Shown one piece after another: positions 1 to 64,000 of a DNA stretch of 64,000 bases. The stretch lies in the IMG/VR virus record IMGVR_UViG_3300023174_000034, one strand, 5' to 3'. Position 1 is the stretch's first letter. The number at the start of each line of letters is the position of its first letter. Below the pieces are notes generated by a model that saw only the letters and a list, made by a program, of their open reading frames with translations, had not been told where the DNA came from and did no database searches. Both the position numbers and the translations under genes were made by a program. This DNA comes from a virus. Lineage: Duplodnaviria > Heunggongvirae > Uroviricota > Caudoviricetes.

Positions 1-729
1 AATGTTTGCATAAAATTCTTTGATAAAAGCAACATCAGCAATGCGTTCGCCTGTTTCGACCAATTCAATGTAATCGGTTATGCTGGTCATTGAGTTAGCA
101 CTGAGTTCTGTAAACTTGTCTAGTTGCACAGCTGAAGTGGCAAATTGGTCTTCGTCTGATAATGCTTCGGCATTCTGTGCCATTTTTTGCAGTTCAAATG
201 CTGTTTGATTGCTTTTGTTCACACTAGCATAATCTTGTGGCTTGTATTTGATACGCACAGGGCCAAAATCTACAGGACTGTCATAGTCTGGGCATTTGAT
301 ACTGCCCATTGTGTGACGCAGATCCATGGAATAAGTGTCTTGGTGCTCACATGATGGGCACGTTTGGTCAAAATCCATGTTGTGTCCGTAGCTGGCAATG
401 CGAATGGCCATCAACGATGCATCAACATCGACACTGGGCATTTTCCAGGCATTTTTAATATTTGGAATACAACTTTGTATCACATCAACCACACCTTGTC
501 CGTTGATCAGTGCATCTGGAGTGCGTAGGGTGATTTCATCACGGTTAGTCATTGGCAACACCGGAAGCTCATTGTTTTCGGGCATGTCCAATGATTCCGC
601 AGGCCAATGCTTGCCCCCAGACGGCAAGCTGATATAAATTGCCGGAGTCCGAAAAAACTTAGCCAGCGGATTGGATTTTGGTGCAGGTGCTGTGCCTGTA
701 ACCTGCGGAATTACTGGATTTGTGCTCAT
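1..729 (-). CDS. baseplate hub assembly protein, T4 gp26-like (runs off the left window edge; missing from ORF track)
   Basis: Manual translation from ATG at 729: MSTNPVIPQ...NPLAKFFRTPAIYISLPSGGKHW...LPVLPMTNRDEITLRTPDALINGQGVVDVIQSCIPNIKNAW...AIRIASYGHNMDFDQTCPSC. The LPS and IRxxSxG...CPxC motifs are typical of the gp26 family. TATAAATA lies upstream on the minus strand. Confidence 0.75.
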   Translation of the reverse strand, partial: MSTNPVIPQVTGTAPAPKSNPLAKFFRTPAIYISLPSGGKHWPAESLDMPENNELPVLPMTNRDEITLRTPDALINGQGVVDVIQSCIPNIKNAWKMPSVDVDASLMAIRIASYGHNMDFDQTCPSCEHQDTYSMDLRHTMGSIKCPDYDSPVDFGPVRIKYKPQDYASVNKSNQTAFELQKMAQNAEALSDEDQFATSAVQLDKFTELSANSMTSITDYIELVETGERIADVAFIKEFYANI

Positions 730-742
730 ATTTTGATTCCCA

Positions 743-772
743 TAAATAGTTGAATACTCGTTATTATTTATA
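743..772. promoter_or_regulatory. pair of late promoter boxes serving divergent genes (TAAATA on + at 743-748; TATAAATA on - at 765-772)
   Basis: T4 late consensus TATAAATA; each box precedes a structural gene on its own strand. Confidence 0.7.
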
Positions 773-785
773 GGCAAAAAATCCC

Positions 786-3700
786 ATGGCATTAGATCGC
801 AGTGATATAGACATTATTGCCGAAGCATTTCGGAGAGCAGGTGGTGGCAGTGGAGGAGGCATTGGCGGTAGTCTACGTGCAGGACAAAGCAGTGGCGGAT
901 CGCAACCGGACGCCGCTGAAATCAAGAAACTAACAACAGAAGCCGCGAACGCATCTCGAGAATTTACCAAGCTACGGGCTGGCATGCGCCTTACCAGTCA
1001 AAAACAATTTGAGTTTGCAACAGCGCAAAGAGATGTTAACAACGAGCTATCTAGAGTTGAAGATACGCTGGTAGCGTATAACAAAGGTACGATTGCTCTA
1101 AGTAAAGAAGAGAAGAAAACTCTTGAAGCCAGACGCAAGGAACTGTCAAGTCTAAACGACGGAACACAAGCAAACCAGATGTTCCAGAATGGTGTGTTGT
1201 CCATAGCCAGTACCATACGCACCATTGGCTCAACAATGATTGCAGGGCAGGTTGCAGTAGCCAGTGCAATACAAGGCGGAGCAAGCGGATTTGGTATAGC
1301 ACTGGCTCAGCTCACAGCAAGCGCCAATACACAAAATGCAGCCACCCAGGCTGTGGCTGGCACAATGACAGGACTTGGTTCAGGTCTGATGGCATTTGGT
1401 CTTGCAGGACGATTGGCTGGCGGTGCGATGATGATATACGCACAAAAGATGGCTGTGGAAAGCGATCTGAAAACGCAGGCAATGAATGCTCGAAATCAGA
1501 TTCTTTTGACCGGTGGCGATGCGCTACTTAAATCCTACATGGAAGCCACTCGTGCTGGTGCAGTGATAACAAACGGTTTTGATGGCATGAACAAAAGCCT
1601 TAAGGGCAGTAGATACACAGTTGAAGATTACACAGCCATTGTCAAAGCCAGCGGCGAGCAACTGGCAGGAACTGGCATGGGCATAGGTGAAGCCAGCATG
1701 ATGATTGGCCGCGTGGGCAAGGTACTCAAAGATACCAAGATGGATCGGTCAATGCTGGCACTGGGATTCAGTTATCAAGAACAAGGTCAGATCATGGCAC
1801 AGGTCATGGCAGACATGCGACGCCGTGACCCCACAGCGGCATTGAATGAAAAAGAAGTAGCACAACGTACAAAACAATATGCACATGACCTTGCTGTTCT
1901 AAGTGATATCACTGGCAAGGATGCCAAAGCAAAGATGGAAGAAAGCCGCAAGGCAACTGGACAGCTGGCATTCCAGCAGTATCTAGCAGGACTTGGCAAG
2001 AATGGAGCCATGGTAGGCAAAGCCATGGAAACGCTGAGCCCACAAATTCGTCAGAACATGATGGATATGGCAAACTTTGGCAGCGTGATCAACAAGAATG
2101 GCGCCATCATGACAGCGGCCAATCCTGCACTGGATGCCATGCAACGTGAATTGTTTGCAGCCATGAATGCCGGCGTGTTAAACAACGACATGGCAGTGAA
2201 GATTCAAGGCAAGTATTCTGCCAGTGTGAACGAAGGCATGATGAGCAACAGAGGACTTGCACTGGCAATGGCTGCTCCTGAGAGCAAGCTGGCAGCATTG
2301 GGTGAAGCATCGCAAACGGTGCGCGAAGACATTATAAAGATGGGCGAGGCTGCAAAAATTGTCGCTCGCATTACTGAAGAAGAAAAGAAGAGTGAAACTG
2401 GAAAAGAAAGTCCTAGCACCAAGCTCATGCTCAACATGGTTGAGATAGGACAAGACATCAAGAAAGCATTCCAAGAACATATCATTTCAAAATTAAAGGC
2501 CATGGGTCCTCTACTGGAGGGAGTGTTAGCCTCAATCAAGGCTGGCCCTGGTTCGGGTGCTGAGATTACTGCACCAACTCTTAAAGGCGTGCTAGATCAA
2601 ATCCTCGCAGAAATTATAAAGCTGTGGAACGAGTCTGGCCCAATAGGTAAAACACTCATGGTAATTGCTGGCGGAGTGCTGGCCCTGCAAGGACTTGGTA
2701 TGATCAAAAGCGTATTTGATGATATCAAAGGATTGTTCACGTTTGGTAAATCAGGAACTACTGCATCTGGTCAGCTGCCTGGAACAGGTGGTACTGTGGA
2801 AAGTGGAACAAGAACAGAACGCTATCGCCGCCCAAGCGGAACATTTGGGACACGTCAAGTACCTAATGTACCTGGTCCTAGTCCTGGTGGCGCTATACCA
2901 GGTGGTAATTTACCAGGTGGTGCAATTCCAGGAGGCAGCACTGGTAGCGATCTAGGCAAGTTTGGTGCAGGTATTAAAAGTATCTTAACAGGACTAGGGC
3001 AAGGAGCCGGCGGATTTATTAGAGGTGTGCTGACTGGTATTGCCGGAGGTATTGGTGCTTTTGGAACAATTCCCGGAGTACTAAAAGGTGCTGGTATACT
3101 TTCCGCCGTCATTTTTGTCGTTGGCGCCGCAGTTGCAGCCGCTACCTGGATGATGGGCAAGGCCTTGCCCACGTTTGCAGAAGGACTTAAATCATTTGAT
3201 GGCATCGACGGAAAAGCCTTATATGAAACAGGCAAAGGTGCCGGTGCGCTAGGACTAGGTCTGGCAGCATTCGGCGCTGGCAGTGGTCTTGCAAGTGCAG
3301 GCAGTATTATATCAAATGTAGCTGACGGATTTATCAAGTTCTTTGGCGGCAAGACCACACTGGATCAGTTCCGTGAAATGGCCAAGCTAGGGCCTGACAT
3401 GAAATTAGGTGCAGACGGTATCACTAAATTTACAAAATCTCTAGGTGATTTGATACTGATAGATGTCAAGAAAATTGATACGCTGGCTACGGCCATGGCA
3501 AAATTACAAGCAGCCACTGCCGGACCAGGATTTTTTAGCTCTGTGGGCGATGCCGCAACAGGGCTTTTATACAAAGTTGATTTTATTAAAAATCTAATTG
3601 GCGATGCTCGTGGCGGCGGCAGCTCGCTTGGAACAGGGCAAACTTCTTACTTGAATGGTGCGGCTGTTGTTCACTTGAGCCAACAAACTGTTAATTCTTT

Positions 3701-4019
3701 AATACAAGGTTTAGGTGGCAAAATACCTACTGTTGCCCAACCAGCCAGTGCTACGACGAGCAAGCCACCAGATGCCTCTACTGGTGGAATAACATCAGCA
3801 AGTTTTGCTGCCATGGCCAAGAACGATCCTTTGTTGTTTGCACTGTCGCAACTGTTGGAGATTGAACGAGCAAAAGACAAACTTAGAACTGGTGATGTAA
3901 GCAAGACAGACATACAAACAGCACTATTGGATCGTATTGCTGAAGCCACAGCAAAAACAGCTGGAAGCACAGAAGCCCACGCCGCATTCCAAAAGAAATT
4001 CAATTACATGTTGAAATAA
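786..4019 (+). CDS. tape-measure-like / baseplate hub tail-length protein
   Basis: 1077 aa, Ala/Gly/Met-rich, mostly helical with hydrophobic Gly-rich stretches; located between the gp26-like gene and portal. Confidence 0.55.
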   Translation: MALDRSDIDIIAEAFRRAGGGSGGGIGGSLRAGQSSGGSQPDAAEIKKLTTEAANASREFTKLRAGMRLTSQKQFEFATAQRDVNNELSRVEDTLVAYNKGTIALSKEEKKTLEARRKELSSLNDGTQANQMFQNGVLSIASTIRTIGSTMIAGQVAVASAIQGGASGFGIALAQLTASANTQNAATQAVAGTMTGLGSGLMAFGLAGRLAGGAMMIYAQKMAVESDLKTQAMNARNQILLTGGDALLKSYMEATRAGAVITNGFDGMNKSLKGSRYTVEDYTAIVKASGEQLAGTGMGIGEASMMIGRVGKVLKDTKMDRSMLALGFSYQEQGQIMAQVMADMRRRDPTAALNEKEVAQRTKQYAHDLAVLSDITGKDAKAKMEESRKATGQLAFQQYLAGLGKNGAMVGKAMETLSPQIRQNMMDMANFGSVINKNGAIMTAANPALDAMQRELFAAMNAGVLNNDMAVKIQGKYSASVNEGMMSNRGLALAMAAPESKLAALGEASQTVREDIIKMGEAAKIVARITEEEKKSETGKESPSTKLMLNMVEIGQDIKKAFQEHIISKLKAMGPLLEGVLASIKAGPGSGAEITAPTLKGVLDQILAEIIKLWNESGPIGKTLMVIAGGVLALQGLGMIKSVFDDIKGLFTFGKSGTTASGQLPGTGGTVESGTRTERYRRPSGTFGTRQVPNVPGPSPGGAIPGGNLPGGAIPGGSTGSDLGKFGAGIKSILTGLGQGAGGFIRGVLTGIAGGIGAFGTIPGVLKGAGILSAVIFVVGAAVAAATWMMGKALPTFAEGLKSFDGIDGKALYETGKGAGALGLGLAAFGAGSGLASAGSIISNVADGFIKFFGGKTTLDQFREMAKLGPDMKLGADGITKFTKSLGDLILIDVKKIDTLATAMAKLQAATAGPGFFSSVGDAATGLLYKVDFIKNLIGDARGGGSSLGTGQTSYLNGAAVVHLSQQTVNSLIQGLGGKIPTVAQPASATTSKPPDASTGGITSASFAAMAKNDPLLFALSQLLEIERAKDKLRTGDVSKTDIQTALLDRIAEATAKTAGSTEAHAAFQKKFNYMLK

Positions 4020-4054
4020 TAGGTTAAATATAACACTAGATAAAGAGGACACAT

Positions 4055-5818
4055 ATGTCTTGGAAAAAATACTTTAAGAGTTCAAACCTTCCTACACAGC
4101 TCACCGGAGTTGGCGGCTCTGTGAGTGTTTTGGCCAATGGTTCACAGGATGGCGCATTGAATGGCACAGGCTACCGTAACTGGCAAAGCAACTTGCCAGA
4201 AGTGTACATTGGCCACCCCAACCGTGTGGAACGTTACAACCAGTATGAACAAATGGACATGGACTCGGAAGTGAATGCTGCCTTGGACATCTTGAGCGAG
4301 TTCTCTACACAATACAACGAAGACAACGGCACACCGTTTAACTTGGATTTCAAAGAACAACCAAGCGAAAACGAAATTAAGATCATCAAGGAACAGCTAC
4401 AACAGTGGATCAGCCTTAATGAACTCAACAAACGTATATTCCGTATCTTCCGTTCAGTGATCAAATACGGTGACCAGGTGTTTGTGCGTGATCCAGAAAC
4501 ATTCAAGTTGTACTGGGTTGAGATGGGCAAAGTCACCAAGATCATTGTGAACGAAAGCGCAGGCAAAGAGCCTGAGCAGTACATTGTCAAAGACCTAAAC
4601 ATCAACCTAATGAACCTCAGTGTCACAGCAGTGGCCGCAAGTGATACCTATACCAATCATCCACAGATGGGCGGCCCTAGCGGCAGCTATGTGCAACCCA
4701 ATGCACCATTTGCTGGAGGATCGCGATTCTCACAAGCCAAGAACGAAGTGGCAATCAATGCTGAACATGTGTTGCACATGAGCCTGACAGAAGGCCTGGA
4801 TGTGTACTGGCCGTTTGGTAATTCAGTACTGGAAAACATTTTCAAAGTGTTCAAGCAGAAAGAACTGCTGGAAGACGCTATCATTATCTATCGTGTGCAA
4901 CGTGCACCGGAACGCAGGATCTTCAAGATTGACGTGGGCAACATGCCCAGCCACATGGCCATGGCATTTGTGGAACGCATCAAGAACGAAGTGCATCAGC
5001 GCAGGATTCCTACTTCAACAGGTGGTGGTACCAACATGATGGATGCCACATACAATCCACTGAGCCAAAACGAAGACTTCTTCTTTCCAACTACGGCAGA
5101 CGGACGTGGCTCATCAGTAGAAACACTAGCAGGTGGACAAAACCTTGGTGAGATAACTGACCTACACTTTTTTACCAACAAGCTATTCCGTGGCCTGCGT
5201 ATTCCTAGTAGCTACTTGCCCACAGGACTTGACGATGGAGCCAGTGGTAGCTTCACCGACGGCAAAGTAGGCACAGCACTGATCCAAGAATGGCGCTTTA
5301 ACCAGTACTGTTTGCGATTACAAAACATCTTGGCAGAGTATTTAGACAGAGAATTCAAGCTGTACATGCGCTGGCGCGGCATTAACATTGACGGTCAACT
5401 GTTTGATCTCAAGTTTAACCCACCACAAAACTTTGCACAGTACCGTCAAGCAGACGTTGATATGGCACGTATCAACACATTTGCACAGCTAGAACAGTAT
5501 GCTTACTTCAGCAAGCGTTTCTTGATGCAACGTTTCTTGGGCTTGACAGAAGCTGAAATGACAGAAAACGAAAGCATGTGGGCAGAAGAACAAGGTGATG
5601 CAGAGCAAGCACCTGTAGATTCAGCAAGTCTACGTTCAGTTGGCGTAACACCAGGTGGTATACAAACAGACTTGGATAGTGCAGAAATACCAACAGATGA
5701 TACCGGTGCTGAAGCTGGCATGCCTGGTGACATGGGTGCCGATGCCACAGGTATAAACAGCCCAATAGCTGGTGGAGCACCTCCTTCTGGCCTGGGCGCA
5801 GCCCCAATGCCAGCTTAA
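4055..5818 (+). CDS. gp20: portal vertex protein
   Basis: Motifs LEDAIIIYRVQRAPERRIFKIDVGNMP, EDFFFP, GGQNLGEITDL, LRIPSSYL; TAAATA at 4025-4030. Confidence 0.95.
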   Translation: MSWKKYFKSSNLPTQLTGVGGSVSVLANGSQDGALNGTGYRNWQSNLPEVYIGHPNRVERYNQYEQMDMDSEVNAALDILSEFSTQYNEDNGTPFNLDFKEQPSENEIKIIKEQLQQWISLNELNKRIFRIFRSVIKYGDQVFVRDPETFKLYWVEMGKVTKIIVNESAGKEPEQYIVKDLNINLMNLSVTAVAASDTYTNHPQMGGPSGSYVQPNAPFAGGSRFSQAKNEVAINAEHVLHMSLTEGLDVYWPFGNSVLENIFKVFKQKELLEDAIIIYRVQRAPERRIFKIDVGNMPSHMAMAFVERIKNEVHQRRIPTSTGGGTNMMDATYNPLSQNEDFFFPTTADGRGSSVETLAGGQNLGEITDLHFFTNKLFRGLRIPSSYLPTGLDDGASGSFTDGKVGTALIQEWRFNQYCLRLQNILAEYLDREFKLYMRWRGINIDGQLFDLKFNPPQNFAQYRQADVDMARINTFAQLEQYAYFSKRFLMQRFLGLTEAEMTENESMWAEEQGDAEQAPVDSASLRSVGVTPGGIQTDLDSAEIPTDDTGAEAGMPGDMGADATGINSPIAGGAPPSGLGAAPMPA

Positions 5819-5845
5819 TTTACCATTTAGGGTAAATAGTGTATC

Positions 5846-6091
5846 ATGCACATATTTGAATTTTTTGACAAGCCCATATACGGAAGAGAAGATCCAAGCG
5901 AGGATCATTCTACATTGAAGCTGGATGATAGACGCAAAACACGACTAACTCTAGCCCAAATTAACAGACTTCGCATGATGAATGACGTTAAGAAAGTAGA
6001 ACACGAGCACCAGTTAAAGCGTGTGAGCAAACAGTATAAAGCGGCACCACAAGAAGGAGCGGCGGGTGCAGGTGCACCTGCTAGCCTATAG
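5846..6091 (+). CDS. small head-associated hypothetical protein
   Basis: 81 aa with RKTRLTLAQINRLR; own TAAATA at 5833; lies between portal and core genes. Confidence 0.7.
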   Translation: MHIFEFFDKPIYGREDPSEDHSTLKLDDRRKTRLTLAQINRLRMMNDVKKVEHEHQLKRVSKQYKAAPQEGAAGAGAPASL

Positions 6092-6187
6092 TTTTTTGCA
6101 AATCCTTCAAAAACATCCACATAACTGGCGAAATCTTAGCCGTTATCTTAAATAACTTAACATAGCCATATTATTAGAGGAGTTCTC

Positions 6188-7177
6188 ATGAACAAATATG
6201 AACAGCTTATAGAACACATTGTCAATGACGACGAAGCAAAGGCTCGTGCTCTATTCCACGCAATCGTGGTAGAACGCAGTCGCGAAATTTACGAATCATT
6301 GATGGACGAGGAACAACCTGGCGTAAGCCATGATGCAGTTGGCGGTCTAGTAGATGAAATCTCTGCAGACGAAACTGGTATGCACGAAGCCGATGAAGAA
6401 CTAGGTATGCCTGGTGACGACATGGGTGGCGACATGGGTGACGACATGGGTGACGACATGGGTGGCGATATGGGTGGCGATATGGGTGGCGACAGCGAAG
6501 CACCTGCTACCAAAGGCGACATCATGGACCTAGAGTCTGCAATTGACGAATTAAAAGCTGAGTTTGATCGCTTGATGGGCGACGAAAGCAGTGACGACAT
6601 GGGTGGCGAAGAAGACTTCGGCTCAGAAGAGGGCGACGATGAAGAAGGCGACGATGAAGAGGGTGGAGAAAATCCATTTGCTAGCGACGACGACGGAGAA
6701 GGCGAAGAAGAGCCAGCAGACGACGAAGAAAAAGTTGCTGAATCACGCCGTCCAAAGACTGAAGCAGAACGTATTCGTGAATACGTAGACCGCGTTGGTA
6801 TGGACTGGGACAAAGGCGCAATGAAGGGCCCAAAGGGTGAAAACGTTGGTACTGGTGCTAAATCAGAACGCCAAGGTGAAAAGAACACCAAGTCAATCAT
6901 TGACAACATGAAAAACGACATGGGCGGCACAAGTGCTAACATGAATCGTCGTGCAGAAGAAGCCAATCCAGACGGTCAAACACCATCAGGCAAAGCAGGC
7001 GGATTCCTAAAGCCAGCACAGGAAATTGATGTTGCCAAGCGTAACGTCAACAAAGTAGGTGGCAACAAAGGCGCACAAAATTATTTTAACGGCAAGACAT
7101 CTACAAAGAGCGGTGAAGAAGGCGGTACCAACGCCAAGAGCATCGAACCAGGTGGTAAGTCTGGCTTCAGCAAGTAA
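6188..7177 (+). CDS. acidic prohead core / internal scaffold protein (gp67/gp68-like position)
   Basis: Very acidic low-complexity middle region; GAGGAG SD; TAAATA at 6149; directly upstream of the protease. Confidence 0.65.
   Translation: MNKYEQLIEHIVNDDEAKARALFHAIVVERSREIYESLMDEEQPGVSHDAVGGLVDEISADETGMHEADEELGMPGDDMGGDMGDDMGDDMGGDMGGDMGGDSEAPATKGDIMDLESAIDELKAEFDRLMGDESSDDMGGEEDFGSEEGDDEEGDDEEGGENPFASDDDGEGEEEPADDEEKVAESRRPKTEAERIREYVDRVGMDWDKGAMKGPKGENVGTGAKSERQGEKNTKSIIDNMKNDMGGTSANMNRRAEEANPDGQTPSGKAGGFLKPAQEIDVAKRNVNKVGGNKGAQNYFNGKTSTKSGEEGGTNAKSIEPGGKSGFSK
6413..6493 (+). repeat. 12-nt coding tandem repeat GGTGRCGAYATG, about 6.75 copies (G[GD]DM)
   Basis: Read directly from the sequence. 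Confidence 0.9.
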
Positions 7178-7194
7178 TCGGATAAAAATATATA

Positions 7195-7842
7195 ATGGCT
7201 TATCTTAAAGAGAATCTTACATTTGATGCGGCACGTATGGAAGTCCTCACTGAGGAATCCAACGACGGCAAAGGTGGTAAGAATCTCTATTTGAAAGGTA
7301 TATGTATCGAAGGTGGTATCAAGAATGAAAACCAACGTATATATCCCATTCCAGAGATCCAACGAGCCGTTGGCACAATCAACGAAACACTCAAGGGCGG
7401 CAAGTCTGTTCTTGGTGAAGTTGATCACCCAGATGACCTTAAAATCAATCTTGATCGTGTGAGCCACATGATTACAGATATGTGGATGGACGGTCACGCT
7501 GGCATTGGAAAATTAAAGATTCTACCAACACCGATGGGTAACCTAGTGAAAACTATGTTAGAGTCGGGTGTGAAGTTAGGAGTGAGCTCTCGTGGTAGCG
7601 GTAACGTAAACGAGAGTTCTGGTCACGTCAGTGATTTTGAAATAATCACTGTAGACATTGTAGCACAACCATCTGCGCCACATGCGTATCCACATGCCAT
7701 TTATGAAGGGCTTCTTAACATGAAGCATGGTCATAGAGTTATGGAAATTGCAGGCGAAGCAGGACAAAATCAAAAAGTTCAGAAATATCTGAAAGAGGCT
7801 GTTGTGCGCCTTATCAATGACTTAAAAATAGGAGATAGGTAA
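7195..7842 (+). CDS. gp21: prohead core protease
   Basis: Motifs GEVDHP, INLDRVSH, LPTPMG, GVSSRGSG, TVDIVAQPSAP (U9-type peptidase). Confidence 0.95.
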   Translation: MAYLKENLTFDAARMEVLTEESNDGKGGKNLYLKGICIEGGIKNENQRIYPIPEIQRAVGTINETLKGGKSVLGEVDHPDDLKINLDRVSHMITDMWMDGHAGIGKLKILPTPMGNLVKTMLESGVKLGVSSRGSGNVNESSGHVSDFEIITVDIVAQPSAPHAYPHAIYEGLLNMKHGHRVMEIAGEAGQNQKVQKYLKEAVVRLINDLKIGDR

Positions 7843-8942
7843 TGTTTGATGCTATCAAACCTTTGTTGGATGCAGGTATCATCAACGAAGACACCCGTCA
7901 GGCTATTAACGAAGCATGGGAATCTAAGATTAACGAAGCACGTGAACAAGCACGTGCCGAGCTACGCGAAGAATTTGCTACTCGTTACGAGCACGACAAG
8001 AGTGTCATGGTTGAAGCCCTTGACAGCATGGTTACCGAGGCCTTGTCTGTAGAAATACAAGAATTTGCAGAAGAAAAGAAAGCACTAGCAGAAGACCGTG
8101 TACGTTTCCAACGTACCATGTCTGAAAATGCTGGTAAGTTTGATCAATTCATGGTTAGCAAGCTAGCAGAAGAATTGAAAGAACTACGTGCAGACCGCAA
8201 GCAGTATCAAGAAGGCATCAAGCGTCTTGAGAAGTTTGTTATCACTGCATTGGCTGAAGAGATTCAAGAATTTGAAACAGATAAGAAAGCCGTGGTAGAA
8301 GCTCGTGTACGTATGGTGTCAGAAGCCAAACAACAACTAGCTGATCTAAAAGGTCAGTTTATTGCACGTAGCGCCAAGTTGGTCAAAGAAGCTGTTGCTA
8401 CTAATCTAGACACAGAGATCACACAACTCAAAGAAGACATCCAGTCAGCACGTGAAAACATGTTTGGCCGTCGTTTATTTGAAGCATTTGCTAGCGAATT
8501 TGCAGTCACTCACTTGAATGAGAACCGTGAAATTCTAAAACTTCGTGCAGAGAAATCTGCTACAGAGCAAGCACTAGTAGAAGCAAAAGCTCAAGCTGAA
8601 GCAAAGACCGCTTTGGTGGAAAGTAAAGATAAAGAAATTAAGATTATCAAAGAGTCAACCACTCGCAAGGAAGTCCTTGCAACATTGTTGAAGCCTTTGA
8701 ACAAGGAGAAAGCCGCAATCATGAGCGATCTTCTTGAATCAGTGCAAGCTGAAAAACTTCAGTCTGCATTTGATAAGTATCTACCAGCAGTATTGAATAA
8801 TACATCTGCCCCTAAGCAAGCTCCTAAAGCTGTGCTTAGTGAAGGACGTTCAGCAGTAACTGGTGATAAGACTGCTAAGGTCAGCGCAATTGATGATACC
8901 ACTAACGTGATTGAAATCAAGCGTTTAGCAGGGCTAAAGTAA
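7842..8942 (+). CDS. gp22: prohead core scaffolding protein
   Basis: Coiled-coil, Glu/Ala/Lys-rich; sits between gp21 and gp23; start overlaps the gp21 stop. Confidence 0.85.
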   Translation: MFDAIKPLLDAGIINEDTRQAINEAWESKINEAREQARAELREEFATRYEHDKSVMVEALDSMVTEALSVEIQEFAEEKKALAEDRVRFQRTMSENAGKFDQFMVSKLAEELKELRADRKQYQEGIKRLEKFVITALAEEIQEFETDKKAVVEARVRMVSEAKQQLADLKGQFIARSAKLVKEAVATNLDTEITQLKEDIQSARENMFGRRLFEAFASEFAVTHLNENREILKLRAEKSATEQALVEAKAQAEAKTALVESKDKEIKIIKESTTRKEVLATLLKPLNKEKAAIMSDLLESVQAEKLQSAFDKYLPAVLNNTSAPKQAPKAVLSEGRSAVTGDKTAKVSAIDDTTNVIEIKRLAGLK

Positions 8943-8969
8943 AACCCTAAACAGGAGAAGGAAAAAGAA

Positions 8970-10151
8970 ATGACAACCGCACTACTAGAGAGCCGTTGGG
9001 GCGAAACCAAAGATGCCCTGTTAGAAGGCCTAAATGGTTCTAAAAGAACTACAATGGGTGTAATCCTAGAGAACACCCGCAAGTACCTGGCAGAAAATGC
9101 AACAGGTGGCGCTACAGCTTCCAGCAACGTAGCTACACTGAATCGCGTGATTCTTCCAGTAATTCGTCGTGTTATGCCTACCGTTATTGCTAACGAAATC
9201 GTTGGTGTTCAACCAATGACAGGCCCAGTTGCACAAATCCATACGCTACGTGTACGTTATGCTGACACAGTCAGTGCAACTACAACTGCTGATGGCGCAA
9301 CAGCAGGTGACGAAGCACTAAGTCCATTCAAGATTGCTACTGCTTACTCTGGTTCCAGTTCAACTTCTAGAGCTGTTAACACAGCCACCCTAGAAGGTGT
9401 ACCAGGTAACCGTATTAACGTTCAAATCTTGAAACAAGTCGTTGAAGCCAAAACCCGCAAATTGTCTGCACGTTGGACATTTGAGGCTGCTCAAGACGCA
9501 CAAGCCATGCATGGTTTGGATGTTGAAGCAGAAATCATGGCAGCATTGGCTCAAGAAATCACAGTTGAAATCGACCAAGAAATCCTAGCTAGCCTACGTT
9601 CTTTGGCCGCAACTGAATTCACATATGATCAGTCAAGCGTTTCTGGTACAGCTACATTCGTTGGTGACGAGCATGCCGCATTGGCAGTTCTAATCAACCG
9701 TACAGCTAACTTGATCGCTCAGCGCACACGTCGTGGCGCGGCAAACTGGGCAGTTGTATCTGCTGAGGCTCTAACAGTTCTTCAGTCTGCTACAACTTCT
9801 GCTTTTGCTCGCACTACAGAAGGCACTTTCGAAGCACCTACAAACACCAAGTTTGTTGGTACATTGAATGGCGCAATGCGTGTATACGTTGACAGCTATG
9901 CTAACACAGGCACAGCAGTTCTTATCGGTTACAAAGGTTCTAGCGAGGCAGATGCTGCCGCGTTCTATTGCCCATACGTACCGTTGATGAGCTCTGGTGT
10001 TGTTCTTGATCCAGCTACTTTTGAACCAGTAGTTGGCTTTATGACACGTTATGGCTATGTGGAATTGACAAACACAGCAAGCTCATTGGGCAATGCTGGT
10101 GACTATCTAGGCAAGATTGGTATCACTTCTGGTACTTTGTCTTTCCAGTAA
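8970..10151 (+). CDS. gp23: major capsid protein
   Basis: Motifs RRVMPTVIANEIVGVQPMTGP, AKTRKLSARWTFEAAQD, EIDQEI, AFYCPYVPL, FMTRYG. Confidence 0.97.
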   Translation: MTTALLESRWGETKDALLEGLNGSKRTTMGVILENTRKYLAENATGGATASSNVATLNRVILPVIRRVMPTVIANEIVGVQPMTGPVAQIHTLRVRYADTVSATTTADGATAGDEALSPFKIATAYSGSSSTSRAVNTATLEGVPGNRINVQILKQVVEAKTRKLSARWTFEAAQDAQAMHGLDVEAEIMAALAQEITVEIDQEILASLRSLAATEFTYDQSSVSGTATFVGDEHAALAVLINRTANLIAQRTRRGAANWAVVSAEALTVLQSATTSAFARTTEGTFEAPTNTKFVGTLNGAMRVYVDSYANTGTAVLIGYKGSSEADAAAFYCPYVPLMSSGVVLDPATFEPVVGFMTRYGYVELTNTASSLGNAGDYLGKIGITSGTLSFQ

Positions 10152-10190
10152 TCACAAAAGTAAAATCGACTCAGGGATGGGAAGAGCAGG

Positions 10191-10213
10191 AAAGCGCCGC
10201 AAGGCGCTTTTTT
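10191..10213 (+). terminator. intrinsic terminator after the capsid gene
   Basis: AAAGCGCC-GCAA-GGCGCTTTTTT hairpin with GNRA loop and T tract. Confidence 0.9.
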
Positions 10214-10222
10214 GTTGACTGT

Positions 10223-10915
10223 TTAACCTCGACCCAGTATTTTTCTATTGCCAAATGCTATGTTGGTCCACACAGGCGGTGTTGTTTTTTCTAGCACAAG
10301 TTCTATTTCGTAACAACCATTACTGGGATGCATTTCTCCAGCACTGACAGTCTTTGCATTGCGGCCGTCATTGTGTGTTACACCGTCTACTGTGTTGCCG
10401 TCGACTACTACTTGTTTTACAACCCATCCGTCGTTCCAGTCTTGATCGTTGTCGCACATGTGTCTTATGCGATAGCTCAGATGCGGCAATGCTTGCCATA
10501 CTTCTTCTAATAGATTGAATGGTGCATAAAAGCGTTTGTGATCTCGGTTGTATCTGCTGGGCAAGTCAGGCTTTTTCTCGTACAGCCACACATGTGGTAC
10601 ACAGATGATCATGTGCCCACCAACTTTCAGCACACGGTGCCATTCTTGTAGTGCAGTTTTCCAATCAGTCACATGCTCGTACACATGGCTGGCGTACACA
10701 GTGTCCTGGCTTTGATCTGCAAAAGGCAAATGCACACCGTCATATCCAGGATAGTCAATGTCCACACCAATCACATGCGGGAAAATAGTTTCGCAACCTT
10801 GTCCGCCATCGTAGCCTATTTCTAGGGCATTGGCACCAAAGTATTTTCTAAAGAAACCAGACTGTTGTTTCTGGTCAAAAGATTTGGCAGTTTCAGGACC
10901 TATTTTTCTATTCAT
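10223..10915 (-). CDS. class I SAM-dependent methyltransferase (Methyltransf_11-like)
   Basis: Motifs ALEIG, IGVD, LPFADQSQDTVYASHVYEH, EWHRVLKVGGH. Confidence 0.85.
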   Translation of the reverse strand: MNRKIGPETAKSFDQKQQSGFFRKYFGANALEIGYDGGQGCETIFPHVIGVDIDYPGYDGVHLPFADQSQDTVYASHVYEHVTDWKTALQEWHRVLKVGGHMIICVPHVWLYEKKPDLPSRYNRDHKRFYAPFNLLEEVWQALPHLSYRIRHMCDNDQDWNDGWVVKQVVVDGNTVDGVTHNDGRNAKTVSAGEMHPSNGCYEIELVLEKTTPPVWTNIAFGNRKILGRG

Positions 10916-10932
10916 ACAAATAATTATCAGTT

Positions 10933-10964
10933 AAAAAAATACCCGAAGCATTTCTGCTCCGGGT
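10933..10964 (-). terminator. intrinsic terminator closing the putative sRNA
   Basis: Minus strand reads ACCCGGAGCA-GAAA-TGCTTCGGGT-ATTTTTTT. Confidence 0.8.
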
Positions 10965-11000
10965 ACCAACTAAACAGGATGCTGTCTGACTAGCACCTGT
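10933..11000 (-). ncRNA. putative small RNA (~68 nt, two hairpins, intrinsic terminator)
   Basis: Bounded by a sigma70 promoter and a hairpin plus T7 tract; no ORF inside; hairpin ACAGG-UGCU...AGCA-U-CCUGU followed by the terminator. Confidence 0.6.
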
Positions 11001-11004
11001 ATGT

Positions 11005-11033
11005 ATTATATAGCAGACACAACTACAAAGCAA
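11005..11033 (-). promoter_or_regulatory. sigma70-type promoter
   Basis: Minus strand TTGCTT-17 nt-TATAAT. Confidence 0.7.
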
Positions 11034-11042
11034 ACTATTAGG

Positions 11043-11132
11043 TAAATATAATGTTCACTTGACACTCAAGTAACTTATGCGGTACCCACCGCGTAGGCCT
11101 AGAACGCTAAATCATATTAAGGAGAAAAACAA
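11043..11132 (+). promoter_or_regulatory. late promoter plus structured 5' leader
   Basis: TAAATA at 11043; hairpins ACTTGA-CAC-TCAAGT and TATGCGGT-ACCC-ACCGCGTA; TAAGGAG SD. Confidence 0.55.
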
Positions 11133-11876
11133 ATGGGACGTCCTCTAAATCATAAATTCTTTGGCGACTTAAATTACGCCGCAGGCGGTGCAATGGTCGG
11201 TGGTGAAGGTGTTGCTAGCGTAGCCGCAGTCACAGGCTTGACTGGCATGGCCGCAAGTGGTCCGTTTGCAATTCTAGCCGCAGATATCACTGCACCAGAA
11301 ATTGCCGGCGGTACAAAACCAACATTGACATTCACTGCTACCAGCGCAACAGCAGGTACAGTTGCAGTTGTGACACAAGGTTCAGGTTACACATCAGCAC
11401 CAACAGTGACCGTTCGCGGCTCACTAGCAGGCGGTAGTACCACAGCAACTCCAGCAGCCACATTGACCACAACTCGTTTGAATGCTATCATTCCACAAGT
11501 TCGTATTGCTGGCACAAACCGTACCAGCGGTAATGACATCATTGCACAAAAAGGTAGCAAGCGTTTTCAAGTACAGTCACAAGACGGCTCGGGTGTTTGC
11601 AAGCTAGTGCCACGTACACCAGCAGCCGCACTAGAAATGGCTATTGCGGCAACAGACAGCCAGAGCAACACATACTGGGTAAAAAAGATCAGCAAGAACA
11701 AAGTTCAACTGATAAGAAACACCCTAGTAGGCTCAACCTGGGATATCGCTGATGGCGATACAGCAAAATGGACTATCACTGGTTCAGCTGTGGCTCCAGT
11801 TGGCGGCGGAAACCCATCAGCAACTGATGGCCCATCAGTGGTCAGCATCGGCACAGTGTTACTAAACAACGCTTAA
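11133..11876 (+). CDS. virion structural protein (possible head decoration or fibre anchor)
   Basis: MGRPL start, GSGYTSAPTVT repeat-type motif, IIAQKGSKRFQV; own late promoter and terminator; highly-expressed-type codon usage. Confidence 0.65.
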   Translation: MGRPLNHKFFGDLNYAAGGAMVGGEGVASVAAVTGLTGMAASGPFAILAADITAPEIAGGTKPTLTFTATSATAGTVAVVTQGSGYTSAPTVTVRGSLAGGSTTATPAATLTTTRLNAIIPQVRIAGTNRTSGNDIIAQKGSKRFQVQSQDGSGVCKLVPRTPAAALEMAIAATDSQSNTYWVKKISKNKVQLIRNTLVGSTWDIADGDTAKWTITGSAVAPVGGGNPSATDGPSVVSIGTVLLNNA

Positions 11877-11899
11877 TATCCTCGTTTGCAGTGGATCCT

Positions 11900-11923
11900 A
11901 AAGAGGGCTTTGGCCCTCTTTTT
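11900..11923 (+). terminator. intrinsic terminator
   Basis: AAAGAGGGC-TTTG-GCCCTCTTTTT. Confidence 0.85.
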
Positions 11924-11968
11924 GTTTGAGCTTGTTACCGCATAAATAAAGCAAACGGTAGAAAACTC

Positions 11969-12643
11969 ATGAGCTTTATTAAAAACGTCAGCGGTCCATA
12001 TACGATAAACACCATCAATCATGATGATCCTATTATTTTGGACAGCAACAATGTTATCATCAATGGTAGCCTGTCTGTTTATGGCTCAAACACATTCTTG
12101 GGCAACATTACATCAGCTGAAGTACAACAAACCTACATTGTTGACAACGTTATTACCCTAAATGCAAATGCTTCAACTTTAACAACTCCTTATCCAGGTC
12201 CATCTGGTATTGAAGTCGAACGCGGATCCGTAGAATACAATGCTATTCTGCGTTGGTATGAACCAAGCAAGACTTGGCAAATTCGTTCAAACGTTGATGG
12301 CGCAGTGTACTACAACCTTGTGGCAACCACAACAGGTAACACTCGTGTGGTTGATGACGTTGCACCACAGTTAGGCGGCAATTTGTTCACAAACAGTTAT
12401 GCTATTACAAACATAACAGGTAACATTTTCCTAGATCCAGCAACCACAGTGAGCCTCAATGGTAATCTTAGTTTACAAATGGCAGGCAATATCTGGGGTA
12501 ATGCACAAGCATACAATACCTTAATTTCAAACCAAGTTGGTGCAGGCGGCACCGGCTTGTATGTCACAACCGGCGATGGTGGCGTGACAAGCCAAGAATT
12601 GATTACAAAAAGACGTGCGATTGTTTATTCAATTGTATTTTAA
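11969..12643 (+). CDS. virion fibre/baseplate-associated protein
   Basis: DNVITLN...SGIEVERG and D.APQLGGNL motifs of phage fibre proteins; TAAATA at 11943. Confidence 0.65.
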   Translation: MSFIKNVSGPYTINTINHDDPIILDSNNVIINGSLSVYGSNTFLGNITSAEVQQTYIVDNVITLNANASTLTTPYPGPSGIEVERGSVEYNAILRWYEPSKTWQIRSNVDGAVYYNLVATTTGNTRVVDDVAPQLGGNLFTNSYAITNITGNIFLDPATTVSLNGNLSLQMAGNIWGNAQAYNTLISNQVGAGGTGLYVTTGDGGVTSQELITKRRAIVYSIVF

Positions 12644-12655
12644 CAGGAACGAGAA

Positions 12656-12970
12656 ATGATTAAAAGTGTAAAACTACTGCAAGGAACACCGCAAGCAATT
12701 ATCACAGCCAACGCTGATATCGCTGTGACGACCTTATACCTTTGCAATCGATCAACCAGCACAGTAACAACAAGTGTATTTTTGGTCAGCAATGGATCAA
12801 CTGATTCTTACGACAATATAGTTTATAACGAAGTTCAGATTGCAGGTAAGGATACCTTGGTAATTGACAACGAACGCTTGCTATTGGGTACAGGTGATTC
12901 TATCCAGGCCAACGTTGACGTACTATCAGACAACAGAATTGTTGCGACCTTGAGCTGGACAAACATCTAA
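12656..12970 (+). CDS. small beta-rich virion protein
   Basis: 104 aa, TLYLCN...ERLLLGTGDSIQA pattern; in the structural operon. Confidence 0.6.
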   Translation: MIKSVKLLQGTPQAIITANADIAVTTLYLCNRSTSTVTTSVFLVSNGSTDSYDNIVYNEVQIAGKDTLVIDNERLLLGTGDSIQANVDVLSDNRIVATLSWTNI

Positions 12971-12971
12971 C

Positions 12972-13385
12972 ATGCGTTCACTAAAAAATCCTGTATTAAA
13001 AACTTTTGGGTATGCAACTGTGATGCCTTTTGGTACCACAGCATTGCGTCCTACCACACCTGTTAATGGCGAGTTTAGATTCAACACTGACACGACCAAA
13101 ATGGAAGTGTATTACAGTGCCGCATGGAATTCAATCTCCAAGATTGGTCAAGTTGCTGTGACCAAAGATTCATTCACTGGTGACAGCTCACAAACTATTT
13201 TTACCATGACCAAAAGCTATTCAGCTGGTGATGAACCCAAGATCATTGTTGTGGTTGGTAATGTGTTTCAAAATCCTGGAGTGGCATTCACAGTGAGTGG
13301 TACTACTCTTACATTTACATCTGCACCGCCGTTTGGGCAAACAGTTATCGTATTACACGGATTTGCAAGTACAGATCCAGCCTAA
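12972..13385 (+). CDS. small virion protein with RFNT and F-x-GD-x-x-x-T-x-F domains
   Basis: GTTALRP...GEFRFNT...EVY...W plus SFTGDSSQTIFT...FQNP...TLTFTSAPP; both domains are shared with the next two genes. Confidence 0.65.
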   Translation: MRSLKNPVLKTFGYATVMPFGTTALRPTTPVNGEFRFNTDTTKMEVYYSAAWNSISKIGQVAVTKDSFTGDSSQTIFTMTKSYSAGDEPKIIVVVGNVFQNPGVAFTVSGTTLTFTSAPPFGQTVIVLHGFASTDPA

Positions 13386-13395
13386 GGAATAAACA

Positions 13396-15312
13396 ATGGC
13401 AATCGGAAGAGTCGCAGGTCCAATGCTCTTATCTGAATTAGACAGGCAAGGCATTGACTTGACTTTTACAACCAACAGTAATCAGTTGGTTGCACTGGAC
13501 TTTACCGCTTTTCGGATGGCTCTCAAAGGCGGAACAGCATCGGCATATGTGTTTGACGTCAATGGCAATGCCGCAATAGGCAACGTGATTATTGAGAATG
13601 GCGCACGTATCACCAGCCAAGGACTAAATCAAACTCTAACCCTACAAGCCAATGGCGTTGCTAACGTAACTGTTATCAATGCCAATGTTATTAGTGGGCG
13701 TGTTGATGGCACAGTGATTGGAGGATTAAATCCACGTCCTGCTACATTCACATTCATGAATGCTAATACACTGGCTACCATGGCCACAGCAAATGTCAGC
13801 AACCTACGTGCCAATTTGATTGCGTTTACTGCGCCAAACAATCAGATTATCATGGACAACCCTACTTTGCGTTTTTATAATGCAAATAACAGTATGGTTG
13901 TTGACAATCTAACAGTATTACAAAGTCAAACGTTTACCACACTGGATGCGGCAAACGTTATCATTCGCAACAGTACTGCAAATGCCATTCCGTTCATGGC
14001 AGCAAACAACTGGATCAAGACCAGTTCTTCATTGACCTACAGTGAAGCCAACAACATGGTGTCAACTGGTAATGTGCGACTGAGTGGACCAAGTACCAAT
14101 CAGGTGCTGTTCTTGGATGCCGCTGATAACAGATTCCTTAAAGGAACAACCTATCTAACATTTGATGGTACCAACTTACGTGCCAATGGTATCACACGCC
14201 TGGGCGATGTAACAACATTTACTAACGTAATTAGCACAGCAAATACTGATCAGGACCTGGTACTAGCACCAGACGGTGCGGGTGTAATTTCTGCCGCCGA
14301 CAAAAACATTCGCAACGTTGCTTCACCTACTTCTCCAAGTGATGCGGCAACAAAAAGTTATGTTGATGGATTGATTGTGATTTCGACTGCATCAACTGCT
14401 TCAATATATCAATTTGATACCAGAGTCTCGGCACTGGATGACAATAATGGCACTGCTAACATTACTTTTGCCATCAGCGGTGTTGAACAAGGACGTATCA
14501 CGAGTGGATTGGTAAACTGGCAAGACATCAACATCAATGATGCCACAATCAGCACACAAGCCGGTCCGTTGATCTTGTCACCATACAACGACGAACGTGT
14601 TATCTTGGACACCCCCAAGGCACTGGGATTACCGGTTGGTAACAACGCAGAACGCCCTACGCCGGGACTGGAATATGTTGGCGATTTCCGATTCAATACA
14701 GAACTTGGCACAGTAGAATGGTTTGATGGTACTCAATGGGAAAACCCAGCCAACTCCACAGTCTATAGCCAAACTATTGTACCCGACGGAGCCAATGCCA
14801 CATTTACTTTGTCTCAGAAAAGCACAACAGAAGCAGTGTTAGTTAACTTCAACGGTGTTATTCAACGGCCCAGCACAACTTATAGTGTTGCGCTGGATCA
14901 GATCACATTTAGCTCAGTTCCGCTAACAACTGATGTTATTGAAGTGCGTTTCTTTAATGGCACAGTAGCGCAAGCAACCAATCCTATTGTTGCTGATCGT
15001 AGCTATTCAAATGTTGGCATAACAGCAACCACGATAGACAGCTGGTACATCAATACCTATAGAGGTGCAAAGTATACCTACGTTGCTAAAACCATAACAG
15101 GTAACAATTACGAAACTGGTGACCTACATGTTGTTCATGACAACCTGGAAGGTTTCCACAGCAGTACGTTTGTGAGTAAAACAGGATCTAGCATGATCAC
15201 CTGGACCACAACAAACGATCCAATTGGTGTCATGAACATCCGAGCACAAGGCACACACGCCGATGTGCAGGTTAAATTTCACGCAATTTACCTAACCGAT
15301 CCTACAGTTTAA
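13396..15312 (+). CDS. tail fibre-like virion protein
   Basis: DAATKSYVD motif, RFNT domain, DG..TFTL domain, C-terminal YRGAKY domain. Confidence 0.7.
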   Translation: MAIGRVAGPMLLSELDRQGIDLTFTTNSNQLVALDFTAFRMALKGGTASAYVFDVNGNAAIGNVIIENGARITSQGLNQTLTLQANGVANVTVINANVISGRVDGTVIGGLNPRPATFTFMNANTLATMATANVSNLRANLIAFTAPNNQIIMDNPTLRFYNANNSMVVDNLTVLQSQTFTTLDAANVIIRNSTANAIPFMAANNWIKTSSSLTYSEANNMVSTGNVRLSGPSTNQVLFLDAADNRFLKGTTYLTFDGTNLRANGITRLGDVTTFTNVISTANTDQDLVLAPDGAGVISAADKNIRNVASPTSPSDAATKSYVDGLIVISTASTASIYQFDTRVSALDDNNGTANITFAISGVEQGRITSGLVNWQDININDATISTQAGPLILSPYNDERVILDTPKALGLPVGNNAERPTPGLEYVGDFRFNTELGTVEWFDGTQWENPANSTVYSQTIVPDGANATFTLSQKSTTEAVLVNFNGVIQRPSTTYSVALDQITFSSVPLTTDVIEVRFFNGTVAQATNPIVADRSYSNVGITATTIDSWYINTYRGAKYTYVAKTITGNNYETGDLHVVHDNLEGFHSSTFVSKTGSSMITWTTTNDPIGVMNIRAQGTHADVQVKFHAIYLTDPTV

Positions 15313-15399
15313 CGTCTTAAACTGCCCCAATTTTGGGTGCAAATGAAAGGATCCTACATCTGCTAAATAGCTATAACCAATGCCTTAGGAGCTCGAATA

Positions 15400-18300
15400 A
15401 TGGCCGTAACGCGGATTAAGAACAATCAGATCACAGACGCAACGATCTTTGCCAACGTAAAAATCGCTCCAGGCACAATCGTCGGATCGTTGTTCAACCC
15501 AGATGTAACAATCAATTCTAACATTGCGATTGTTGGTAACCTCACGGTTTCTGGCAACACAAACACAATCAACAGTACCAATACCTTGGTCAATGATCCA
15601 CTTGTTATTTTCAACAATGGATACACAGGTACTCCTAGCTATGATGTGGGTATTCTAGTAGATCGTAATCTGCAACCCACTAGTCCAACCAACTACGGCA
15701 GTTTGAACTCTGCCTGGGTCTGGCGTGAAAGCGACGGTAGCTTTGAAGGTTTACTCACAACAGAAACTGGAACCACACAAGGTGTTATTGCTCGATCTGC
15801 TTATGCCAATGTGATTGTTGGCAACACCACAATCAGGACCAATGGTGTTGATGCCAGCGTGGTTGAAGCAGTTGACACAGGTTCCGGAGCACTGCAAGTA
15901 AAGGGTGGTGCCAGCTTTACACAGAACGTGCAAATTGGCGGACGTGGATCTGTATTTGGTGCCAACACCGGTGCAGTTGCAATCAACGCCAACATTCCAA
16001 TTGTACAAATTACCACTGAGTCCAGCACACGCTACGGCCTGATGATCACAGACACCACCAACAATGGTGCGTTTGCTGTCAAGACAGGATCCACATCAGG
16101 TGCTGAAATACATACTTTTGGTGGAACCAACAACGATATACGTATCCAGCCAGATCGTAAAAAGAGTATCTGGCTGCCAGCTGCCAATGCCAGCGTACTG
16201 GTAGACAACAATCTCAACAGCTCAAGTGCAAATATTGGTGCACTGGTTGTGACAGGATCAGGCGGTGCAGGCATTGGTGGCAACTTGAACACAGGAACCA
16301 GTGCCAGCTTTGAAAGCAAGAACGTTTATGTTCAAAGCAACAAGACCAATGATGTTGTGATTGGCAAGAATCAACTCAAGACCGGCATTGGTGCAAACGT
16401 AACAGCCATTGGTGCTGTGCAAGGTATAACAAGCATTGGCGAAAGCTCTACCATAGTTGGTATGGGTGCAGGTGCCGGTGCTCCTGGCATCAACTCTACC
16501 TTTGTGGGCAAGAGTTCGGGTAATATCACAACCGGATCCGACAATCAATTTTTTGGTCGCAATGCAGGTCGTTTGGTCACATCTGGATCATATCATACCA
16601 TACTTGGTAGCCATGATGGCAACACCATTGCATCGCTGAACAATCAAGTTATTATTTCAGACGGTGCAGGCAATCCTCGCATCAACATCGACAACACCGG
16701 TAATGTTTGGGTAGTCAGCACAAACCCAGCCACTGACTATAGAACTGGTGCGCTGGTAGTGAATGGTGGCGTGGGTGTTGGTGGCAACTTGTATGTGCAA
16801 GGTCAAGTTTTCTTCAGTGGGCAAACACGGATTTCCAGTACACCATACTCATTGATGATTGCTGGTAATACTGCTGTTGAGCAGTTGAGTACCAACTCTG
16901 TCATCTACGGTCAGCAGATTGGCAGTGGCACAGGAGTTGCCACACCGTTTGGTGTGCGAGCAACCATATACGGTGCAGATGCATCTAACACACCAACCAC
17001 GTCAGATGATGTCACACTGATTGGTTATCGCACAGGCTACAGCGGCCCTGGTGCAAGAACCACAGCGGTGGGATCCGGCGCTGGTTACAGCCTATTGGCA
17101 GGCGCTACCAACAATCAACTGTTTGGATTCAATTCAGGCAACCTGATAACCACAGGCAACAACAATGTTATCCTTGGCGCCAACACAGGCTCAACTATTG
17201 CCACGCTGAACAACAGGATCATCATTGCAGATGGTGCTGGCACATCACGCATCAGTATTACAGACACTGGTGCTACAGAAATCACCAGCACAGTTGAAAC
17301 TGATTCAATTGGTACAGGTGCCTTGATTGTTGACGGCGGCCTTAGCGTACAGAAAAACACACGTATCGGTGGCAACCTTACTGTCACTGGCAACCTAAAC
17401 GTAATTGGTACTGTAAGCACAATCAACTCAACTTTTATGACTGTGGTTGATCCTATTATTGAAATGGGTGGCCTGGCCAATGCCAGCGTACTAACAACCA
17501 ACGATGGCAAAGACCGTGGACTGCGTATGCACTATTATGAAGGTGCTGATCGTAGCACTTTCTTGGGCTGGCAAAATACCACAGGTAACTTGGTCTACAT
17601 GCAAGCCGCTGTAGAAAGTGCTGGCAATGTATTCACAGGTACATATGGTAGTGTACAATTTGGTCAGCTGAAACTCAGCAACGTCAACCCAAGTACCAGC
17701 CAAACCACAGGCGCACTACAAGTTGTGGGCGGAATAGGCACACAAGGTAGATTGACTGCCAACAACGCAGTAGTAGACAACAATCTTACTGCCAGCGGCA
17801 CAGGTGCTCTTATTACATTTGCGCCATCTGGTTCAGGTTATGTAACAATCAATCCAGCAACCACTGGCACAATTGACAACATGACCATTGGTGGTAGTAC
17901 ACCAGTAGATGCTACGTTTGTTAATGCAACAGTCACAAATACTATGACCATCACTGGCAGCGGTAATGTTGTGATGGCACCGGCTGGTAATTTAAGATTG
18001 AACCCAACCACAACCGGCGATATAAACAATCTTTATATTGGTAACATTACTCCACGTCAAGGTGCATTCACTGCGGCCAACATTGGTCAAGACCTGGTAA
18101 TGAAAGCATTCAGTTCAAACTCGGTACTGTTTATCAGTCCAACTGGTAACCTGAGTGTTGATCAAAAGCTAAACGATTTCAACTTCCAACGTCAGACTGG
18201 CAACACAATTTCTACTGTGAGTCTGAGCGTTGGTACTAACGGTGACTTCACAGGCACTGACACTCTAAACATCTACTATCAAGGTGATGCCTACCTGCCA

Positions 18301-19719
18301 CAGAGTGCAATATCTGCAAATGTTGTAGGACAAGCGCCTGGGTGGACCACAACATCAAGTCGTGGCACAGGACATGCTCCTGCCAATCTACAAGACGGTG
18401 ACTTCACAGGTGTGTTTGGCGCCTACGGATACAGTGATGGTGCATATAGAGAACTATCTGGTTGGCGACATGTGGCACAAGGTGCAACAGTTGTTACAAA
18501 TGGCATTGGTGGCGAAGCTCAACTTTGGACCAAGACAAATGCGTCAGCGTCCACTACACTGGCTCTGCGGGTGGACAACAACCAGAAAGCCACATTCTAC
18601 GGTCAAGTTGCCATTGCCAACAGCACCACAAGCACCACAACTTCAAGCGGTGCGTTCTATGTACAGGGTGGCACAGCAATTGGCGGCAATCTAAATGTCA
18701 GCCAAGGCGCACGTTTCAACGATCAACAAAATCACAACAGAGATTTTTATGTTCGTGGTGGCAATGATGCAACACTGATCTGGGCCAGTACGTCAAGTGC
18801 ATATAACCAAGTGATCATTGGCAACTCTGCAGTGGGTGCTAATTTGATAACTGGCGCCAAATTACAAATCAACTCAACTGACGCCTTGTTGATGCCGCGT
18901 GGCACAGAAGCACAGCGTCCTGGATTTGCTGGTTACGGATCGCCAAGTGCTGGTATGATGCGTTTCAATACCATTGTCAATGACATGGAATATTGGGACG
19001 GTGGCAAATGGTATCAACCACAAAGCGGCCAAACAGCAACCATTGTTGCAGAAACATTTAGTGGCGACGGTGTAACCACACAGTTTACCACAGCCCGAGA
19101 ATCAACCACAGCCGCCACATTTATTGCCATCAACGGTACACTACAACAGCCAACAACTGCTTATAGTATCAGTGGCAACGTGGTCACATTCACTGAAGCA
19201 CCTGCACCAGGCGACGTCATCAGCAGTCGTTATCTTGCACTGTCAGTCACAGCTGGTCTGTCATCTGCATATGGCTTGGTGACATTACGCACCTTGGACG
19301 AAGGTGTACTGATAACCGGAGCCAACGGCACTATCACTGCCAACTCTGTGCTGTTCAAATCAGACGGCACAGTTGGCTGGAACGGAACTGTACAAACAGC
19401 AGTTGACACCAGCCCGGTACTGATTCACACATTTGATGCTGGCCGTTATCGATCAGCAAAATATGTAATCCAAGTGGAGAATGCCACTGCCAATGCATAC
19501 GAGGCCAGCGATGTCATGGTGATCCACAATGGTAGCTATGCTTATAGAACACAATACAACATGATCAGTACATTTGCCAATGCCGCCGCACTGGGTAGTG
19601 TGACAGCGGCATACGCCGCTGGCAATGTAAACTTGTATTATCAAGGTATTACAACAGGCAACAGGGTCAAAGTTCGAGCTGACATGATTGGCAACGATCA
19701 ACCCTGGGAACCGTTCTAA
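15400..19719 (+). CDS. large tail fibre/adhesin-like virion protein
   Basis: 1439 aa; GAL.V.GG.G..GNL repeats, N..IG..AG beta-roll (YadA-head-like) repeats, RFNT domain, C-terminal YRSAKY domain; TAAATA at 15364. Confidence 0.75.
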   Translation: MAVTRIKNNQITDATIFANVKIAPGTIVGSLFNPDVTINSNIAIVGNLTVSGNTNTINSTNTLVNDPLVIFNNGYTGTPSYDVGILVDRNLQPTSPTNYGSLNSAWVWRESDGSFEGLLTTETGTTQGVIARSAYANVIVGNTTIRTNGVDASVVEAVDTGSGALQVKGGASFTQNVQIGGRGSVFGANTGAVAINANIPIVQITTESSTRYGLMITDTTNNGAFAVKTGSTSGAEIHTFGGTNNDIRIQPDRKKSIWLPAANASVLVDNNLNSSSANIGALVVTGSGGAGIGGNLNTGTSASFESKNVYVQSNKTNDVVIGKNQLKTGIGANVTAIGAVQGITSIGESSTIVGMGAGAGAPGINSTFVGKSSGNITTGSDNQFFGRNAGRLVTSGSYHTILGSHDGNTIASLNNQVIISDGAGNPRINIDNTGNVWVVSTNPATDYRTGALVVNGGVGVGGNLYVQGQVFFSGQTRISSTPYSLMIAGNTAVEQLSTNSVIYGQQIGSGTGVATPFGVRATIYGADASNTPTTSDDVTLIGYRTGYSGPGARTTAVGSGAGYSLLAGATNNQLFGFNSGNLITTGNNNVILGANTGSTIATLNNRIIIADGAGTSRISITDTGATEITSTVETDSIGTGALIVDGGLSVQKNTRIGGNLTVTGNLNVIGTVSTINSTFMTVVDPIIEMGGLANASVLTTNDGKDRGLRMHYYEGADRSTFLGWQNTTGNLVYMQAAVESAGNVFTGTYGSVQFGQLKLSNVNPSTSQTTGALQVVGGIGTQGRLTANNAVVDNNLTASGTGALITFAPSGSGYVTINPATTGTIDNMTIGGSTPVDATFVNATVTNTMTITGSGNVVMAPAGNLRLNPTTTGDINNLYIGNITPRQGAFTAANIGQDLVMKAFSSNSVLFISPTGNLSVDQKLNDFNFQRQTGNTISTVSLSVGTNGDFTGTDTLNIYYQGDAYLPQSAISANVVGQAPGWTTTSSRGTGHAPANLQDGDFTGVFGAYGYSDGAYRELSGWRHVAQGATVVTNGIGGEAQLWTKTNASASTTLALRVDNNQKATFYGQVAIANSTTSTTTSSGAFYVQGGTAIGGNLNVSQGARFNDQQNHNRDFYVRGGNDATLIWASTSSAYNQVIIGNSAVGANLITGAKLQINSTDALLMPRGTEAQRPGFAGYGSPSAGMMRFNTIVNDMEYWDGGKWYQPQSGQTATIVAETFSGDGVTTQFTTARESTTAATFIAINGTLQQPTTAYSISGNVVTFTEAPAPGDVISSRYLALSVTAGLSSAYGLVTLRTLDEGVLITGANGTITANSVLFKSDGTVGWNGTVQTAVDTSPVLIHTFDAGRYRSAKYVIQVENATANAYEASDVMVIHNGSYAYRTQYNMISTFANAAALGSVTAAYAAGNVNLYYQGITTGNRVKVRADMIGNDQPWEPF

Positions 19720-19755
19720 GCCAAATGAATAAATACAAATGAATAGGAACAAGTA

Positions 19756-20160
19756 ATGGCCAATAGTAAATTTGTTGTTGATACAGGACTGGTAGTCGGC
19801 CCGCTGACAATTTTTGCCTCAAATGGCGATATTCGAACCAGCGGCAACATTGTTTACACAGCCAGCGGCCCAGACAATCCAGTCACAACCACAGGCATAG
19901 GATCCGGTTTTACCAACTCTACCACATTATATTTTCCTGGTGCCCAAGGCGGCACAACAGACTACGCAATAACAACAACCACAGTAGATGGCGTGGCAAC
20001 CACCGTAAACGAAACAGTTTCGGGATTGGCCACACTGACTGCAATACAGGATGCTTTTGGCGCAATCACAGCGGAAAGCGCAGGAAGTCCAACCGACATC
20101 TACGATTGTATGGAACCGTCTGGACTGATTGAAACAACAGATCTGGGTGTCTTAACATAA
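19756..20160 (+). CDS. small virion/fibre adaptor protein
   Basis: MANSKFVVDTGLVVG start, C-terminal DLGVL; TAAATA at 19730. Confidence 0.6.
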   Translation: MANSKFVVDTGLVVGPLTIFASNGDIRTSGNIVYTASGPDNPVTTTGIGSGFTNSTTLYFPGAQGGTTDYAITTTTVDGVATTVNETVSGLATLTAIQDAFGAITAESAGSPTDIYDCMEPSGLIETTDLGVLT

Positions 20161-20196
20161 ATACCATATAAATACGAATTAGGAGTCGGTTAAAAA

Positions 20197-20568
20197 ATGC
20201 CAACACAAGTACAGTTCCGTAGAGGGACAACGTCCCAAAATAACAGTTTTACGGGTGCCACTGGCGAAATATCCATTGACACCACTCTAAAAGTACTGCG
20301 TGTGCATGACGGCTCCACAGCAGGCGGACAAGCACTGGTAGGCATTTCGGCCACCCAGACGCTGACAAACAAAACACTGACCAGCCCTACTGTTAACAGC
20401 GCAACATTGAATGACTCAACATTCACTGGAACTGCGAGTTTTAGCGGTGTTGGCACACTTTCTGGAGTGATACTAAACACTCCAGCACTTGGAACTTACT
20501 CAACCACAGCCAATTCAATTGTGCCTAAAAGTTACGTAGATTCCATAGGAATTGTGTTCGGTGTATAA
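20197..20568 (+). CDS. Mtd_N-like (major tropism determinant N-terminal) domain small protein
   Basis: QVQFRRGTT..N.SFTGA.GEI.IDT....LRVHDGSTAGG; TATAAATA at 20167. Confidence 0.75.
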   Translation: MPTQVQFRRGTTSQNNSFTGATGEISIDTTLKVLRVHDGSTAGGQALVGISATQTLTNKTLTSPTVNSATLNDSTFTGTASFSGVGTLSGVILNTPALGTYSTTANSIVPKSYVDSIGIVFGV

Positions 20569-20603
20569 ATAAAAGAAGCATATTAACCATAAGGTAGACC
20601 AAA

Positions 20604-23600
20604 ATGGCAAGAAAAAGTATACAATATTACAGCTACACCCCAGGCGCCGCAAACGCCGGTACTGTAAAGATTCCAGATGTTTATCAATTAAAAGACATTC
20701 TGATGATTACCAACGTTACACGAAACGTGGTAATTTACAATTTTAGCGACAGCACACGTGGTGCATACGCATTCTCGGCCAACGAGAATGACACAACCAC
20801 TTTCCCTGGCGCAATGAACGGTGTAACAACACTGACTCTAGCACTTGACACTAGCACTCAAAGTTCTGCTGACAAGTTGATGATCTATGTTGAAGCCAGT
20901 GAAATGCGTGTTCGCACTCATGACTTTGGTATTGACGCTGTTGAACGCCAACGTGTTGCTCAACCAGAATCCATGATTGACGCTGACTTTGAATATGGTT
21001 TGCAACAAACCAAGTGGGCTTCGTGGACCACAGTATTCAACACGCCAACAACATATGAAGTGCCAGGTTCCGATGTTCTTGCCAACGTTTATGGTTATGC
21101 TACTTTGGTTGCTACTCCAATCTCATCAGCTGCCACAACATCATTGGTACTGACCAATCAAGGTCTAACACCAACCACAGCTTACATTGGTAACACAGCT
21201 CCTGTTCACAACCAATTTGACTACAAGATTTTGATCAACCAAGGTTATGGTACAAGTACAACAAGTCCACGTGGTACAACATGGATTGCCAATGCTGCCG
21301 TCACAAACGGTGCTTTGTCGATCACTGCTGCCAACGGTGGTCCTGCACAACGCAGTTTCACAGTCACACGTGACATCAACTACTGGAACGCAGGTGACTT
21401 AGCCGCATTGATTGGTATCCCAAGCGACTTGGCCGATGCCGCCACCATGAACACATCAATCAGTTCACCAGGTACCACAGCATTCACAACCAATGCCGCA
21501 GGTTCTATTGTGAACAACGACATCCTGGCGGTTGAAACTGTCAACGGTGGTGAATTTGAATTGGTTTATGTCAGCTCAGGTGGTACAACAACTTCATTGA
21601 CTGTTACTCGTCAATTGTTTGGTACCAACTACGGTGGTGCTAACTTGCCATCCGGTGCACGTATCAAACGTATTCGTCAAGCTGACGTTGCATCAGGTGC
21701 AGGTTTTGCATCCAACGTTGAAATTGTTCGTGTTGACTCAGTTGATCAAACATTGAACCAGTTGCATGTCACACGTGGCTTCATGAACACCAATGCCGCA
21801 GTGCAGTTCCTACCAGGTACTATTGTTGGTAAGGTCAATGCATTTGGCGAGTTGAGCCCAGGTCTAGGCAACGGCCCATCCGCTGTTGGTACTGGTGCCA
21901 GCGCCAACATTGAAATTGTTCGTGTCACAGCTACAGCAATTGGCCCATTGGGTTCACAAACAATTACACGTGGTGCACTGGGCACAATTCCACTGACTAA
22001 CATCTACGCAGGTTCATTGGCTGTCACAGCCGCTGGTGTGTTCGTAGCAGGTAACGTCAACGTTCCAATTATTGGCGTCAACGCCAACTCACACGGTGTG
22101 TCCAGTTCCATGCAAGGTGCAGGCTCATTTGGTCTAAGCACAGCAGTTGCAGGCACAGCCAATGCTAATGCATTTATTTCCACACTGGGTCTAAACAACG
22201 CCAACGTTGAAGGTATCTACTTCAACTCAATCAACGATGTTCACTATGCAGCCTACTATCCAAAGATTTGGCCTAATCGTGAAATTGGTTGGCAGTTGAA
22301 CCCAATTGCTGCCACACAAGACGTCACAATCCGTAAAGGTGGTACATACACTGGTGCTAACATCCAGTATGTGTCTATCATCTCCAACACTGGCACACCA
22401 TCCATGATCACTGTGACAACAGTTGCTCCACATGGTATTTTCCCAGGACAGTTGGTACAAACAAACTTGTACGGTGCAACCAATGCCAACACACACGCAA
22501 GTGGTGTGTTTGCAGTCAACAGTGTGCCATTTAACACACAGTTCACATTCACTGCCAAAGGTGGCGCCGCAGTTTCTTCTGGTAACTTGTTGGTTGCTTC
22601 ACTGGGCACACAGTCCACAATCTTTGGTAACATTGTATTGTTCCCAACCAGCTTGGTACGTCACCGTCCAGTTGATGGCGGTACAAACATGGGTGTGAAT
22701 GCTCCGGCATTTGGCTACGAAGTTGTACGTCAAACCAAGAAATACTTCCGCTACCAGTCTGGTAAGGGCATGATGTTCACAACTGGTATCAGTCTAAGCC
22801 CACAGTTTGTGGTTACAAACGTATCGGCAGCAGGTACAAGTATTGGTAGTGCAATCACTATCACAACAGAATTGGATCACGGTTGCCAAATTGGTGCCAA
22901 CGTTCAACTTGCTGGTGTTACCACAACAGGCTACAACAGCTTCTACCGTGTGGCCAGCGTGGTATCACAAAACAGCTTCACAGTTCTAGCCACAGCAACA
23001 TTGGGTGCAACTACTCCAAGTTTTGGTAGCTTCCCACAGTGTGCGCTACTAAACTGGCACGGTGGTAAAGTACGTGTTGGTATGTTTGATGACCAAAACG
23101 GCGTGTTCTGGCACTATGATGGTCAGCAGTTGTATGCAGGCAAACGTTCAAGCACACGTGATCTACTAGGTCGTTGCCAAGTTGGTCAAAATCAATATCG
23201 TGTAAACGGCGATCGTAACACACGTTTCTTGGACCAATTGATGGCAGGTGACCAAGTGGTTATCCGCGGTATGAGCCACACAGTCAGTCGTATTGAAAGC
23301 CAAAACACCATGTACATCACTCCTGCATATCGCGGCGTTATCAACGCTGAGAATGCCAAGATTGCTGTGACTGATGATGTGCTAACTGCACAAGCTAACT
23401 TCAACAAAGACAAGATGGACGGTACAGGCCCATCAGGTTATGTGATTGACAAGAGCAAGATGCAGATGGTTGCCATCCAGTACACCTGGTACGGTGCAGG
23501 CTTTATCGACTGGGGTATGAGAACCACAGACGGTCAAATGATCTGGGCACATCGCACCAAGAACAACAACGTGAACAACGAAGCGTTTATGCGTTCTGGT

Positions 23601-24698
23601 AACTTGCCAGCTCGTTATAAAACAGCTAACAACACAGTTTACACACGTTTGGCCACAGCTCTAGTAGCCAACGAAACTGGTAACATCAACCTAGGTAGCA
23701 CAGTTGGTTTCCCAACTGCTAACGTGACATATCCAGCCACAGTTATCGTGACTGGTATTGCAAGTGATGTTGACGAGTTGGTAACATACACAGCAGGTCC
23801 ATTTGCAGCCAATGGTAACATTTCGGGCTTGACACGTGGCGCAAGCTACTCATCCTTTAACCTGGGTGCAGTACGCTCACAGACCATGGGTATTGCAGGT
23901 GTAGGCGTTGGTACAGCTCATCAGATCAACTCAGCAGTTCGTTTGTTCTCTGTAACAGCAAGTCCAGACTTGAATCACTGGGGTTCAGCTGTTATTCTAG
24001 ACGGCGGATTTACCAAGGATCGTTCATACCAGTTTACATACAACGTTGCTAACACCAACGTGTTGGGTACACAGGTACAGACATTGTTCATGATGCGCTT
24101 GGCACCTTCAATCACCAATGCTATCACTGGTGACCTAGGCGCTAAAGACGTTATCAACCGTGCTCAGTTGTTGCTACAAAACATGTATGTTAACATTTCA
24201 GACTCTGCGGCGACATTGAAGCCACGCTTCTTGATCCAGGCGATTTTGAATCCAACCAACATCTTGAGTGCCAACTTTGCTCCATTGAACCAACGTTTCA
24301 ACTCGCCAAACACTGGTGGTCAGTCTGCAACTCCTGCAGGTTCTGGTGGTTTCAATCAGCCATCGTTCACACAGTTTGTTGCTAACGTGTACCCATCGAC
24401 TGCTCACCCAACCACTATGTGGGGTGTGAACACTATCTTGTTTGATCAAAGCCCACGTGGTCACCACAACGGCCTACCATACGCACAAGGTGGCGAACAG
24501 TTGTTCTCAATTCCTGTAAGTGCTCAAAACTCTGGTTTCATTGATTTGAGTAACATTAAGGAAATTGGTGGTGCATCAATTCCAGGTGCTGGATACTATC
24601 CAAACGGTAATGAGATTGTTGCGTTTAACATTGTACCTGCTCAAGGTGCACAGGCCAACGTTGATATTCAAATTACATACGTTGAATCACAGGCTTAA
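20604..24698 (+). CDS. large virion structural protein (fibre or receptor-binding-like)
   Basis: 1364 aa; IDADFEYGLQQTKW, RQTKKYFRYQSGKG, repeated EIVRV...VTRG modules and T..PHG/DHG beta-sandwich modules; TATAAATA at 20564. Confidence 0.7.
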   Translation: MARKSIQYYSYTPGAANAGTVKIPDVYQLKDILMITNVTRNVVIYNFSDSTRGAYAFSANENDTTTFPGAMNGVTTLTLALDTSTQSSADKLMIYVEASEMRVRTHDFGIDAVERQRVAQPESMIDADFEYGLQQTKWASWTTVFNTPTTYEVPGSDVLANVYGYATLVATPISSAATTSLVLTNQGLTPTTAYIGNTAPVHNQFDYKILINQGYGTSTTSPRGTTWIANAAVTNGALSITAANGGPAQRSFTVTRDINYWNAGDLAALIGIPSDLADAATMNTSISSPGTTAFTTNAAGSIVNNDILAVETVNGGEFELVYVSSGGTTTSLTVTRQLFGTNYGGANLPSGARIKRIRQADVASGAGFASNVEIVRVDSVDQTLNQLHVTRGFMNTNAAVQFLPGTIVGKVNAFGELSPGLGNGPSAVGTGASANIEIVRVTATAIGPLGSQTITRGALGTIPLTNIYAGSLAVTAAGVFVAGNVNVPIIGVNANSHGVSSSMQGAGSFGLSTAVAGTANANAFISTLGLNNANVEGIYFNSINDVHYAAYYPKIWPNREIGWQLNPIAATQDVTIRKGGTYTGANIQYVSIISNTGTPSMITVTTVAPHGIFPGQLVQTNLYGATNANTHASGVFAVNSVPFNTQFTFTAKGGAAVSSGNLLVASLGTQSTIFGNIVLFPTSLVRHRPVDGGTNMGVNAPAFGYEVVRQTKKYFRYQSGKGMMFTTGISLSPQFVVTNVSAAGTSIGSAITITTELDHGCQIGANVQLAGVTTTGYNSFYRVASVVSQNSFTVLATATLGATTPSFGSFPQCALLNWHGGKVRVGMFDDQNGVFWHYDGQQLYAGKRSSTRDLLGRCQVGQNQYRVNGDRNTRFLDQLMAGDQVVIRGMSHTVSRIESQNTMYITPAYRGVINAENAKIAVTDDVLTAQANFNKDKMDGTGPSGYVIDKSKMQMVAIQYTWYGAGFIDWGMRTTDGQMIWAHRTKNNNVNNEAFMRSGNLPARYKTANNTVYTRLATALVANETGNINLGSTVGFPTANVTYPATVIVTGIASDVDELVTYTAGPFAANGNISGLTRGASYSSFNLGAVRSQTMGIAGVGVGTAHQINSAVRLFSVTASPDLNHWGSAVILDGGFTKDRSYQFTYNVANTNVLGTQVQTLFMMRLAPSITNAITGDLGAKDVINRAQLLLQNMYVNISDSAATLKPRFLIQAILNPTNILSANFAPLNQRFNSPNTGGQSATPAGSGGFNQPSFTQFVANVYPSTAHPTTMWGVNTILFDQSPRGHHNGLPYAQGGEQLFSIPVSAQNSGFIDLSNIKEIGGASIPGAGYYPNGNEIVAFNIVPAQGAQANVDIQITYVESQA

Positions 24699-24714
24699 TC
24701 CAAAGCCAGTCGAG

Positions 24715-24741
24715 AGAAAGGCCCGCAAGGGCCTTTTTCTT
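24715..24741 (+). terminator. intrinsic terminator
   Basis: AAAGGCCC-GCAA-GGGCCTTTTTCTT. Confidence 0.85.
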
Positions 24742-24798
24742 TGGGCTGTTTTTCATTTGGTTGTGTTTCCATAAATAGTTAAAACGAGATGGATTCCC

Positions 24799-27700
24799 AT
24801 GGCATTAACAAGACCACGCTATAGTCAGATACCGGACACCGATTGGAAACAAAGTGTCCGGGTCGCCACAACCGCAGACGTAGGTAACGTGATGTTGGCA
24901 GCAATGCCAAACTCAGTTGACGGCGTCACGCTTAATTTTTATGATCGTGTTCTATTAAAGTCGCAGGCCAATGCGGCACAAAATGGTATCTACTATGTCA
25001 AGGCAGTGGGTACAGGTGCCAATGGTATTTGGGAACGTACCAAAGATGCCAGCTCGGGTGGTGCGCTGGGTGCAGTTACTCCTTCAATTGTCACACAAGT
25101 TGAAGAAGGCACGATCAACAAGAATCGTACTTTCAAACTAACCACAACAGGCAATATTGATCTTGGCACAACTGATTTAAGTTTTGGTGTACAAGCCGCT
25201 GAACCAGCTGGCGCCACAGGACAGCTACAGTTTGCCAACGTCAACAATGTGATTGGTGGTGCAACAACTACCAGCTATGACTATGTAACTGGTAACTTGG
25301 TATTAACCGGTAATGTAAACACCACACTGCTGTATCAAAATGGCAAGCGTGTACCGCAAGTATTTACAAGTGCAACACCACCATCTACTCCAGCAGTAGG
25401 TGATCAATGGTATCAAATTGGCACAGATATTCTATATGAATGGTTGCAGGATGGTGCCACAGCATACTGGATTGACGTAAGCGGTGCTACCATTGCCAAC
25501 ATCAATCCCATCACAGGGGAAAACGTTGGTAGTTTAGTTGTCAATGGCGGCAACGACTCTACAAGTTCCACAACAGGTGCGTTACAAGTAGTTGGCGGAA
25601 CAGGTATCACTGGCAACTTAAATGTTGGCGGTTCTATTACATTTGGCGGTGGATCACTTGGCAGCGACCTTGTTGTTAATTCTACTGCACCGTCAACGAG
25701 TGAAACAACAGGCGCCATTCGTATTGCAAGCCCGGGCGGTTTAGGCGTCGGTGGTAATATTTGGGTTGGTGGCACGTTTGTTGCCAACAGCCGTATTCCG
25801 AGCACAAGCATCGGAACTGGCGCTATTATACTTCCGGGCACAGGCGGACTAGGTGTTGGTGGTAATGTATTTGTTGGGCAAAACTTAAATGTTTTAGGCA
25901 ACATCACCGGTGGCGGTATACGTCAGTCTATCAGTTCTGGAGCTCCGGCCAATCCTGTAGTAGGCGACCAGTGGTACCAACTTGGTACAGACATCTTGTA
26001 CCAATATGTAAGTGACGGTACTGGTAGTTATTGGGTTGACGTAGCAGGTGCAACAGTTGCCAACATCACGCAACAAACAAACACAGTAAACGACATTCAC
26101 TTGGTAAGCGGCACACCAAGCACAAGTTCAGACACTGGTGCATTGATTGTCAGTGGTGGTGTTGGTATACAAGGTAACTTGAATCTACAAGGTGGTTTTA
26201 ATATCACTGGTGGCAACTTAATTGCCAATCAAAATGTCACAAGCACAAACACCACAACTGGCTCAATGGTTGTGACTGGCCAAGGCGGCATTGGTGTTGG
26301 CGGCAATATCAACATTGGCGGCAATCTAAGTGTTGCACAAACTGCCAGCTTTTTACAAAATGTAATCATATCTGCAAATTTAGTTGCCAGCGGAACTTAT
26401 TTTGCCGCAGGTGGTCTAAGCGTCACAAATGGCAATATTGTTACAACCGGTACTAGTGCTCAAATTGGTGGACTAACAATTACCAATGGTGCAATCAGTG
26501 GAATTGCAAGTTTAGGTGTCACTGGCGCAACCAATATTGGTGGTGACTTAACAGTAACTGGTAACATTGCAGGTGGCGGTGTACGCAAGTATGCTCAAAC
26601 TGCCAAACCCACAAATGCTTTTCCTGGTGATGTCTGGTACAAGACTGATACTGACGTATACTATACCTATGTAAATGATGGCACAGCCAGTTACTGGATT
26701 GACTATACCAGTGCAACAGTTGCCAATATTACTCCACAAACAAATCAAACACTCAGTGATATTGTAATTGTAAGTGGTACTCCTGCAACCAACACCACAA
26801 CTGGTGCCCTACAAGTACAAGGTGGCGCTGGTATCACTGGTAATGTGTTTACCGGTAATTTATCTACTGGCACAGTGTCCGCTGGTGCATTTACCTATGC
26901 AAACGGTGTAAGTATTCTTCTTGGAAATGAAGGTACATATTCGAATGCAAACGTCGTTGCTTATTTGTCTGCAAGCAATATCAGTGTTGGTGGTAACCTA
27001 ACTGCCGGTGGATCATATTTCTCTGCAGGTGGCCTAAGTGTCACAGCGGGCAATATACTAGCAACAGGAGCTCGTGCAGTTATTGGTGGTTTGACTATTG
27101 AAAACGGCGGCATTAGTAGCCTTGCAAGTCTAAATGTCATTGGTTCAGGCACCTTAGGTGGCGACTTTGCAATCACTGGTAACGTTACCGCTGGCGGCTT
27201 GAGAAAGTATGCACAAGTTGGTGCACCAGCCAATCCGGTTGTGGGCGATGTTTGGTACAAAACGGACACAGATGTATTCTACCAATACGTAAACGATGGA
27301 ACCAACAAGTACTGGATTGACTATACCAGTGCTACCGTTTCAAACGCCAGCCCAACTAGCCCACAAAGTCTACAAGACTTACAAATCGTTTCAGGTACAC
27401 CTTCAACAGGCTCTGGCACAGGCGCACTACAAGTAACAGGTGGAGCCGCAGTAACAGGTAACTTGTTCTCTGGCAACCTAAGCACAACAACCGTTGCCGC
27501 AAGCAACTTCACTTATGCAAATGGCGTAAGTATTCTTGCTGGTAACGAAGGCACATATTCAAATGCCAATGTCCTATCATACTTGGCAGCAAATGGTATC
27601 ACTGCTACCACAGCAGGAATCAGCACCACTGGTAATTTGACAGCCAGCGGATCATATCTATCAGCAGGTGGCTTCACTGCCACAGCAGGAAATATTCGTA

Positions 27701-30700
27701 CAACATCTGCCAATATTGGCGGTGTGATAATTGAGTCAGGTGGCATTGGCCAGCTGGCAAGTCTTGGTGTACTAGGCGCGGCAACAATTGGTGGTGACGT
27801 TGCCATCACTGGTAACATCACAGCAGGCGGACTACGCAAATATGCACAGGCAGGTGCACCGGCTAACCCAGTTGTGGGTGACGTTTGGTACAAAACTGAC
27901 ACTGATGTTTACTATCAGTACATCAATGATGGCACAAACAAATATTGGATTGACTATTCAAGTGCAACTGTTTCTAATGCAAGTCCAACTACATCTCAAA
28001 GCCTACAAGACCTACAAATTGTAAGTGGTACGCAAAGTACAAGCACAGGAACTGGTGCGTTGGTTGTACAAGGTGGTATTGGTGCAAGTGGTAATGTATT
28101 TGTTGGCAACGTATCCACTGCCACAGTGTCTGCTTCAAACTTTACCTATGCCAACGGTGTGAGTATTTTACTGGGCAACGAAGGCACTTACTCAAATGCC
28201 AATGTCACTGCTTACCTAACAGCTAGAACAACAACCATCAGTGATGGATTTTTGAGCACAGCTGGACTAACAGTCACAGCAGGCAATCTTAAAACTACAT
28301 CTGCCAATATTGGCGGATTGATAATTGAAAACAACAGCATTAGCCAATTGGCAAGTATTGGTGTTGTTGGGGCTGCAACCATTGGTGCTGACCTAGCAGT
28401 TACAGGAAATATCACAGGCGGTGGCCTACGCAAGTATGCACAAGCAGGTGCTCCAGCAAATCCAATTGTGGGTGACGTTTGGTACAAGACTGACACTGAT
28501 GTGTACTATCAATACATCAATGACGGCACAAACAAATACTGGGTTGACTATGCGGGTGCAACTGTAAGCAATGCAAGCATTACCAGCAGTCAAATCTCTT
28601 ACGACATTGTTGTTACTACAGATACTCAGAGCACAAGTACCACCACAGGTGCTGTTCGCGTTCAGGGTGGTATTGGCTTAATTGGCAATATCTACACCAC
28701 AGGCATTGCTGACATTGGCGGTAACCTGACTGCCGGCAATATCAAAGCCAACAACAATCTACAAACAAACACACTAGCAGTGGTTCAAAATGCCACAGTT
28801 GGTGGCACCCTAACCGTAACTGGTGCAGTAGCCACTGGTAACTTGACCACAGGCAATATTACAGGTTATGGGTTTACTACTGACGCCGGCAACCTAACTG
28901 CAACTGGTCAGTATTTTTCTGCAGGTGGTGTAAGTGCCACAGCAGGCAATATTTCAATTGGAAACATTGCAGGTTACGGATTCACTGTAAGCAATGGCAA
29001 TATCACATCTACCGGTACTCGTGCTGTTATTGGCGGATTAGAAATCATCAATGGCGGGTTTGGTTCGCTAGCAAGTTTAGGTGTAACAGGTGCGGCAACA
29101 TTTGGTGCCAACGTTGATATTACAGGTCGTGTGACTGGTGGTGGTATCCGTAAAACATCCAGCACCACTGCGCCTGCCAGCCCAATTGTTGGCGACACAT
29201 GGTACAAAACAGACACAGATACTTTATATCAATATATCAATGATGGCACAAGCAACTATTGGATTGATATCTCTGGAGCCACTGTTGCCAACATCAGTCC
29301 ACAAACAAATCAAACGCTAAACGACATTGTTATCGTAAGTGGTACACCTGCAACCAATACCACAAGTGGTGCCTTGCAAGTTCAAGGTGGCGCTGGCATA
29401 ACTGGCAACGTGTTTGCTGGCAATTTGTCAACTACAACTGTAGCGGCAAGTAACTTCACTTATGCCAACGGCGTAAGCATTTTACTAGGCAACGAAGGCA
29501 CATATTCAAATGCCAACGTCACTGCCTACCTAACAGCCAAGACAGTGGCAATTAGTGACGCCGGCAATGTTACTTCAAGTGGTACATATTTCAACACAGC
29601 TGGTCTAACAGTTCTCAACGGAAATGTAACAGCAACCGGTACAACTGCTACCATTGGCGGGCTGGTAATCAACAACGGCTCACTACCAAGTTTACCTACA
29701 TTGGGTGTATTAGGAGCCGCTACTATTGGTGGCGACATAGCAGTCACTGGTAATATCACAGCAGGTGGTTTACGCAAGTACGCTCAAGTAGGAGCTCCTA
29801 CAAATCCAGTGGTAGGTGATGTTTGGTACAAGACTGATACTGATGTATTTTATCAATATGTCAATGACGGTACTAACAAATATTGGATTGACTACACCAG
29901 TGCCACTGTAAGCAATGCAAACCCAACAAGCCCACAGAGTTTACAGGATCTACAAATTGTCAGTGGCACACCAAGCACAAGTACCACAAGTGGTGCTCTA
30001 CAAGTAACTGGCGGCGCTGGTATTTCTGGCAATGTCAATGCAGGTAACGTAACAACAGGCACACTAACAGCCACAACAGTGAACTCGTCTGGTGTTATTG
30101 TTGGCACAGGATTCACTTATGCAAATGGTGTGAGTATCCTGGTTGGTAACGAAGGCACATACTCTAATTCAAATGTTACTGCTTACCTAACAGCTAGAAC
30201 AACAACCATCAGTGATGGCTTCTTAAGCACAGCAGGAATGACAGTTACTGCTGGTAACTTGAAAACAACTTCTGCCAACATTGGTGGTGTTGTAATTGAG
30301 TCAGGTGGCATTGGGTCATTGGCAAGTTTGAACGTAATTGGTGGCGCAACAATTGGTGGCGATATTGCTATCACCGGCAACATCACTGGCGGCGGTATCC
30401 GTAAAACATCAAGTGCATCTGCACCTGCCACTCCAACCGTTGGCGATCAGTGGTACAAAACTGATACTGATACACTATACCAATACATCAACGATGGTAC
30501 GAGCAAGTACTGGATTGACGTAGCAGGTGCTACAGTTTCTAATGCAAGCATTACTAGCAGCCAGATTGCCTACGATATTGTAGTCACAACAGATACTCAG
30601 TCAACAAGTACAACCACCGGTGCTATCCGAGTACAAGGTGGTATTGGTCTAATTGGTAACATTTACACAACCGGTATTGCCGACTTTGGCGGTAACTTAA

Positions 30701-33700
30701 CTGCTGGCAATATCTTATCTAACAACAACTTGCAAACAACAACCTTGCAAGTCACAAGTGATGCAAACGTTACTGGCAACTTGTCTGTTAACAGAATCAC
30801 AGCCAGTGGTAATATCACCAGCTCAGGACAATATTTTAGTGCGGCAGGCCTGAGTGTAACCAATGGCAACATTATCACAACTGGTACAACTGCTACTATT
30901 GCTGGGTTGCAAATCACCAATGGTGCATTGCCAACATTGCCTACACTAGGCGTAACTGGACTAGCAACATTTGGTGCAAATATTGACGTCACCGGCAGTG
31001 TCAATGTCACCGGCAACATCACAGGCGGCGGACTACGCAAGTATGCCCAAATTGGTGCTCCTGCCAATCCAGTGGTGGGTGATGTTTGGTACAAAACCGA
31101 TACCGACGTATACTATCAGTATATCAATGATGGCACAAACAAATATTGGATTGACTATTCAAGTGCAACAGTAAGCAACGCAAGTCCGACAAGTCTACAA
31201 AGCATTCAAGATCTAGCAGTGGTTGGTGGTACAGTAAGCACAAGCACATCAACAGGTGCAATAACAATTCTCGGAGGTGTTGGTTTATCCGGCAATATCA
31301 ATGTAGGTGGCAATGCTTCTGTTGGTAATTTGGTCGCCAGCGGTGTAGTCTCTGGGACTGGATTCACTTATGCCAATGGTGTGAGTATCCTGGTTGGTAA
31401 CGAGGGAACATACTCTAACTCAAACGTAACTGCTTACCTAACAGCACGTACTACAACCATCAGTGATGGATATTTGAGCACCGCTGGCATTACTGTAACT
31501 GCTGGTAACATCTTTGCCTCGAGTGCAAATATTGCAGGCGTAATAATCAGCTCAGGCGGATTAAGTAGTCTTGCTAGTTTGGGTGTAGTAGGTGGTGCAA
31601 CCATTGGCGGTGATCTTGCAGTCACTGGCAACATAACTGGTGGTGGTATTCGCAAAACAACAAGCATTAGTGCTCCTACTAGTCCGGTAGTTGGCGACCA
31701 GTGGTACAAACAAGATACAGATACCTTGTATCAGTACATCAATGATGGCACAACCAAATATTGGGTTGACGTGGCAGGCGCTACCGTTTCCAATGCTCGT
31801 ACAAGTGGCGATCAAATTGCCTACGATATTGTAGTTACAACAGACACACAATCGACTAGCCCAACAACAGGCGCAGTAAGAGTACAAGGTGGTATTGGTC
31901 TAATTGGTAACATCTATACCACAGGCATTGTGGACATAGGCGGAAACCTACGTGCCGACAATATCACAGCAAACAACAATGTTCAGACCAATACTCTGCA
32001 AGTCATTGGTGACACAAATGTAAACAAACTCACAGCAGTTGGTAACATTACCAGCAGTGGTACATACTTTTCTGCAGGCGGCATTAGTGTCACAAACGGC
32101 AACGTAGTCGCCACTGGTACTAGTGCCACCATTGGTGGCCTAGTTATTAACAACGGTGGATTGCCAAGTTTACCAACACTGGGTGTGATTGGCGCCGCAA
32201 CGTTTGGTGCCAACGTAGACGTAACCGGTAACGTGAATGTAACTCGAGACATCATTGCATCTGGTAATATTGTTGCTGGTGGTGTACGCAAGTATGCCCA
32301 GACCAGCAAACCCACAAACGCAGTACCAGGAGATGTGTGGTACAAGACTGACACAGATGTTTACTACACCTATATCAACGACGGCACCAGCAAGTATTGG
32401 ATTGACTATGTAGGTGCTACAGTTAGTAATGCCGCAGTTGACAACTCAACAAATCGTGACTTTACTATTGCCAGTGGTACATTAAGCACAGATCCTACTA
32501 CAGGTGCATTGGTCGTGGTAGGCGGTGTGGGCATAACAGGCGACATCAACACTACAGGCGATTTCTCAATTGATGGTACATTCACAGCATGTACCGCAGT
32601 AACAGCAGGTTACTTAAACGTTGCAGACGGTATTGACAGCTACGGTAATGTGATCATTCATGGCCCTGGAACTGCAAACTACACAGTACAAGTTCGTTCT
32701 AGCGATGCCGCAGACAACGTGCTTGGAATCAAGACCAGTGTAGCAGGCGGTGGATTTGCGATTGATGCACTGAACAATGAATTGATTGGCGCCACACCAT
32801 TGGGTATCAATGCCAACACATTCAGCATTGGAATCAAGAACGCAGTTGGCTCAACAGTACAAGCAGATGCGCTAAAGGTAAACACTGCTGGAAATGTCAG
32901 CATTGCTAAAACATTGAGCATTGGTCAGCATGTGGACGTTACTGGCAATGTTACTGCTAGCAATGCAACTTTTGTCAACAAGATAACAGCAACCACAGCC
33001 AACTTTACCACAATGAATTTGAGTGGTACATTAACTGTACCAACGTTGAATGTAACCACAACTATTGATGCTCCGGGCATCCGTAAGTATGCACAAACCA
33101 CAGCACCTGCCAGCCCAGCGGCTGGAGATGTTTGGTACAAGACCGACACAGATGTATACTATACCTATGTGAACGATGGTACAGCCAATTATTGGATTGA
33201 CTATGCAGGTGCTACAGTTAGTAATGCCGCAGTTAGCACAAGTCAATCAGTTGATTTGCGTATTGCATCTGGAACAGAAAGCACCAACACTGACACTGGT
33301 GCATTGACTGTAGTTGGCGGAATTGGTTTAACTGGTAACATCAACGCCAATTACTTGCGTGGCACGGGTATTGTTTCAGACCGCTTTACATTCAGCAATG
33401 GTGCAAGTCTTGCCGCAACAATAACAGGTACCTACAGCAATACCAATGTTGCAGGTTATCTATCTGGCAGTATAACTGCTGGCAGTATCAACGTAACAGG
33501 AACATTAACTGCTCCTGGCATACGCAAGACACAAAGCATCACAGCTCCGGCAAGTCCAGTGGTTGGTGACTTGTGGTACAAGACCGACACAGATGTTTAT
33601 TATCAATACATCAATGACGGTACAAGCAACTATTGGGTTGACTATGTGGGTGCTACTGTAAGCAATGCCGCAGTAACCGCAGGCGCGGCAACAGATTATG

Positions 33701-36700
33701 CGTTCACATCCGGAACACCAAGTACCAGCACAAGTACTGGTGCTGTAGTTATATCAGGCGGCGTTGGCATCAGTGGTGATTTGTTCACTGGCGGGTTTGC
33801 TAACTTTGGCGGCAACGTAACAGTTAATAATCTAAATGCCAATGTAAATGTCCAAACAAATACTCTAGTTGTTTCTGGTTCCGGCGCAATAGTTGGTAAC
33901 CTAACAACAGGCAATTTGGCAACGGGTATTGCAACCATTGCTCGCGCAGACATTGCTGGCACACTTGCAGTTGGCGGCGATGTAACAGTTACTGGCAACA
34001 TTGTTGCAGGAGGTGTCCGTAAAACACAAAGCACATCACCTCCAGTTAATCCTGTGGTTGGTGACTTGTGGTACAAGACAGATACTGATGTTTATTACCA
34101 ATACACATCAGATGGTGTGAACAAATACTGGATTGACTATGTAGGTGCAACAGTATCTAATGCCGCAGTTCAGAATAGCAGTAGTGTTGACTTCACAATA
34201 ACCAGCGGCACAGAAAGTACAAATACAACAAGTGGTGCGCTGACCATTGTTGGTGGCGTGGGCATAACTGGCAACATCAATGCTGGCAATGTAATAGCCA
34301 CCAGCTTCCGTGCAGATAACTTCTTGTTTGCAAATGGCAGAACACTTGCTGACCGTATTACTGGTACTTACAGTAACTCAAATGTAACAGCGTATCTAAC
34401 CGGATCAATCACAACAGGTGACCTCAATGCTGGTAATATCACAGCAGGTAACATTGCAACAACAGATATAACCTCTAGAGATATTACAGCTCGTAATGTC
34501 GCACTAAGCGGTAACATCACAGGTGGTGGCCTACGCAAGTATGCTCAAGCAGGAGCACCAGCCAATCCAATTCTAGGCGATGTGTGGTACAAAACTGACA
34601 CAGATGTCTATTACCAATACATAAATGATGGTGCCAACTATTTCTGGGTTGACTATGTTGGCCCAACAGTTAGTAATGCCGCAGTTCAAAATGGCACCAA
34701 CAGCGACTTTGCTATTGCCAGCGGTACATTGGGTACTAGCCCAACCACTGGTGCGTTGGTTGTTACTGGTGGCGTTGGCGTAACTGGCAATATCTACACA
34801 ACCGGCATTGCTGATTTTGGTGGCAATCTACGTGCTGATAATGTCACTGCGAATGTTAATCTACAAACAAATACACTGGCAGTTGTGCAAAACGCAACAG
34901 TTGGTGGAACATTGAATGTAACCGGAGCAGTTGCTACTGGCAATATCACAACTGGCAATATCACAGGATACGGATTCACAACCAATGCAGGTAACCTAAT
35001 TGCCACAGGCGCATACCTAAGTGCAGGTGGTATCAGTGCTACATCTGGCGTACTAAGCGTTGGCAATATTATCAGCAGTGGCACTCGAGCTGTGGTTGGC
35101 GGACTCACAATTGAGAATGGCGCATTTGGCAGTGTTGCAAGTTTGGCGGTTATCGCTGGCGCAACATTTGGTGGCGACGTTGCTATCACTGGTAATATCA
35201 CAGCAGGTGGCCTACGTAAATATGCTCAAACAACCGCGCCTACTACTCCAGTTGTGGGTGACGTCTGGTACAAGACTGATACCGATGTTTATTACCAGTA
35301 CATCAACGATGGCACCAGCAAGTACTGGATTGACTATTCAAGTGCAACAGTAAGCAATGCAAGCCCAACCAGCCCACAGAGCTTGCAAGACCTCCAGATT
35401 GTTTCGGGTACAGCAAGCACAAGTACCACTAGTGGTGCGCTACAAGTAACCGGCGGTGCTGGCATCAGTGGAAATGTCACAGCAGGAAATGTTGTTACTG
35501 CTCAAGTAACTGCTGACAAATTTACATACGCAAATGGCGTGAGTATACTGGCCGGAAATGAAGGCACATATTCAAACGCAAACGTAACAGCATACCTAAC
35601 AGCTCGTAGCGTTACTATTGCAGACGGAAACATCACTGCCAATGGGGGCTATTTGGCCGCAGGTGGATTTGTTGCCACTGCTGGAAACATCCGTACTACA
35701 TCTGCCAACATTGGCGGGGTTGTAATTGAGTCAGGTGGCATTGGTCAACTGGCAAGCATTGGGGTAATTGGTTCAGCAACCATTGGTGCTGATCTAGCAG
35801 TAACAGGTAATATCACTGGTGGCGGATTGCGTAAGTATGCACAAGACACAGCCCCAACGAACCCAGTGGTTGGCGATGTTTGGTACAAGACTGATACTGA
35901 TGTGTACTATCAATACATCAATGACGGAACAACTAAGTTTTGGGTTGATTATGTGGGTGCTACTGTAAGCAATGCAAGTATCACCAGTAGCCAAATTTCA
36001 TATGATATTGTGGTCACAACTGACACGCAAAGCACAAGCACCACAACAGGCGCTATCCGTGTACAGGGCGGCATTGGCTTAATTGGTAATATCTATACCA
36101 CAGGTATTGCTGACATTGGTGGTAACTTACGTGCTGGTAACATCACAGCAAATAATAATCTACAAACAAATACTCTGGCAGTGATTCAAAATGCCACAGT
36201 TGGTGGTGTATTAACATCTGGCACATTGTCGACTGGCAACTCATCAGTTGGTAACATTGCTGGTTATGGATTTACTACCAACGCAGGTAATTTGACTGCT
36301 ACTGGTGCTTACTTTGCCGCAGGTGGCATGAGCTCTACCAATGGCAATATCACAGTTGGTAATATCAACGCATACAGCTTTATTGTAAGCAATGGCAATA
36401 TTACCAGCACAGGAACCTACGCACGAGTTGGTGGCTTAGAAATCGTCAACGGTGGCTTTACTAATCTAACAAGTTTGGGTGTAGTTGGAGCCGCAACAAT
36501 TGGTGCAGACCTAGCAGTAACTGGCAACATCACAGGTGGTGGTCTACGCAAGTACACAGGTACTACTGCACCAGCAAATCCAGTGACCGGCGATGTCTGG
36601 TACAAAACAGACACAGACGTTTACTATCAATACATCACAGACGGAACAAGTTCATTCTGGGTCGATTATACCAGTGCTACAGTTGCCAACATCACGCTAG

Positions 36701-39700
36701 CAAACGCACAATATGGTACTGATGTAGGATTTGTAAGCGGCACAACAAGCACAAATCAAACAAACGGTGCGGTGACTGTGATTGGTGGTGTAGGGGTCAC
36801 TGGCAATATCAACTTAACAGGTCGTGTGACTGCACTAGATACCATTACTGGTCAGCGCATTATTTCCAACACAAGCATTACAGGTGCTACCCTGACTGTA
36901 ACAGGCGACACCGCAGTTGGCAACTTAATTGCCGGCAACATCACTGGTTATGGATTTACCACAAACAACGGCAACGTTGTTGCAACTGGTCAATTGACTG
37001 TTGGTGGACTAGCACAAGTTCCAGGCAACTTGACTGCTACCGGGTCTTACTTCTCCGCAGGCGGACTAACTTCTACCGCAGGCGCTATCACAGGTACAGG
37101 CTTTAGCATCACTGCTGGCAATATTATTACCACTGGACAAAAAGCAGTAGTAGGTGGGCTAACAATTGAAAACGGCGCATTGCCTAGTTTGCCAAGCATT
37201 GGGGTAATTGGTTCAGCAACCATTGGTGCTGATCTAGCAGTAACAGGTAATATCACTGGTGGCGGCTTACGAAAATATGCACAAACAAGCACACCTGCAA
37301 ATCCAGTAGTGGGTGATGTATGGTACAAAACTGATACTGATGTTTATTACCAGTATATCACAGACGGAACCACAAACGTTTGGGTTGACTACACCAGTGC
37401 AACTGTTGCCAATATTACTTTGGCAAATGCACAGTATGGCTCAGACGTTGGTTTTGTAAGCGGTACAACAAGCACAAATCAAACAAACGGTGCAGTGACA
37501 GTGATCGGCGGCATTGGCGTAACTGGCAACATCAATCTAACAGGTCGTGTGACTGCACTAGATACTGTCACCGGCCAACGCATTATTTCCAACACAAGCA
37601 TCACAGGTGCTACTTTAAGTGTAGCAGGTGACTCAAGTGTTGGCAACCTAACTGCTGGCAATGTCAGTGGTTACGGGTTTACCACAAACAATGGAAATGT
37701 AACTGCAACAGGTAATATAACTGGATACGGATTTGTAACCAGCAATGGTAACCTAAGCGCATCCGGCGCTTATTTCTCCGCAGGTGGAATGACATCCACT
37801 AACGGTAACATCACTGTTGGTAACATCAACGCATACAGTTTCATTGTAAGCAACGGTAACATAACCAGCACAGGTACCTATGCTCGAGTTGGTGGACTTG
37901 AAATCGTTAATGGTGGGTTTGGTTCACTGGCAAGTTTGGGTGTAACAGGCGCCGCAACATTTGGAGCCAATGTTGATATCACAGGTCGTGTGACAGGTGG
38001 TGGTATTCGCAAGACATCTAGTACCAGTGCACCTGCCGGTCCAGTGGTTGGTGACCAGTGGTACAAAACTGACACAGACATTTTATACCAGTACATCAAT
38101 GATGGTGCAAGCAACTACTGGATTGATATGGCCAGTGCCACAGTTGCAAATGTAACACAAAGCGCACAAACTGTAAGTGATCTGGCAATCGTAAGTGGTA
38201 CACCAAGCACCAGTACTTCAACAGGTGCATTGCGTGTGGCTGGCGGTGTTGGCATCACAGGCGACATCTACACAGATGGTAATTTGAGCACAAGCCAGAT
38301 CAGTTCCGGTAGTATTATTACCAATGGATTTGCAAGAGTACAAGGCCAATTGGATGTGTTCCTGGATGCCTTTATCCAAGGTAACACAATAACCATCCAA
38401 AACAATTACACAGTTGGCGATGCACAAGTCGACGGTAATGTATTTCTACAAAAAGAACTTAGAGTCGGTGGCAACGTCACAGCGTATGGATTGAGCGTAC
38501 AAAAAGGCAACCTGGTCGCCAATGGCGCTTACTTCTCGGCAGGTGGTCTAACATCTACAGCAGGAAACTTAACTGCTGGCAATATTGTTGGGTATGGATT
38601 TACCACTAGCAACGGTAATGTAACAGCAACAGGAACTTATGCTCGAGTTGGTGGCCTAGAAATCATCAACGGTGGCTTTGGTTCGCTGGCAAGCATTGGC
38701 GTAATTGGTTCAGCCACAATTGGTGGCGATGTTGCAATCACTGGTAATATCACAGCAGGTGGTCTGCGTAAGTATGCACAAACAAGCAAACCCGCAAATC
38801 CAGTTGTAGGAGATGTTTGGTACAAAACTGATACAGATGTGTACTATCAGTACATCAATGATGGTAGTGCAAATGTCTGGGTTGACTTTGTAAGTGCCAC
38901 AGTAGCAAACATCACAACGGCCAATGCACAGTATGGAACAGATGTTGGCTTTGTTTCTGGTACATTAAGTACTAATCCGCAAAATGGCGCAGTAACAGTA
39001 ATTGGTGGCGTTGGCGTTACAGGTAGCATTAACCTAACTGGCCAAATAACTGCTCAAGGTACAATCACTGGTCAAACCCTTGTTTCCAATGGTACTATTT
39101 TTGCCACAACAATAATTGGCTCTGGATCTGCGTCATTCAGAGACATAACTGCCGGCGATGTAGCCATTGGTAATATTAACAGCGTTGGCTTTACCACAAA
39201 CAACGGCAATGTTGTTGCTGGCGGTAACCTAACAGCATATGGGCTGAGCGTACAAAAAGGCAACCTGGTTGCCAATGGTGCTTACTTCTCTGCAGGTGGT
39301 CTATCATCTACAGCAGGCGCAATTACAGGCACAGGATTCAGCATTGTTGGTGGTAACATAATTACCACTGGACAAAAAGCAGTAGTTGGTGGATTGACCA
39401 TTGAGAATGGTGCGTTTGGTAACGTAGCAAGTTTGGGTGTGATTGGTTCAGCAACTATTGGTGCTGACCTAGCTGTGACAGGCAACATTACAGGTGGCGG
39501 CCTACGCAAGTATGCACAAACAAGTACACCAGCCAACCCAATCGTGGGAGATGTATGGTACAAAACAGACGCTGACATCTATTACACTTATGTAAATGAT
39601 GGTACAAGCACATACTGGATTGACTACACCAGTGCGGCAATTGCCAACATTACTGTGGCAAACTCACAGTACGGTAGCGATGTAGGATTTGTAAGCGGTA

Positions 39701-41202
39701 CACTAAGCACCAACCAAACAAATGGTGCTGTGGTAGTAATTGGCGGTGTTGGTGTAACAGGTAACATCAACTTAACAGGTCGTGTGACTGCACTAGATAC
39801 CATTACAGGTCAGCGTATTGTTTCTAACACAAGCATTGCTGGTGCAACATTGAGCATTGCAGGCGATACCGCAGTTGGTAACTTGACCACCGGTAGCATC
39901 ACAGCAACAGGTAATGTAACCGCAACTGGTAAACTAACAGTTGGCGGACTGTCAGTAGTACCGGGCAACTTGAGTGCAACTGGTTCTTACTTGTCTGTAA
40001 ACGGCTTCACTGCCCTAAACGGTAACATTACAGCAACAGGTACAACTGCCACAATTGGTGGATTGACTATTGCCAATGGTGGCTTTGGATCGGTAGCAAG
40101 CCTGGCTGTTATTGGCGCCGCAACTGTCGGTGGCGATGTTGCAATCACAGGCAACATCACAGCAGGTGGTGTACGTAAAACCACAAGCCTAACAGCACCT
40201 GCTAATCCTGTAGTTGGCGATCAGTGGTACAAGACTGATACTGATATCTTGTATCAATTCATGGATGATGGTACAACCAAGTACTGGGTTGACTTTGCAA
40301 GTGCAACAGTGGCCAACATCACCAGCAACTTTGATGGGCTAGGTGACTTTACTACGATTGGCAATGTGATTGGTAACGGCATTGTCAGCAACAACTATTA
40401 CTATGCAAATGGTGTGAGTTTTGTAACCACAACTGTGGCCAATACGCAGAACATTGTTGCCAATATCACAAACGGTTTCAACCTAGGATTGAATCTAACC
40501 AAGACCGGAGTAACAGCTGGCAACTACGGTAGTGCCACTAGCATTCCAACTATTGTTACAGATGATTACGGTCGCATCACAAGCATCACAAGCAATGCTG
40601 TAAGCACAACATTTGGACTGGTTGGCAATGTAGGAACCAGTTCAATCAACGGTGGTAACACACTAGTAATTGTTGGAGTTCCAAATCAAATCAGTACCAC
40701 AGTCACTGGTAACACAATCAGCATTGGATTTACTCCAAATATTACATTTACTGATTTTACAGTAAGTGGTAACTTGGTCTATCAAGGCGGTGGTATCAAA
40801 ACTACCACAAGCCCAACACCACCAAACGGTCCAATCAATGGTGACATGTGGTATCAAAGCGGAACAGACATTTTGTATCGTTATGTAAATGACGGCACAA
40901 ATGAGTACTGGTTAGATTTATTTTCTACTCCGCTACGTGCTATCCTTCCAAGCCGCGATATTGGCGGTGGTGACGGAGAAGTACAATTTAACGACAACGG
41001 CACTTTTGGAGCAAACGCCCGCTTTAAGTTTGACAAAACAACGGGCACTCTACAAGTGGACAGATTTAGAATTACACAGTCACAAAGCCCTGCTACTCCG
41101 GGTAGCCCAGGAAATACTGGGGAAATCACCTGGGACGGCAACTGGATGTATGTGTGCGTAGCACCAAATAGTTGGGTACGTGCAGGCTTGTACACATGGT
41201 AA
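24799..41202 (+). CDS. giant repetitive fibre-like virion protein (5467 aa)
   Basis: Uninterrupted 16.4-kb ORF; N-terminal WKQSVRVATT...DRVLLK.Q.....NGIY domain; 25 GDxWY modules separated by G/T/N/V-rich spacers; C-terminal GEITWD.NWMYVCVA.NSW.R domain; TAAATA at 24772. Confidence 0.85.
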   Translation: MALTRPRYSQIPDTDWKQSVRVATTADVGNVMLAAMPNSVDGVTLNFYDRVLLKSQANAAQNGIYYVKAVGTGANGIWERTKDASSGGALGAVTPSIVTQVEEGTINKNRTFKLTTTGNIDLGTTDLSFGVQAAEPAGATGQLQFANVNNVIGGATTTSYDYVTGNLVLTGNVNTTLLYQNGKRVPQVFTSATPPSTPAVGDQWYQIGTDILYEWLQDGATAYWIDVSGATIANINPITGENVGSLVVNGGNDSTSSTTGALQVVGGTGITGNLNVGGSITFGGGSLGSDLVVNSTAPSTSETTGAIRIASPGGLGVGGNIWVGGTFVANSRIPSTSIGTGAIILPGTGGLGVGGNVFVGQNLNVLGNITGGGIRQSISSGAPANPVVGDQWYQLGTDILYQYVSDGTGSYWVDVAGATVANITQQTNTVNDIHLVSGTPSTSSDTGALIVSGGVGIQGNLNLQGGFNITGGNLIANQNVTSTNTTTGSMVVTGQGGIGVGGNINIGGNLSVAQTASFLQNVIISANLVASGTYFAAGGLSVTNGNIVTTGTSAQIGGLTITNGAISGIASLGVTGATNIGGDLTVTGNIAGGGVRKYAQTAKPTNAFPGDVWYKTDTDVYYTYVNDGTASYWIDYTSATVANITPQTNQTLSDIVIVSGTPATNTTTGALQVQGGAGITGNVFTGNLSTGTVSAGAFTYANGVSILLGNEGTYSNANVVAYLSASNISVGGNLTAGGSYFSAGGLSVTAGNILATGARAVIGGLTIENGGISSLASLNVIGSGTLGGDFAITGNVTAGGLRKYAQVGAPANPVVGDVWYKTDTDVFYQYVNDGTNKYWIDYTSATVSNASPTSPQSLQDLQIVSGTPSTGSGTGALQVTGGAAVTGNLFSGNLSTTTVAASNFTYANGVSILAGNEGTYSNANVLSYLAANGITATTAGISTTGNLTASGSYLSAGGFTATAGNIRTTSANIGGVIIESGGIGQLASLGVLGAATIGGDVAITGNITAGGLRKYAQAGAPANPVVGDVWYKTDTDVYYQYINDGTNKYWIDYSSATVSNASPTTSQSLQDLQIVSGTQSTSTGTGALVVQGGIGASGNVFVGNVSTATVSASNFTYANGVSILLGNEGTYSNANVTAYLTARTTTISDGFLSTAGLTVTAGNLKTTSANIGGLIIENNSISQLASIGVVGAATIGADLAVTGNITGGGLRKYAQAGAPANPIVGDVWYKTDTDVYYQYINDGTNKYWVDYAGATVSNASITSSQISYDIVVTTDTQSTSTTTGAVRVQGGIGLIGNIYTTGIADIGGNLTAGNIKANNNLQTNTLAVVQNATVGGTLTVTGAVATGNLTTGNITGYGFTTDAGNLTATGQYFSAGGVSATAGNISIGNIAGYGFTVSNGNITSTGTRAVIGGLEIINGGFGSLASLGVTGAATFGANVDITGRVTGGGIRKTSSTTAPASPIVGDTWYKTDTDTLYQYINDGTSNYWIDISGATVANISPQTNQTLNDIVIVSGTPATNTTSGALQVQGGAGITGNVFAGNLSTTTVAASNFTYANGVSILLGNEGTYSNANVTAYLTAKTVAISDAGNVTSSGTYFNTAGLTVLNGNVTATGTTATIGGLVINNGSLPSLPTLGVLGAATIGGDIAVTGNITAGGLRKYAQVGAPTNPVVGDVWYKTDTDVFYQYVNDGTNKYWIDYTSATVSNANPTSPQSLQDLQIVSGTPSTSTTSGALQVTGGAGISGNVNAGNVTTGTLTATTVNSSGVIVGTGFTYANGVSILVGNEGTYSNSNVTAYLTARTTTISDGFLSTAGMTVTAGNLKTTSANIGGVVIESGGIGSLASLNVIGGATIGGDIAITGNITGGGIRKTSSASAPATPTVGDQWYKTDTDTLYQYINDGTSKYWIDVAGATVSNASITSSQIAYDIVVTTDTQSTSTTTGAIRVQGGIGLIGNIYTTGIADFGGNLTAGNILSNNNLQTTTLQVTSDANVTGNLSVNRITASGNITSSGQYFSAAGLSVTNGNIITTGTTATIAGLQITNGALPTLPTLGVTGLATFGANIDVTGSVNVTGNITGGGLRKYAQIGAPANPVVGDVWYKTDTDVYYQYINDGTNKYWIDYSSATVSNASPTSLQSIQDLAVVGGTVSTSTSTGAITILGGVGLSGNINVGGNASVGNLVASGVVSGTGFTYANGVSILVGNEGTYSNSNVTAYLTARTTTISDGYLSTAGITVTAGNIFASSANIAGVIISSGGLSSLASLGVVGGATIGGDLAVTGNITGGGIRKTTSISAPTSPVVGDQWYKQDTDTLYQYINDGTTKYWVDVAGATVSNARTSGDQIAYDIVVTTDTQSTSPTTGAVRVQGGIGLIGNIYTTGIVDIGGNLRADNITANNNVQTNTLQVIGDTNVNKLTAVGNITSSGTYFSAGGISVTNGNVVATGTSATIGGLVINNGGLPSLPTLGVIGAATFGANVDVTGNVNVTRDIIASGNIVAGGVRKYAQTSKPTNAVPGDVWYKTDTDVYYTYINDGTSKYWIDYVGATVSNAAVDNSTNRDFTIASGTLSTDPTTGALVVVGGVGITGDINTTGDFSIDGTFTACTAVTAGYLNVADGIDSYGNVIIHGPGTANYTVQVRSSDAADNVLGIKTSVAGGGFAIDALNNELIGATPLGINANTFSIGIKNAVGSTVQADALKVNTAGNVSIAKTLSIGQHVDVTGNVTASNATFVNKITATTANFTTMNLSGTLTVPTLNVTTTIDAPGIRKYAQTTAPASPAAGDVWYKTDTDVYYTYVNDGTANYWIDYAGATVSNAAVSTSQSVDLRIASGTESTNTDTGALTVVGGIGLTGNINANYLRGTGIVSDRFTFSNGASLAATITGTYSNTNVAGYLSGSITAGSINVTGTLTAPGIRKTQSITAPASPVVGDLWYKTDTDVYYQYINDGTSNYWVDYVGATVSNAAVTAGAATDYAFTSGTPSTSTSTGAVVISGGVGISGDLFTGGFANFGGNVTVNNLNANVNVQTNTLVVSGSGAIVGNLTTGNLATGIATIARADIAGTLAVGGDVTVTGNIVAGGVRKTQSTSPPVNPVVGDLWYKTDTDVYYQYTSDGVNKYWIDYVGATVSNAAVQNSSSVDFTITSGTESTNTTSGALTIVGGVGITGNINAGNVIATSFRADNFLFANGRTLADRITGTYSNSNVTAYLTGSITTGDLNAGNITAGNIATTDITSRDITARNVALSGNITGGGLRKYAQAGAPANPILGDVWYKTDTDVYYQYINDGANYFWVDYVGPTVSNAAVQNGTNSDFAIASGTLGTSPTTGALVVTGGVGVTGNIYTTGIADFGGNLRADNVTANVNLQTNTLAVVQNATVGGTLNVTGAVATGNITTGNITGYGFTTNAGNLIATGAYLSAGGISATSGVLSVGNIISSGTRAVVGGLTIENGAFGSVASLAVIAGATFGGDVAITGNITAGGLRKYAQTTAPTTPVVGDVWYKTDTDVYYQYINDGTSKYWIDYSSATVSNASPTSPQSLQDLQIVSGTASTSTTSGALQVTGGAGISGNVTAGNVVTAQVTADKFTYANGVSILAGNEGTYSNANVTAYLTARSVTIADGNITANGGYLAAGGFVATAGNIRTTSANIGGVVIESGGIGQLASIGVIGSATIGADLAVTGNITGGGLRKYAQDTAPTNPVVGDVWYKTDTDVYYQYINDGTTKFWVDYVGATVSNASITSSQISYDIVVTTDTQSTSTTTGAIRVQGGIGLIGNIYTTGIADIGGNLRAGNITANNNLQTNTLAVIQNATVGGVLTSGTLSTGNSSVGNIAGYGFTTNAGNLTATGAYFAAGGMSSTNGNITVGNINAYSFIVSNGNITSTGTYARVGGLEIVNGGFTNLTSLGVVGAATIGADLAVTGNITGGGLRKYTGTTAPANPVTGDVWYKTDTDVYYQYITDGTSSFWVDYTSATVANITLANAQYGTDVGFVSGTTSTNQTNGAVTVIGGVGVTGNINLTGRVTALDTITGQRIISNTSITGATLTVTGDTAVGNLIAGNITGYGFTTNNGNVVATGQLTVGGLAQVPGNLTATGSYFSAGGLTSTAGAITGTGFSITAGNIITTGQKAVVGGLTIENGALPSLPSIGVIGSATIGADLAVTGNITGGGLRKYAQTSTPANPVVGDVWYKTDTDVYYQYITDGTTNVWVDYTSATVANITLANAQYGSDVGFVSGTTSTNQTNGAVTVIGGIGVTGNINLTGRVTALDTVTGQRIISNTSITGATLSVAGDSSVGNLTAGNVSGYGFTTNNGNVTATGNITGYGFVTSNGNLSASGAYFSAGGMTSTNGNITVGNINAYSFIVSNGNITSTGTYARVGGLEIVNGGFGSLASLGVTGAATFGANVDITGRVTGGGIRKTSSTSAPAGPVVGDQWYKTDTDILYQYINDGASNYWIDMASATVANVTQSAQTVSDLAIVSGTPSTSTSTGALRVAGGVGITGDIYTDGNLSTSQISSGSIITNGFARVQGQLDVFLDAFIQGNTITIQNNYTVGDAQVDGNVFLQKELRVGGNVTAYGLSVQKGNLVANGAYFSAGGLTSTAGNLTAGNIVGYGFTTSNGNVTATGTYARVGGLEIINGGFGSLASIGVIGSATIGGDVAITGNITAGGLRKYAQTSKPANPVVGDVWYKTDTDVYYQYINDGSANVWVDFVSATVANITTANAQYGTDVGFVSGTLSTNPQNGAVTVIGGVGVTGSINLTGQITAQGTITGQTLVSNGTIFATTIIGSGSASFRDITAGDVAIGNINSVGFTTNNGNVVAGGNLTAYGLSVQKGNLVANGAYFSAGGLSSTAGAITGTGFSIVGGNIITTGQKAVVGGLTIENGAFGNVASLGVIGSATIGADLAVTGNITGGGLRKYAQTSTPANPIVGDVWYKTDADIYYTYVNDGTSTYWIDYTSAAIANITVANSQYGSDVGFVSGTLSTNQTNGAVVVIGGVGVTGNINLTGRVTALDTITGQRIVSNTSIAGATLSIAGDTAVGNLTTGSITATGNVTATGKLTVGGLSVVPGNLSATGSYLSVNGFTALNGNITATGTTATIGGLTIANGGFGSVASLAVIGAATVGGDVAITGNITAGGVRKTTSLTAPANPVVGDQWYKTDTDILYQFMDDGTTKYWVDFASATVANITSNFDGLGDFTTIGNVIGNGIVSNNYYYANGVSFVTTTVANTQNIVANITNGFNLGLNLTKTGVTAGNYGSATSIPTIVTDDYGRITSITSNAVSTTFGLVGNVGTSSINGGNTLVIVGVPNQISTTVTGNTISIGFTPNITFTDFTVSGNLVYQGGGIKTTTSPTPPNGPINGDMWYQSGTDILYRYVNDGTNEYWLDLFSTPLRAILPSRDIGGGDGEVQFNDNGTFGANARFKFDKTTGTLQVDRFRITQSQSPATPGSPGNTGEITWDGNWMYVCVAPNSWVRAGLYTW
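25360..40920 (+). repeat. 25 dispersed coding repeats (GG.RK....P.NP.VGDxWYKTDTD.YYQY.NDG...YWxDY..ATV.N), period about 440-800 nt
   Basis: Counted by eye in the translation; nucleotide cores such as tggtacaaRactgaYacWgat recur. Confidence 0.9.
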
Positions 41203-41249
41203 TTTTGAGTTTGGCATAAATACTTTGACAAGAAAAAGGTACGGTAAAA

Positions 41250-41807
41250 ATGGCATTTCCATCATCACCAGTTAATGGACAACAGGCTACAGTTAATAAC
41301 ATTCTGTACACCTACAACTCCACCTACGGTACTTGGACACGTCAAGCTACCCAGATTTCCAACGTAACTATCGCTGGTGCATCCAGTATTAGCCCTACTA
41401 CAGGTGCTTTGGTTGTTACGGGTGGCGCTGGCGTGGTTGGACGACTAAACGTAGGCGGGTTAGTTAGTGCTTTGGGCGATATGTACGTTATCGGTAACAT
41501 TTATGTTGCAGGTAATACTACCACAGTTGGCACAAACACAATTTCGACCAATGATAAAAATATCACAGTAGCAAACAATGCGGTCAATGCAACAGCCGCA
41601 CGAGGCAGTGGTATTAGCGTTGGACCCAATGGCGCCTATGGTAACATTAGTGTCTATGACGGCCAGTGGGTAAGCCCAGACAATTGGGATTTCAAAGGGA
41701 TTATCACTATTAACGGTGCGCCAGTTACCACAAATAATTTCTCGGCTGATTATGGGTTAATTACCCAAGCACCAAATTACCAACAAGATTACGGGAGTAT
41801 AGCATAA
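41250..41807 (+). CDS. small fibre-like virion protein
   Basis: MAFPSSP.NGQ...YTY...TW N-terminal domain, GALVVTGG repeat, twin C-terminal DYG motifs; TAAATA at 41217. Confidence 0.65.
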   Translation: MAFPSSPVNGQQATVNNILYTYNSTYGTWTRQATQISNVTIAGASSISPTTGALVVTGGAGVVGRLNVGGLVSALGDMYVIGNIYVAGNTTTVGTNTISTNDKNITVANNAVNATAARGSGISVGPNGAYGNISVYDGQWVSPDNWDFKGIITINGAPVTTNNFSADYGLITQAPNYQQDYGSIA

Positions 41808-41808
41808 A

Positions 41809-42147
41809 ATGCCAGCACAAGTACAATTTCGCAGAGGTACCACAGTACAACACAGCACATTTACAGGTGCAGTTGGTGAAGTAACTCTCGACACAACAAA
41901 ACAAACTCTAATCGTTCATGACGGCTCAACAGCTGGTGGTATTGGCGAGATGGTTAGCCTTAATGGTACACAGACTTTGACCAACAAGACATTGACTAGT
42001 CCTACATTCACAGGTAGCATGACTGTTCAGAACTTTACAGTTAGTGGCACACTGAGCTACGCAAACGCACCAACTAGTGCGTTTACAGCAAACAGCATTG
42101 TTCCGAAGAGCTATGTTGACTCAGTTGGGATTATCTTCGGTGTCTAA
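41809..42147 (+). CDS. Mtd_N-like domain small protein, paralog of 20197-20568
   Basis: QVQFRRGTT...FTGA.GE..LDT....VHDGSTAGG...TQTLTNKTLTSPT...ANSIVPKSYVDS.GI.FGV. Confidence 0.75.
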   Translation: MPAQVQFRRGTTVQHSTFTGAVGEVTLDTTKQTLIVHDGSTAGGIGEMVSLNGTQTLTNKTLTSPTFTGSMTVQNFTVSGTLSYANAPTSAFTANSIVPKSYVDSVGIIFGV

Positions 42148-42149
42148 AG

Positions 42150-42896
42150 TTGCAAAAGCTAAACAAGATCTATAGGGCCAATTACGGTGGTGAGCGTATC
42201 ACCACCGAGGCCGCTTTTCAAGGATCTGAATGGCTTTACAAGACCGAGTGGGTGCCTACCGCAGTAGCCAATAACCAACTCTCTAAAATTGCCACAATCA
42301 TCGGCAATGGTAGCTCAAGAAAAACATTTCCAACTAAATTACTCATGACGCACTTGGCCGGCCGGCTAGGTGCTAAAAGTATGCAGACCTACGCTTGTAA
42401 TGCCGCCTATCGCGACATTACTCCTACTTTCTTAGTAGCAGTCGGCAACGACATATGCGATGAAATAGCAGGTAGTGGCTATTGCGATAGGAACATTGTA
42501 TATGCCAATAGCGACAAGATCTTAAAATATCCAAATACTTTTTATCTAGTTCCGCAGGACTATGTGAGCAATGCAGGTAGTGTTGCCACATATCTAGCTT
42601 GTTTTGATGGCCATGAAAAAATCTATTTGCTAGGTTTTGATAACGGCGCAGGTGAATACTACAATAATAACATGTATGCTGACACCAATGGATATGCTGG
42701 CCTGCATCAAAACTACAGCGATGACTATTGGATCATGTCCATGGAACATATAATGACAACCTACAGCGAAGTAGAGTTTGTACGTGTAACATCCACGCCC
42801 AGCTACTCATGTCCGCCAACTTGGCAACGTCTGTCAAACTTTAGACAGATCAGTTTCAATGATTATATTATTGAAGCAGACCTAGGTGTGTGTTAA
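42150..42896 (+). CDS. CstII(GT42)/Maf-like glycosyltransferase-fold protein
   Basis: IIGNGSS...YACN...AGSVATYLACFDGHEKIYLLGFD parallels CstII IIAGNGPS...FRCN...SGVYMCAVAIALGYKEIYLSGID (recalled from memory); TTG start. Confidence 0.55.
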   Translation: MQKLNKIYRANYGGERITTEAAFQGSEWLYKTEWVPTAVANNQLSKIATIIGNGSSRKTFPTKLLMTHLAGRLGAKSMQTYACNAAYRDITPTFLVAVGNDICDEIAGSGYCDRNIVYANSDKILKYPNTFYLVPQDYVSNAGSVATYLACFDGHEKIYLLGFDNGAGEYYNNNMYADTNGYAGLHQNYSDDYWIMSMEHIMTTYSEVEFVRVTSTPSYSCPPTWQRLSNFRQISFNDYIIEADLGVC

Positions 42897-43321
42897 ATCA
42901 CTTGCTCTAGAGTTTTAATTTTATTAACCACAGCTTCAAATTTGAATGTGCGCCAAACGCCAGGATGCAATGGCTTTGGATATTTTTCTAACGGCACCCA
43001 GCAGTATCCATCGTGCTCGTGATTGAGTTCAGGAATGAACTCATGGTCAACTACGATATGAAACGTGTGGTAAACAAAGTTTTTGTTGTCGCTGGTAAAT
43101 TTTTCAATTGGGCGTATCTTGGCGTTAGCAATTTCACCACCTAGTTCTTCCAGGATTTCTCTGTGCAGAGCTTGGGTGACAGTTTCGCCTTTTTCTACTT
43201 TACCGCCTGCTAGGCCCCAGCTGTTTCGATAACGATTTGAATTGCGTAATAGAAAAAGATACCGATGGGTGTTTTTGCAATAAATCAACGCACCGCATCC
43301 TTCTAAAGTACTAGTCTCCAT
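42893..43321 (-). CDS. Nudix hydrolase
   Basis: Nudix box GGKVEKGETVTQALHREILEELG. Probable start is ATG 43321, overlapping the end of the upstream gene. Confidence 0.9.
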   Translation of the reverse strand: METSTLEGCGALIYCKNTHRYLFLLRNSNRYRNSWGLAGGKVEKGETVTQALHREILEELGGEIANAKIRPIEKFTSDNKNFVYHTFHIVVDHEFIPELNHEHDGYCWVPLEKYPKPLHPGVWRTFKFEAVVNKIKTLEQVI

Positions 43322-44715
43322 TGGCCTTCCCTGTATAACCCTTCGTAGCTCTTGACCCACTCACTGCCTGTCCATTTCAGCTGGACACCAGTTGCGGTAT
43401 TGGTTAGATATTTAATGCTAGTGATTGTTTGACTGGCAAATACCACTGTCCAGCGTGTGCCATCGTATTGTACTATATCATTGGCCTTGGCCACAAGAGG
43501 AAAACCATTGGGATTCCATGCTTTGGAGAAATCTGTATTTTCTATAGAGTCTATATCATCAAGTATCAGGAATCGCGTGCCGGCCAATGCAATGTAGTTG
43601 CCGTTGTTGTTGTATAACAAATCAATTACTGTGTTCTTGTGTGGATCAATCACAGCATCCACTGGACTTATGGTGTTGACTGGGGTGGTGTCGCTGATTG
43701 TGCTGAATAACAGTTTTGTATCATCGGTTGGATCATATGCCACAGTACCAACAATTTCGGCACCATCTTCCATTTCTAAACGTAGTTGGCTGGTACCATT
43801 TTGTAAAACGCCGTACTCATTGATCAAACTACGCCATACATCTTTGCCCTGCTCGTATAGTTCCACATCCGGAGAGCTGATGTCATTGCTCTTGACTGCC
43901 TCTTGATATTTGAGCAAACTAATTTTATTACCAATCAACACCACACCGTAGTTCATGATGGTTAAACTGCGTCGAATCAACAGCTTACCTGGATCAAAAA
44001 TGTTCTTGTCAATGTTACCATCTCCGTCGTACACGCTGGCAACAATACGTTGTATAACACCCATTTGCGTGATCTTGGCCGGCGGACTGATCCAAATTGG
44101 TAGCTCAAATGTTAGACTAGCAATGTCAATTGGATCCTCTGTGCCAACAGGCACACTACGACTGCTCCAGGTCATGTCTGTTAGTAACACAGCACTCAAG
44201 CTGGTCCAATCAACATAGTTGTCTGTGCTTTGTATTTCCAAGCTAGGATTAAACAGTGTAACAATCTGTTCAATCAGTTGCATCTTTTGCTCTGTATTGC
44301 TGGTCCAAATATCTAGTTTAAGAGTCAACAAGTATGGCACAGGCATCAGACGCTCAACAGTATACGTGTCACCTTGCTCGTGTGTTTGCATGCCAGTGGT
44401 TGGGTCATACAGGCGTTCACGAATGTTTACCTTGCCAACAAACGTAGGATCTTGCATACGTTGACGATCGTACTGCATGGCAGAAATATAAAACGCCATT
44501 GCAGGCACACTTTGCAAACTATTTTCGCTGTTGTTGTTAAGGATAGCGGCGGCCTGTCTGCTGGCGTCACCGTAAAATACCGGAACAGTTTGCAATGCCA
44601 ACTGCCCGGTGGCAGTATCAGTCTTACTGAACTGAACTTGAAAGTTACTGACCATACGACTAAACTGTAATAGGAAGCGGCGTATTTGTTGATCGTAGAA
44701 AAATTGAACAGCCAT
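43303..44715 (-). CDS. gp15: tail sheath stabiliser/terminator protein with C-terminal extension
   Basis: FFYDQQIRRFLLQF, PVPY.L...LDIW, QLIEQI..LFNP; downstream of the gp14-like gene. Confidence 0.75.
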   Translation of the reverse strand: MAVQFFYDQQIRRFLLQFSRMVSNFQVQFSKTDTATGQLALQTVPVFYGDASRQAAAILNNNSENSLQSVPAMAFYISAMQYDRQRMQDPTFVGKVNIRERLYDPTTGMQTHEQGDTYTVERLMPVPYLLTLKLDIWTSNTEQKMQLIEQIVTLFNPSLEIQSTDNYVDWTSLSAVLLTDMTWSSRSVPVGTEDPIDIASLTFELPIWISPPAKITQMGVIQRIVASVYDGDGNIDKNIFDPGKLLIRRSLTIMNYGVVLIGNKISLLKYQEAVKSNDISSPDVELYEQGKDVWRSLINEYGVLQNGTSQLRLEMEDGAEIVGTVAYDPTDDTKLLFSTISDTTPVNTISPVDAVIDPHKNTVIDLLYNNNGNYIALAGTRFLILDDIDSIENTDFSKAWNPNGFPLVAKANDIVQYDGTRWTVVFASQTITSIKYLTNTATGVQLKWTGSEWVKSYEGLYREGQWRLVL

Positions 44716-45905
44716 TAGTTGTCAGCCCTTAATGCTTTACTTAGACCTGTGCGCGAAGACACATTGCCTTGTGTGGTAGTGATGTTGCCTGTGTTATTTA
44801 CAAAAGTACTTAATTGTGTGTTATTGTCCACAGCACCTGGAGTCAAGTTAGTGCGTACACTGTCCTCGACCTTGACCCAACGACGACCATCGTAACGGAA
44901 CAAACGATTTGGCACATAGTCCAAGCGTAGGAAATAATCACCTGCTACTGATCCTAGTGGATACGCAATGCCCATGCCTACGTCTAATCCATTAGGAGCA
45001 AGTCCGTCGCCTGTCAAGTAACCTTGTATCTTTTTAGTAGGGGCAGCAATGCCGCCATCCGCTGTCAAGGTATCCGTAGCAACTGTTACATCGTCGGCAA
45101 CATTGGTACCATTGGGATCAGCAAGTGATCCGTCAGTGTTCAGTGGCACAGTATAAAACTTGCTGGTATCGTATCCAGATTTAGGAACTTCAATCTCGGC
45201 TTGTGCAATAACAGCTTCATTGATATCCAGGTATTTTTGGTAGGTACTGACAATAGATCCAATGCTTGGATTATCAGCACTTCCCACATTGCCTGCAAAC
45301 GGATCAGGGTTGGCACCCAACTTGTCCAGGATATCTTTGTATTCTTGACTGTCCACCAAGGGTTGCAATTTGCAACGCCATAAATGTGGGTACCATGTGG
45401 CACTGAACCCTTCTGCGGCACGAGTTGCTTCAGTAATGGTGTAAAATCTTTGTAATGCAAATGGCACGCTGTCATCCAATGAATCGTAGTCACGTAGGTG
45501 CATGAGTTCAACTACATCGCCGGCAACAATTTTTCGACCCAACAACTGTATCATGTCATTCAAATGAAACGTCATGAATGTTGTGCCCTGGGCTAGGAAA
45601 ATACCAAATTGACGCAAGTCAAAATCTTGGTCTGCTACCTGGTAGATGCCACGCATGGAATACACATCAGTATCGTACTTGCGATCACGGTTTTCTAAAA
45701 ACAACAAGTCTTGGATGTTCATCTCACTTTGGTTTTGGTATGCAGGCTTGGTAGCATCCGTACCATCATTTGCACTTGTATCCACGCCCAGGTACTTATG
45801 GACCAAAACACCAGTTCCGCCAATGGTGAACATTTCGCTTATACGTCGATCGATAAACTTATAGTCGCTACCGTGTTTTTCACGCCATAAACTCAAACGG
45901 GGCAT
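44715..45905 (-). CDS. neck protein, gp14-like
   Basis: DLLFLENRDRKY, LRQFGIF, GDVVEL, LWRCKL pattern and position next to gp15; TAAATA on - at 45925-45930. Confidence 0.65.
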   Translation of the reverse strand: MPRLSLWREKHGSDYKFIDRRISEMFTIGGTGVLVHKYLGVDTSANDGTDATKPAYQNQSEMNIQDLLFLENRDRKYDTDVYSMRGIYQVADQDFDLRQFGIFLAQGTTFMTFHLNDMIQLLGRKIVAGDVVELMHLRDYDSLDDSVPFALQRFYTITEATRAAEGFSATWYPHLWRCKLQPLVDSQEYKDILDKLGANPDPFAGNVGSADNPSIGSIVSTYQKYLDINEAVIAQAEIEVPKSGYDTSKFYTVPLNTDGSLADPNGTNVADDVTVATDTLTADGGIAAPTKKIQGYLTGDGLAPNGLDVGMGIAYPLGSVAGDYFLRLDYVPNRLFRYDGRRWVKVEDSVRTNLTPGAVDNNTQLSTFVNNTGNITTTQGNVSSRTGLSKALRADN

Positions 45906-45936
45906 TTTTGGATCCTCTTTGCAGTATTTACCTAGA

Positions 45937-45965
45937 TTGACAGACTGCCCAAACGGTGCTATAAT
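45937..45965 (+). promoter_or_regulatory. consensus sigma70 early promoter
   Basis: TTGACA-17 nt-TATAAT with extended -10 TG. Confidence 0.9.
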
Positions 45966-45971
45966 ACTCCT

Positions 45972-46241
45972 ATGCGTATAAAAACTTCCTTAGACTGGGC
46001 ACCTGTTAGTTCAGAGTTGCGTGACCAAATGCAAGTAGCGCCAACCAATTGCCGAAAAGATCTAGCCCGAATGATAGGCGGCGTCGAAAATCTAGTGCAT
46101 AAGCTGGGCAGTGAAGAAGTTGAGCTGAGACGCAACCGAAAAGAATCAAGCCTGCGGCAACAAGAGTTGCTGGCTCGTATAAACCAAAGTATTATAGAGT
46201 ACGAAAAATGGCTAATGTTAGCCCATTTACAACACGGTTGA
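45972..46241 (+). CDS. hypothetical early protein (probably leaderless mRNA)
   Basis: 89-aa helical ORF; ATG is 6 nt after TATAAT and there is no SD. Confidence 0.65.
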   Translation: MRIKTSLDWAPVSSELRDQMQVAPTNCRKDLARMIGGVENLVHKLGSEEVELRRNRKESSLRQQELLARINQSIIEYEKWLMLAHLQHG

Positions 46242-46266
46242 CAGCTTGTCCGTTTTATTGTATAAT
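46238..46266 (+). promoter_or_regulatory. consensus sigma70 early promoter
   Basis: TTGACA-17 nt-TATAAT. Confidence 0.9.
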
Positions 46267-46297
46267 TACTAGGTAATCAATAATCCAAGGAGCAAAC

Positions 46298-47530
46298 ATG
46301 GCCACAAAAACACCCGCAAAATCTGCACCTAAAAAAGCCAACACAGGCAAAACAGTTGCAGGCGTTAAAATTGCCAAAAAGAAAGTGACTGTACGCAGGG
46401 CGCACCTTGCAGATGAAAAGTACACAGGCGGTGAGCCACAGTGGGACACAGAACGAGCACTTGCAATGAGTGACGCTGATTTTGATCACAACCTGCGCCG
46501 TAGTTTCTATTACTACAACTATCACTTCTCAGTCAAAGATTTGAAGCCGGACTTTATTTCTTGGCTCCAAGAGCAAAAACACTTTGTGGTCACTAAATCC
46601 GATCTCAGCAAGGTTATCAAAAGCCGTTGGGTTCCTATCACAGCATGTAGCATCATTGCCGCACATGGCAAGGGCATGCCACTCAAGCCTCGTGCATTGC
46701 AGTATCTTGAAACAGCCACTCGTGATGTGGTTGAAAAATACACTGAGTACAACGAGGAAGATGATCAGCCTGTTGTGGCAGAAGACAAGCCCATTGTTAG
46801 ACAGCCTACTATCCAGGATCGGCTCAACGAAAAAACGTCAGCCACCATTGGTGAGCTAGAAGGTTACTTTGACGATGCAGTAACCAACGCTGGCACAGGC
46901 TTCAAGCCCTACGACTTCTTGGTTGCACAAAACGTTCCACAAGGACAGCTAGGTAAAATTGAAACGGCATTTGTAAAGACTCGTGCTGAATTTGAGTCAG
47001 CTCAAGCTCGGGAAGATGAGCAGTTGGTTGAAGGATACAAACACTTCAAAGCCGCTGACTACAAACGCATCTATGCTTGGTTTGATGAGTTGCAAAAAGC
47101 AGTGGATCAGTATCGTGGCGTGAAGAAAGCCACTAAGAAAGCTAGAGTTAAAAAGAGTCCAACCAAAGAAAAATTGGTTGCCAAGCTCAAGTACCTCAAG
47201 CAGGATCCTGCGTCCAAATTGATGAGTATAAACCCGCAGGATATTGTGGGTGCAACAGAGCTTTGGGTGTACAACACAAAAACACGTAAATTGGGCAAGT
47301 ATGTTCCGGGTGCGTACAAAACTGGATTGAGCGTGAAAGGCACAAGTATTCTGGACTTTGACGAAAGTAAAAGTGTGCAAAAAACACTTCGCAAGCCCGA
47401 ACAGCAACTGGCTGAGTTTATGAAAACAACCAAAGTGCAAATACGCAAGCACATGGAAAGTATCAAAACAACAGAAACCAAATTAAACGGACGTTGCAAT
47501 GAGGATACATTGTTGTTGCGTGTACTGTAA
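46298..47530 (+). CDS. hypothetical early protein, Lys-rich
   Basis: 410 aa, AAGGAG SD; C-terminal LWVYNTKTRKL...VKGT...KTLRKP...NGR.N resembles a family I recall from T4-like aquatic phages. Confidence 0.75.
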   Translation: MATKTPAKSAPKKANTGKTVAGVKIAKKKVTVRRAHLADEKYTGGEPQWDTERALAMSDADFDHNLRRSFYYYNYHFSVKDLKPDFISWLQEQKHFVVTKSDLSKVIKSRWVPITACSIIAAHGKGMPLKPRALQYLETATRDVVEKYTEYNEEDDQPVVAEDKPIVRQPTIQDRLNEKTSATIGELEGYFDDAVTNAGTGFKPYDFLVAQNVPQGQLGKIETAFVKTRAEFESAQAREDEQLVEGYKHFKAADYKRIYAWFDELQKAVDQYRGVKKATKKARVKKSPTKEKLVAKLKYLKQDPASKLMSINPQDIVGATELWVYNTKTRKLGKYVPGAYKTGLSVKGTSILDFDESKSVQKTLRKPEQQLAEFMKTTKVQIRKHMESIKTTETKLNGRCNEDTLLLRVL

Positions 47531-47543
47531 CAGACCCTAGTCC

Positions 47544-47581
47544 GATCCCCGTGTGCTAAATACAGCAACGGGGATTTTTTT
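47544..47581 (+). terminator. terminator-like hairpin with late promoter TAAATA in its loop and RBS in its 3' arm
   Basis: GATCCCCGT-G-TGCT-AAATAC-AGCA-ACGGGGATT-TTTTT followed by ATG. Confidence 0.75.
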
Positions 47582-48715
47582 ATGGCCACACTCAAGCCAG
47601 GGTTAAACAACAGGCAAGCAATCACAGTAGACAGCTTAGGCGGTCCGGGCCCAATTGCCTACGACGAAGATGTTGTTGATTCCAATGCCAAAAAACGAAA
47701 AGATATCCAAGACTATATTCGCCTACGACTAGGTGATGGCATGGTTGATGTTGAACTAGATCCTGCCCACTATCATGTGGCAATTGATAATGCACTAAAT
47801 CGATATCGTCAACGTGCAGGCAGTGCAGAAGAAGAAAGCTATGCGTTTCTTGAACTACTGCCCGAAACCCAAGAATACATATTGCCAAGTGAAATCATGA
47901 CTGTTAGGCAAGTGTTCCGCAGAGGTATTGGTAGTGTGACAGGCACAACAGCAAGCCAATTTGAACCATTTGCCAGCGGATACCTCAACACCTATATGTT
48001 ACAAGCAGGCCGAGTTGGTGGACTAGCCAACTACGAATTGTTTGCTTCTTACCAGAAACTGGCAATGACCATGTTTGGTGGGTACCTTAATTTTACATTC
48101 AATCCAGTGAGCAAAAGATTGGTCTTGGTCAGAAAAGTGCCCGATGCCGGTCACAGTTACAAACGTATGCAAAGTCTAAGTGCGTCAGGATTGGCCGCAG
48201 GCAGTACAATTACATTCACCTTGAGTGATCCATGGGATGCAGTTGTACCTGGTAGTTCTGTCAGCATTATCAATTGCCCCACCGCTGGCTACAACAATTA
48301 CTACACACTATTGACCAAGAGCAATGACGGTAGGACTTTTACTATGTTATCAGCTGGTACCCTTGGCGCCACAAGTGTAACAGGATTTGAACTGTCCAAG
48401 TGTAACATTTATAGTGCAGGCAATGATGATCCTGCTGAAACAGTATTGTTATGGCTTTATAACAAAAAACCAGACAGCATGTTGTTCAATGATGACAGGA
48501 TATATCCGTGGTTGCAGGACTATGCCTTGGCACTGGCCAAAGAAATGTTGGGCCAGGCACGTGAAAAGTTTGCACAAATTGCAGGCCCACAAGGTGGCAC
48601 ACAACTGAATGGTGCCGCACTCAAATCAGAGGCCAAGGCTGAAATGGAAGCACTTGAAGAAGAGCTCAAACGATTCATTGATGGTAGCCAGCCTTATACT
48701 TGGATTACAGGATAG
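47582..48715 (+). CDS. gp13: neck protein with an inserted domain
   Basis: YIRLRLG..MVDVEL, WLQDYALALAKEMLGQAR.KF, GG..LNG..L..EA..E.E.LEEEL. Confidence 0.85.
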   Translation: MATLKPGLNNRQAITVDSLGGPGPIAYDEDVVDSNAKKRKDIQDYIRLRLGDGMVDVELDPAHYHVAIDNALNRYRQRAGSAEEESYAFLELLPETQEYILPSEIMTVRQVFRRGIGSVTGTTASQFEPFASGYLNTYMLQAGRVGGLANYELFASYQKLAMTMFGGYLNFTFNPVSKRLVLVRKVPDAGHSYKRMQSLSASGLAAGSTITFTLSDPWDAVVPGSSVSIINCPTAGYNNYYTLLTKSNDGRTFTMLSAGTLGATSVTGFELSKCNIYSAGNDDPAETVLLWLYNKKPDSMLFNDDRIYPWLQDYALALAKEMLGQAREKFAQIAGPQGGTQLNGAALKSEAKAEMEALEEELKRFIDGSQPYTWITG

Positions 48716-48719
48716 AAAA

Positions 48720-49532
48720 ATGAAAGTAACTGAAATTGTTGTAGAAGAAAAAGTCCGTCTAGACCCCAAGTGCTGGACAGGCAAAAAAATTGGCAACCCC
48801 AAAACAAAAATGAAGGGTGGAGTACGAGTGAATAACTGTGTGCCCGCTGAGTCAGTAGAAGAAGCTGCCAATGCCGCACAACGAGCCGCTATTGCTGTGA
48901 ACATGAAAAAGGCAGGCAAGAAGCCAAAAAAAGTTGATGAAGGATTTAATCCCGAATACGATGACGAAGCAGGCATGGCAGACAACAACATTGAAACAAT
49001 GAAACGTGCTGTGGATGGACTAGATGGACTGATACACTCTGGCGATAACTTACCTGAGTGGTGCCAAGAAAAGATTGCAGTGGCAAAATCAATGTTGGTC
49101 ACTGTGTGGGACTATATGGCATCCGAAGAAGGCAATGAAGATCCAGAGATTGCAGAAATGTACGAAGCAATGGAAATGTTTGCTGAGGAAGTTGCAACCA
49201 ACACACGAACTAGTGTTGATGCAGTGTGGGAAACATTTGAAGCCATGGATGACCATGCTCTGTTTGAAACAGCGGCCTGGAGACGTAGTGCGGGCAAGAG
49301 CAAAAAGGGCGGCCTCAATGCCAAAGGTGTAGCAAGTTACCGCAGAGAGAACCCAGGTTCAAAACTGCAAATGGCAGTGACTACCAAACCTAGCAAACTC
49401 AAGCCAGGTAGTAAAGCCGCCAAGCGCCGCAAGAGTTTCTGTGCTAGAATGGGCGGAGTAAAAGGACCTATGAAGAAACCCAATGGCAAACCAACTCGCA
49501 AAGCTCTAGCACTAAGAAAATGGAACTGCTAA
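48720..49532 (+). CDS. modular internal head protein with C-terminal DUF6321-like domain
   Basis: Likely start MKVTEI at 48720; modules CWTGK..G..TKMKGG..VNNCV and AAW.R..GK...GGLNAKGVASYRRENPGSKL...RRKSFCARM...LRKWNC. Confidence 0.65.
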   Translation: MKVTEIVVEEKVRLDPKCWTGKKIGNPKTKMKGGVRVNNCVPAESVEEAANAAQRAAIAVNMKKAGKKPKKVDEGFNPEYDDEAGMADNNIETMKRAVDGLDGLIHSGDNLPEWCQEKIAVAKSMLVTVWDYMASEEGNEDPEIAEMYEAMEMFAEEVATNTRTSVDAVWETFEAMDDHALFETAAWRRSAGKSKKGGLNAKGVASYRRENPGSKLQMAVTTKPSKLKPGSKAAKRRKSFCARMGGVKGPMKKPNGKPTRKALALRKWNC

Positions 49533-49910
49533 ATGAAAATTAACGAAATCATCATGGAGATCAAAGCTGGCAAGGTGCCCGATGGCTACAAAGAAGCCAG
49601 CACCGGACTGCATACCTTTGGCGACAGTGAAAAAATGAACTCTGATTATGCACACTATCGCCTGGGTCTAGCACTGGCCTGTTCTGACGGTAAAGGCAAA
49701 ATTGACATGGATCCAAAAACGTTTTATGGCAAAAAACACACAGCACATCCATACACACAAGAAGAATCAGACATGCTAAAGCAAAGCTACAAGATGGTTG
49801 GTGCTAGCCATAGTGATTTGAACAAAGGCAACCTGCGAAGCCAAGAGCCCAAGGACACACACAAAGTTAGCCCGCATCCTGCCAAGAAAAAGAACAAATA
49901 CGGCGTTTGA
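49533..49910 (+). CDS. hypothetical protein, probable capsid-targeted internal protein
   Basis: MKINEIIME N-terminus resembles a T4-type capsid targeting sequence. Confidence 0.6.
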   Translation: MKINEIIMEIKAGKVPDGYKEASTGLHTFGDSEKMNSDYAHYRLGLALACSDGKGKIDMDPKTFYGKKHTAHPYTQEESDMLKQSYKMVGASHSDLNKGNLRSQEPKDTHKVSPHPAKKKNKYGV

Positions 49911-49935
49911 CATTTACCATTTAATTGTGTAAACT
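49907..49935 (+). promoter_or_regulatory. sigma70-type promoter for dNMP kinase
   Basis: TTGACA-17 nt-TAAACT. Confidence 0.7.
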
Positions 49936-49961
49936 AGCCTCTATACACTAGGGGCTTTTTT
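49936..49961 (+). terminator. terminator-like hairpin overlapping the RBS of dNMP kinase
   Basis: AGCCTCTA-TACAC-TAGGGGCT-TTTTT followed by ATG. Confidence 0.65.
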
Positions 49962-50642
49962 ATGATCATAGGCATTTGCGGTTTCATTGGCAGCGGCAAA
50001 GACACAGCCGCAGACTACTTGGTAGGTTTTCATGGCTTTAGACGCGACAGCTTTGCTGGCACTCTTAAAGATGCCGTAGCGGCAGTGTTCGGCTGGGACC
50101 GAGAACTGATTGAAGGACGCACACCAGAAGCTCGTGCCTGGCGCGAGCAAGTGGACACTTGGTGGGCAGAAAGATTGCAAATGCCACACTTGACGCCTCG
50201 CTGGATTTTACAACACTGGGGTACTGAGGTGTGCCGCCAACACTTCCATGACGATATTTGGATTGCCGCATTGCAGGCACGTCTTGCAAGACGCAGTGAT
50301 CACACTGTGATTAGTGATGTACGTTTTCCAAACGAGATCAAAGCTATCAAAGAACAAGGTGGTAAGATTGTATGGATACAACGTGGTGCATTACCCAGTT
50401 GGCATATTATGGCCGCTAAAGCAAATGCTGGAGATTTGTACGCACAAACCAAACTCAAAGAGCTAGGAGTTCATGCCAGCGAAACCAGCTGGGTTGGCAC
50501 AGACTTTGATGAAGTAATTGATAATAACCGTAGCATCGAAGATCTATACAATCAAATTAAAAATCTGGTACAATCCCCGCAGGCTTCCAAGGAAGACGTG
50601 ATTTCGTTATCATTGGTCGACAGTTTAAGCACACAGTCTTGA
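49962..50642 (+). CDS. gp1: deoxynucleoside monophosphate kinase
   Basis: IIGICGFIGSGKDTAA P-loop, FAGTLKD, TPRWILQHWGTE, ISDVRFPNE. Confidence 0.9.
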   Translation: MIIGICGFIGSGKDTAADYLVGFHGFRRDSFAGTLKDAVAAVFGWDRELIEGRTPEARAWREQVDTWWAERLQMPHLTPRWILQHWGTEVCRQHFHDDIWIAALQARLARRSDHTVISDVRFPNEIKAIKEQGGKIVWIQRGALPSWHIMAAKANAGDLYAQTKLKELGVHASETSWVGTDFDEVIDNNRSIEDLYNQIKNLVQSPQASKEDVISLSLVDSLSTQS

Positions 50643-50907
50643 GATTCAATCGATCGTTGTTGTTTAGACTACCATCCACATGGTACACTAACAACTGAGC
50701 TTCTGCTTCAGATTTGAACCCACAGCGATCACATGTGGGTTTTTTTCTATATCCGCTTTGATACCATGCTGGCGGCTTTACTTTGACCTTCTTGCCTTTT
50801 CGGGCACATGATCCACACACATTACGATAGTGGGTCTTTCCGTTGCGTATATAGTTAATAGCAACAGGGTTTTTATTGCACACAGGGCATAGTTTACGTT
50901 CACTCAT
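50557..50907 (-). CDS. Zn-finger / HNH-like protein
   Basis: Four CxxC pairs; C-terminal YHVDGSLNNN..LNLKTVCLNC HNH-like motif. Likely start is ATG 50907, just after TAAATA (50913-50918). Confidence 0.7.
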   Translation of the reverse strand: MSERKLCPVCNKNPVAINYIRNGKTHYRNVCGSCARKGKKVKVKPPAWYQSGYRKKPTCDRCGFKSEAEAQLLVYHVDGSLNNNDRLNLKTVCLNCRPMITKSRLPWKPAGIVPDF

Positions 50908-51007
50908 ACAGCTATTTACTCCAGACCTTTCCAAAGGCACCTGTAACGAGGTTCTTTTGCCAAAACCAAATAAATATCTAAAACGTCATATAAAGGAAAA
51001 AGACGAC

Positions 51008-54000
51008 ATGGCAATCCTAACTTCACCAGGTGTAAGCATCACAGTAACAGACGAAAGTCAGTACGTACCAGCAGGTAACGGCACAGTTCCTCTAATTCTG
51101 TTGGCCACACAAACAAACAAAACCAGTCCTGCAACTGGTACTACCGCGGCCGGTACTACCACTACCAATGCCGGTAAGCTTCTATCATTCACAAGCCAGC
51201 GCGAATTGATCAACTCGCTAGGTTATCCAAGTTTCCGCACCAGCGGCGGCGCATCGTTGCATGGCGACGAGCGTAATGAATATGGTCTACAAGCGGCTTA
51301 TTCAGCACTGGGTTTGGGCAATCAATTGTATGTTATCCGTGCTGATATTGACCTAGATCAATTGACTTCAACTACAGTACGTCCAAAAGGAGAAGTTAGC
51401 AATGGCTTCTTATGGTTGGATCTAGCCAAGACTGATTATGGAGTATTCCAATGGAGCAGTGCCACACAGTCCTACACAAAGATTACTCCTACCATTATCA
51501 CAAGTTCCGGTGATGTTTTGACAGATGCTCTAAACACACCAAAGACCACAGTTGGTCAAGTTGGCACATACGCAGTGGTAGCATATAACGTAAACAATCC
51601 TTTGTTCTACAAAAATGCCAGCAACACATGGGTACCGGTTGGTACAACTGACTGGCAAAAAGCCTGGACAACTGTACAAAGTACATACTCTACCTATGCT
51701 GGTAACGAAGTACTTGCTAACGGTAGCGTAACATTAACAATCAACGGTACTGCAATTTCTATCACTGGCGCCAGCACAAATGCCACTGGAGCAGAAGTTG
51801 TTACTAGCATTAACTCTGCCTTTGCAGCCTCATATGGTGATGGTATTCGCGCAGAAATTGACACCAACGGTCGTTTGGTAATTCGTGCCACCAGTGCCGC
51901 CAAGAGCAATGGCTCAACAGTGGACGGCAAAGTAACTATTACTGCCAGTTCCGGCGCCGCGTCACTTGGCCTAACAGCAGCCACATACTACGCACCAATG
52001 TTGGACTTTGGTTCATATACAGATGTTCCGACATATGCAACTGGCGAAGCTACTCCAGCACCAAGTGGTTCTATCTGGATCAAGACAAGTGCAACTGGCT
52101 CTGGAGCAAGCTGGGCTGTTAAAAAATACAACAGCACAACCGATAGTTGGACCAAACTGGCAGCACCTTTGTATGCCAGCACACAAGAAGCCATTTACGG
52201 CCTAGACAGCCTAAATGGTGGATCAGGAATTGCTGATGGTGCAGTATTTGTTCAGTACAGTTCATTAGATGGTTATCCAGCAACGTTCAAAGTGTTTGAA
52301 CGTAACGGTTCAGGCCAAACTAAAGTAACTGGTGCTGTACCTAGTTCCAACTTTACAGTTGGTCACACATTCACACTAGCAGTATCTGCCGCAGGCAGCA
52401 GTACACTGACAGCTTACACATTCAGTGGTTCTTATGCTGTGGCCGGTACCAGCGTAGACAGCTTTGTTAGTTTGGTTCTTTCACGCAACATTCCAGATGT
52501 TTATGCCGTAAAAGAATCAACTGGTGCAATTAGCTTTATTCATCGTTCAGGCGGCGAGATTGTGTTGATTGACACCACAGTAGGTTCAGGCAATCCAGTT
52601 GCCACAGCAGGTATCACAACCAACACAACCGGTATTGAATACGAGTACGCTGGTACATACACTGGTAGCCTACGTGCCAGCAAGTGGACAGCACTTGGCA
52701 CTGCGCTGACATTCAGCATTGAAACTCCTTACATCGCTCCACCAGCCGGCACATTATGGTACTACGGTAATGCAACTGAAGCTGACGTGATGGTCTGTGG
52801 TAGCAATGGCTGGAAAGGTTATCGTAACGTAACCAGCGATGCACGTGGTTACAACCTAAGCAACTCAGACCCAATGGGTCCAATCTTTAGTCCAACACAA
52901 CCAACACTACAAAGTGACGGCACAAGTTTGGCAGCAGGTGATTTGTGGGTTGACACAGGTGACTTAGAAAACTTTCCATTATTGTATCGTTACAGTGGCA
53001 CTACATGGACAGTGATTGACAAGACTGACAAAGTCAGCCAAAATGGTATCGTATTTGCAGATGCACGATGGGATGCCAGCTTGGATGGCACTGGCGCCAG
53101 TGTCGGCGGCATTGTTGATCCAATCAGTGGTGACTTGCCAGACATTGAAACAATGTTAACAAGCAATTATATCGATCTTGATTGCCCAGATTATCGCTTG
53201 TATCCACGTGGTACATTGCTATGGAACACACGCCGTAACGGCATGAACGTTAAAGAGTATGTGGCTGACAAGTTTACAGCAACCGCTTATCCAGATGCAA
53301 TAGATGATGGTAGTAACATAGTAGGCACAATTCCAACTTATGCAAGTACTTGGAGCAATGCAAGTGGTGTGCAAAGCAATGGCACACCATACCATGGCCA
53401 TAAAGCACAACGTCAAATGGTTGTCAAGGCACTACGCAGTGCAGTTGACAGTAACACAGACGTTCGTGAAGACCAATACAACTTTAATTTGATTGTGTGC
53501 CCTGGTTATCCAGAGTTGATTCCTAACATGGTTTCACTGAACAATGATCGCAATGAAACAGCATTTATCATTGGAGATACACCACTTGACTTGCAACCAA
53601 CTACCACTGCACTAACTGAGTGGAGCAACACAGTCGAAACCAGCGCAAGTGTCTATGCTGGTGTGTACTACCCATCAGGATTGACAAATGATGTAAACGG
53701 CAACGAAATTGTTGTACCACCAAGCCACATGGCATTGCGTACATTCATCTATAGCGATAACATCAGCTATCCTTGGTTTGCACCTGCTGGCACACGCCGC
53801 GGTATTGTTGACAATGCCACAGCAATTGGTTATGTGAACTACACAACTGGTACGTTTGTACGCACTGGTATCACACAAGGCCAGCGTGACTCGCTGTATA
53901 CATTGCGTATCAACCCAATCAGCTTGTTACCAGGTTCTGGCCTAACAGTATACGGTAACAAGACACGTAGCTCAATCGCTCAAAGTACAGACCGTGTGAA

Positions 54001-54313
54001 CGTAAGCCGTTTGACCAACTACATTCGTACAATCCTAACAAGTATCAGCAATGCTTATTTGTTTGAACCAAACGACAAGAGCACACGTGATCAAATCAAA
54101 ACTGCAATTGAAGGTGCAATGAATGATTTGATTGCCAAGCGTGGTATCTATGACTACCTGGTGGTATGTGATACTAGCAACAACACAAGCGCTCGAATTG
54201 CTCGTAACGAGTTGTATGTTGACATTGCTATTGAGCCAATGAAAGATGTTGAATTTATTTACATCCCAATTCGCTTGAAGAACCCAGGTGAAATCGCAAC
54301 GGGCGGTAAGTAA
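51008..54313 (+). CDS. gp18: contractile tail sheath protein with large insertions (~1100 aa)
   Basis: LTSPGVSIT..DES N-terminus; PWFAPAG.RRG, LY..RINPI, DRVNVSRL, LFEPND, VVCD.SNNT, VEFIYIP C-terminus. Start set at ATG 51008, after TAAATA 50971 and the AAGGA SD. Confidence 0.95.
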   Translation: MAILTSPGVSITVTDESQYVPAGNGTVPLILLATQTNKTSPATGTTAAGTTTTNAGKLLSFTSQRELINSLGYPSFRTSGGASLHGDERNEYGLQAAYSALGLGNQLYVIRADIDLDQLTSTTVRPKGEVSNGFLWLDLAKTDYGVFQWSSATQSYTKITPTIITSSGDVLTDALNTPKTTVGQVGTYAVVAYNVNNPLFYKNASNTWVPVGTTDWQKAWTTVQSTYSTYAGNEVLANGSVTLTINGTAISITGASTNATGAEVVTSINSAFAASYGDGIRAEIDTNGRLVIRATSAAKSNGSTVDGKVTITASSGAASLGLTAATYYAPMLDFGSYTDVPTYATGEATPAPSGSIWIKTSATGSGASWAVKKYNSTTDSWTKLAAPLYASTQEAIYGLDSLNGGSGIADGAVFVQYSSLDGYPATFKVFERNGSGQTKVTGAVPSSNFTVGHTFTLAVSAAGSSTLTAYTFSGSYAVAGTSVDSFVSLVLSRNIPDVYAVKESTGAISFIHRSGGEIVLIDTTVGSGNPVATAGITTNTTGIEYEYAGTYTGSLRASKWTALGTALTFSIETPYIAPPAGTLWYYGNATEADVMVCGSNGWKGYRNVTSDARGYNLSNSDPMGPIFSPTQPTLQSDGTSLAAGDLWVDTGDLENFPLLYRYSGTTWTVIDKTDKVSQNGIVFADARWDASLDGTGASVGGIVDPISGDLPDIETMLTSNYIDLDCPDYRLYPRGTLLWNTRRNGMNVKEYVADKFTATAYPDAIDDGSNIVGTIPTYASTWSNASGVQSNGTPYHGHKAQRQMVVKALRSAVDSNTDVREDQYNFNLIVCPGYPELIPNMVSLNNDRNETAFIIGDTPLDLQPTTTALTEWSNTVETSASVYAGVYYPSGLTNDVNGNEIVVPPSHMALRTFIYSDNISYPWFAPAGTRRGIVDNATAIGYVNYTTGTFVRTGITQGQRDSLYTLRINPISLLPGSGLTVYGNKTRSSIAQSTDRVNVSRLTNYIRTILTSISNAYLFEPNDKSTRDQIKTAIEGAMNDLIAKRGIYDYLVVCDTSNNTSARIARNELYVDIAIEPMKDVEFIYIPIRLKNPGEIATGGK

Positions 54314-54323
54314 TAGTGGTACA

Positions 54324-54350
54324 TAATGGAACACCTGGTGTGTTCCATTA
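54324..54350. other. perfect 11-bp inverted repeat between sheath and tube genes
   Basis: TAATGGAACAC-CTGGT-GTGTTCCATTA, with no T tract. Confidence 0.75.
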
Positions 54351-54394
54351 ACTACCCAAAACAAGGTAAATAAGAGTAATAGGAGATTATTAAA

Positions 54395-55009
54395 ATGGCT
54401 GTTGCATCATTATCAAAATTCACAGTACCGTTGGCCACTAACCAAAGTGCGTCAGCACAAGGTCTGTTGATGCCAAAACTGGCCTATAGATTCCGTATCA
54501 CATTTAATGGTTTTGGTGTAAGCAATCCAAAAACTGAATTAACCAAACAAATAATGGACTTCACTCGTCCACAAGTACAGTTTGATGAAATCACAGTTGA
54601 TGCTTATAACAGCCGCGTTAAGTTAATTGGTAAGCCAGCTTGGCAAGACATCACAATTAACTTGCGTGACGACGCACCGGGCAATGTGAGCAGACTCGTA
54701 GGCGAACAACTTCAGAAACAATTTGACTTCATGGAACAAGCTTCGGCTGCTTCTGGTATTGATTACAAATTTATCACAATTTGTGAAATGCTAGACGGTG
54801 GCAATGGTGCCAACACACCTAACGTTCTTGAAACATGGGAAATTTATGGTTGCTTGTTGAGTGCAGTTAACTACGGTGAAATGAACTACACAACAAACGA
54901 TCCGGTTAAAATTGCTTTAACATTGAAGTACGACAATGCTATCCAGACACAGGGTGTTGCTGGTATTGGAGCGGCAATTGGCCGATCACTAGGTACAACA
55001 ATCAACTAA
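54395..55009 (+). CDS. gp19: tail tube protein
   Basis: Directly after the sheath; YRFRI, GK..W.DITI..RDD, W...G...S.V.YG...Y pattern; TAAATA at 54367 and AGGAG SD. Confidence 0.85.
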   Translation: MAVASLSKFTVPLATNQSASAQGLLMPKLAYRFRITFNGFGVSNPKTELTKQIMDFTRPQVQFDEITVDAYNSRVKLIGKPAWQDITINLRDDAPGNVSRLVGEQLQKQFDFMEQASAASGIDYKFITICEMLDGGNGANTPNVLETWEIYGCLLSAVNYGEMNYTTNDPVKIALTLKYDNAIQTQGVAGIGAAIGRSLGTTIN

Positions 55010-55031
55010 TTGTTGCTTAGATGAAAAACTC

Positions 55032-55061
55032 AAAAAGCCTGGAAATACCAGGCTTTTTTTT
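55032..55061 (+). terminator. intrinsic terminator (potentially bidirectional)
   Basis: AAAAAGCCTGG-AAATA-CCAGGCTTTTTTTT. Confidence 0.9.
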
Positions 55062-55092
55062 GTTCATAAATAGTTGATATAAAGGAATTGTT

Positions 55093-57036
55093 ATGGCCGG
55101 TATAATGGATACCATTCTGCAGGGGCTTGCCTCTACAGACAATGTTAAAACGTATCAACATGCTACCCGCATATTTGTGGACAGCAATCTGTTGCGTAGT
55201 CCAAAATATGCATTCCTGTTTTATGTAATTTTTGACTACGATGATTCGGAAAATGGATTAGCTACTCCTGCGAGTCGCGCAGTACAAATAGGCGCACTGT
55301 GTAAGTCTGCACAGCTACCTAAGTTTACCATAGAGACGCAGACCAACAATGCCTACAATAGACAGAACATCACACAGAAACGTATCAAATATGAACCTAT
55401 CAATTTGAAGTTCCACGACGATAGCGATGATATCATTCGAGAGTTTTGGTATGATTACATGAGCTTTTACTACAGAGACAGCGATTATCAAACACCGATT
55501 TATAACCAAGAGCACAAATATTCTGATAGACAAAAAGATACTTGGGGCTACGGCCTGCGTACACAACAAGATGGCGCACCACCCAAAGCTAACGCTTACA
55601 AACCATTGAAAGCCATTCGTATCTATAGTTTCTATAGAAAGCGTTTCAGTGAGTATATGTTGATCAATCCTACCATTACTTCGTTCCGACACGGAGAGCA
55701 CACAAACGAGGGTTCTGGTTTGTTGGAACACGAAATGACTGTGCAGTATGAAGCAGTCAAGTATGCAGTTGGATATGTGTCTTCAGACATATTTGGTGAT
55801 AGCATGTTATTGTTGTATGATCGTGCTCCTAGCTCATTGAGTGCAGGCAGCACCAGGAGCATTTTTGGAGCAGGTGGTTTGGTTGGAACGATTGATAGTA
55901 CTTTCCAAGACTTGGCCAATGGTAACTATGCGGCAGCGTTCTTGAAGATAAATCGTGCTACTCAAACATTCAAAGGAGCAAATCTTGAAGAAGTACTTCG
56001 TGCCGAAAGTGCCGATAACCTACTGAATCGAGCCATGCAACGTGGAACCAATCCATTGAGTACAGTCAATGCACCTTACATTGGAGGTTCAAGTTCGCTA
56101 GGCCTTGGATTGATTGCATATGCCGCGGGCGGAGTGGCACAAACATCGACCACCGGCCAACAAAATAATATTGGACCACAAATAACTATAGCAAGAAGTA
56201 CGCCAGCAAGGATTGATCAAGCCAGTCCGTCGGCCGACTATCGGGCTGTGTCTGGCGGGCAGTATGTTACACAAGCATATAGACCAGTACAACAAAAGCC
56301 ACAGTTTCCTCTGCTACCTACTATTGTGCCAACAGTTAGAAATGGAGTAAGGTCCACAGCAATATCTAATGTAACTGCATCAGAAGTAGCAAGTCAGAAT
56401 ATCAACTTGAATAAATCTAGCACAGTGATAAGTGGATCTAAACAAGGCACTCCTGCAATACAAGTACCTCCTAAAATGCCAACGCTGGCAGATACTGATC
56501 CAGCAGTAATTGGATTGACTATACCAGCAACACTAGACGAAATTGATGGAGCAACTGATACTGCTCGTATTGCAAAATGTAATGCACAACTTCAACGACT
56601 AATGTCAGGCTCTTCGGTACAAAAATTGTTGGCAAATGATCGAGAAAATAAAAGAGCCGCTGATATACTGGTACAAAATGCTTTTACACCTGGCATTGGC
56701 GCATCAACTTATGGCAGTGAAGAAGCTTGGTTGGCCATAAAAGAAACATTGCTAACAAAACTGGAACAGCTTGGCACGCCAGACACTCAAAATATTGTAG
56801 CAGAGTGGACACAACTTAAATTAAAATTACAAGCAGCCGCCGATGCCGGAGACAAAACTACACTAAAAGGATTGCTAGAAGAACTATCAACATTTGGAAA
56901 AACTTTAGCCATACGCTCGGCCTATAAAAATCTAATAGATATGGTGGCATTGTCAAATGACATAGCAAGTATTGCCAACGGTGACGCGGCAACTGCAATT
57001 AGTTTTGATATCAAGAATTACTGGATTACCTCATGA
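55093..57036 (+). CDS. tube-fold baseplate/tail-tube initiator (gp48/gp54-like) with long C-terminal extension
   Basis: KSAQLPKF, NAYNR, YEPINLKFHDD, LINPTITSF.H, M.VQYE resemble a tube-protein paralog; TAAATA at 55067. Confidence 0.6.
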   Translation: MAGIMDTILQGLASTDNVKTYQHATRIFVDSNLLRSPKYAFLFYVIFDYDDSENGLATPASRAVQIGALCKSAQLPKFTIETQTNNAYNRQNITQKRIKYEPINLKFHDDSDDIIREFWYDYMSFYYRDSDYQTPIYNQEHKYSDRQKDTWGYGLRTQQDGAPPKANAYKPLKAIRIYSFYRKRFSEYMLINPTITSFRHGEHTNEGSGLLEHEMTVQYEAVKYAVGYVSSDIFGDSMLLLYDRAPSSLSAGSTRSIFGAGGLVGTIDSTFQDLANGNYAAAFLKINRATQTFKGANLEEVLRAESADNLLNRAMQRGTNPLSTVNAPYIGGSSSLGLGLIAYAAGGVAQTSTTGQQNNIGPQITIARSTPARIDQASPSADYRAVSGGQYVTQAYRPVQQKPQFPLLPTIVPTVRNGVRSTAISNVTASEVASQNINLNKSSTVISGSKQGTPAIQVPPKMPTLADTDPAVIGLTIPATLDEIDGATDTARIAKCNAQLQRLMSGSSVQKLLANDRENKRAADILVQNAFTPGIGASTYGSEEAWLAIKETLLTKLEQLGTPDTQNIVAEWTQLKLKLQAAADAGDKTTLKGLLEELSTFGKTLAIRSAYKNLIDMVALSNDIASIANGDAATAISFDIKNYWITS

Positions 57037-57416
57037 GCTATACCAACAACCTATCAACCCCTGAACTAACACGGACATCTACAGAAAGACAGGATACTGA
57101 CACATACTTTAGTAATGTTTACAAGCCTTTATTCAATGCAAGTCCTGATCAAGCGGCAGCATTACAAACATACTTTGAAGGGGTAACCAATGACAAAGAA
57201 AGTGCAAGGCTATTGACAACGTCTGTGATTTACACAGCACTAAGTCAAAATATAAATCCAATGACTGTGCTGGCGGATTTCAAAAAAATAAATCAAGGCG
57301 AATTAGATTTGTATCTAGCGACCTTTCTTAATTTTAGTCGAGTCAACTCTAGCCTGTTGGGAGTGATTAGCACTCCTGGCATCAACATCTTTGTACAAAG
57401 AAGCGTACTGGCATAA
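57033..57416 (+). CDS. hypothetical protein (tail/baseplate region)
   Basis: 127-aa ORF coupled to the upstream gene by an ATGA overlap. Confidence 0.7.
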   Translation: MSYTNNLSTPELTRTSTERQDTDTYFSNVYKPLFNASPDQAAALQTYFEGVTNDKESARLLTTSVIYTALSQNINPMTVLADFKKINQGELDLYLATFLNFSRVNSSLLGVISTPGINIFVQRSVLA

Positions 57417-57417
57417 A

Positions 57418-57855
57418 ATGGCACGTAACTATGCACAGGGCAAGTTTCAGGTCAAAAACCCGGGCAAGTATATAGGCAAAGGTGCTCCCACATATCGATC
57501 TGGCTGGGAATTTTCGTTCATGCAATTTTGCGATAACAATCCGTCCATCCTGCAATGGGCCAGTGAAGCAATTAACATTCCCTATCGTAATCCGTTCACA
57601 GGCAAAAACACAGTGTATGTTCCAGACTTCTTGATCATTTATGTAAACAACAAAGGCCAAAAGCTGGCTGAAGTAATTGAAGTCAAGCCGTCAACTGAAA
57701 CAACTCTTGAAGCCGCACGTAGTCCACGTGACAGAGCATACGTGGCACTCAATATGGCCAAATGGCAGGCCGCCACAGCATGGTGCCGCAACCAAGGATT
57801 AAAATTTCGAGTGGTTACGGAGAATGAGATTTTCCACCAAGGTAAAAAGCGGTAA
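57418..57855 (+). CDS. gp4: head completion nuclease (TnsA-like fold)
   Basis: GKF..KNPGKY.G, YRSGWE, WASE..IPY, YVPDF, IEVKP, N.AKW.AA. Start at ATG 57418. Confidence 0.9.
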   Translation: MARNYAQGKFQVKNPGKYIGKGAPTYRSGWEFSFMQFCDNNPSILQWASEAINIPYRNPFTGKNTVYVPDFLIIYVNNKGQKLAEVIEVKPSTETTLEAARSPRDRAYVALNMAKWQAATAWCRNQGLKFRVVTENEIFHQGKKR

Positions 57856-57863
57856 ATATCAGC

Positions 57864-58355
57864 ATGACTAAGAAATTAGAACAACTGTTTGATCTGCCCT
57901 CTCTGGAGATAACACCTGACAATCAGGAAGATATACATTCTCACATGGAGCATATAAACGATATCAATGATGCAATTGACAAGATTGATGCGGCTTTGCC
58001 TGGTGTGCGTGATCTAGAAGTTGCAGATGGCGAAATGGACGAACTAGCAACCATGGCCACAGACAAGTTCAATGACCTAATGGATTTGGGCATGAATGTA
58101 GAAGCTCGTTATGCCGGTGCTATTTTCCAAACTGCCGGCGTGTTGCTAGGACATGCTATTACAGCCAAACAGGCAAAGCTAGACAAAAAACTACGCATGG
58201 TAGATCTACAGCTTAAAAAGCTACGGATTGATCAAGTATCACGCAAAGAAGGCACTGCTGAAGTTCCTGTAGACGGGCAAGGTGTGGTTGTGGACCGCAA
58301 TACCCTGCTACGAGAGATACTCCAAGGGCAGGCTAAAAAACCTGCAAACGAATAA
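57864..58355 (+). CDS. probable terminase small subunit (gp16-like)
   Basis: 163 aa, helical hairpin core with a short C-terminal beta/helix tail (VVVDRNTLL); own late box. Assignment rests on size, pattern and context only. Confidence 0.45.
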   Translation: MTKKLEQLFDLPSLEITPDNQEDIHSHMEHINDINDAIDKIDAALPGVRDLEVADGEMDELATMATDKFNDLMDLGMNVEARYAGAIFQTAGVLLGHAITAKQAKLDKKLRMVDLQLKKLRIDQVSRKEGTAEVPVDGQGVVVDRNTLLREILQGQAKKPANE

Positions 58356-58376
58356 ATACTGCAATAGGATCCGGAC

Positions 58377-58982
58377 ATGAAAGCATTTAAGGCATATCTT
58401 ACAGAAAGCAAGCGCACATACGATTTTCGTGTGCGTATAGCCAACTGCGATTTGACTTCAGATTTACTAGACAAAATTGAGCTTGGACTCAAAGCATTTG
58501 ATCTAGCTGATATCACGAAGCCAAAAAGTCAACCAGTGACTCACTGCAATGAATTTGCGGCGCTAGGTCCGGTTGCACGAGAACAGTTTGAAATCAAACT
58601 AAATTACCCAACTACCAATGAAGGTGTACGTTCTTGCATACATCGTTGTAGTGGTATTCCTGAACAGCAGATTGTAGTGCGTGGAGTGATGGAAGACGAT
58701 ATGGTCACTGACGAGACCAGCGGCGATATGTCAGTTAACATTGGCAACGACGAATTAAAAGATCAACCAGGCGCCCAGGAACATGTTGGCACCAAGCGCA
58801 AAGAAAGTTTGCTAAAGCAATTGATTGCTGACCGCACAGAGCCAACACAACAAACTGGCGTGAATGACCAAATCCTGGCCAAGTCTCTGCACAAAGAGAC
58901 AGCCCCCAAAGCTGATGCTACACAAAACAATACTAGTCCTGTGAGCAAGCCCAAACACAAGATAAACCCACGAGGAAAATAA
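58377..58982 (+). CDS. hypothetical protein, probable capsid-targeted internal protein
   Basis: MKAFKAYLTES resembles the T4 capsid targeting sequence MKTYQEFIAE; TAAATA at 58353. Confidence 0.65.
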   Translation: MKAFKAYLTESKRTYDFRVRIANCDLTSDLLDKIELGLKAFDLADITKPKSQPVTHCNEFAALGPVAREQFEIKLNYPTTNEGVRSCIHRCSGIPEQQIVVRGVMEDDMVTDETSGDMSVNIGNDELKDQPGAQEHVGTKRKESLLKQLIADRTEPTQQTGVNDQILAKSLHKETAPKADATQNNTSPVSKPKHKINPRGK

Positions 58983-58984
58983 AC

Positions 58985-61612
58985 ATGAGTAAGCATGACA
59001 ACATTTACAGTATTCTTGGCAAGTTAGCCTCGCTGGAACCACAGCCTCCCAAGCAACAGAATATTCTCAAACAACTGAACGAAAGCGCAGTTGTTGCCAC
59101 CAATCCACTTTCACTGAAAGACCGCCTGGCACAAAAGCTGGCTGAAACAAAAGAAGTCGACGAAGACATGCTGGCTCCTAAACAGAAAAAGCTGGACAAA
59201 AATGACAATGGCAAGATTGATGCCAATGACCTAGCCGCACTACGTGCCGGCAAAACCAAAGAAAAAGAAGGCAACGAATTCTCAGGTGAATTAGCCAAAG
59301 CCAAAGCTCAGCACAAAGACAGTTTTAGTGTTGATGGTAAAACTTATCCTGTTAAAGAAGCTGAAGAGCACACAATGAGTCGTGCTGCCAAAGGTTATGA
59401 AAAGTATGGCAAAGAAGGCATGCAAGCATTAGCTAAGGCAGGTAAAGAAGGCAAAGACCTTGACAAGGTCAGAGACAAGTACAACAAATACAAAGACGAC
59501 GTCAACGAAGGTGAATACCAAGACGGCCCTAACAAGAGTGATGTTCCTGCTTTCCAACGCAAAGCCAAAGCCGCTCCTGGCGACGACAGCTGGAAGACAT
59601 CACAACAAGACCTAGACGACGAAGCCAGCAAGAGCCCAACCGGTGCCGCAGGTTTGGCCAAAGCCAAAGCACGACTAGGTATGAATGAGGCAATTGATTT
59701 TGATAAAGTATTAGATGCTATTGCCGCGTTGTATGGTGAAGACATGTGGGAAAATGATGCCATGCAAGATCTAGCCCAAGAGCTTGAGCAAGCAGGTCCA
59801 ACTGATAAAGAATTGGATTTTATTATTGCCAAAGGTAAGTTGCCAAAGCGTCTGGCTGGTATTCAATTCTCTGCAGGCGATAGTGTGCAGTTTGGCGAAG
59901 GCGGAATGCGTGAAGAACAGTACGACGAGAATAATGCACATTCATCATTACCGGGCACACGTCGGGTATCTGATGAAGAGCACAGTGAGTATGATGCAGC
60001 CGCACACACAGTTCGTAAGTGGATGCGTAAGCGTGGTTGGGATCCAAAGTCAGAATTCAAACCAGCAATGAAATATATCATTGACAATCTTGACGCTACA
60101 CACGACGACACACTAACTGATGATGTCAAGATGGCAGCTTGCACCTGCCGCAAGCATCATGGCGGAATTGTTGACGAAGGGTGGGACGACATGATGAAGT
60201 CTGTCAAAGACCGTTCTGAACAAGGCACAGGTAAGTTTGATGTACAAAAAACATCAACAGGCACACGCTACACACGCAAGCCAGAAACATTTGACAGTGG
60301 TGACGATGATGGCGAAGAAAAAAGCACAAGCGACGGTCCTAAGAAAAAAGGTCGTCCTGCTAAAGCCAAAGCACCAGAGCGTACAACAAGCAAAGCATGG
60401 AAACACAAAGGTGCCCGTGTAACAGAAGCAATCAATCTAGAAACATACGTAGAAGATACCATGGCAGAAATTGAAGCATTGTTCATTATCGAAAAAGATA
60501 TGGGCAAGCACAACAATGCTACCACAGGATTCAAGGCACTCGCAAAAAAAGCGGGCGGCGGTGAAAAGGGCCAACGAATCGCCGGCGCACAATTTCAGAA
60601 AATGAAAAAGGCCGGACAGTTAGAAGAAGCAGTGTTAACTGAAAGCACATTACAATCTATTGTGCGTAAGTTTGGTAAAGAAGTACGTGAGTTTGCAGAA
60701 GGTGGCGATTTTGATCAAGACCTGTTTGAAGCATTGTATGACTACTACTTTGATGACATGCCATATGGTGTGAAGAAAGCACGTGACGGAGATCCATATG
60801 AATGGGTGGCTGATCACTTCCATGACGCTATTCAAAGTGGCGACGTAGAAATCAACGAAACAAAAGTAGGTCATAAAGATCTAGACGAACTTGCCGCATT
60901 GGCAGGTATCGGTGGCAAACAACAAATGGAATCAAGTTGCAACATGACAGCAGAAGGCCAAATGTGTCCGGAACACGGCATGGTTGAATGCGGCGGCATG
61001 ATGTATGAAGGCGAAGAAAAGCCAGACTTCTTGGATGTTGACAAAGACGATGATAAAGAAGAGCCAATGAAAAAAGCCATTGGCGACAAGTGGAAGCCAG
61101 CTAAAACCTCCAACGCATTCACGCAGACAGCACCTTATCCGTCCTTCAAGAAAAAGAATCCAGTTAGTAACAAAAAAGAAGAACTTGAAGAATGTGGCAT
61201 GCCCCCAATGGGCGGTATGGTGGGCACTGAAGAAGCAGAGTCTGGAATGAGCATCAATACTAGCATGGATACCAAGACTGGTCGTAAGACTGTTACTGTA
61301 ACAGCCGATGGTGAAGCTGCCGAAGAACTAGCATCTATGCTACGCATGGCTGGTATGGGTGGCGCACAGTCTCAACCACAGCAGAAACACATTGATGTGG
61401 TTATTGGTCGCCCAGGTGGCCAAGAAGTTGACGAAGAATATGCCAATGAACCTAATGTTCAAAACGGATCAACTCGTGCTATCATGCAACAAGGCAATGA
61501 CTTGAACAAACCAAAGTCCATGTACAAGCACAACTACAGAGGTGGCGACAATCCAATGTCAATGAAAGAAGACAAGTTGTTCAAATTATATGATGCAATG
61601 AAATCCAGGTAA
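58985..61612 (+). CDS. modular internal head polyprotein-like protein
   Basis: 875 aa, highly charged, short modules punctuated by [LVIM]-x-E sites; includes EF-hand-like LDKNDNGKIDAND and LDVDKDDDKEE. Confidence 0.6.
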   Translation: MSKHDNIYSILGKLASLEPQPPKQQNILKQLNESAVVATNPLSLKDRLAQKLAETKEVDEDMLAPKQKKLDKNDNGKIDANDLAALRAGKTKEKEGNEFSGELAKAKAQHKDSFSVDGKTYPVKEAEEHTMSRAAKGYEKYGKEGMQALAKAGKEGKDLDKVRDKYNKYKDDVNEGEYQDGPNKSDVPAFQRKAKAAPGDDSWKTSQQDLDDEASKSPTGAAGLAKAKARLGMNEAIDFDKVLDAIAALYGEDMWENDAMQDLAQELEQAGPTDKELDFIIAKGKLPKRLAGIQFSAGDSVQFGEGGMREEQYDENNAHSSLPGTRRVSDEEHSEYDAAAHTVRKWMRKRGWDPKSEFKPAMKYIIDNLDATHDDTLTDDVKMAACTCRKHHGGIVDEGWDDMMKSVKDRSEQGTGKFDVQKTSTGTRYTRKPETFDSGDDDGEEKSTSDGPKKKGRPAKAKAPERTTSKAWKHKGARVTEAINLETYVEDTMAEIEALFIIEKDMGKHNNATTGFKALAKKAGGGEKGQRIAGAQFQKMKKAGQLEEAVLTESTLQSIVRKFGKEVREFAEGGDFDQDLFEALYDYYFDDMPYGVKKARDGDPYEWVADHFHDAIQSGDVEINETKVGHKDLDELAALAGIGGKQQMESSCNMTAEGQMCPEHGMVECGGMMYEGEEKPDFLDVDKDDDKEEPMKKAIGDKWKPAKTSNAFTQTAPYPSFKKKNPVSNKKEELEECGMPPMGGMVGTEEAESGMSINTSMDTKTGRKTVTVTADGEAAEELASMLRMAGMGGAQSQPQQKHIDVVIGRPGGQEVDEEYANEPNVQNGSTRAIMQQGNDLNKPKSMYKHNYRGGDNPMSMKEDKLFKLYDAMKSR

Positions 61613-61631
61613 TTCAAAACTACTGCCAAAC

Positions 61632-61666
61632 AAAGCCCTTGATAAGTAATTACTCAAGGGCTTTTT
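61632..61666 (+). terminator. terminator hairpin with TAAGTA late-box variant in the loop, abutting the next start codon
   Basis: AAAGCCCTTGA-TAAGTAATTAC-TCAAGGGCTTTTT, then C and ATG. Confidence 0.75.
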
Positions 61667-61667
61667 C

Positions 61668-62564
61668 ATGAAACGTTATCAATTTTTCAAAATGTTACTA
61701 CAGGTATCATACAGTTGCAACATGAGTTGCAAGGGCTGTGTGACTGTGAGCGACATTCCACGCGACGGTGTACAGGACTATGACGAAGTAGTACAGTCAA
61801 TTGAAGAATGGAGCAAAGTACTCGAGCCAGAATGGGTAATGATATTTGGCGGTGAACCACTCATGCACCCGCGTATCAAAGACATCACTAGACAAGTTCG
61901 CAAGCACTGGCCTAACGCACGTATTAGTATTCCTACCAATGGACTATTGCTACGCCGTATAATGGATACAGATTGGATAACAGAAGTACAGCCATTGGAA
62001 GTGCGAGTGAGCCTGCACAAGGACGACAAAGAAGGACGATTTTTCAAAGGGTTGATCTCAGACTTTATGGAAATGTATACTGGGTGGAAACCAAACACTC
62101 GCCCTATAGGAGAAGCAGGATTACAACCCGGAGAAGGAATTGAATTTAAGTTTAATTTTATACACGACTCTGGACTTAGTATTGCAGTTAGTCAAAACGA
62201 AGAATATATCGTTCCTTATACATTTGATGAATACGGAAACAAAGCACCTTTTGCCAGCGACCCAGTCAAAGCACAAAAACGTTGTGTGAGTCCTGAGCTG
62301 GTGTTTATATACAAAAATCTGTTATGGAAGTGCATACCTTACCCAAATCTCAAAGACACTGAGTCAGACTTTACAACCAAATGGCCAGAGTATGTTCCTT
62401 ACCGACCAACTGACGACCTTACTAAGTTTTTCTATAACGTAACACGAGCTGAATCAGTGTGCAGTATGTGCCCAGAGTCCGGAACAATGATGCACAACGA
62501 TCCAAGTGTGGTTAAAATTTTACCTAAATCAAAATGGATTGAAGCACAAATCAAGGCTAAATAA
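61668..62564 (+). CDS. radical SAM enzyme with C-terminal Cys cluster (Twitch/SPASM-like)
   Basis: CNMSCKGC (CxxxCxxC), FGGEPLMHP, PTNGLLL, distal C...KC...CSMC. Confidence 0.9.
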   Translation: MKRYQFFKMLLQVSYSCNMSCKGCVTVSDIPRDGVQDYDEVVQSIEEWSKVLEPEWVMIFGGEPLMHPRIKDITRQVRKHWPNARISIPTNGLLLRRIMDTDWITEVQPLEVRVSLHKDDKEGRFFKGLISDFMEMYTGWKPNTRPIGEAGLQPGEGIEFKFNFIHDSGLSIAVSQNEEYIVPYTFDEYGNKAPFASDPVKAQKRCVSPELVFIYKNLLWKCIPYPNLKDTESDFTTKWPEYVPYRPTDDLTKFFYNVTRAESVCSMCPESGTMMHNDPSVVKILPKSKWIEAQIKAK

Positions 62565-62583
62565 TCGATAACGGAGAGTTTCA

Positions 62584-63402
62584 ATGAAGAAGTTACTATC
62601 GATTTTAGCAATCACATTATTCGCGACCGCGGCCCAAGCCTGGGAACAATGGCCGCCAAAAGCACCTGCTCAGTGTCAAGCACAAGCACCCTACGGTTTC
62701 CCACAAACCAAAAAGCCTGGCGTGGCAATCTGCCGCCATGCTTACCTCACACTAAATGATCCGGCTGCACGTATTCCAGTCTGGGTCAGTTACACACTAA
62801 CACCACAAAACGCACTAGGTTGCGTGGCACGTTCAAATGGTTTTGCACCAGACCAAAGCATTCCTAAAGGGCAACGTGCTGAGTTGAGCGACTATGCCAA
62901 GTCAGGTTATGACATTGGTCACGTGGCTCCTAACGGCGACATGAGTTTCGATGACCGTGCGGAGAAAGAAAGTTTTTTGTTAACAAACATGTACCCACAA
63001 CTTCCTGGTTTCAATCGTGGCATTTGGAAGTTACTGGAGACTGCAACCCGTGGATGGGCAGTACAACGCGGACACACCCTTGTGGTGTACGTTGGAGCTA
63101 TATATGGCGCTGGTGACAAAACCATTGGCGATAACAAAGTTGTAGTACCGCACATGTTTTATAAAATTGTAACAGACACTGTCACAGGTGAAGTCATGGC
63201 TTTTGCTTTCAAGCACGAAGGTGGTCAAGGCAACGATCTAGTCCCCATGCGTGTTAGTTTAGACGCTGTTGAAAAAGCATCAGGTGTGGCATTTGCATTC
63301 CCTGCCAACGCCAAAGAAGTACCAGGCGGTCAAATTTGGCCTGTGGACTACGGTGCATTGACCAATGCCAAACGTGCCAAGTGCAAAGGCACCGCTGAAT
63401 GA
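62584..63402 (+). CDS. secreted DNA/RNA non-specific endonuclease (NucA/EndoG family)
   Basis: Sec signal MKKLLSILAITLFATAAQA; YAKSGYDIGHVAP, ESFLLTNMYPQ..GFNRGIWKLLE, VPHMFYKIV; TAAATA at 62558. Confidence 0.92.
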   Translation: MKKLLSILAITLFATAAQAWEQWPPKAPAQCQAQAPYGFPQTKKPGVAICRHAYLTLNDPAARIPVWVSYTLTPQNALGCVARSNGFAPDQSIPKGQRAELSDYAKSGYDIGHVAPNGDMSFDDRAEKESFLLTNMYPQLPGFNRGIWKLLETATRGWAVQRGHTLVVYVGAIYGAGDKTIGDNKVVVPHMFYKIVTDTVTGEVMAFAFKHEGGQGNDLVPMRVSLDAVEKASGVAFAFPANAKEVPGGQIWPVDYGALTNAKRAKCKGTAE

Positions 63403-63593
63403 ACAAGCCGGACTTTTACTACTATGCTGAAAGTGAATGGGATCGCCTAGGATGCGGCCCATTGCCTGACGCTCGTAAGCGCCCAGAGCCTTTATCTAAA
63501 GAATCAAAGTTTTTAGGCAAGGAAGAAAAGTACTTGGTATATCCTGAACCAACTGGATATGATCTTCCTGTAAATCCTTACGGACAACACTAA
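63399..63593 (+). CDS. hypothetical protein
   Basis: 64 aa, ATGA-coupled to the nuclease gene. Confidence 0.55.
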   Translation: MNKPDFYYYAESEWDRLGCGPLPDARKRPEPLSKESKFLGKEEKYLVYPEPTGYDLPVNPYGQH

Positions 63594-63841
63594 TGAAGCA
63601 ACGTGTTTTTACTAGGTCAGACTTTGGCTTATCTGAAAACGAAACAGGTGAAGAGGATGCTGTGCTGGATCCTAATGATCCTATTTTCCAAATTGCGCGA
63701 GGCGAAGAACCCAAACGTGACTACTCACAGCTAGTGGCATGGCAAAAAGATAATCCACAAAATAACAAAGCTCTTTACATGAAAGAGAATAATATCAAAC
63801 CAGGTACCCCTGCGTGGTTTGCTTTATGGTTTGGCCGATAA
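63593..63841 (+). CDS. hypothetical protein
   Basis: 82 aa, TAATG-coupled; C-terminal NIKPGTPAWF.LWF. Confidence 0.65.
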   Translation: MKQRVFTRSDFGLSENETGEEDAVLDPNDPIFQIARGEEPKRDYSQLVAWQKDNPQNNKALYMKENNIKPGTPAWFALWFGR

Positions 63842-64000
63842 GTTTATAAAGTCACGAATCTTAATTGTGTTTACAAGTGTTGTTGAATTGTAAAGTTTGT
63901 TGTCGGCTAGCACATAAAAGGGCATTACACCATATTTGTCTAGTAACTTTCTAAATTTCTCACCATCACGCTGGGCTCGATCCCACATGTGAGGCCTAAG
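63824..64000 (-). CDS. 3' end of a minus-strand gene (truncated by the window)
   Basis: Open frame from 64000: LRPHMWDRAQRDGEKFRKLLDKYGVMPFYVLADNKLYNSTTLVNTIKIRDFINLSAKP*. Confidence 0.5.
   Translation of the reverse strand, partial: LRPHMWDRAQRDGEKFRKLLDKYGVMPFYVLADNKLYNSTTLVNTIKIRDFINLSAKP

Follow-up and report, generated by a model that had tools for sequence, protein, structure and literature searches.

Downstream of the major capsid gene of a T4-like jumbo phage, a short minus-strand segment combines a promoter, a hairpin and a terminator. Does this segment encode a small RNA and, if so, is its target the neighbouring capsid gene or a gene located elsewhere in the genome? The window (i.e. 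the whole stretch of DNA that was analysed, 64,000 nucleotides in length) is the structural region of this phage; it encodes portal, protease, scaffold and gp23 at 4055–10151, and a 5467-aa ORF occupies its tail/baseplate region (24799–41202). The nearest cultured phages for its gp23 (8970–10151, plus strand; PF07068) are Serratia BF, CBB and PA5oct-like phages (about 68% DNA identity). The close relatives of the window phage are contigs of 345–375 kb, and lake and freshwater sequencing runs contain parts of the window stretch (small shares). An earlier note on this DNA had proposed a stand-alone, host-polymerase-type, anti-Shine-Dalgarno small RNA, which sequence comparisons support, and had designated gp23 as its main target, which they do not. 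The RNA probably switches off a distant 108-aa gene, the capsid gene being at most a second target.

The promoter consists of a -35 element TTGCT(T) (11028–11033, minus strand) and, after 17 nt, a -10 element TATAAT (11005–11010, minus strand), exactly where the earlier note had placed them. The -35 element is kept in all type-A copies (type A being the form found in the window) with a variable spacer and reads TTGCT, TTGAT or TTGT in divergent types, and the -10 element is TATAAT or TATACT in every homologue. Conservation and folding predict an RNA of about 65 nt (10933–10998, minus strand), whose start would lie 7–8 nt past the -10 element. The proposed succession of hairpin, linker and terminator was confirmed (-30.5 kcal/mol, z -5.7). 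The 5' hairpin (10978–10997) has a 6-bp stem, GGUGCU/AGCAUC; its loop AGUCAGAC together with the next A (10983–10991) constitutes a first predicted seed, which pairs UGUCUGAC across the start codon of the target. The linker UCCUGUUUAGUU (10968–10979) constitutes a second one, which forms 12 bp with the Shine-Dalgarno region of the target and 10 bp with the gp23 leader. It is followed by an intrinsic terminator with a U tail (10933–10967), which shows compensatory changes at three pairs.

The distance between TATAAT and GGTG/GATG is 7 nt in every type-A copy and the ACA extension upstream is not conserved (relatives read ACTT or ACAT), so that the RNA most likely starts at 10998/10997. With this start, the first hairpin is the GGUGCU/AGCAUC stem with an 8-nt loop and most of the seed is already unpaired; the toehold step once invoked to open this hairpin is therefore superfluous. 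An additional GGU/ACC pairing suggested for gp23 is likewise not conserved, and the GGU lies inside the terminator stem. Situated between the terminator of gp23 and the promoter that comes next, the RNA overlaps no gene; it has its own promoter and intrinsic terminator, independent of the flanking genes, the downstream one being optional. It does not carry any conserved reading frame: the frames across the loop differ between types and type A has no synonymous variation. In four metatranscriptome contig sets, the matches cover gp23 of relatives only and none covers 10928–11024, contigs being unreliable for an RNA of 65 nt. As judged from these sequence features, the element is very probably a genuine sRNA gene.

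Two neighbouring features had been missed. The ATG of a class I SAM methyltransferase ORF (10915–10223, minus strand; PF08241) lies 18 nt past the U tail of the sRNA terminator. This gene is a passenger, not a fixed part of the locus, as it is found in the window and in 5 of the 15 other carrier loci tested. The copies, located behind the sRNA terminator in the window, L082, L087, L283 and L453 and somewhere in the locus in L460, display 64–89% identity. The copy of the window has no clear Shine-Dalgarno sequence; its expression may depend on read-through or on a leaderless mRNA. On the other side, a late-promoter-like TAAATA and the Rfam freshwater-2 leader of the next gene (11043–11135, plus strand; RF02980, 56.3 bits) mark the slot. 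Freshwater-2 itself (11056–11135) is divergent from the sRNA promoter, begins 23 nt beyond its -35 element, and is found in carriers and non-carriers of the sRNA alike. In a non-carrier, the minus strand of the gap between gp23 and freshwater-2 (approximately L001:5230–5330) harbours another sigma70-type promoter and a different short hairpin RNA, and in other relatives the same slot contains tRNAs or promoter-plus-ORF morons. This slot is a hot spot for host-polymerase units. PA5oct depends on the host polymerase and has TTGAC/TATAAT promoters (PMC7318152). The complete carrier genome G001 contains many TTGAC/TATAAT-like promoters before tRNAs and small genes, sigma70-type promoters being also found 5' of tRNA and tmRNA and of the 108-aa target gene. 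Its tmRNA (L519:10297–10741) is of the two-piece betaproteobacterial kind, which points to a betaproteobacterial host; it also has 30 tRNA genes, one of them called with a CUA anticodon.

Whether or not the methyltransferase follows, the sRNA is kept in T4-like freshwater jumbo phages whose capsid proteins are 81–100% identical. More than 12 distinct loci of type A (gp23 84–100% identical) emerged from pattern scans and contig look-ups. In the 11 that were aligned, a 30-nt core is invariant except for one G-U to A-U change in the stem of the 5' hairpin (2 of the 11 loci); the promoter spacers and the terminator stems vary, the latter with compensation. Six divergent types occupy the same slot, namely B (L296, L451), C (L453), E (L460), F (L466), G (L535) and D (L300). 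From A to G, every type possesses a -10 box and a U-tailed terminator in addition to the 5' hairpin, and stems and linkers differ. The same loop, AGUCAGAC, is present without variation in types A, B, C, E, F and G, on other stems in B, C, E, F and G (for example AACGCU/AGCGUU); in type D it reads CGUUAGAC (loop GUUAGAC). No such RNA was found in about 40 relatives whose slot was fully read. The Rfam search that had been advocated did not reveal any family covering the element; matches to NsiR1 and to toxic sRNAs were discarded, as they are below the cut-off and mostly driven by the terminator. One pattern tried on GTDB gave no bacterial homologue and loose pattern scans gave nearly only chance matches. 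No description of this RNA was found in the literature, a moraphage paper that was considered concerning another lineage. In a non-carrier, a perfect 11-bp hairpin with a GUCAGAC loop is located in an antisense stretch near a gene end (G007:139170–139200; L571).

When the RNA of G001 was compared with the start regions of its own genome, a gene located at G001:49618, about 190 kb from the sRNA and outside the window, came first among 537 (-11.4 kcal/mol versus a mean of -2.5, sd 1.7); all plausible starts were admitted and the rank is post hoc, as this gene had first been spotted by eye. Pairing energies were obtained using a simplified IntaRNA-like code and cofold. In G001, GUCAGACA of the loop pairs UGUCUGAC across the AUG and the whole linker pairs across the Shine-Dalgarno sequence, the linker helix including a one-base bulge. 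The gene encodes a phage-only protein of 108 aa belonging to no known family, and has its own TTGACA-17-TACAAT promoter, 5' hairpin and terminator. The P0186 leaders were fetched after this match as a forward test of the pairing: in the P0186 homologue, from a close relative and also present on a contig as long as that of carrier L287, the leader AACUAAACAGGA forms 12 perfect pairs with the linker of the window RNA, as well as an 8-bp helix with the loop (cofold gain -20.1, equalled in none of 500 shuffles). Taken together, loop and linker pairing with this gene accounts for 20 of the 30 conserved bases; among them are the loop and the final UU, both of which fall outside the gp23 match.

Divergent types provide further evidence. 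The GUUAGAC loop of type D predicted a start AUG UCU AAY (MSN) before any corresponding leader was fetched. Homologues with an MSN start do exist. One of them, P0241 (AUG UCU AAU), apparently comes from a sister genome of the D carrier: its contig equals in length the one bearing the gp23 P0071, which is 97.7% identical to that of the D carrier (P0083). With the D RNA, its leader forms a 12-bp helix spanning the start codon and a further 10 bp upstream of it (-15.1). None of the 417 decoys and 500 shuffles does as well, and cross-pairing is at background (-6.8 for the A RNA with the D target and -6.1 for the D RNA with the A target). This covariation is one event, seen between an RNA and a leader from sister genomes; RNA and target leader come from a single record in G001 only, the leaders for L541–544 and L545 coming from close relatives linked to the carriers by an identical protein or by the length of their contig. 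Types E, F and B pair the A-clade leaders at ranks 0–6 of 417 and type C at ranks 10–17 of 417. Energies on these leaders are -18 to -25 for F and G (-22 to -25 for G) and -10 to -17 for B and E, whose linkers also fit the CUAGG-type leader of this early gene. A generic anti-Shine-Dalgarno run lets types C and F pair with two leaders of non-carriers as well (L536 and L538; -9 to -12). In three non-carriers, the homologues start with MT, MF and MST and their leaders remain unpaired with types A, B and D; MSD is the start in 83 of the 120 nearest homologues. Non-carrier genomes were scanned for an antisense RNA by means of two exact blocks; this gave only chance-level matches, but it also missed the known G001 pair. 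On this sequence evidence, seed and target covary across lineages, and the unlinked 108-aa gene is likely to be the main target of the RNA.

The members of the target family keep a TTGAC-17-TAYAAT promoter in carriers and non-carriers (L519:9539–9990; L541:1400–1500; L537), and in most copies from both groups the mRNA has a hairpin at its very 5' end. The protein (108–111 aa) is basic (21 K+R versus 11 D+E), and its structural model combines a soluble beta/alpha domain, in which a KVRFAND motif is conserved, with a flexible tail that is basic. Its family comprises 1140 clusters at 50% identity, restricted to phages; its matches are uncharacterised proteins of uncultured phages only, and no homologue was found in cultured phages. 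Neither the protein nor 73 distant relatives matched any Pfam or PHROG family, and Foldseek did not detect any solved structure (E above 1, best Z 3.5). At a guess from the model, the protein might bind nucleic acid or a host enzyme. Another gene of G001, encoding 95 aa with an MSRPKPT start (G001:148665; L524:8665–8952), has a leader that pairs both seeds imperfectly (rank 3 of 537) and is a possible further target. The AACAGGA motif once pointed out in the ribosome-binding site of the gene at 12656 is present at 12642, but its pairing scores as background (-6.9 versus a decoy mean of -5.4, sd 2.7).

How does gp23 compare? The 10-mer CTAAACAGGA occurs, as reported, only at 8947–8956 and, as the RNA template, at 10970–10979. 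The gp23 leader CUAAACAGGA (8947–8956, plus strand) is thus a true 10-bp complement of the linker and a possible secondary target site, but this match accounts for only 10 of the 30 conserved bases and is a subset of the 12-bp match elsewhere (gp23 shares 10 of the 12 linker-facing bases). In G001, gp23 ranks 21 of 537. Relatives whose RNA (type B) does not carry this seed have the same gp23 leader, CUAAACAGGAG. On the gp22 tree, this leader characterises one clade; its conservation therefore gives no independent support.

The RNA could nevertheless have two targets and also damp premature or excess translation of gp23, a proposal that is compatible with the 108-aa gene as main target and is plausible, if slightly doubtful. 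The RNA gene is directly behind gp23 in all carriers, and the gp23 site is the sole perfect 10-bp helix to the A linker among 417 start regions. In rankings per type (415–417 regions from the window and G001, a set from which the 108-aa early gene is missing), gp23 is 13th for A, second for B, 32nd for C, seventh for E and ninth for F among about 416 regions, i.e. in the top 0.5–8% for these five types. Type B, which does not carry the anti-Shine-Dalgarno seed for gp23, forms 10 bp with gp23 codons 4–6, type E being similar, and type F forms 8 bp over the gp23 Shine-Dalgarno sequence. When the five types are combined, both gp23 copies rank first among the 417 regions of this set without the early gene. 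However, the RNA types are related, so these ranks are not independent; the linkers of B and E also fit the leader of the early gene, and type D does not pair gp23, which comes last. Taken alone, the A linker forms only a weak helix with gp23 (-5.6 to -5.9). On the gp22 tree, the state of the leader goes with descent; it is also found in the non-carrier L014, and is one base away from common non-carrier forms. Moreover, GUUUAG..GGG of the gp22 end and gp23 leader (8923–8952, plus strand) can pair in cis with CCCUAAAC, which provides a separate reason for the conservation of CCCUAA, CCCTAA being kept in most non-carriers too.

Most relatives can form this cis hairpin, by which capsid translation may be coupled or gated. 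Polyphyly of the carriers on the gp23 tree was considered as a sign of independent tracking of the gp23 leader and rejected, since the gp22 tree makes A, B, C and F one clade. The two trees disagree for gp23 of G001, L466 and L465; on this basis, the body of gp23 seems to have been exchanged by recombination, its 5' end and the sRNA staying with the backbone. The loop can also pair, with wobble, at the start of gp22 (AUG UUU GAU), a match that was likewise set aside: it tracks the carriers, but it is a clade trait and ranks 165 of 537.

The RNA of a resident phage might instead silence the early gene of an incoming relative, or hold a carrier state, types A and D then resembling the heteroimmune c4 RNAs of P1 and P7. 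Both the RNA and its predicted target have host-type promoters and would need no phage factor, and pairing is type-specific, for which c4 is a precedent (PMC12197685). Such a role in immunity or superinfection exclusion is unlikely, as the target family, with its 1140 clusters, is far more widespread than the RNA and no RNA was found in complete non-carriers. It is very unlikely that the element is a decoy whose loop is read by a protein, or a leaderless gene for a peptide of eight codons: the invariant 8-nt loop on variable stems would fit the former, and type A does read GUG/AUG ... UAG as eight codons, but the loop changes together with codon 3 of the target, the frame in which the loop would be read is not the same in A/D as in B/C, and synonymous changes are absent from type A. 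Likenesses to the Q-beta operator, a T-box specifier, a tRNA anticodon mimic and SRP RNA fail across types, and an RNA antitoxin of a type I toxin–antitoxin system was rejected, as there is no adjacent small hydrophobic toxin and the target is unlinked, 108 aa long and basic. A reading in which the RNA acts mainly or solely on gp23 and matches the early gene incidentally is highly improbable: adjacency and the exact 10-mer speak for it, but it leaves the invariant loop and the final UU unexplained, the gp23 duplex is 6–7 kcal/mol weaker by cofold, and it is largely refuted by type D, which covaries with the early gene and not with gp23. Finally, a riboswitch or attenuator leader for the methyltransferase is scarcely tenable and, given the absent linkage, refuted as a general function, for although the ATG lies just after the U tail in the window and in a longer fold bases just before the inferred start can pair with the start region, most carriers have no such gene there and an unchanged RNA, no Rfam riboswitch matches and the alignment contains no conserved antiterminator; some read-through into the methyltransferase is possible.

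With the 108-aa gene as main target, the action of the RNA may be pictured as follows. A trans-encoded base-pairing phage sRNA of about 65 nt would be transcribed by the host sigma70 polymerase, against the direction of the late structural operon. Its hairpin loop would pair across the start codon of the target (AUG UCU GAC) and its unpaired linker would cover the Shine-Dalgarno sequence, pairing by the loop first or by the linker first opening the 6-bp stem. Judging from the position of the duplex, and as for known anti-RBS sRNAs, occlusion of the Shine-Dalgarno sequence and of the AUG would block ribosome loading and thereby repress translation. The target mRNA is probably abundant and long-lived because it has a consensus sigma70 promoter, a hairpin at its 5' end and its own terminator; the sRNA would most likely shut off or cap an early or middle product. 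Host Hfq may assist, as the terminator is U-tailed; a search of four phage records gave no Hfq. The linker may also make gp23 a second target, less strongly bound.

Among known systems, c4 of P1 and P7 is likewise a phage-encoded RNA; separate segments, displayed by its structure, pair around the ribosome-binding site of a phage gene and repress it, and sequence variants define type-specific pairing (PMC12197685). Unlike c4, whose target ant/icd belongs to its own operon in a temperate plasmid prophage, the present sRNA comes from a T4-like jumbo phage, has a target about 190 kb away belonging to no known family, is 65 nt long with its own terminator and shows no sign of processing; the Rfam covariance models of c4 gave no match at the gathering score or at E values up to 10. 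P22 sar, lambda OOP and aQ, and PAK_P4as15 are also small phage RNAs that repress genes of their own phage post-transcriptionally (PMC12197685). However, they are encoded at or next to their target and mostly act as cis-antisense RNAs (PMC12197685), whereas this sRNA is trans-encoded with a short, split complementarity; a cis-antisense mode of the OOP type was discarded, as the sRNA does not overlap its target on the other strand. PreS, VpdS (PMC12197685) and SviR (10.1101/2022.04.08.487710) resemble it as trans-acting RNAs with short seeds against 5' UTRs; in SviR there are likewise two seed regions, and this RNA reduces translation of an ICP1 gene that is linked to the capsid operon (10.1101/2022.04.08.487710). 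In its mode of pairing, the present RNA also resembles trans-acting sRNAs of bacteria. They differ in that PreS acts on a host gene (PMC12197685), VpdS binds Hfq and belongs to a temperate phage (PMC12197685), and SviR, of 210 nt, is encoded by a satellite and acts on the helper of that satellite (10.1101/2022.04.08.487710). Freshwater-2 (RF02980) shares the intergenic region and the phage group, but it lies on the opposite strand without overlap, is a cis leader of the next late gene and is present without the sRNA.

Few phage sRNAs have a known target, and those reviewed are mostly cis-antisense, encoded by temperate phages or host-acting (PMC12197685). Here, comparison of sequences suggests that a jumbo phage appears to regulate a distant gene of its own, with covariation across uncultured lineages. 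The case also illustrates that a match to a neighbouring capsid ribosome-binding site can mislead when one window alone is read. A single intragenomic target is strongly predicted for the sRNA and compensatory variants exist in nature, which makes the interaction testable in E. coli without culturing the phage. It marks the target family as one whose dose or timing matters and gives a lead to a function in host takeover or in a transcription switch. Taken as a whole, and with considerable reserve, the RNA, made by the host polymerase, might be a timing switch in an uncultured lineage of T4-like jumbo phages of freshwater Betaproteobacteria, a switch which would silence a widespread early protein by a split seed covarying with the lineage and would also restrain capsid translation, such pairs of RNA and target being potentially able to cause exclusion between related jumbo phages.
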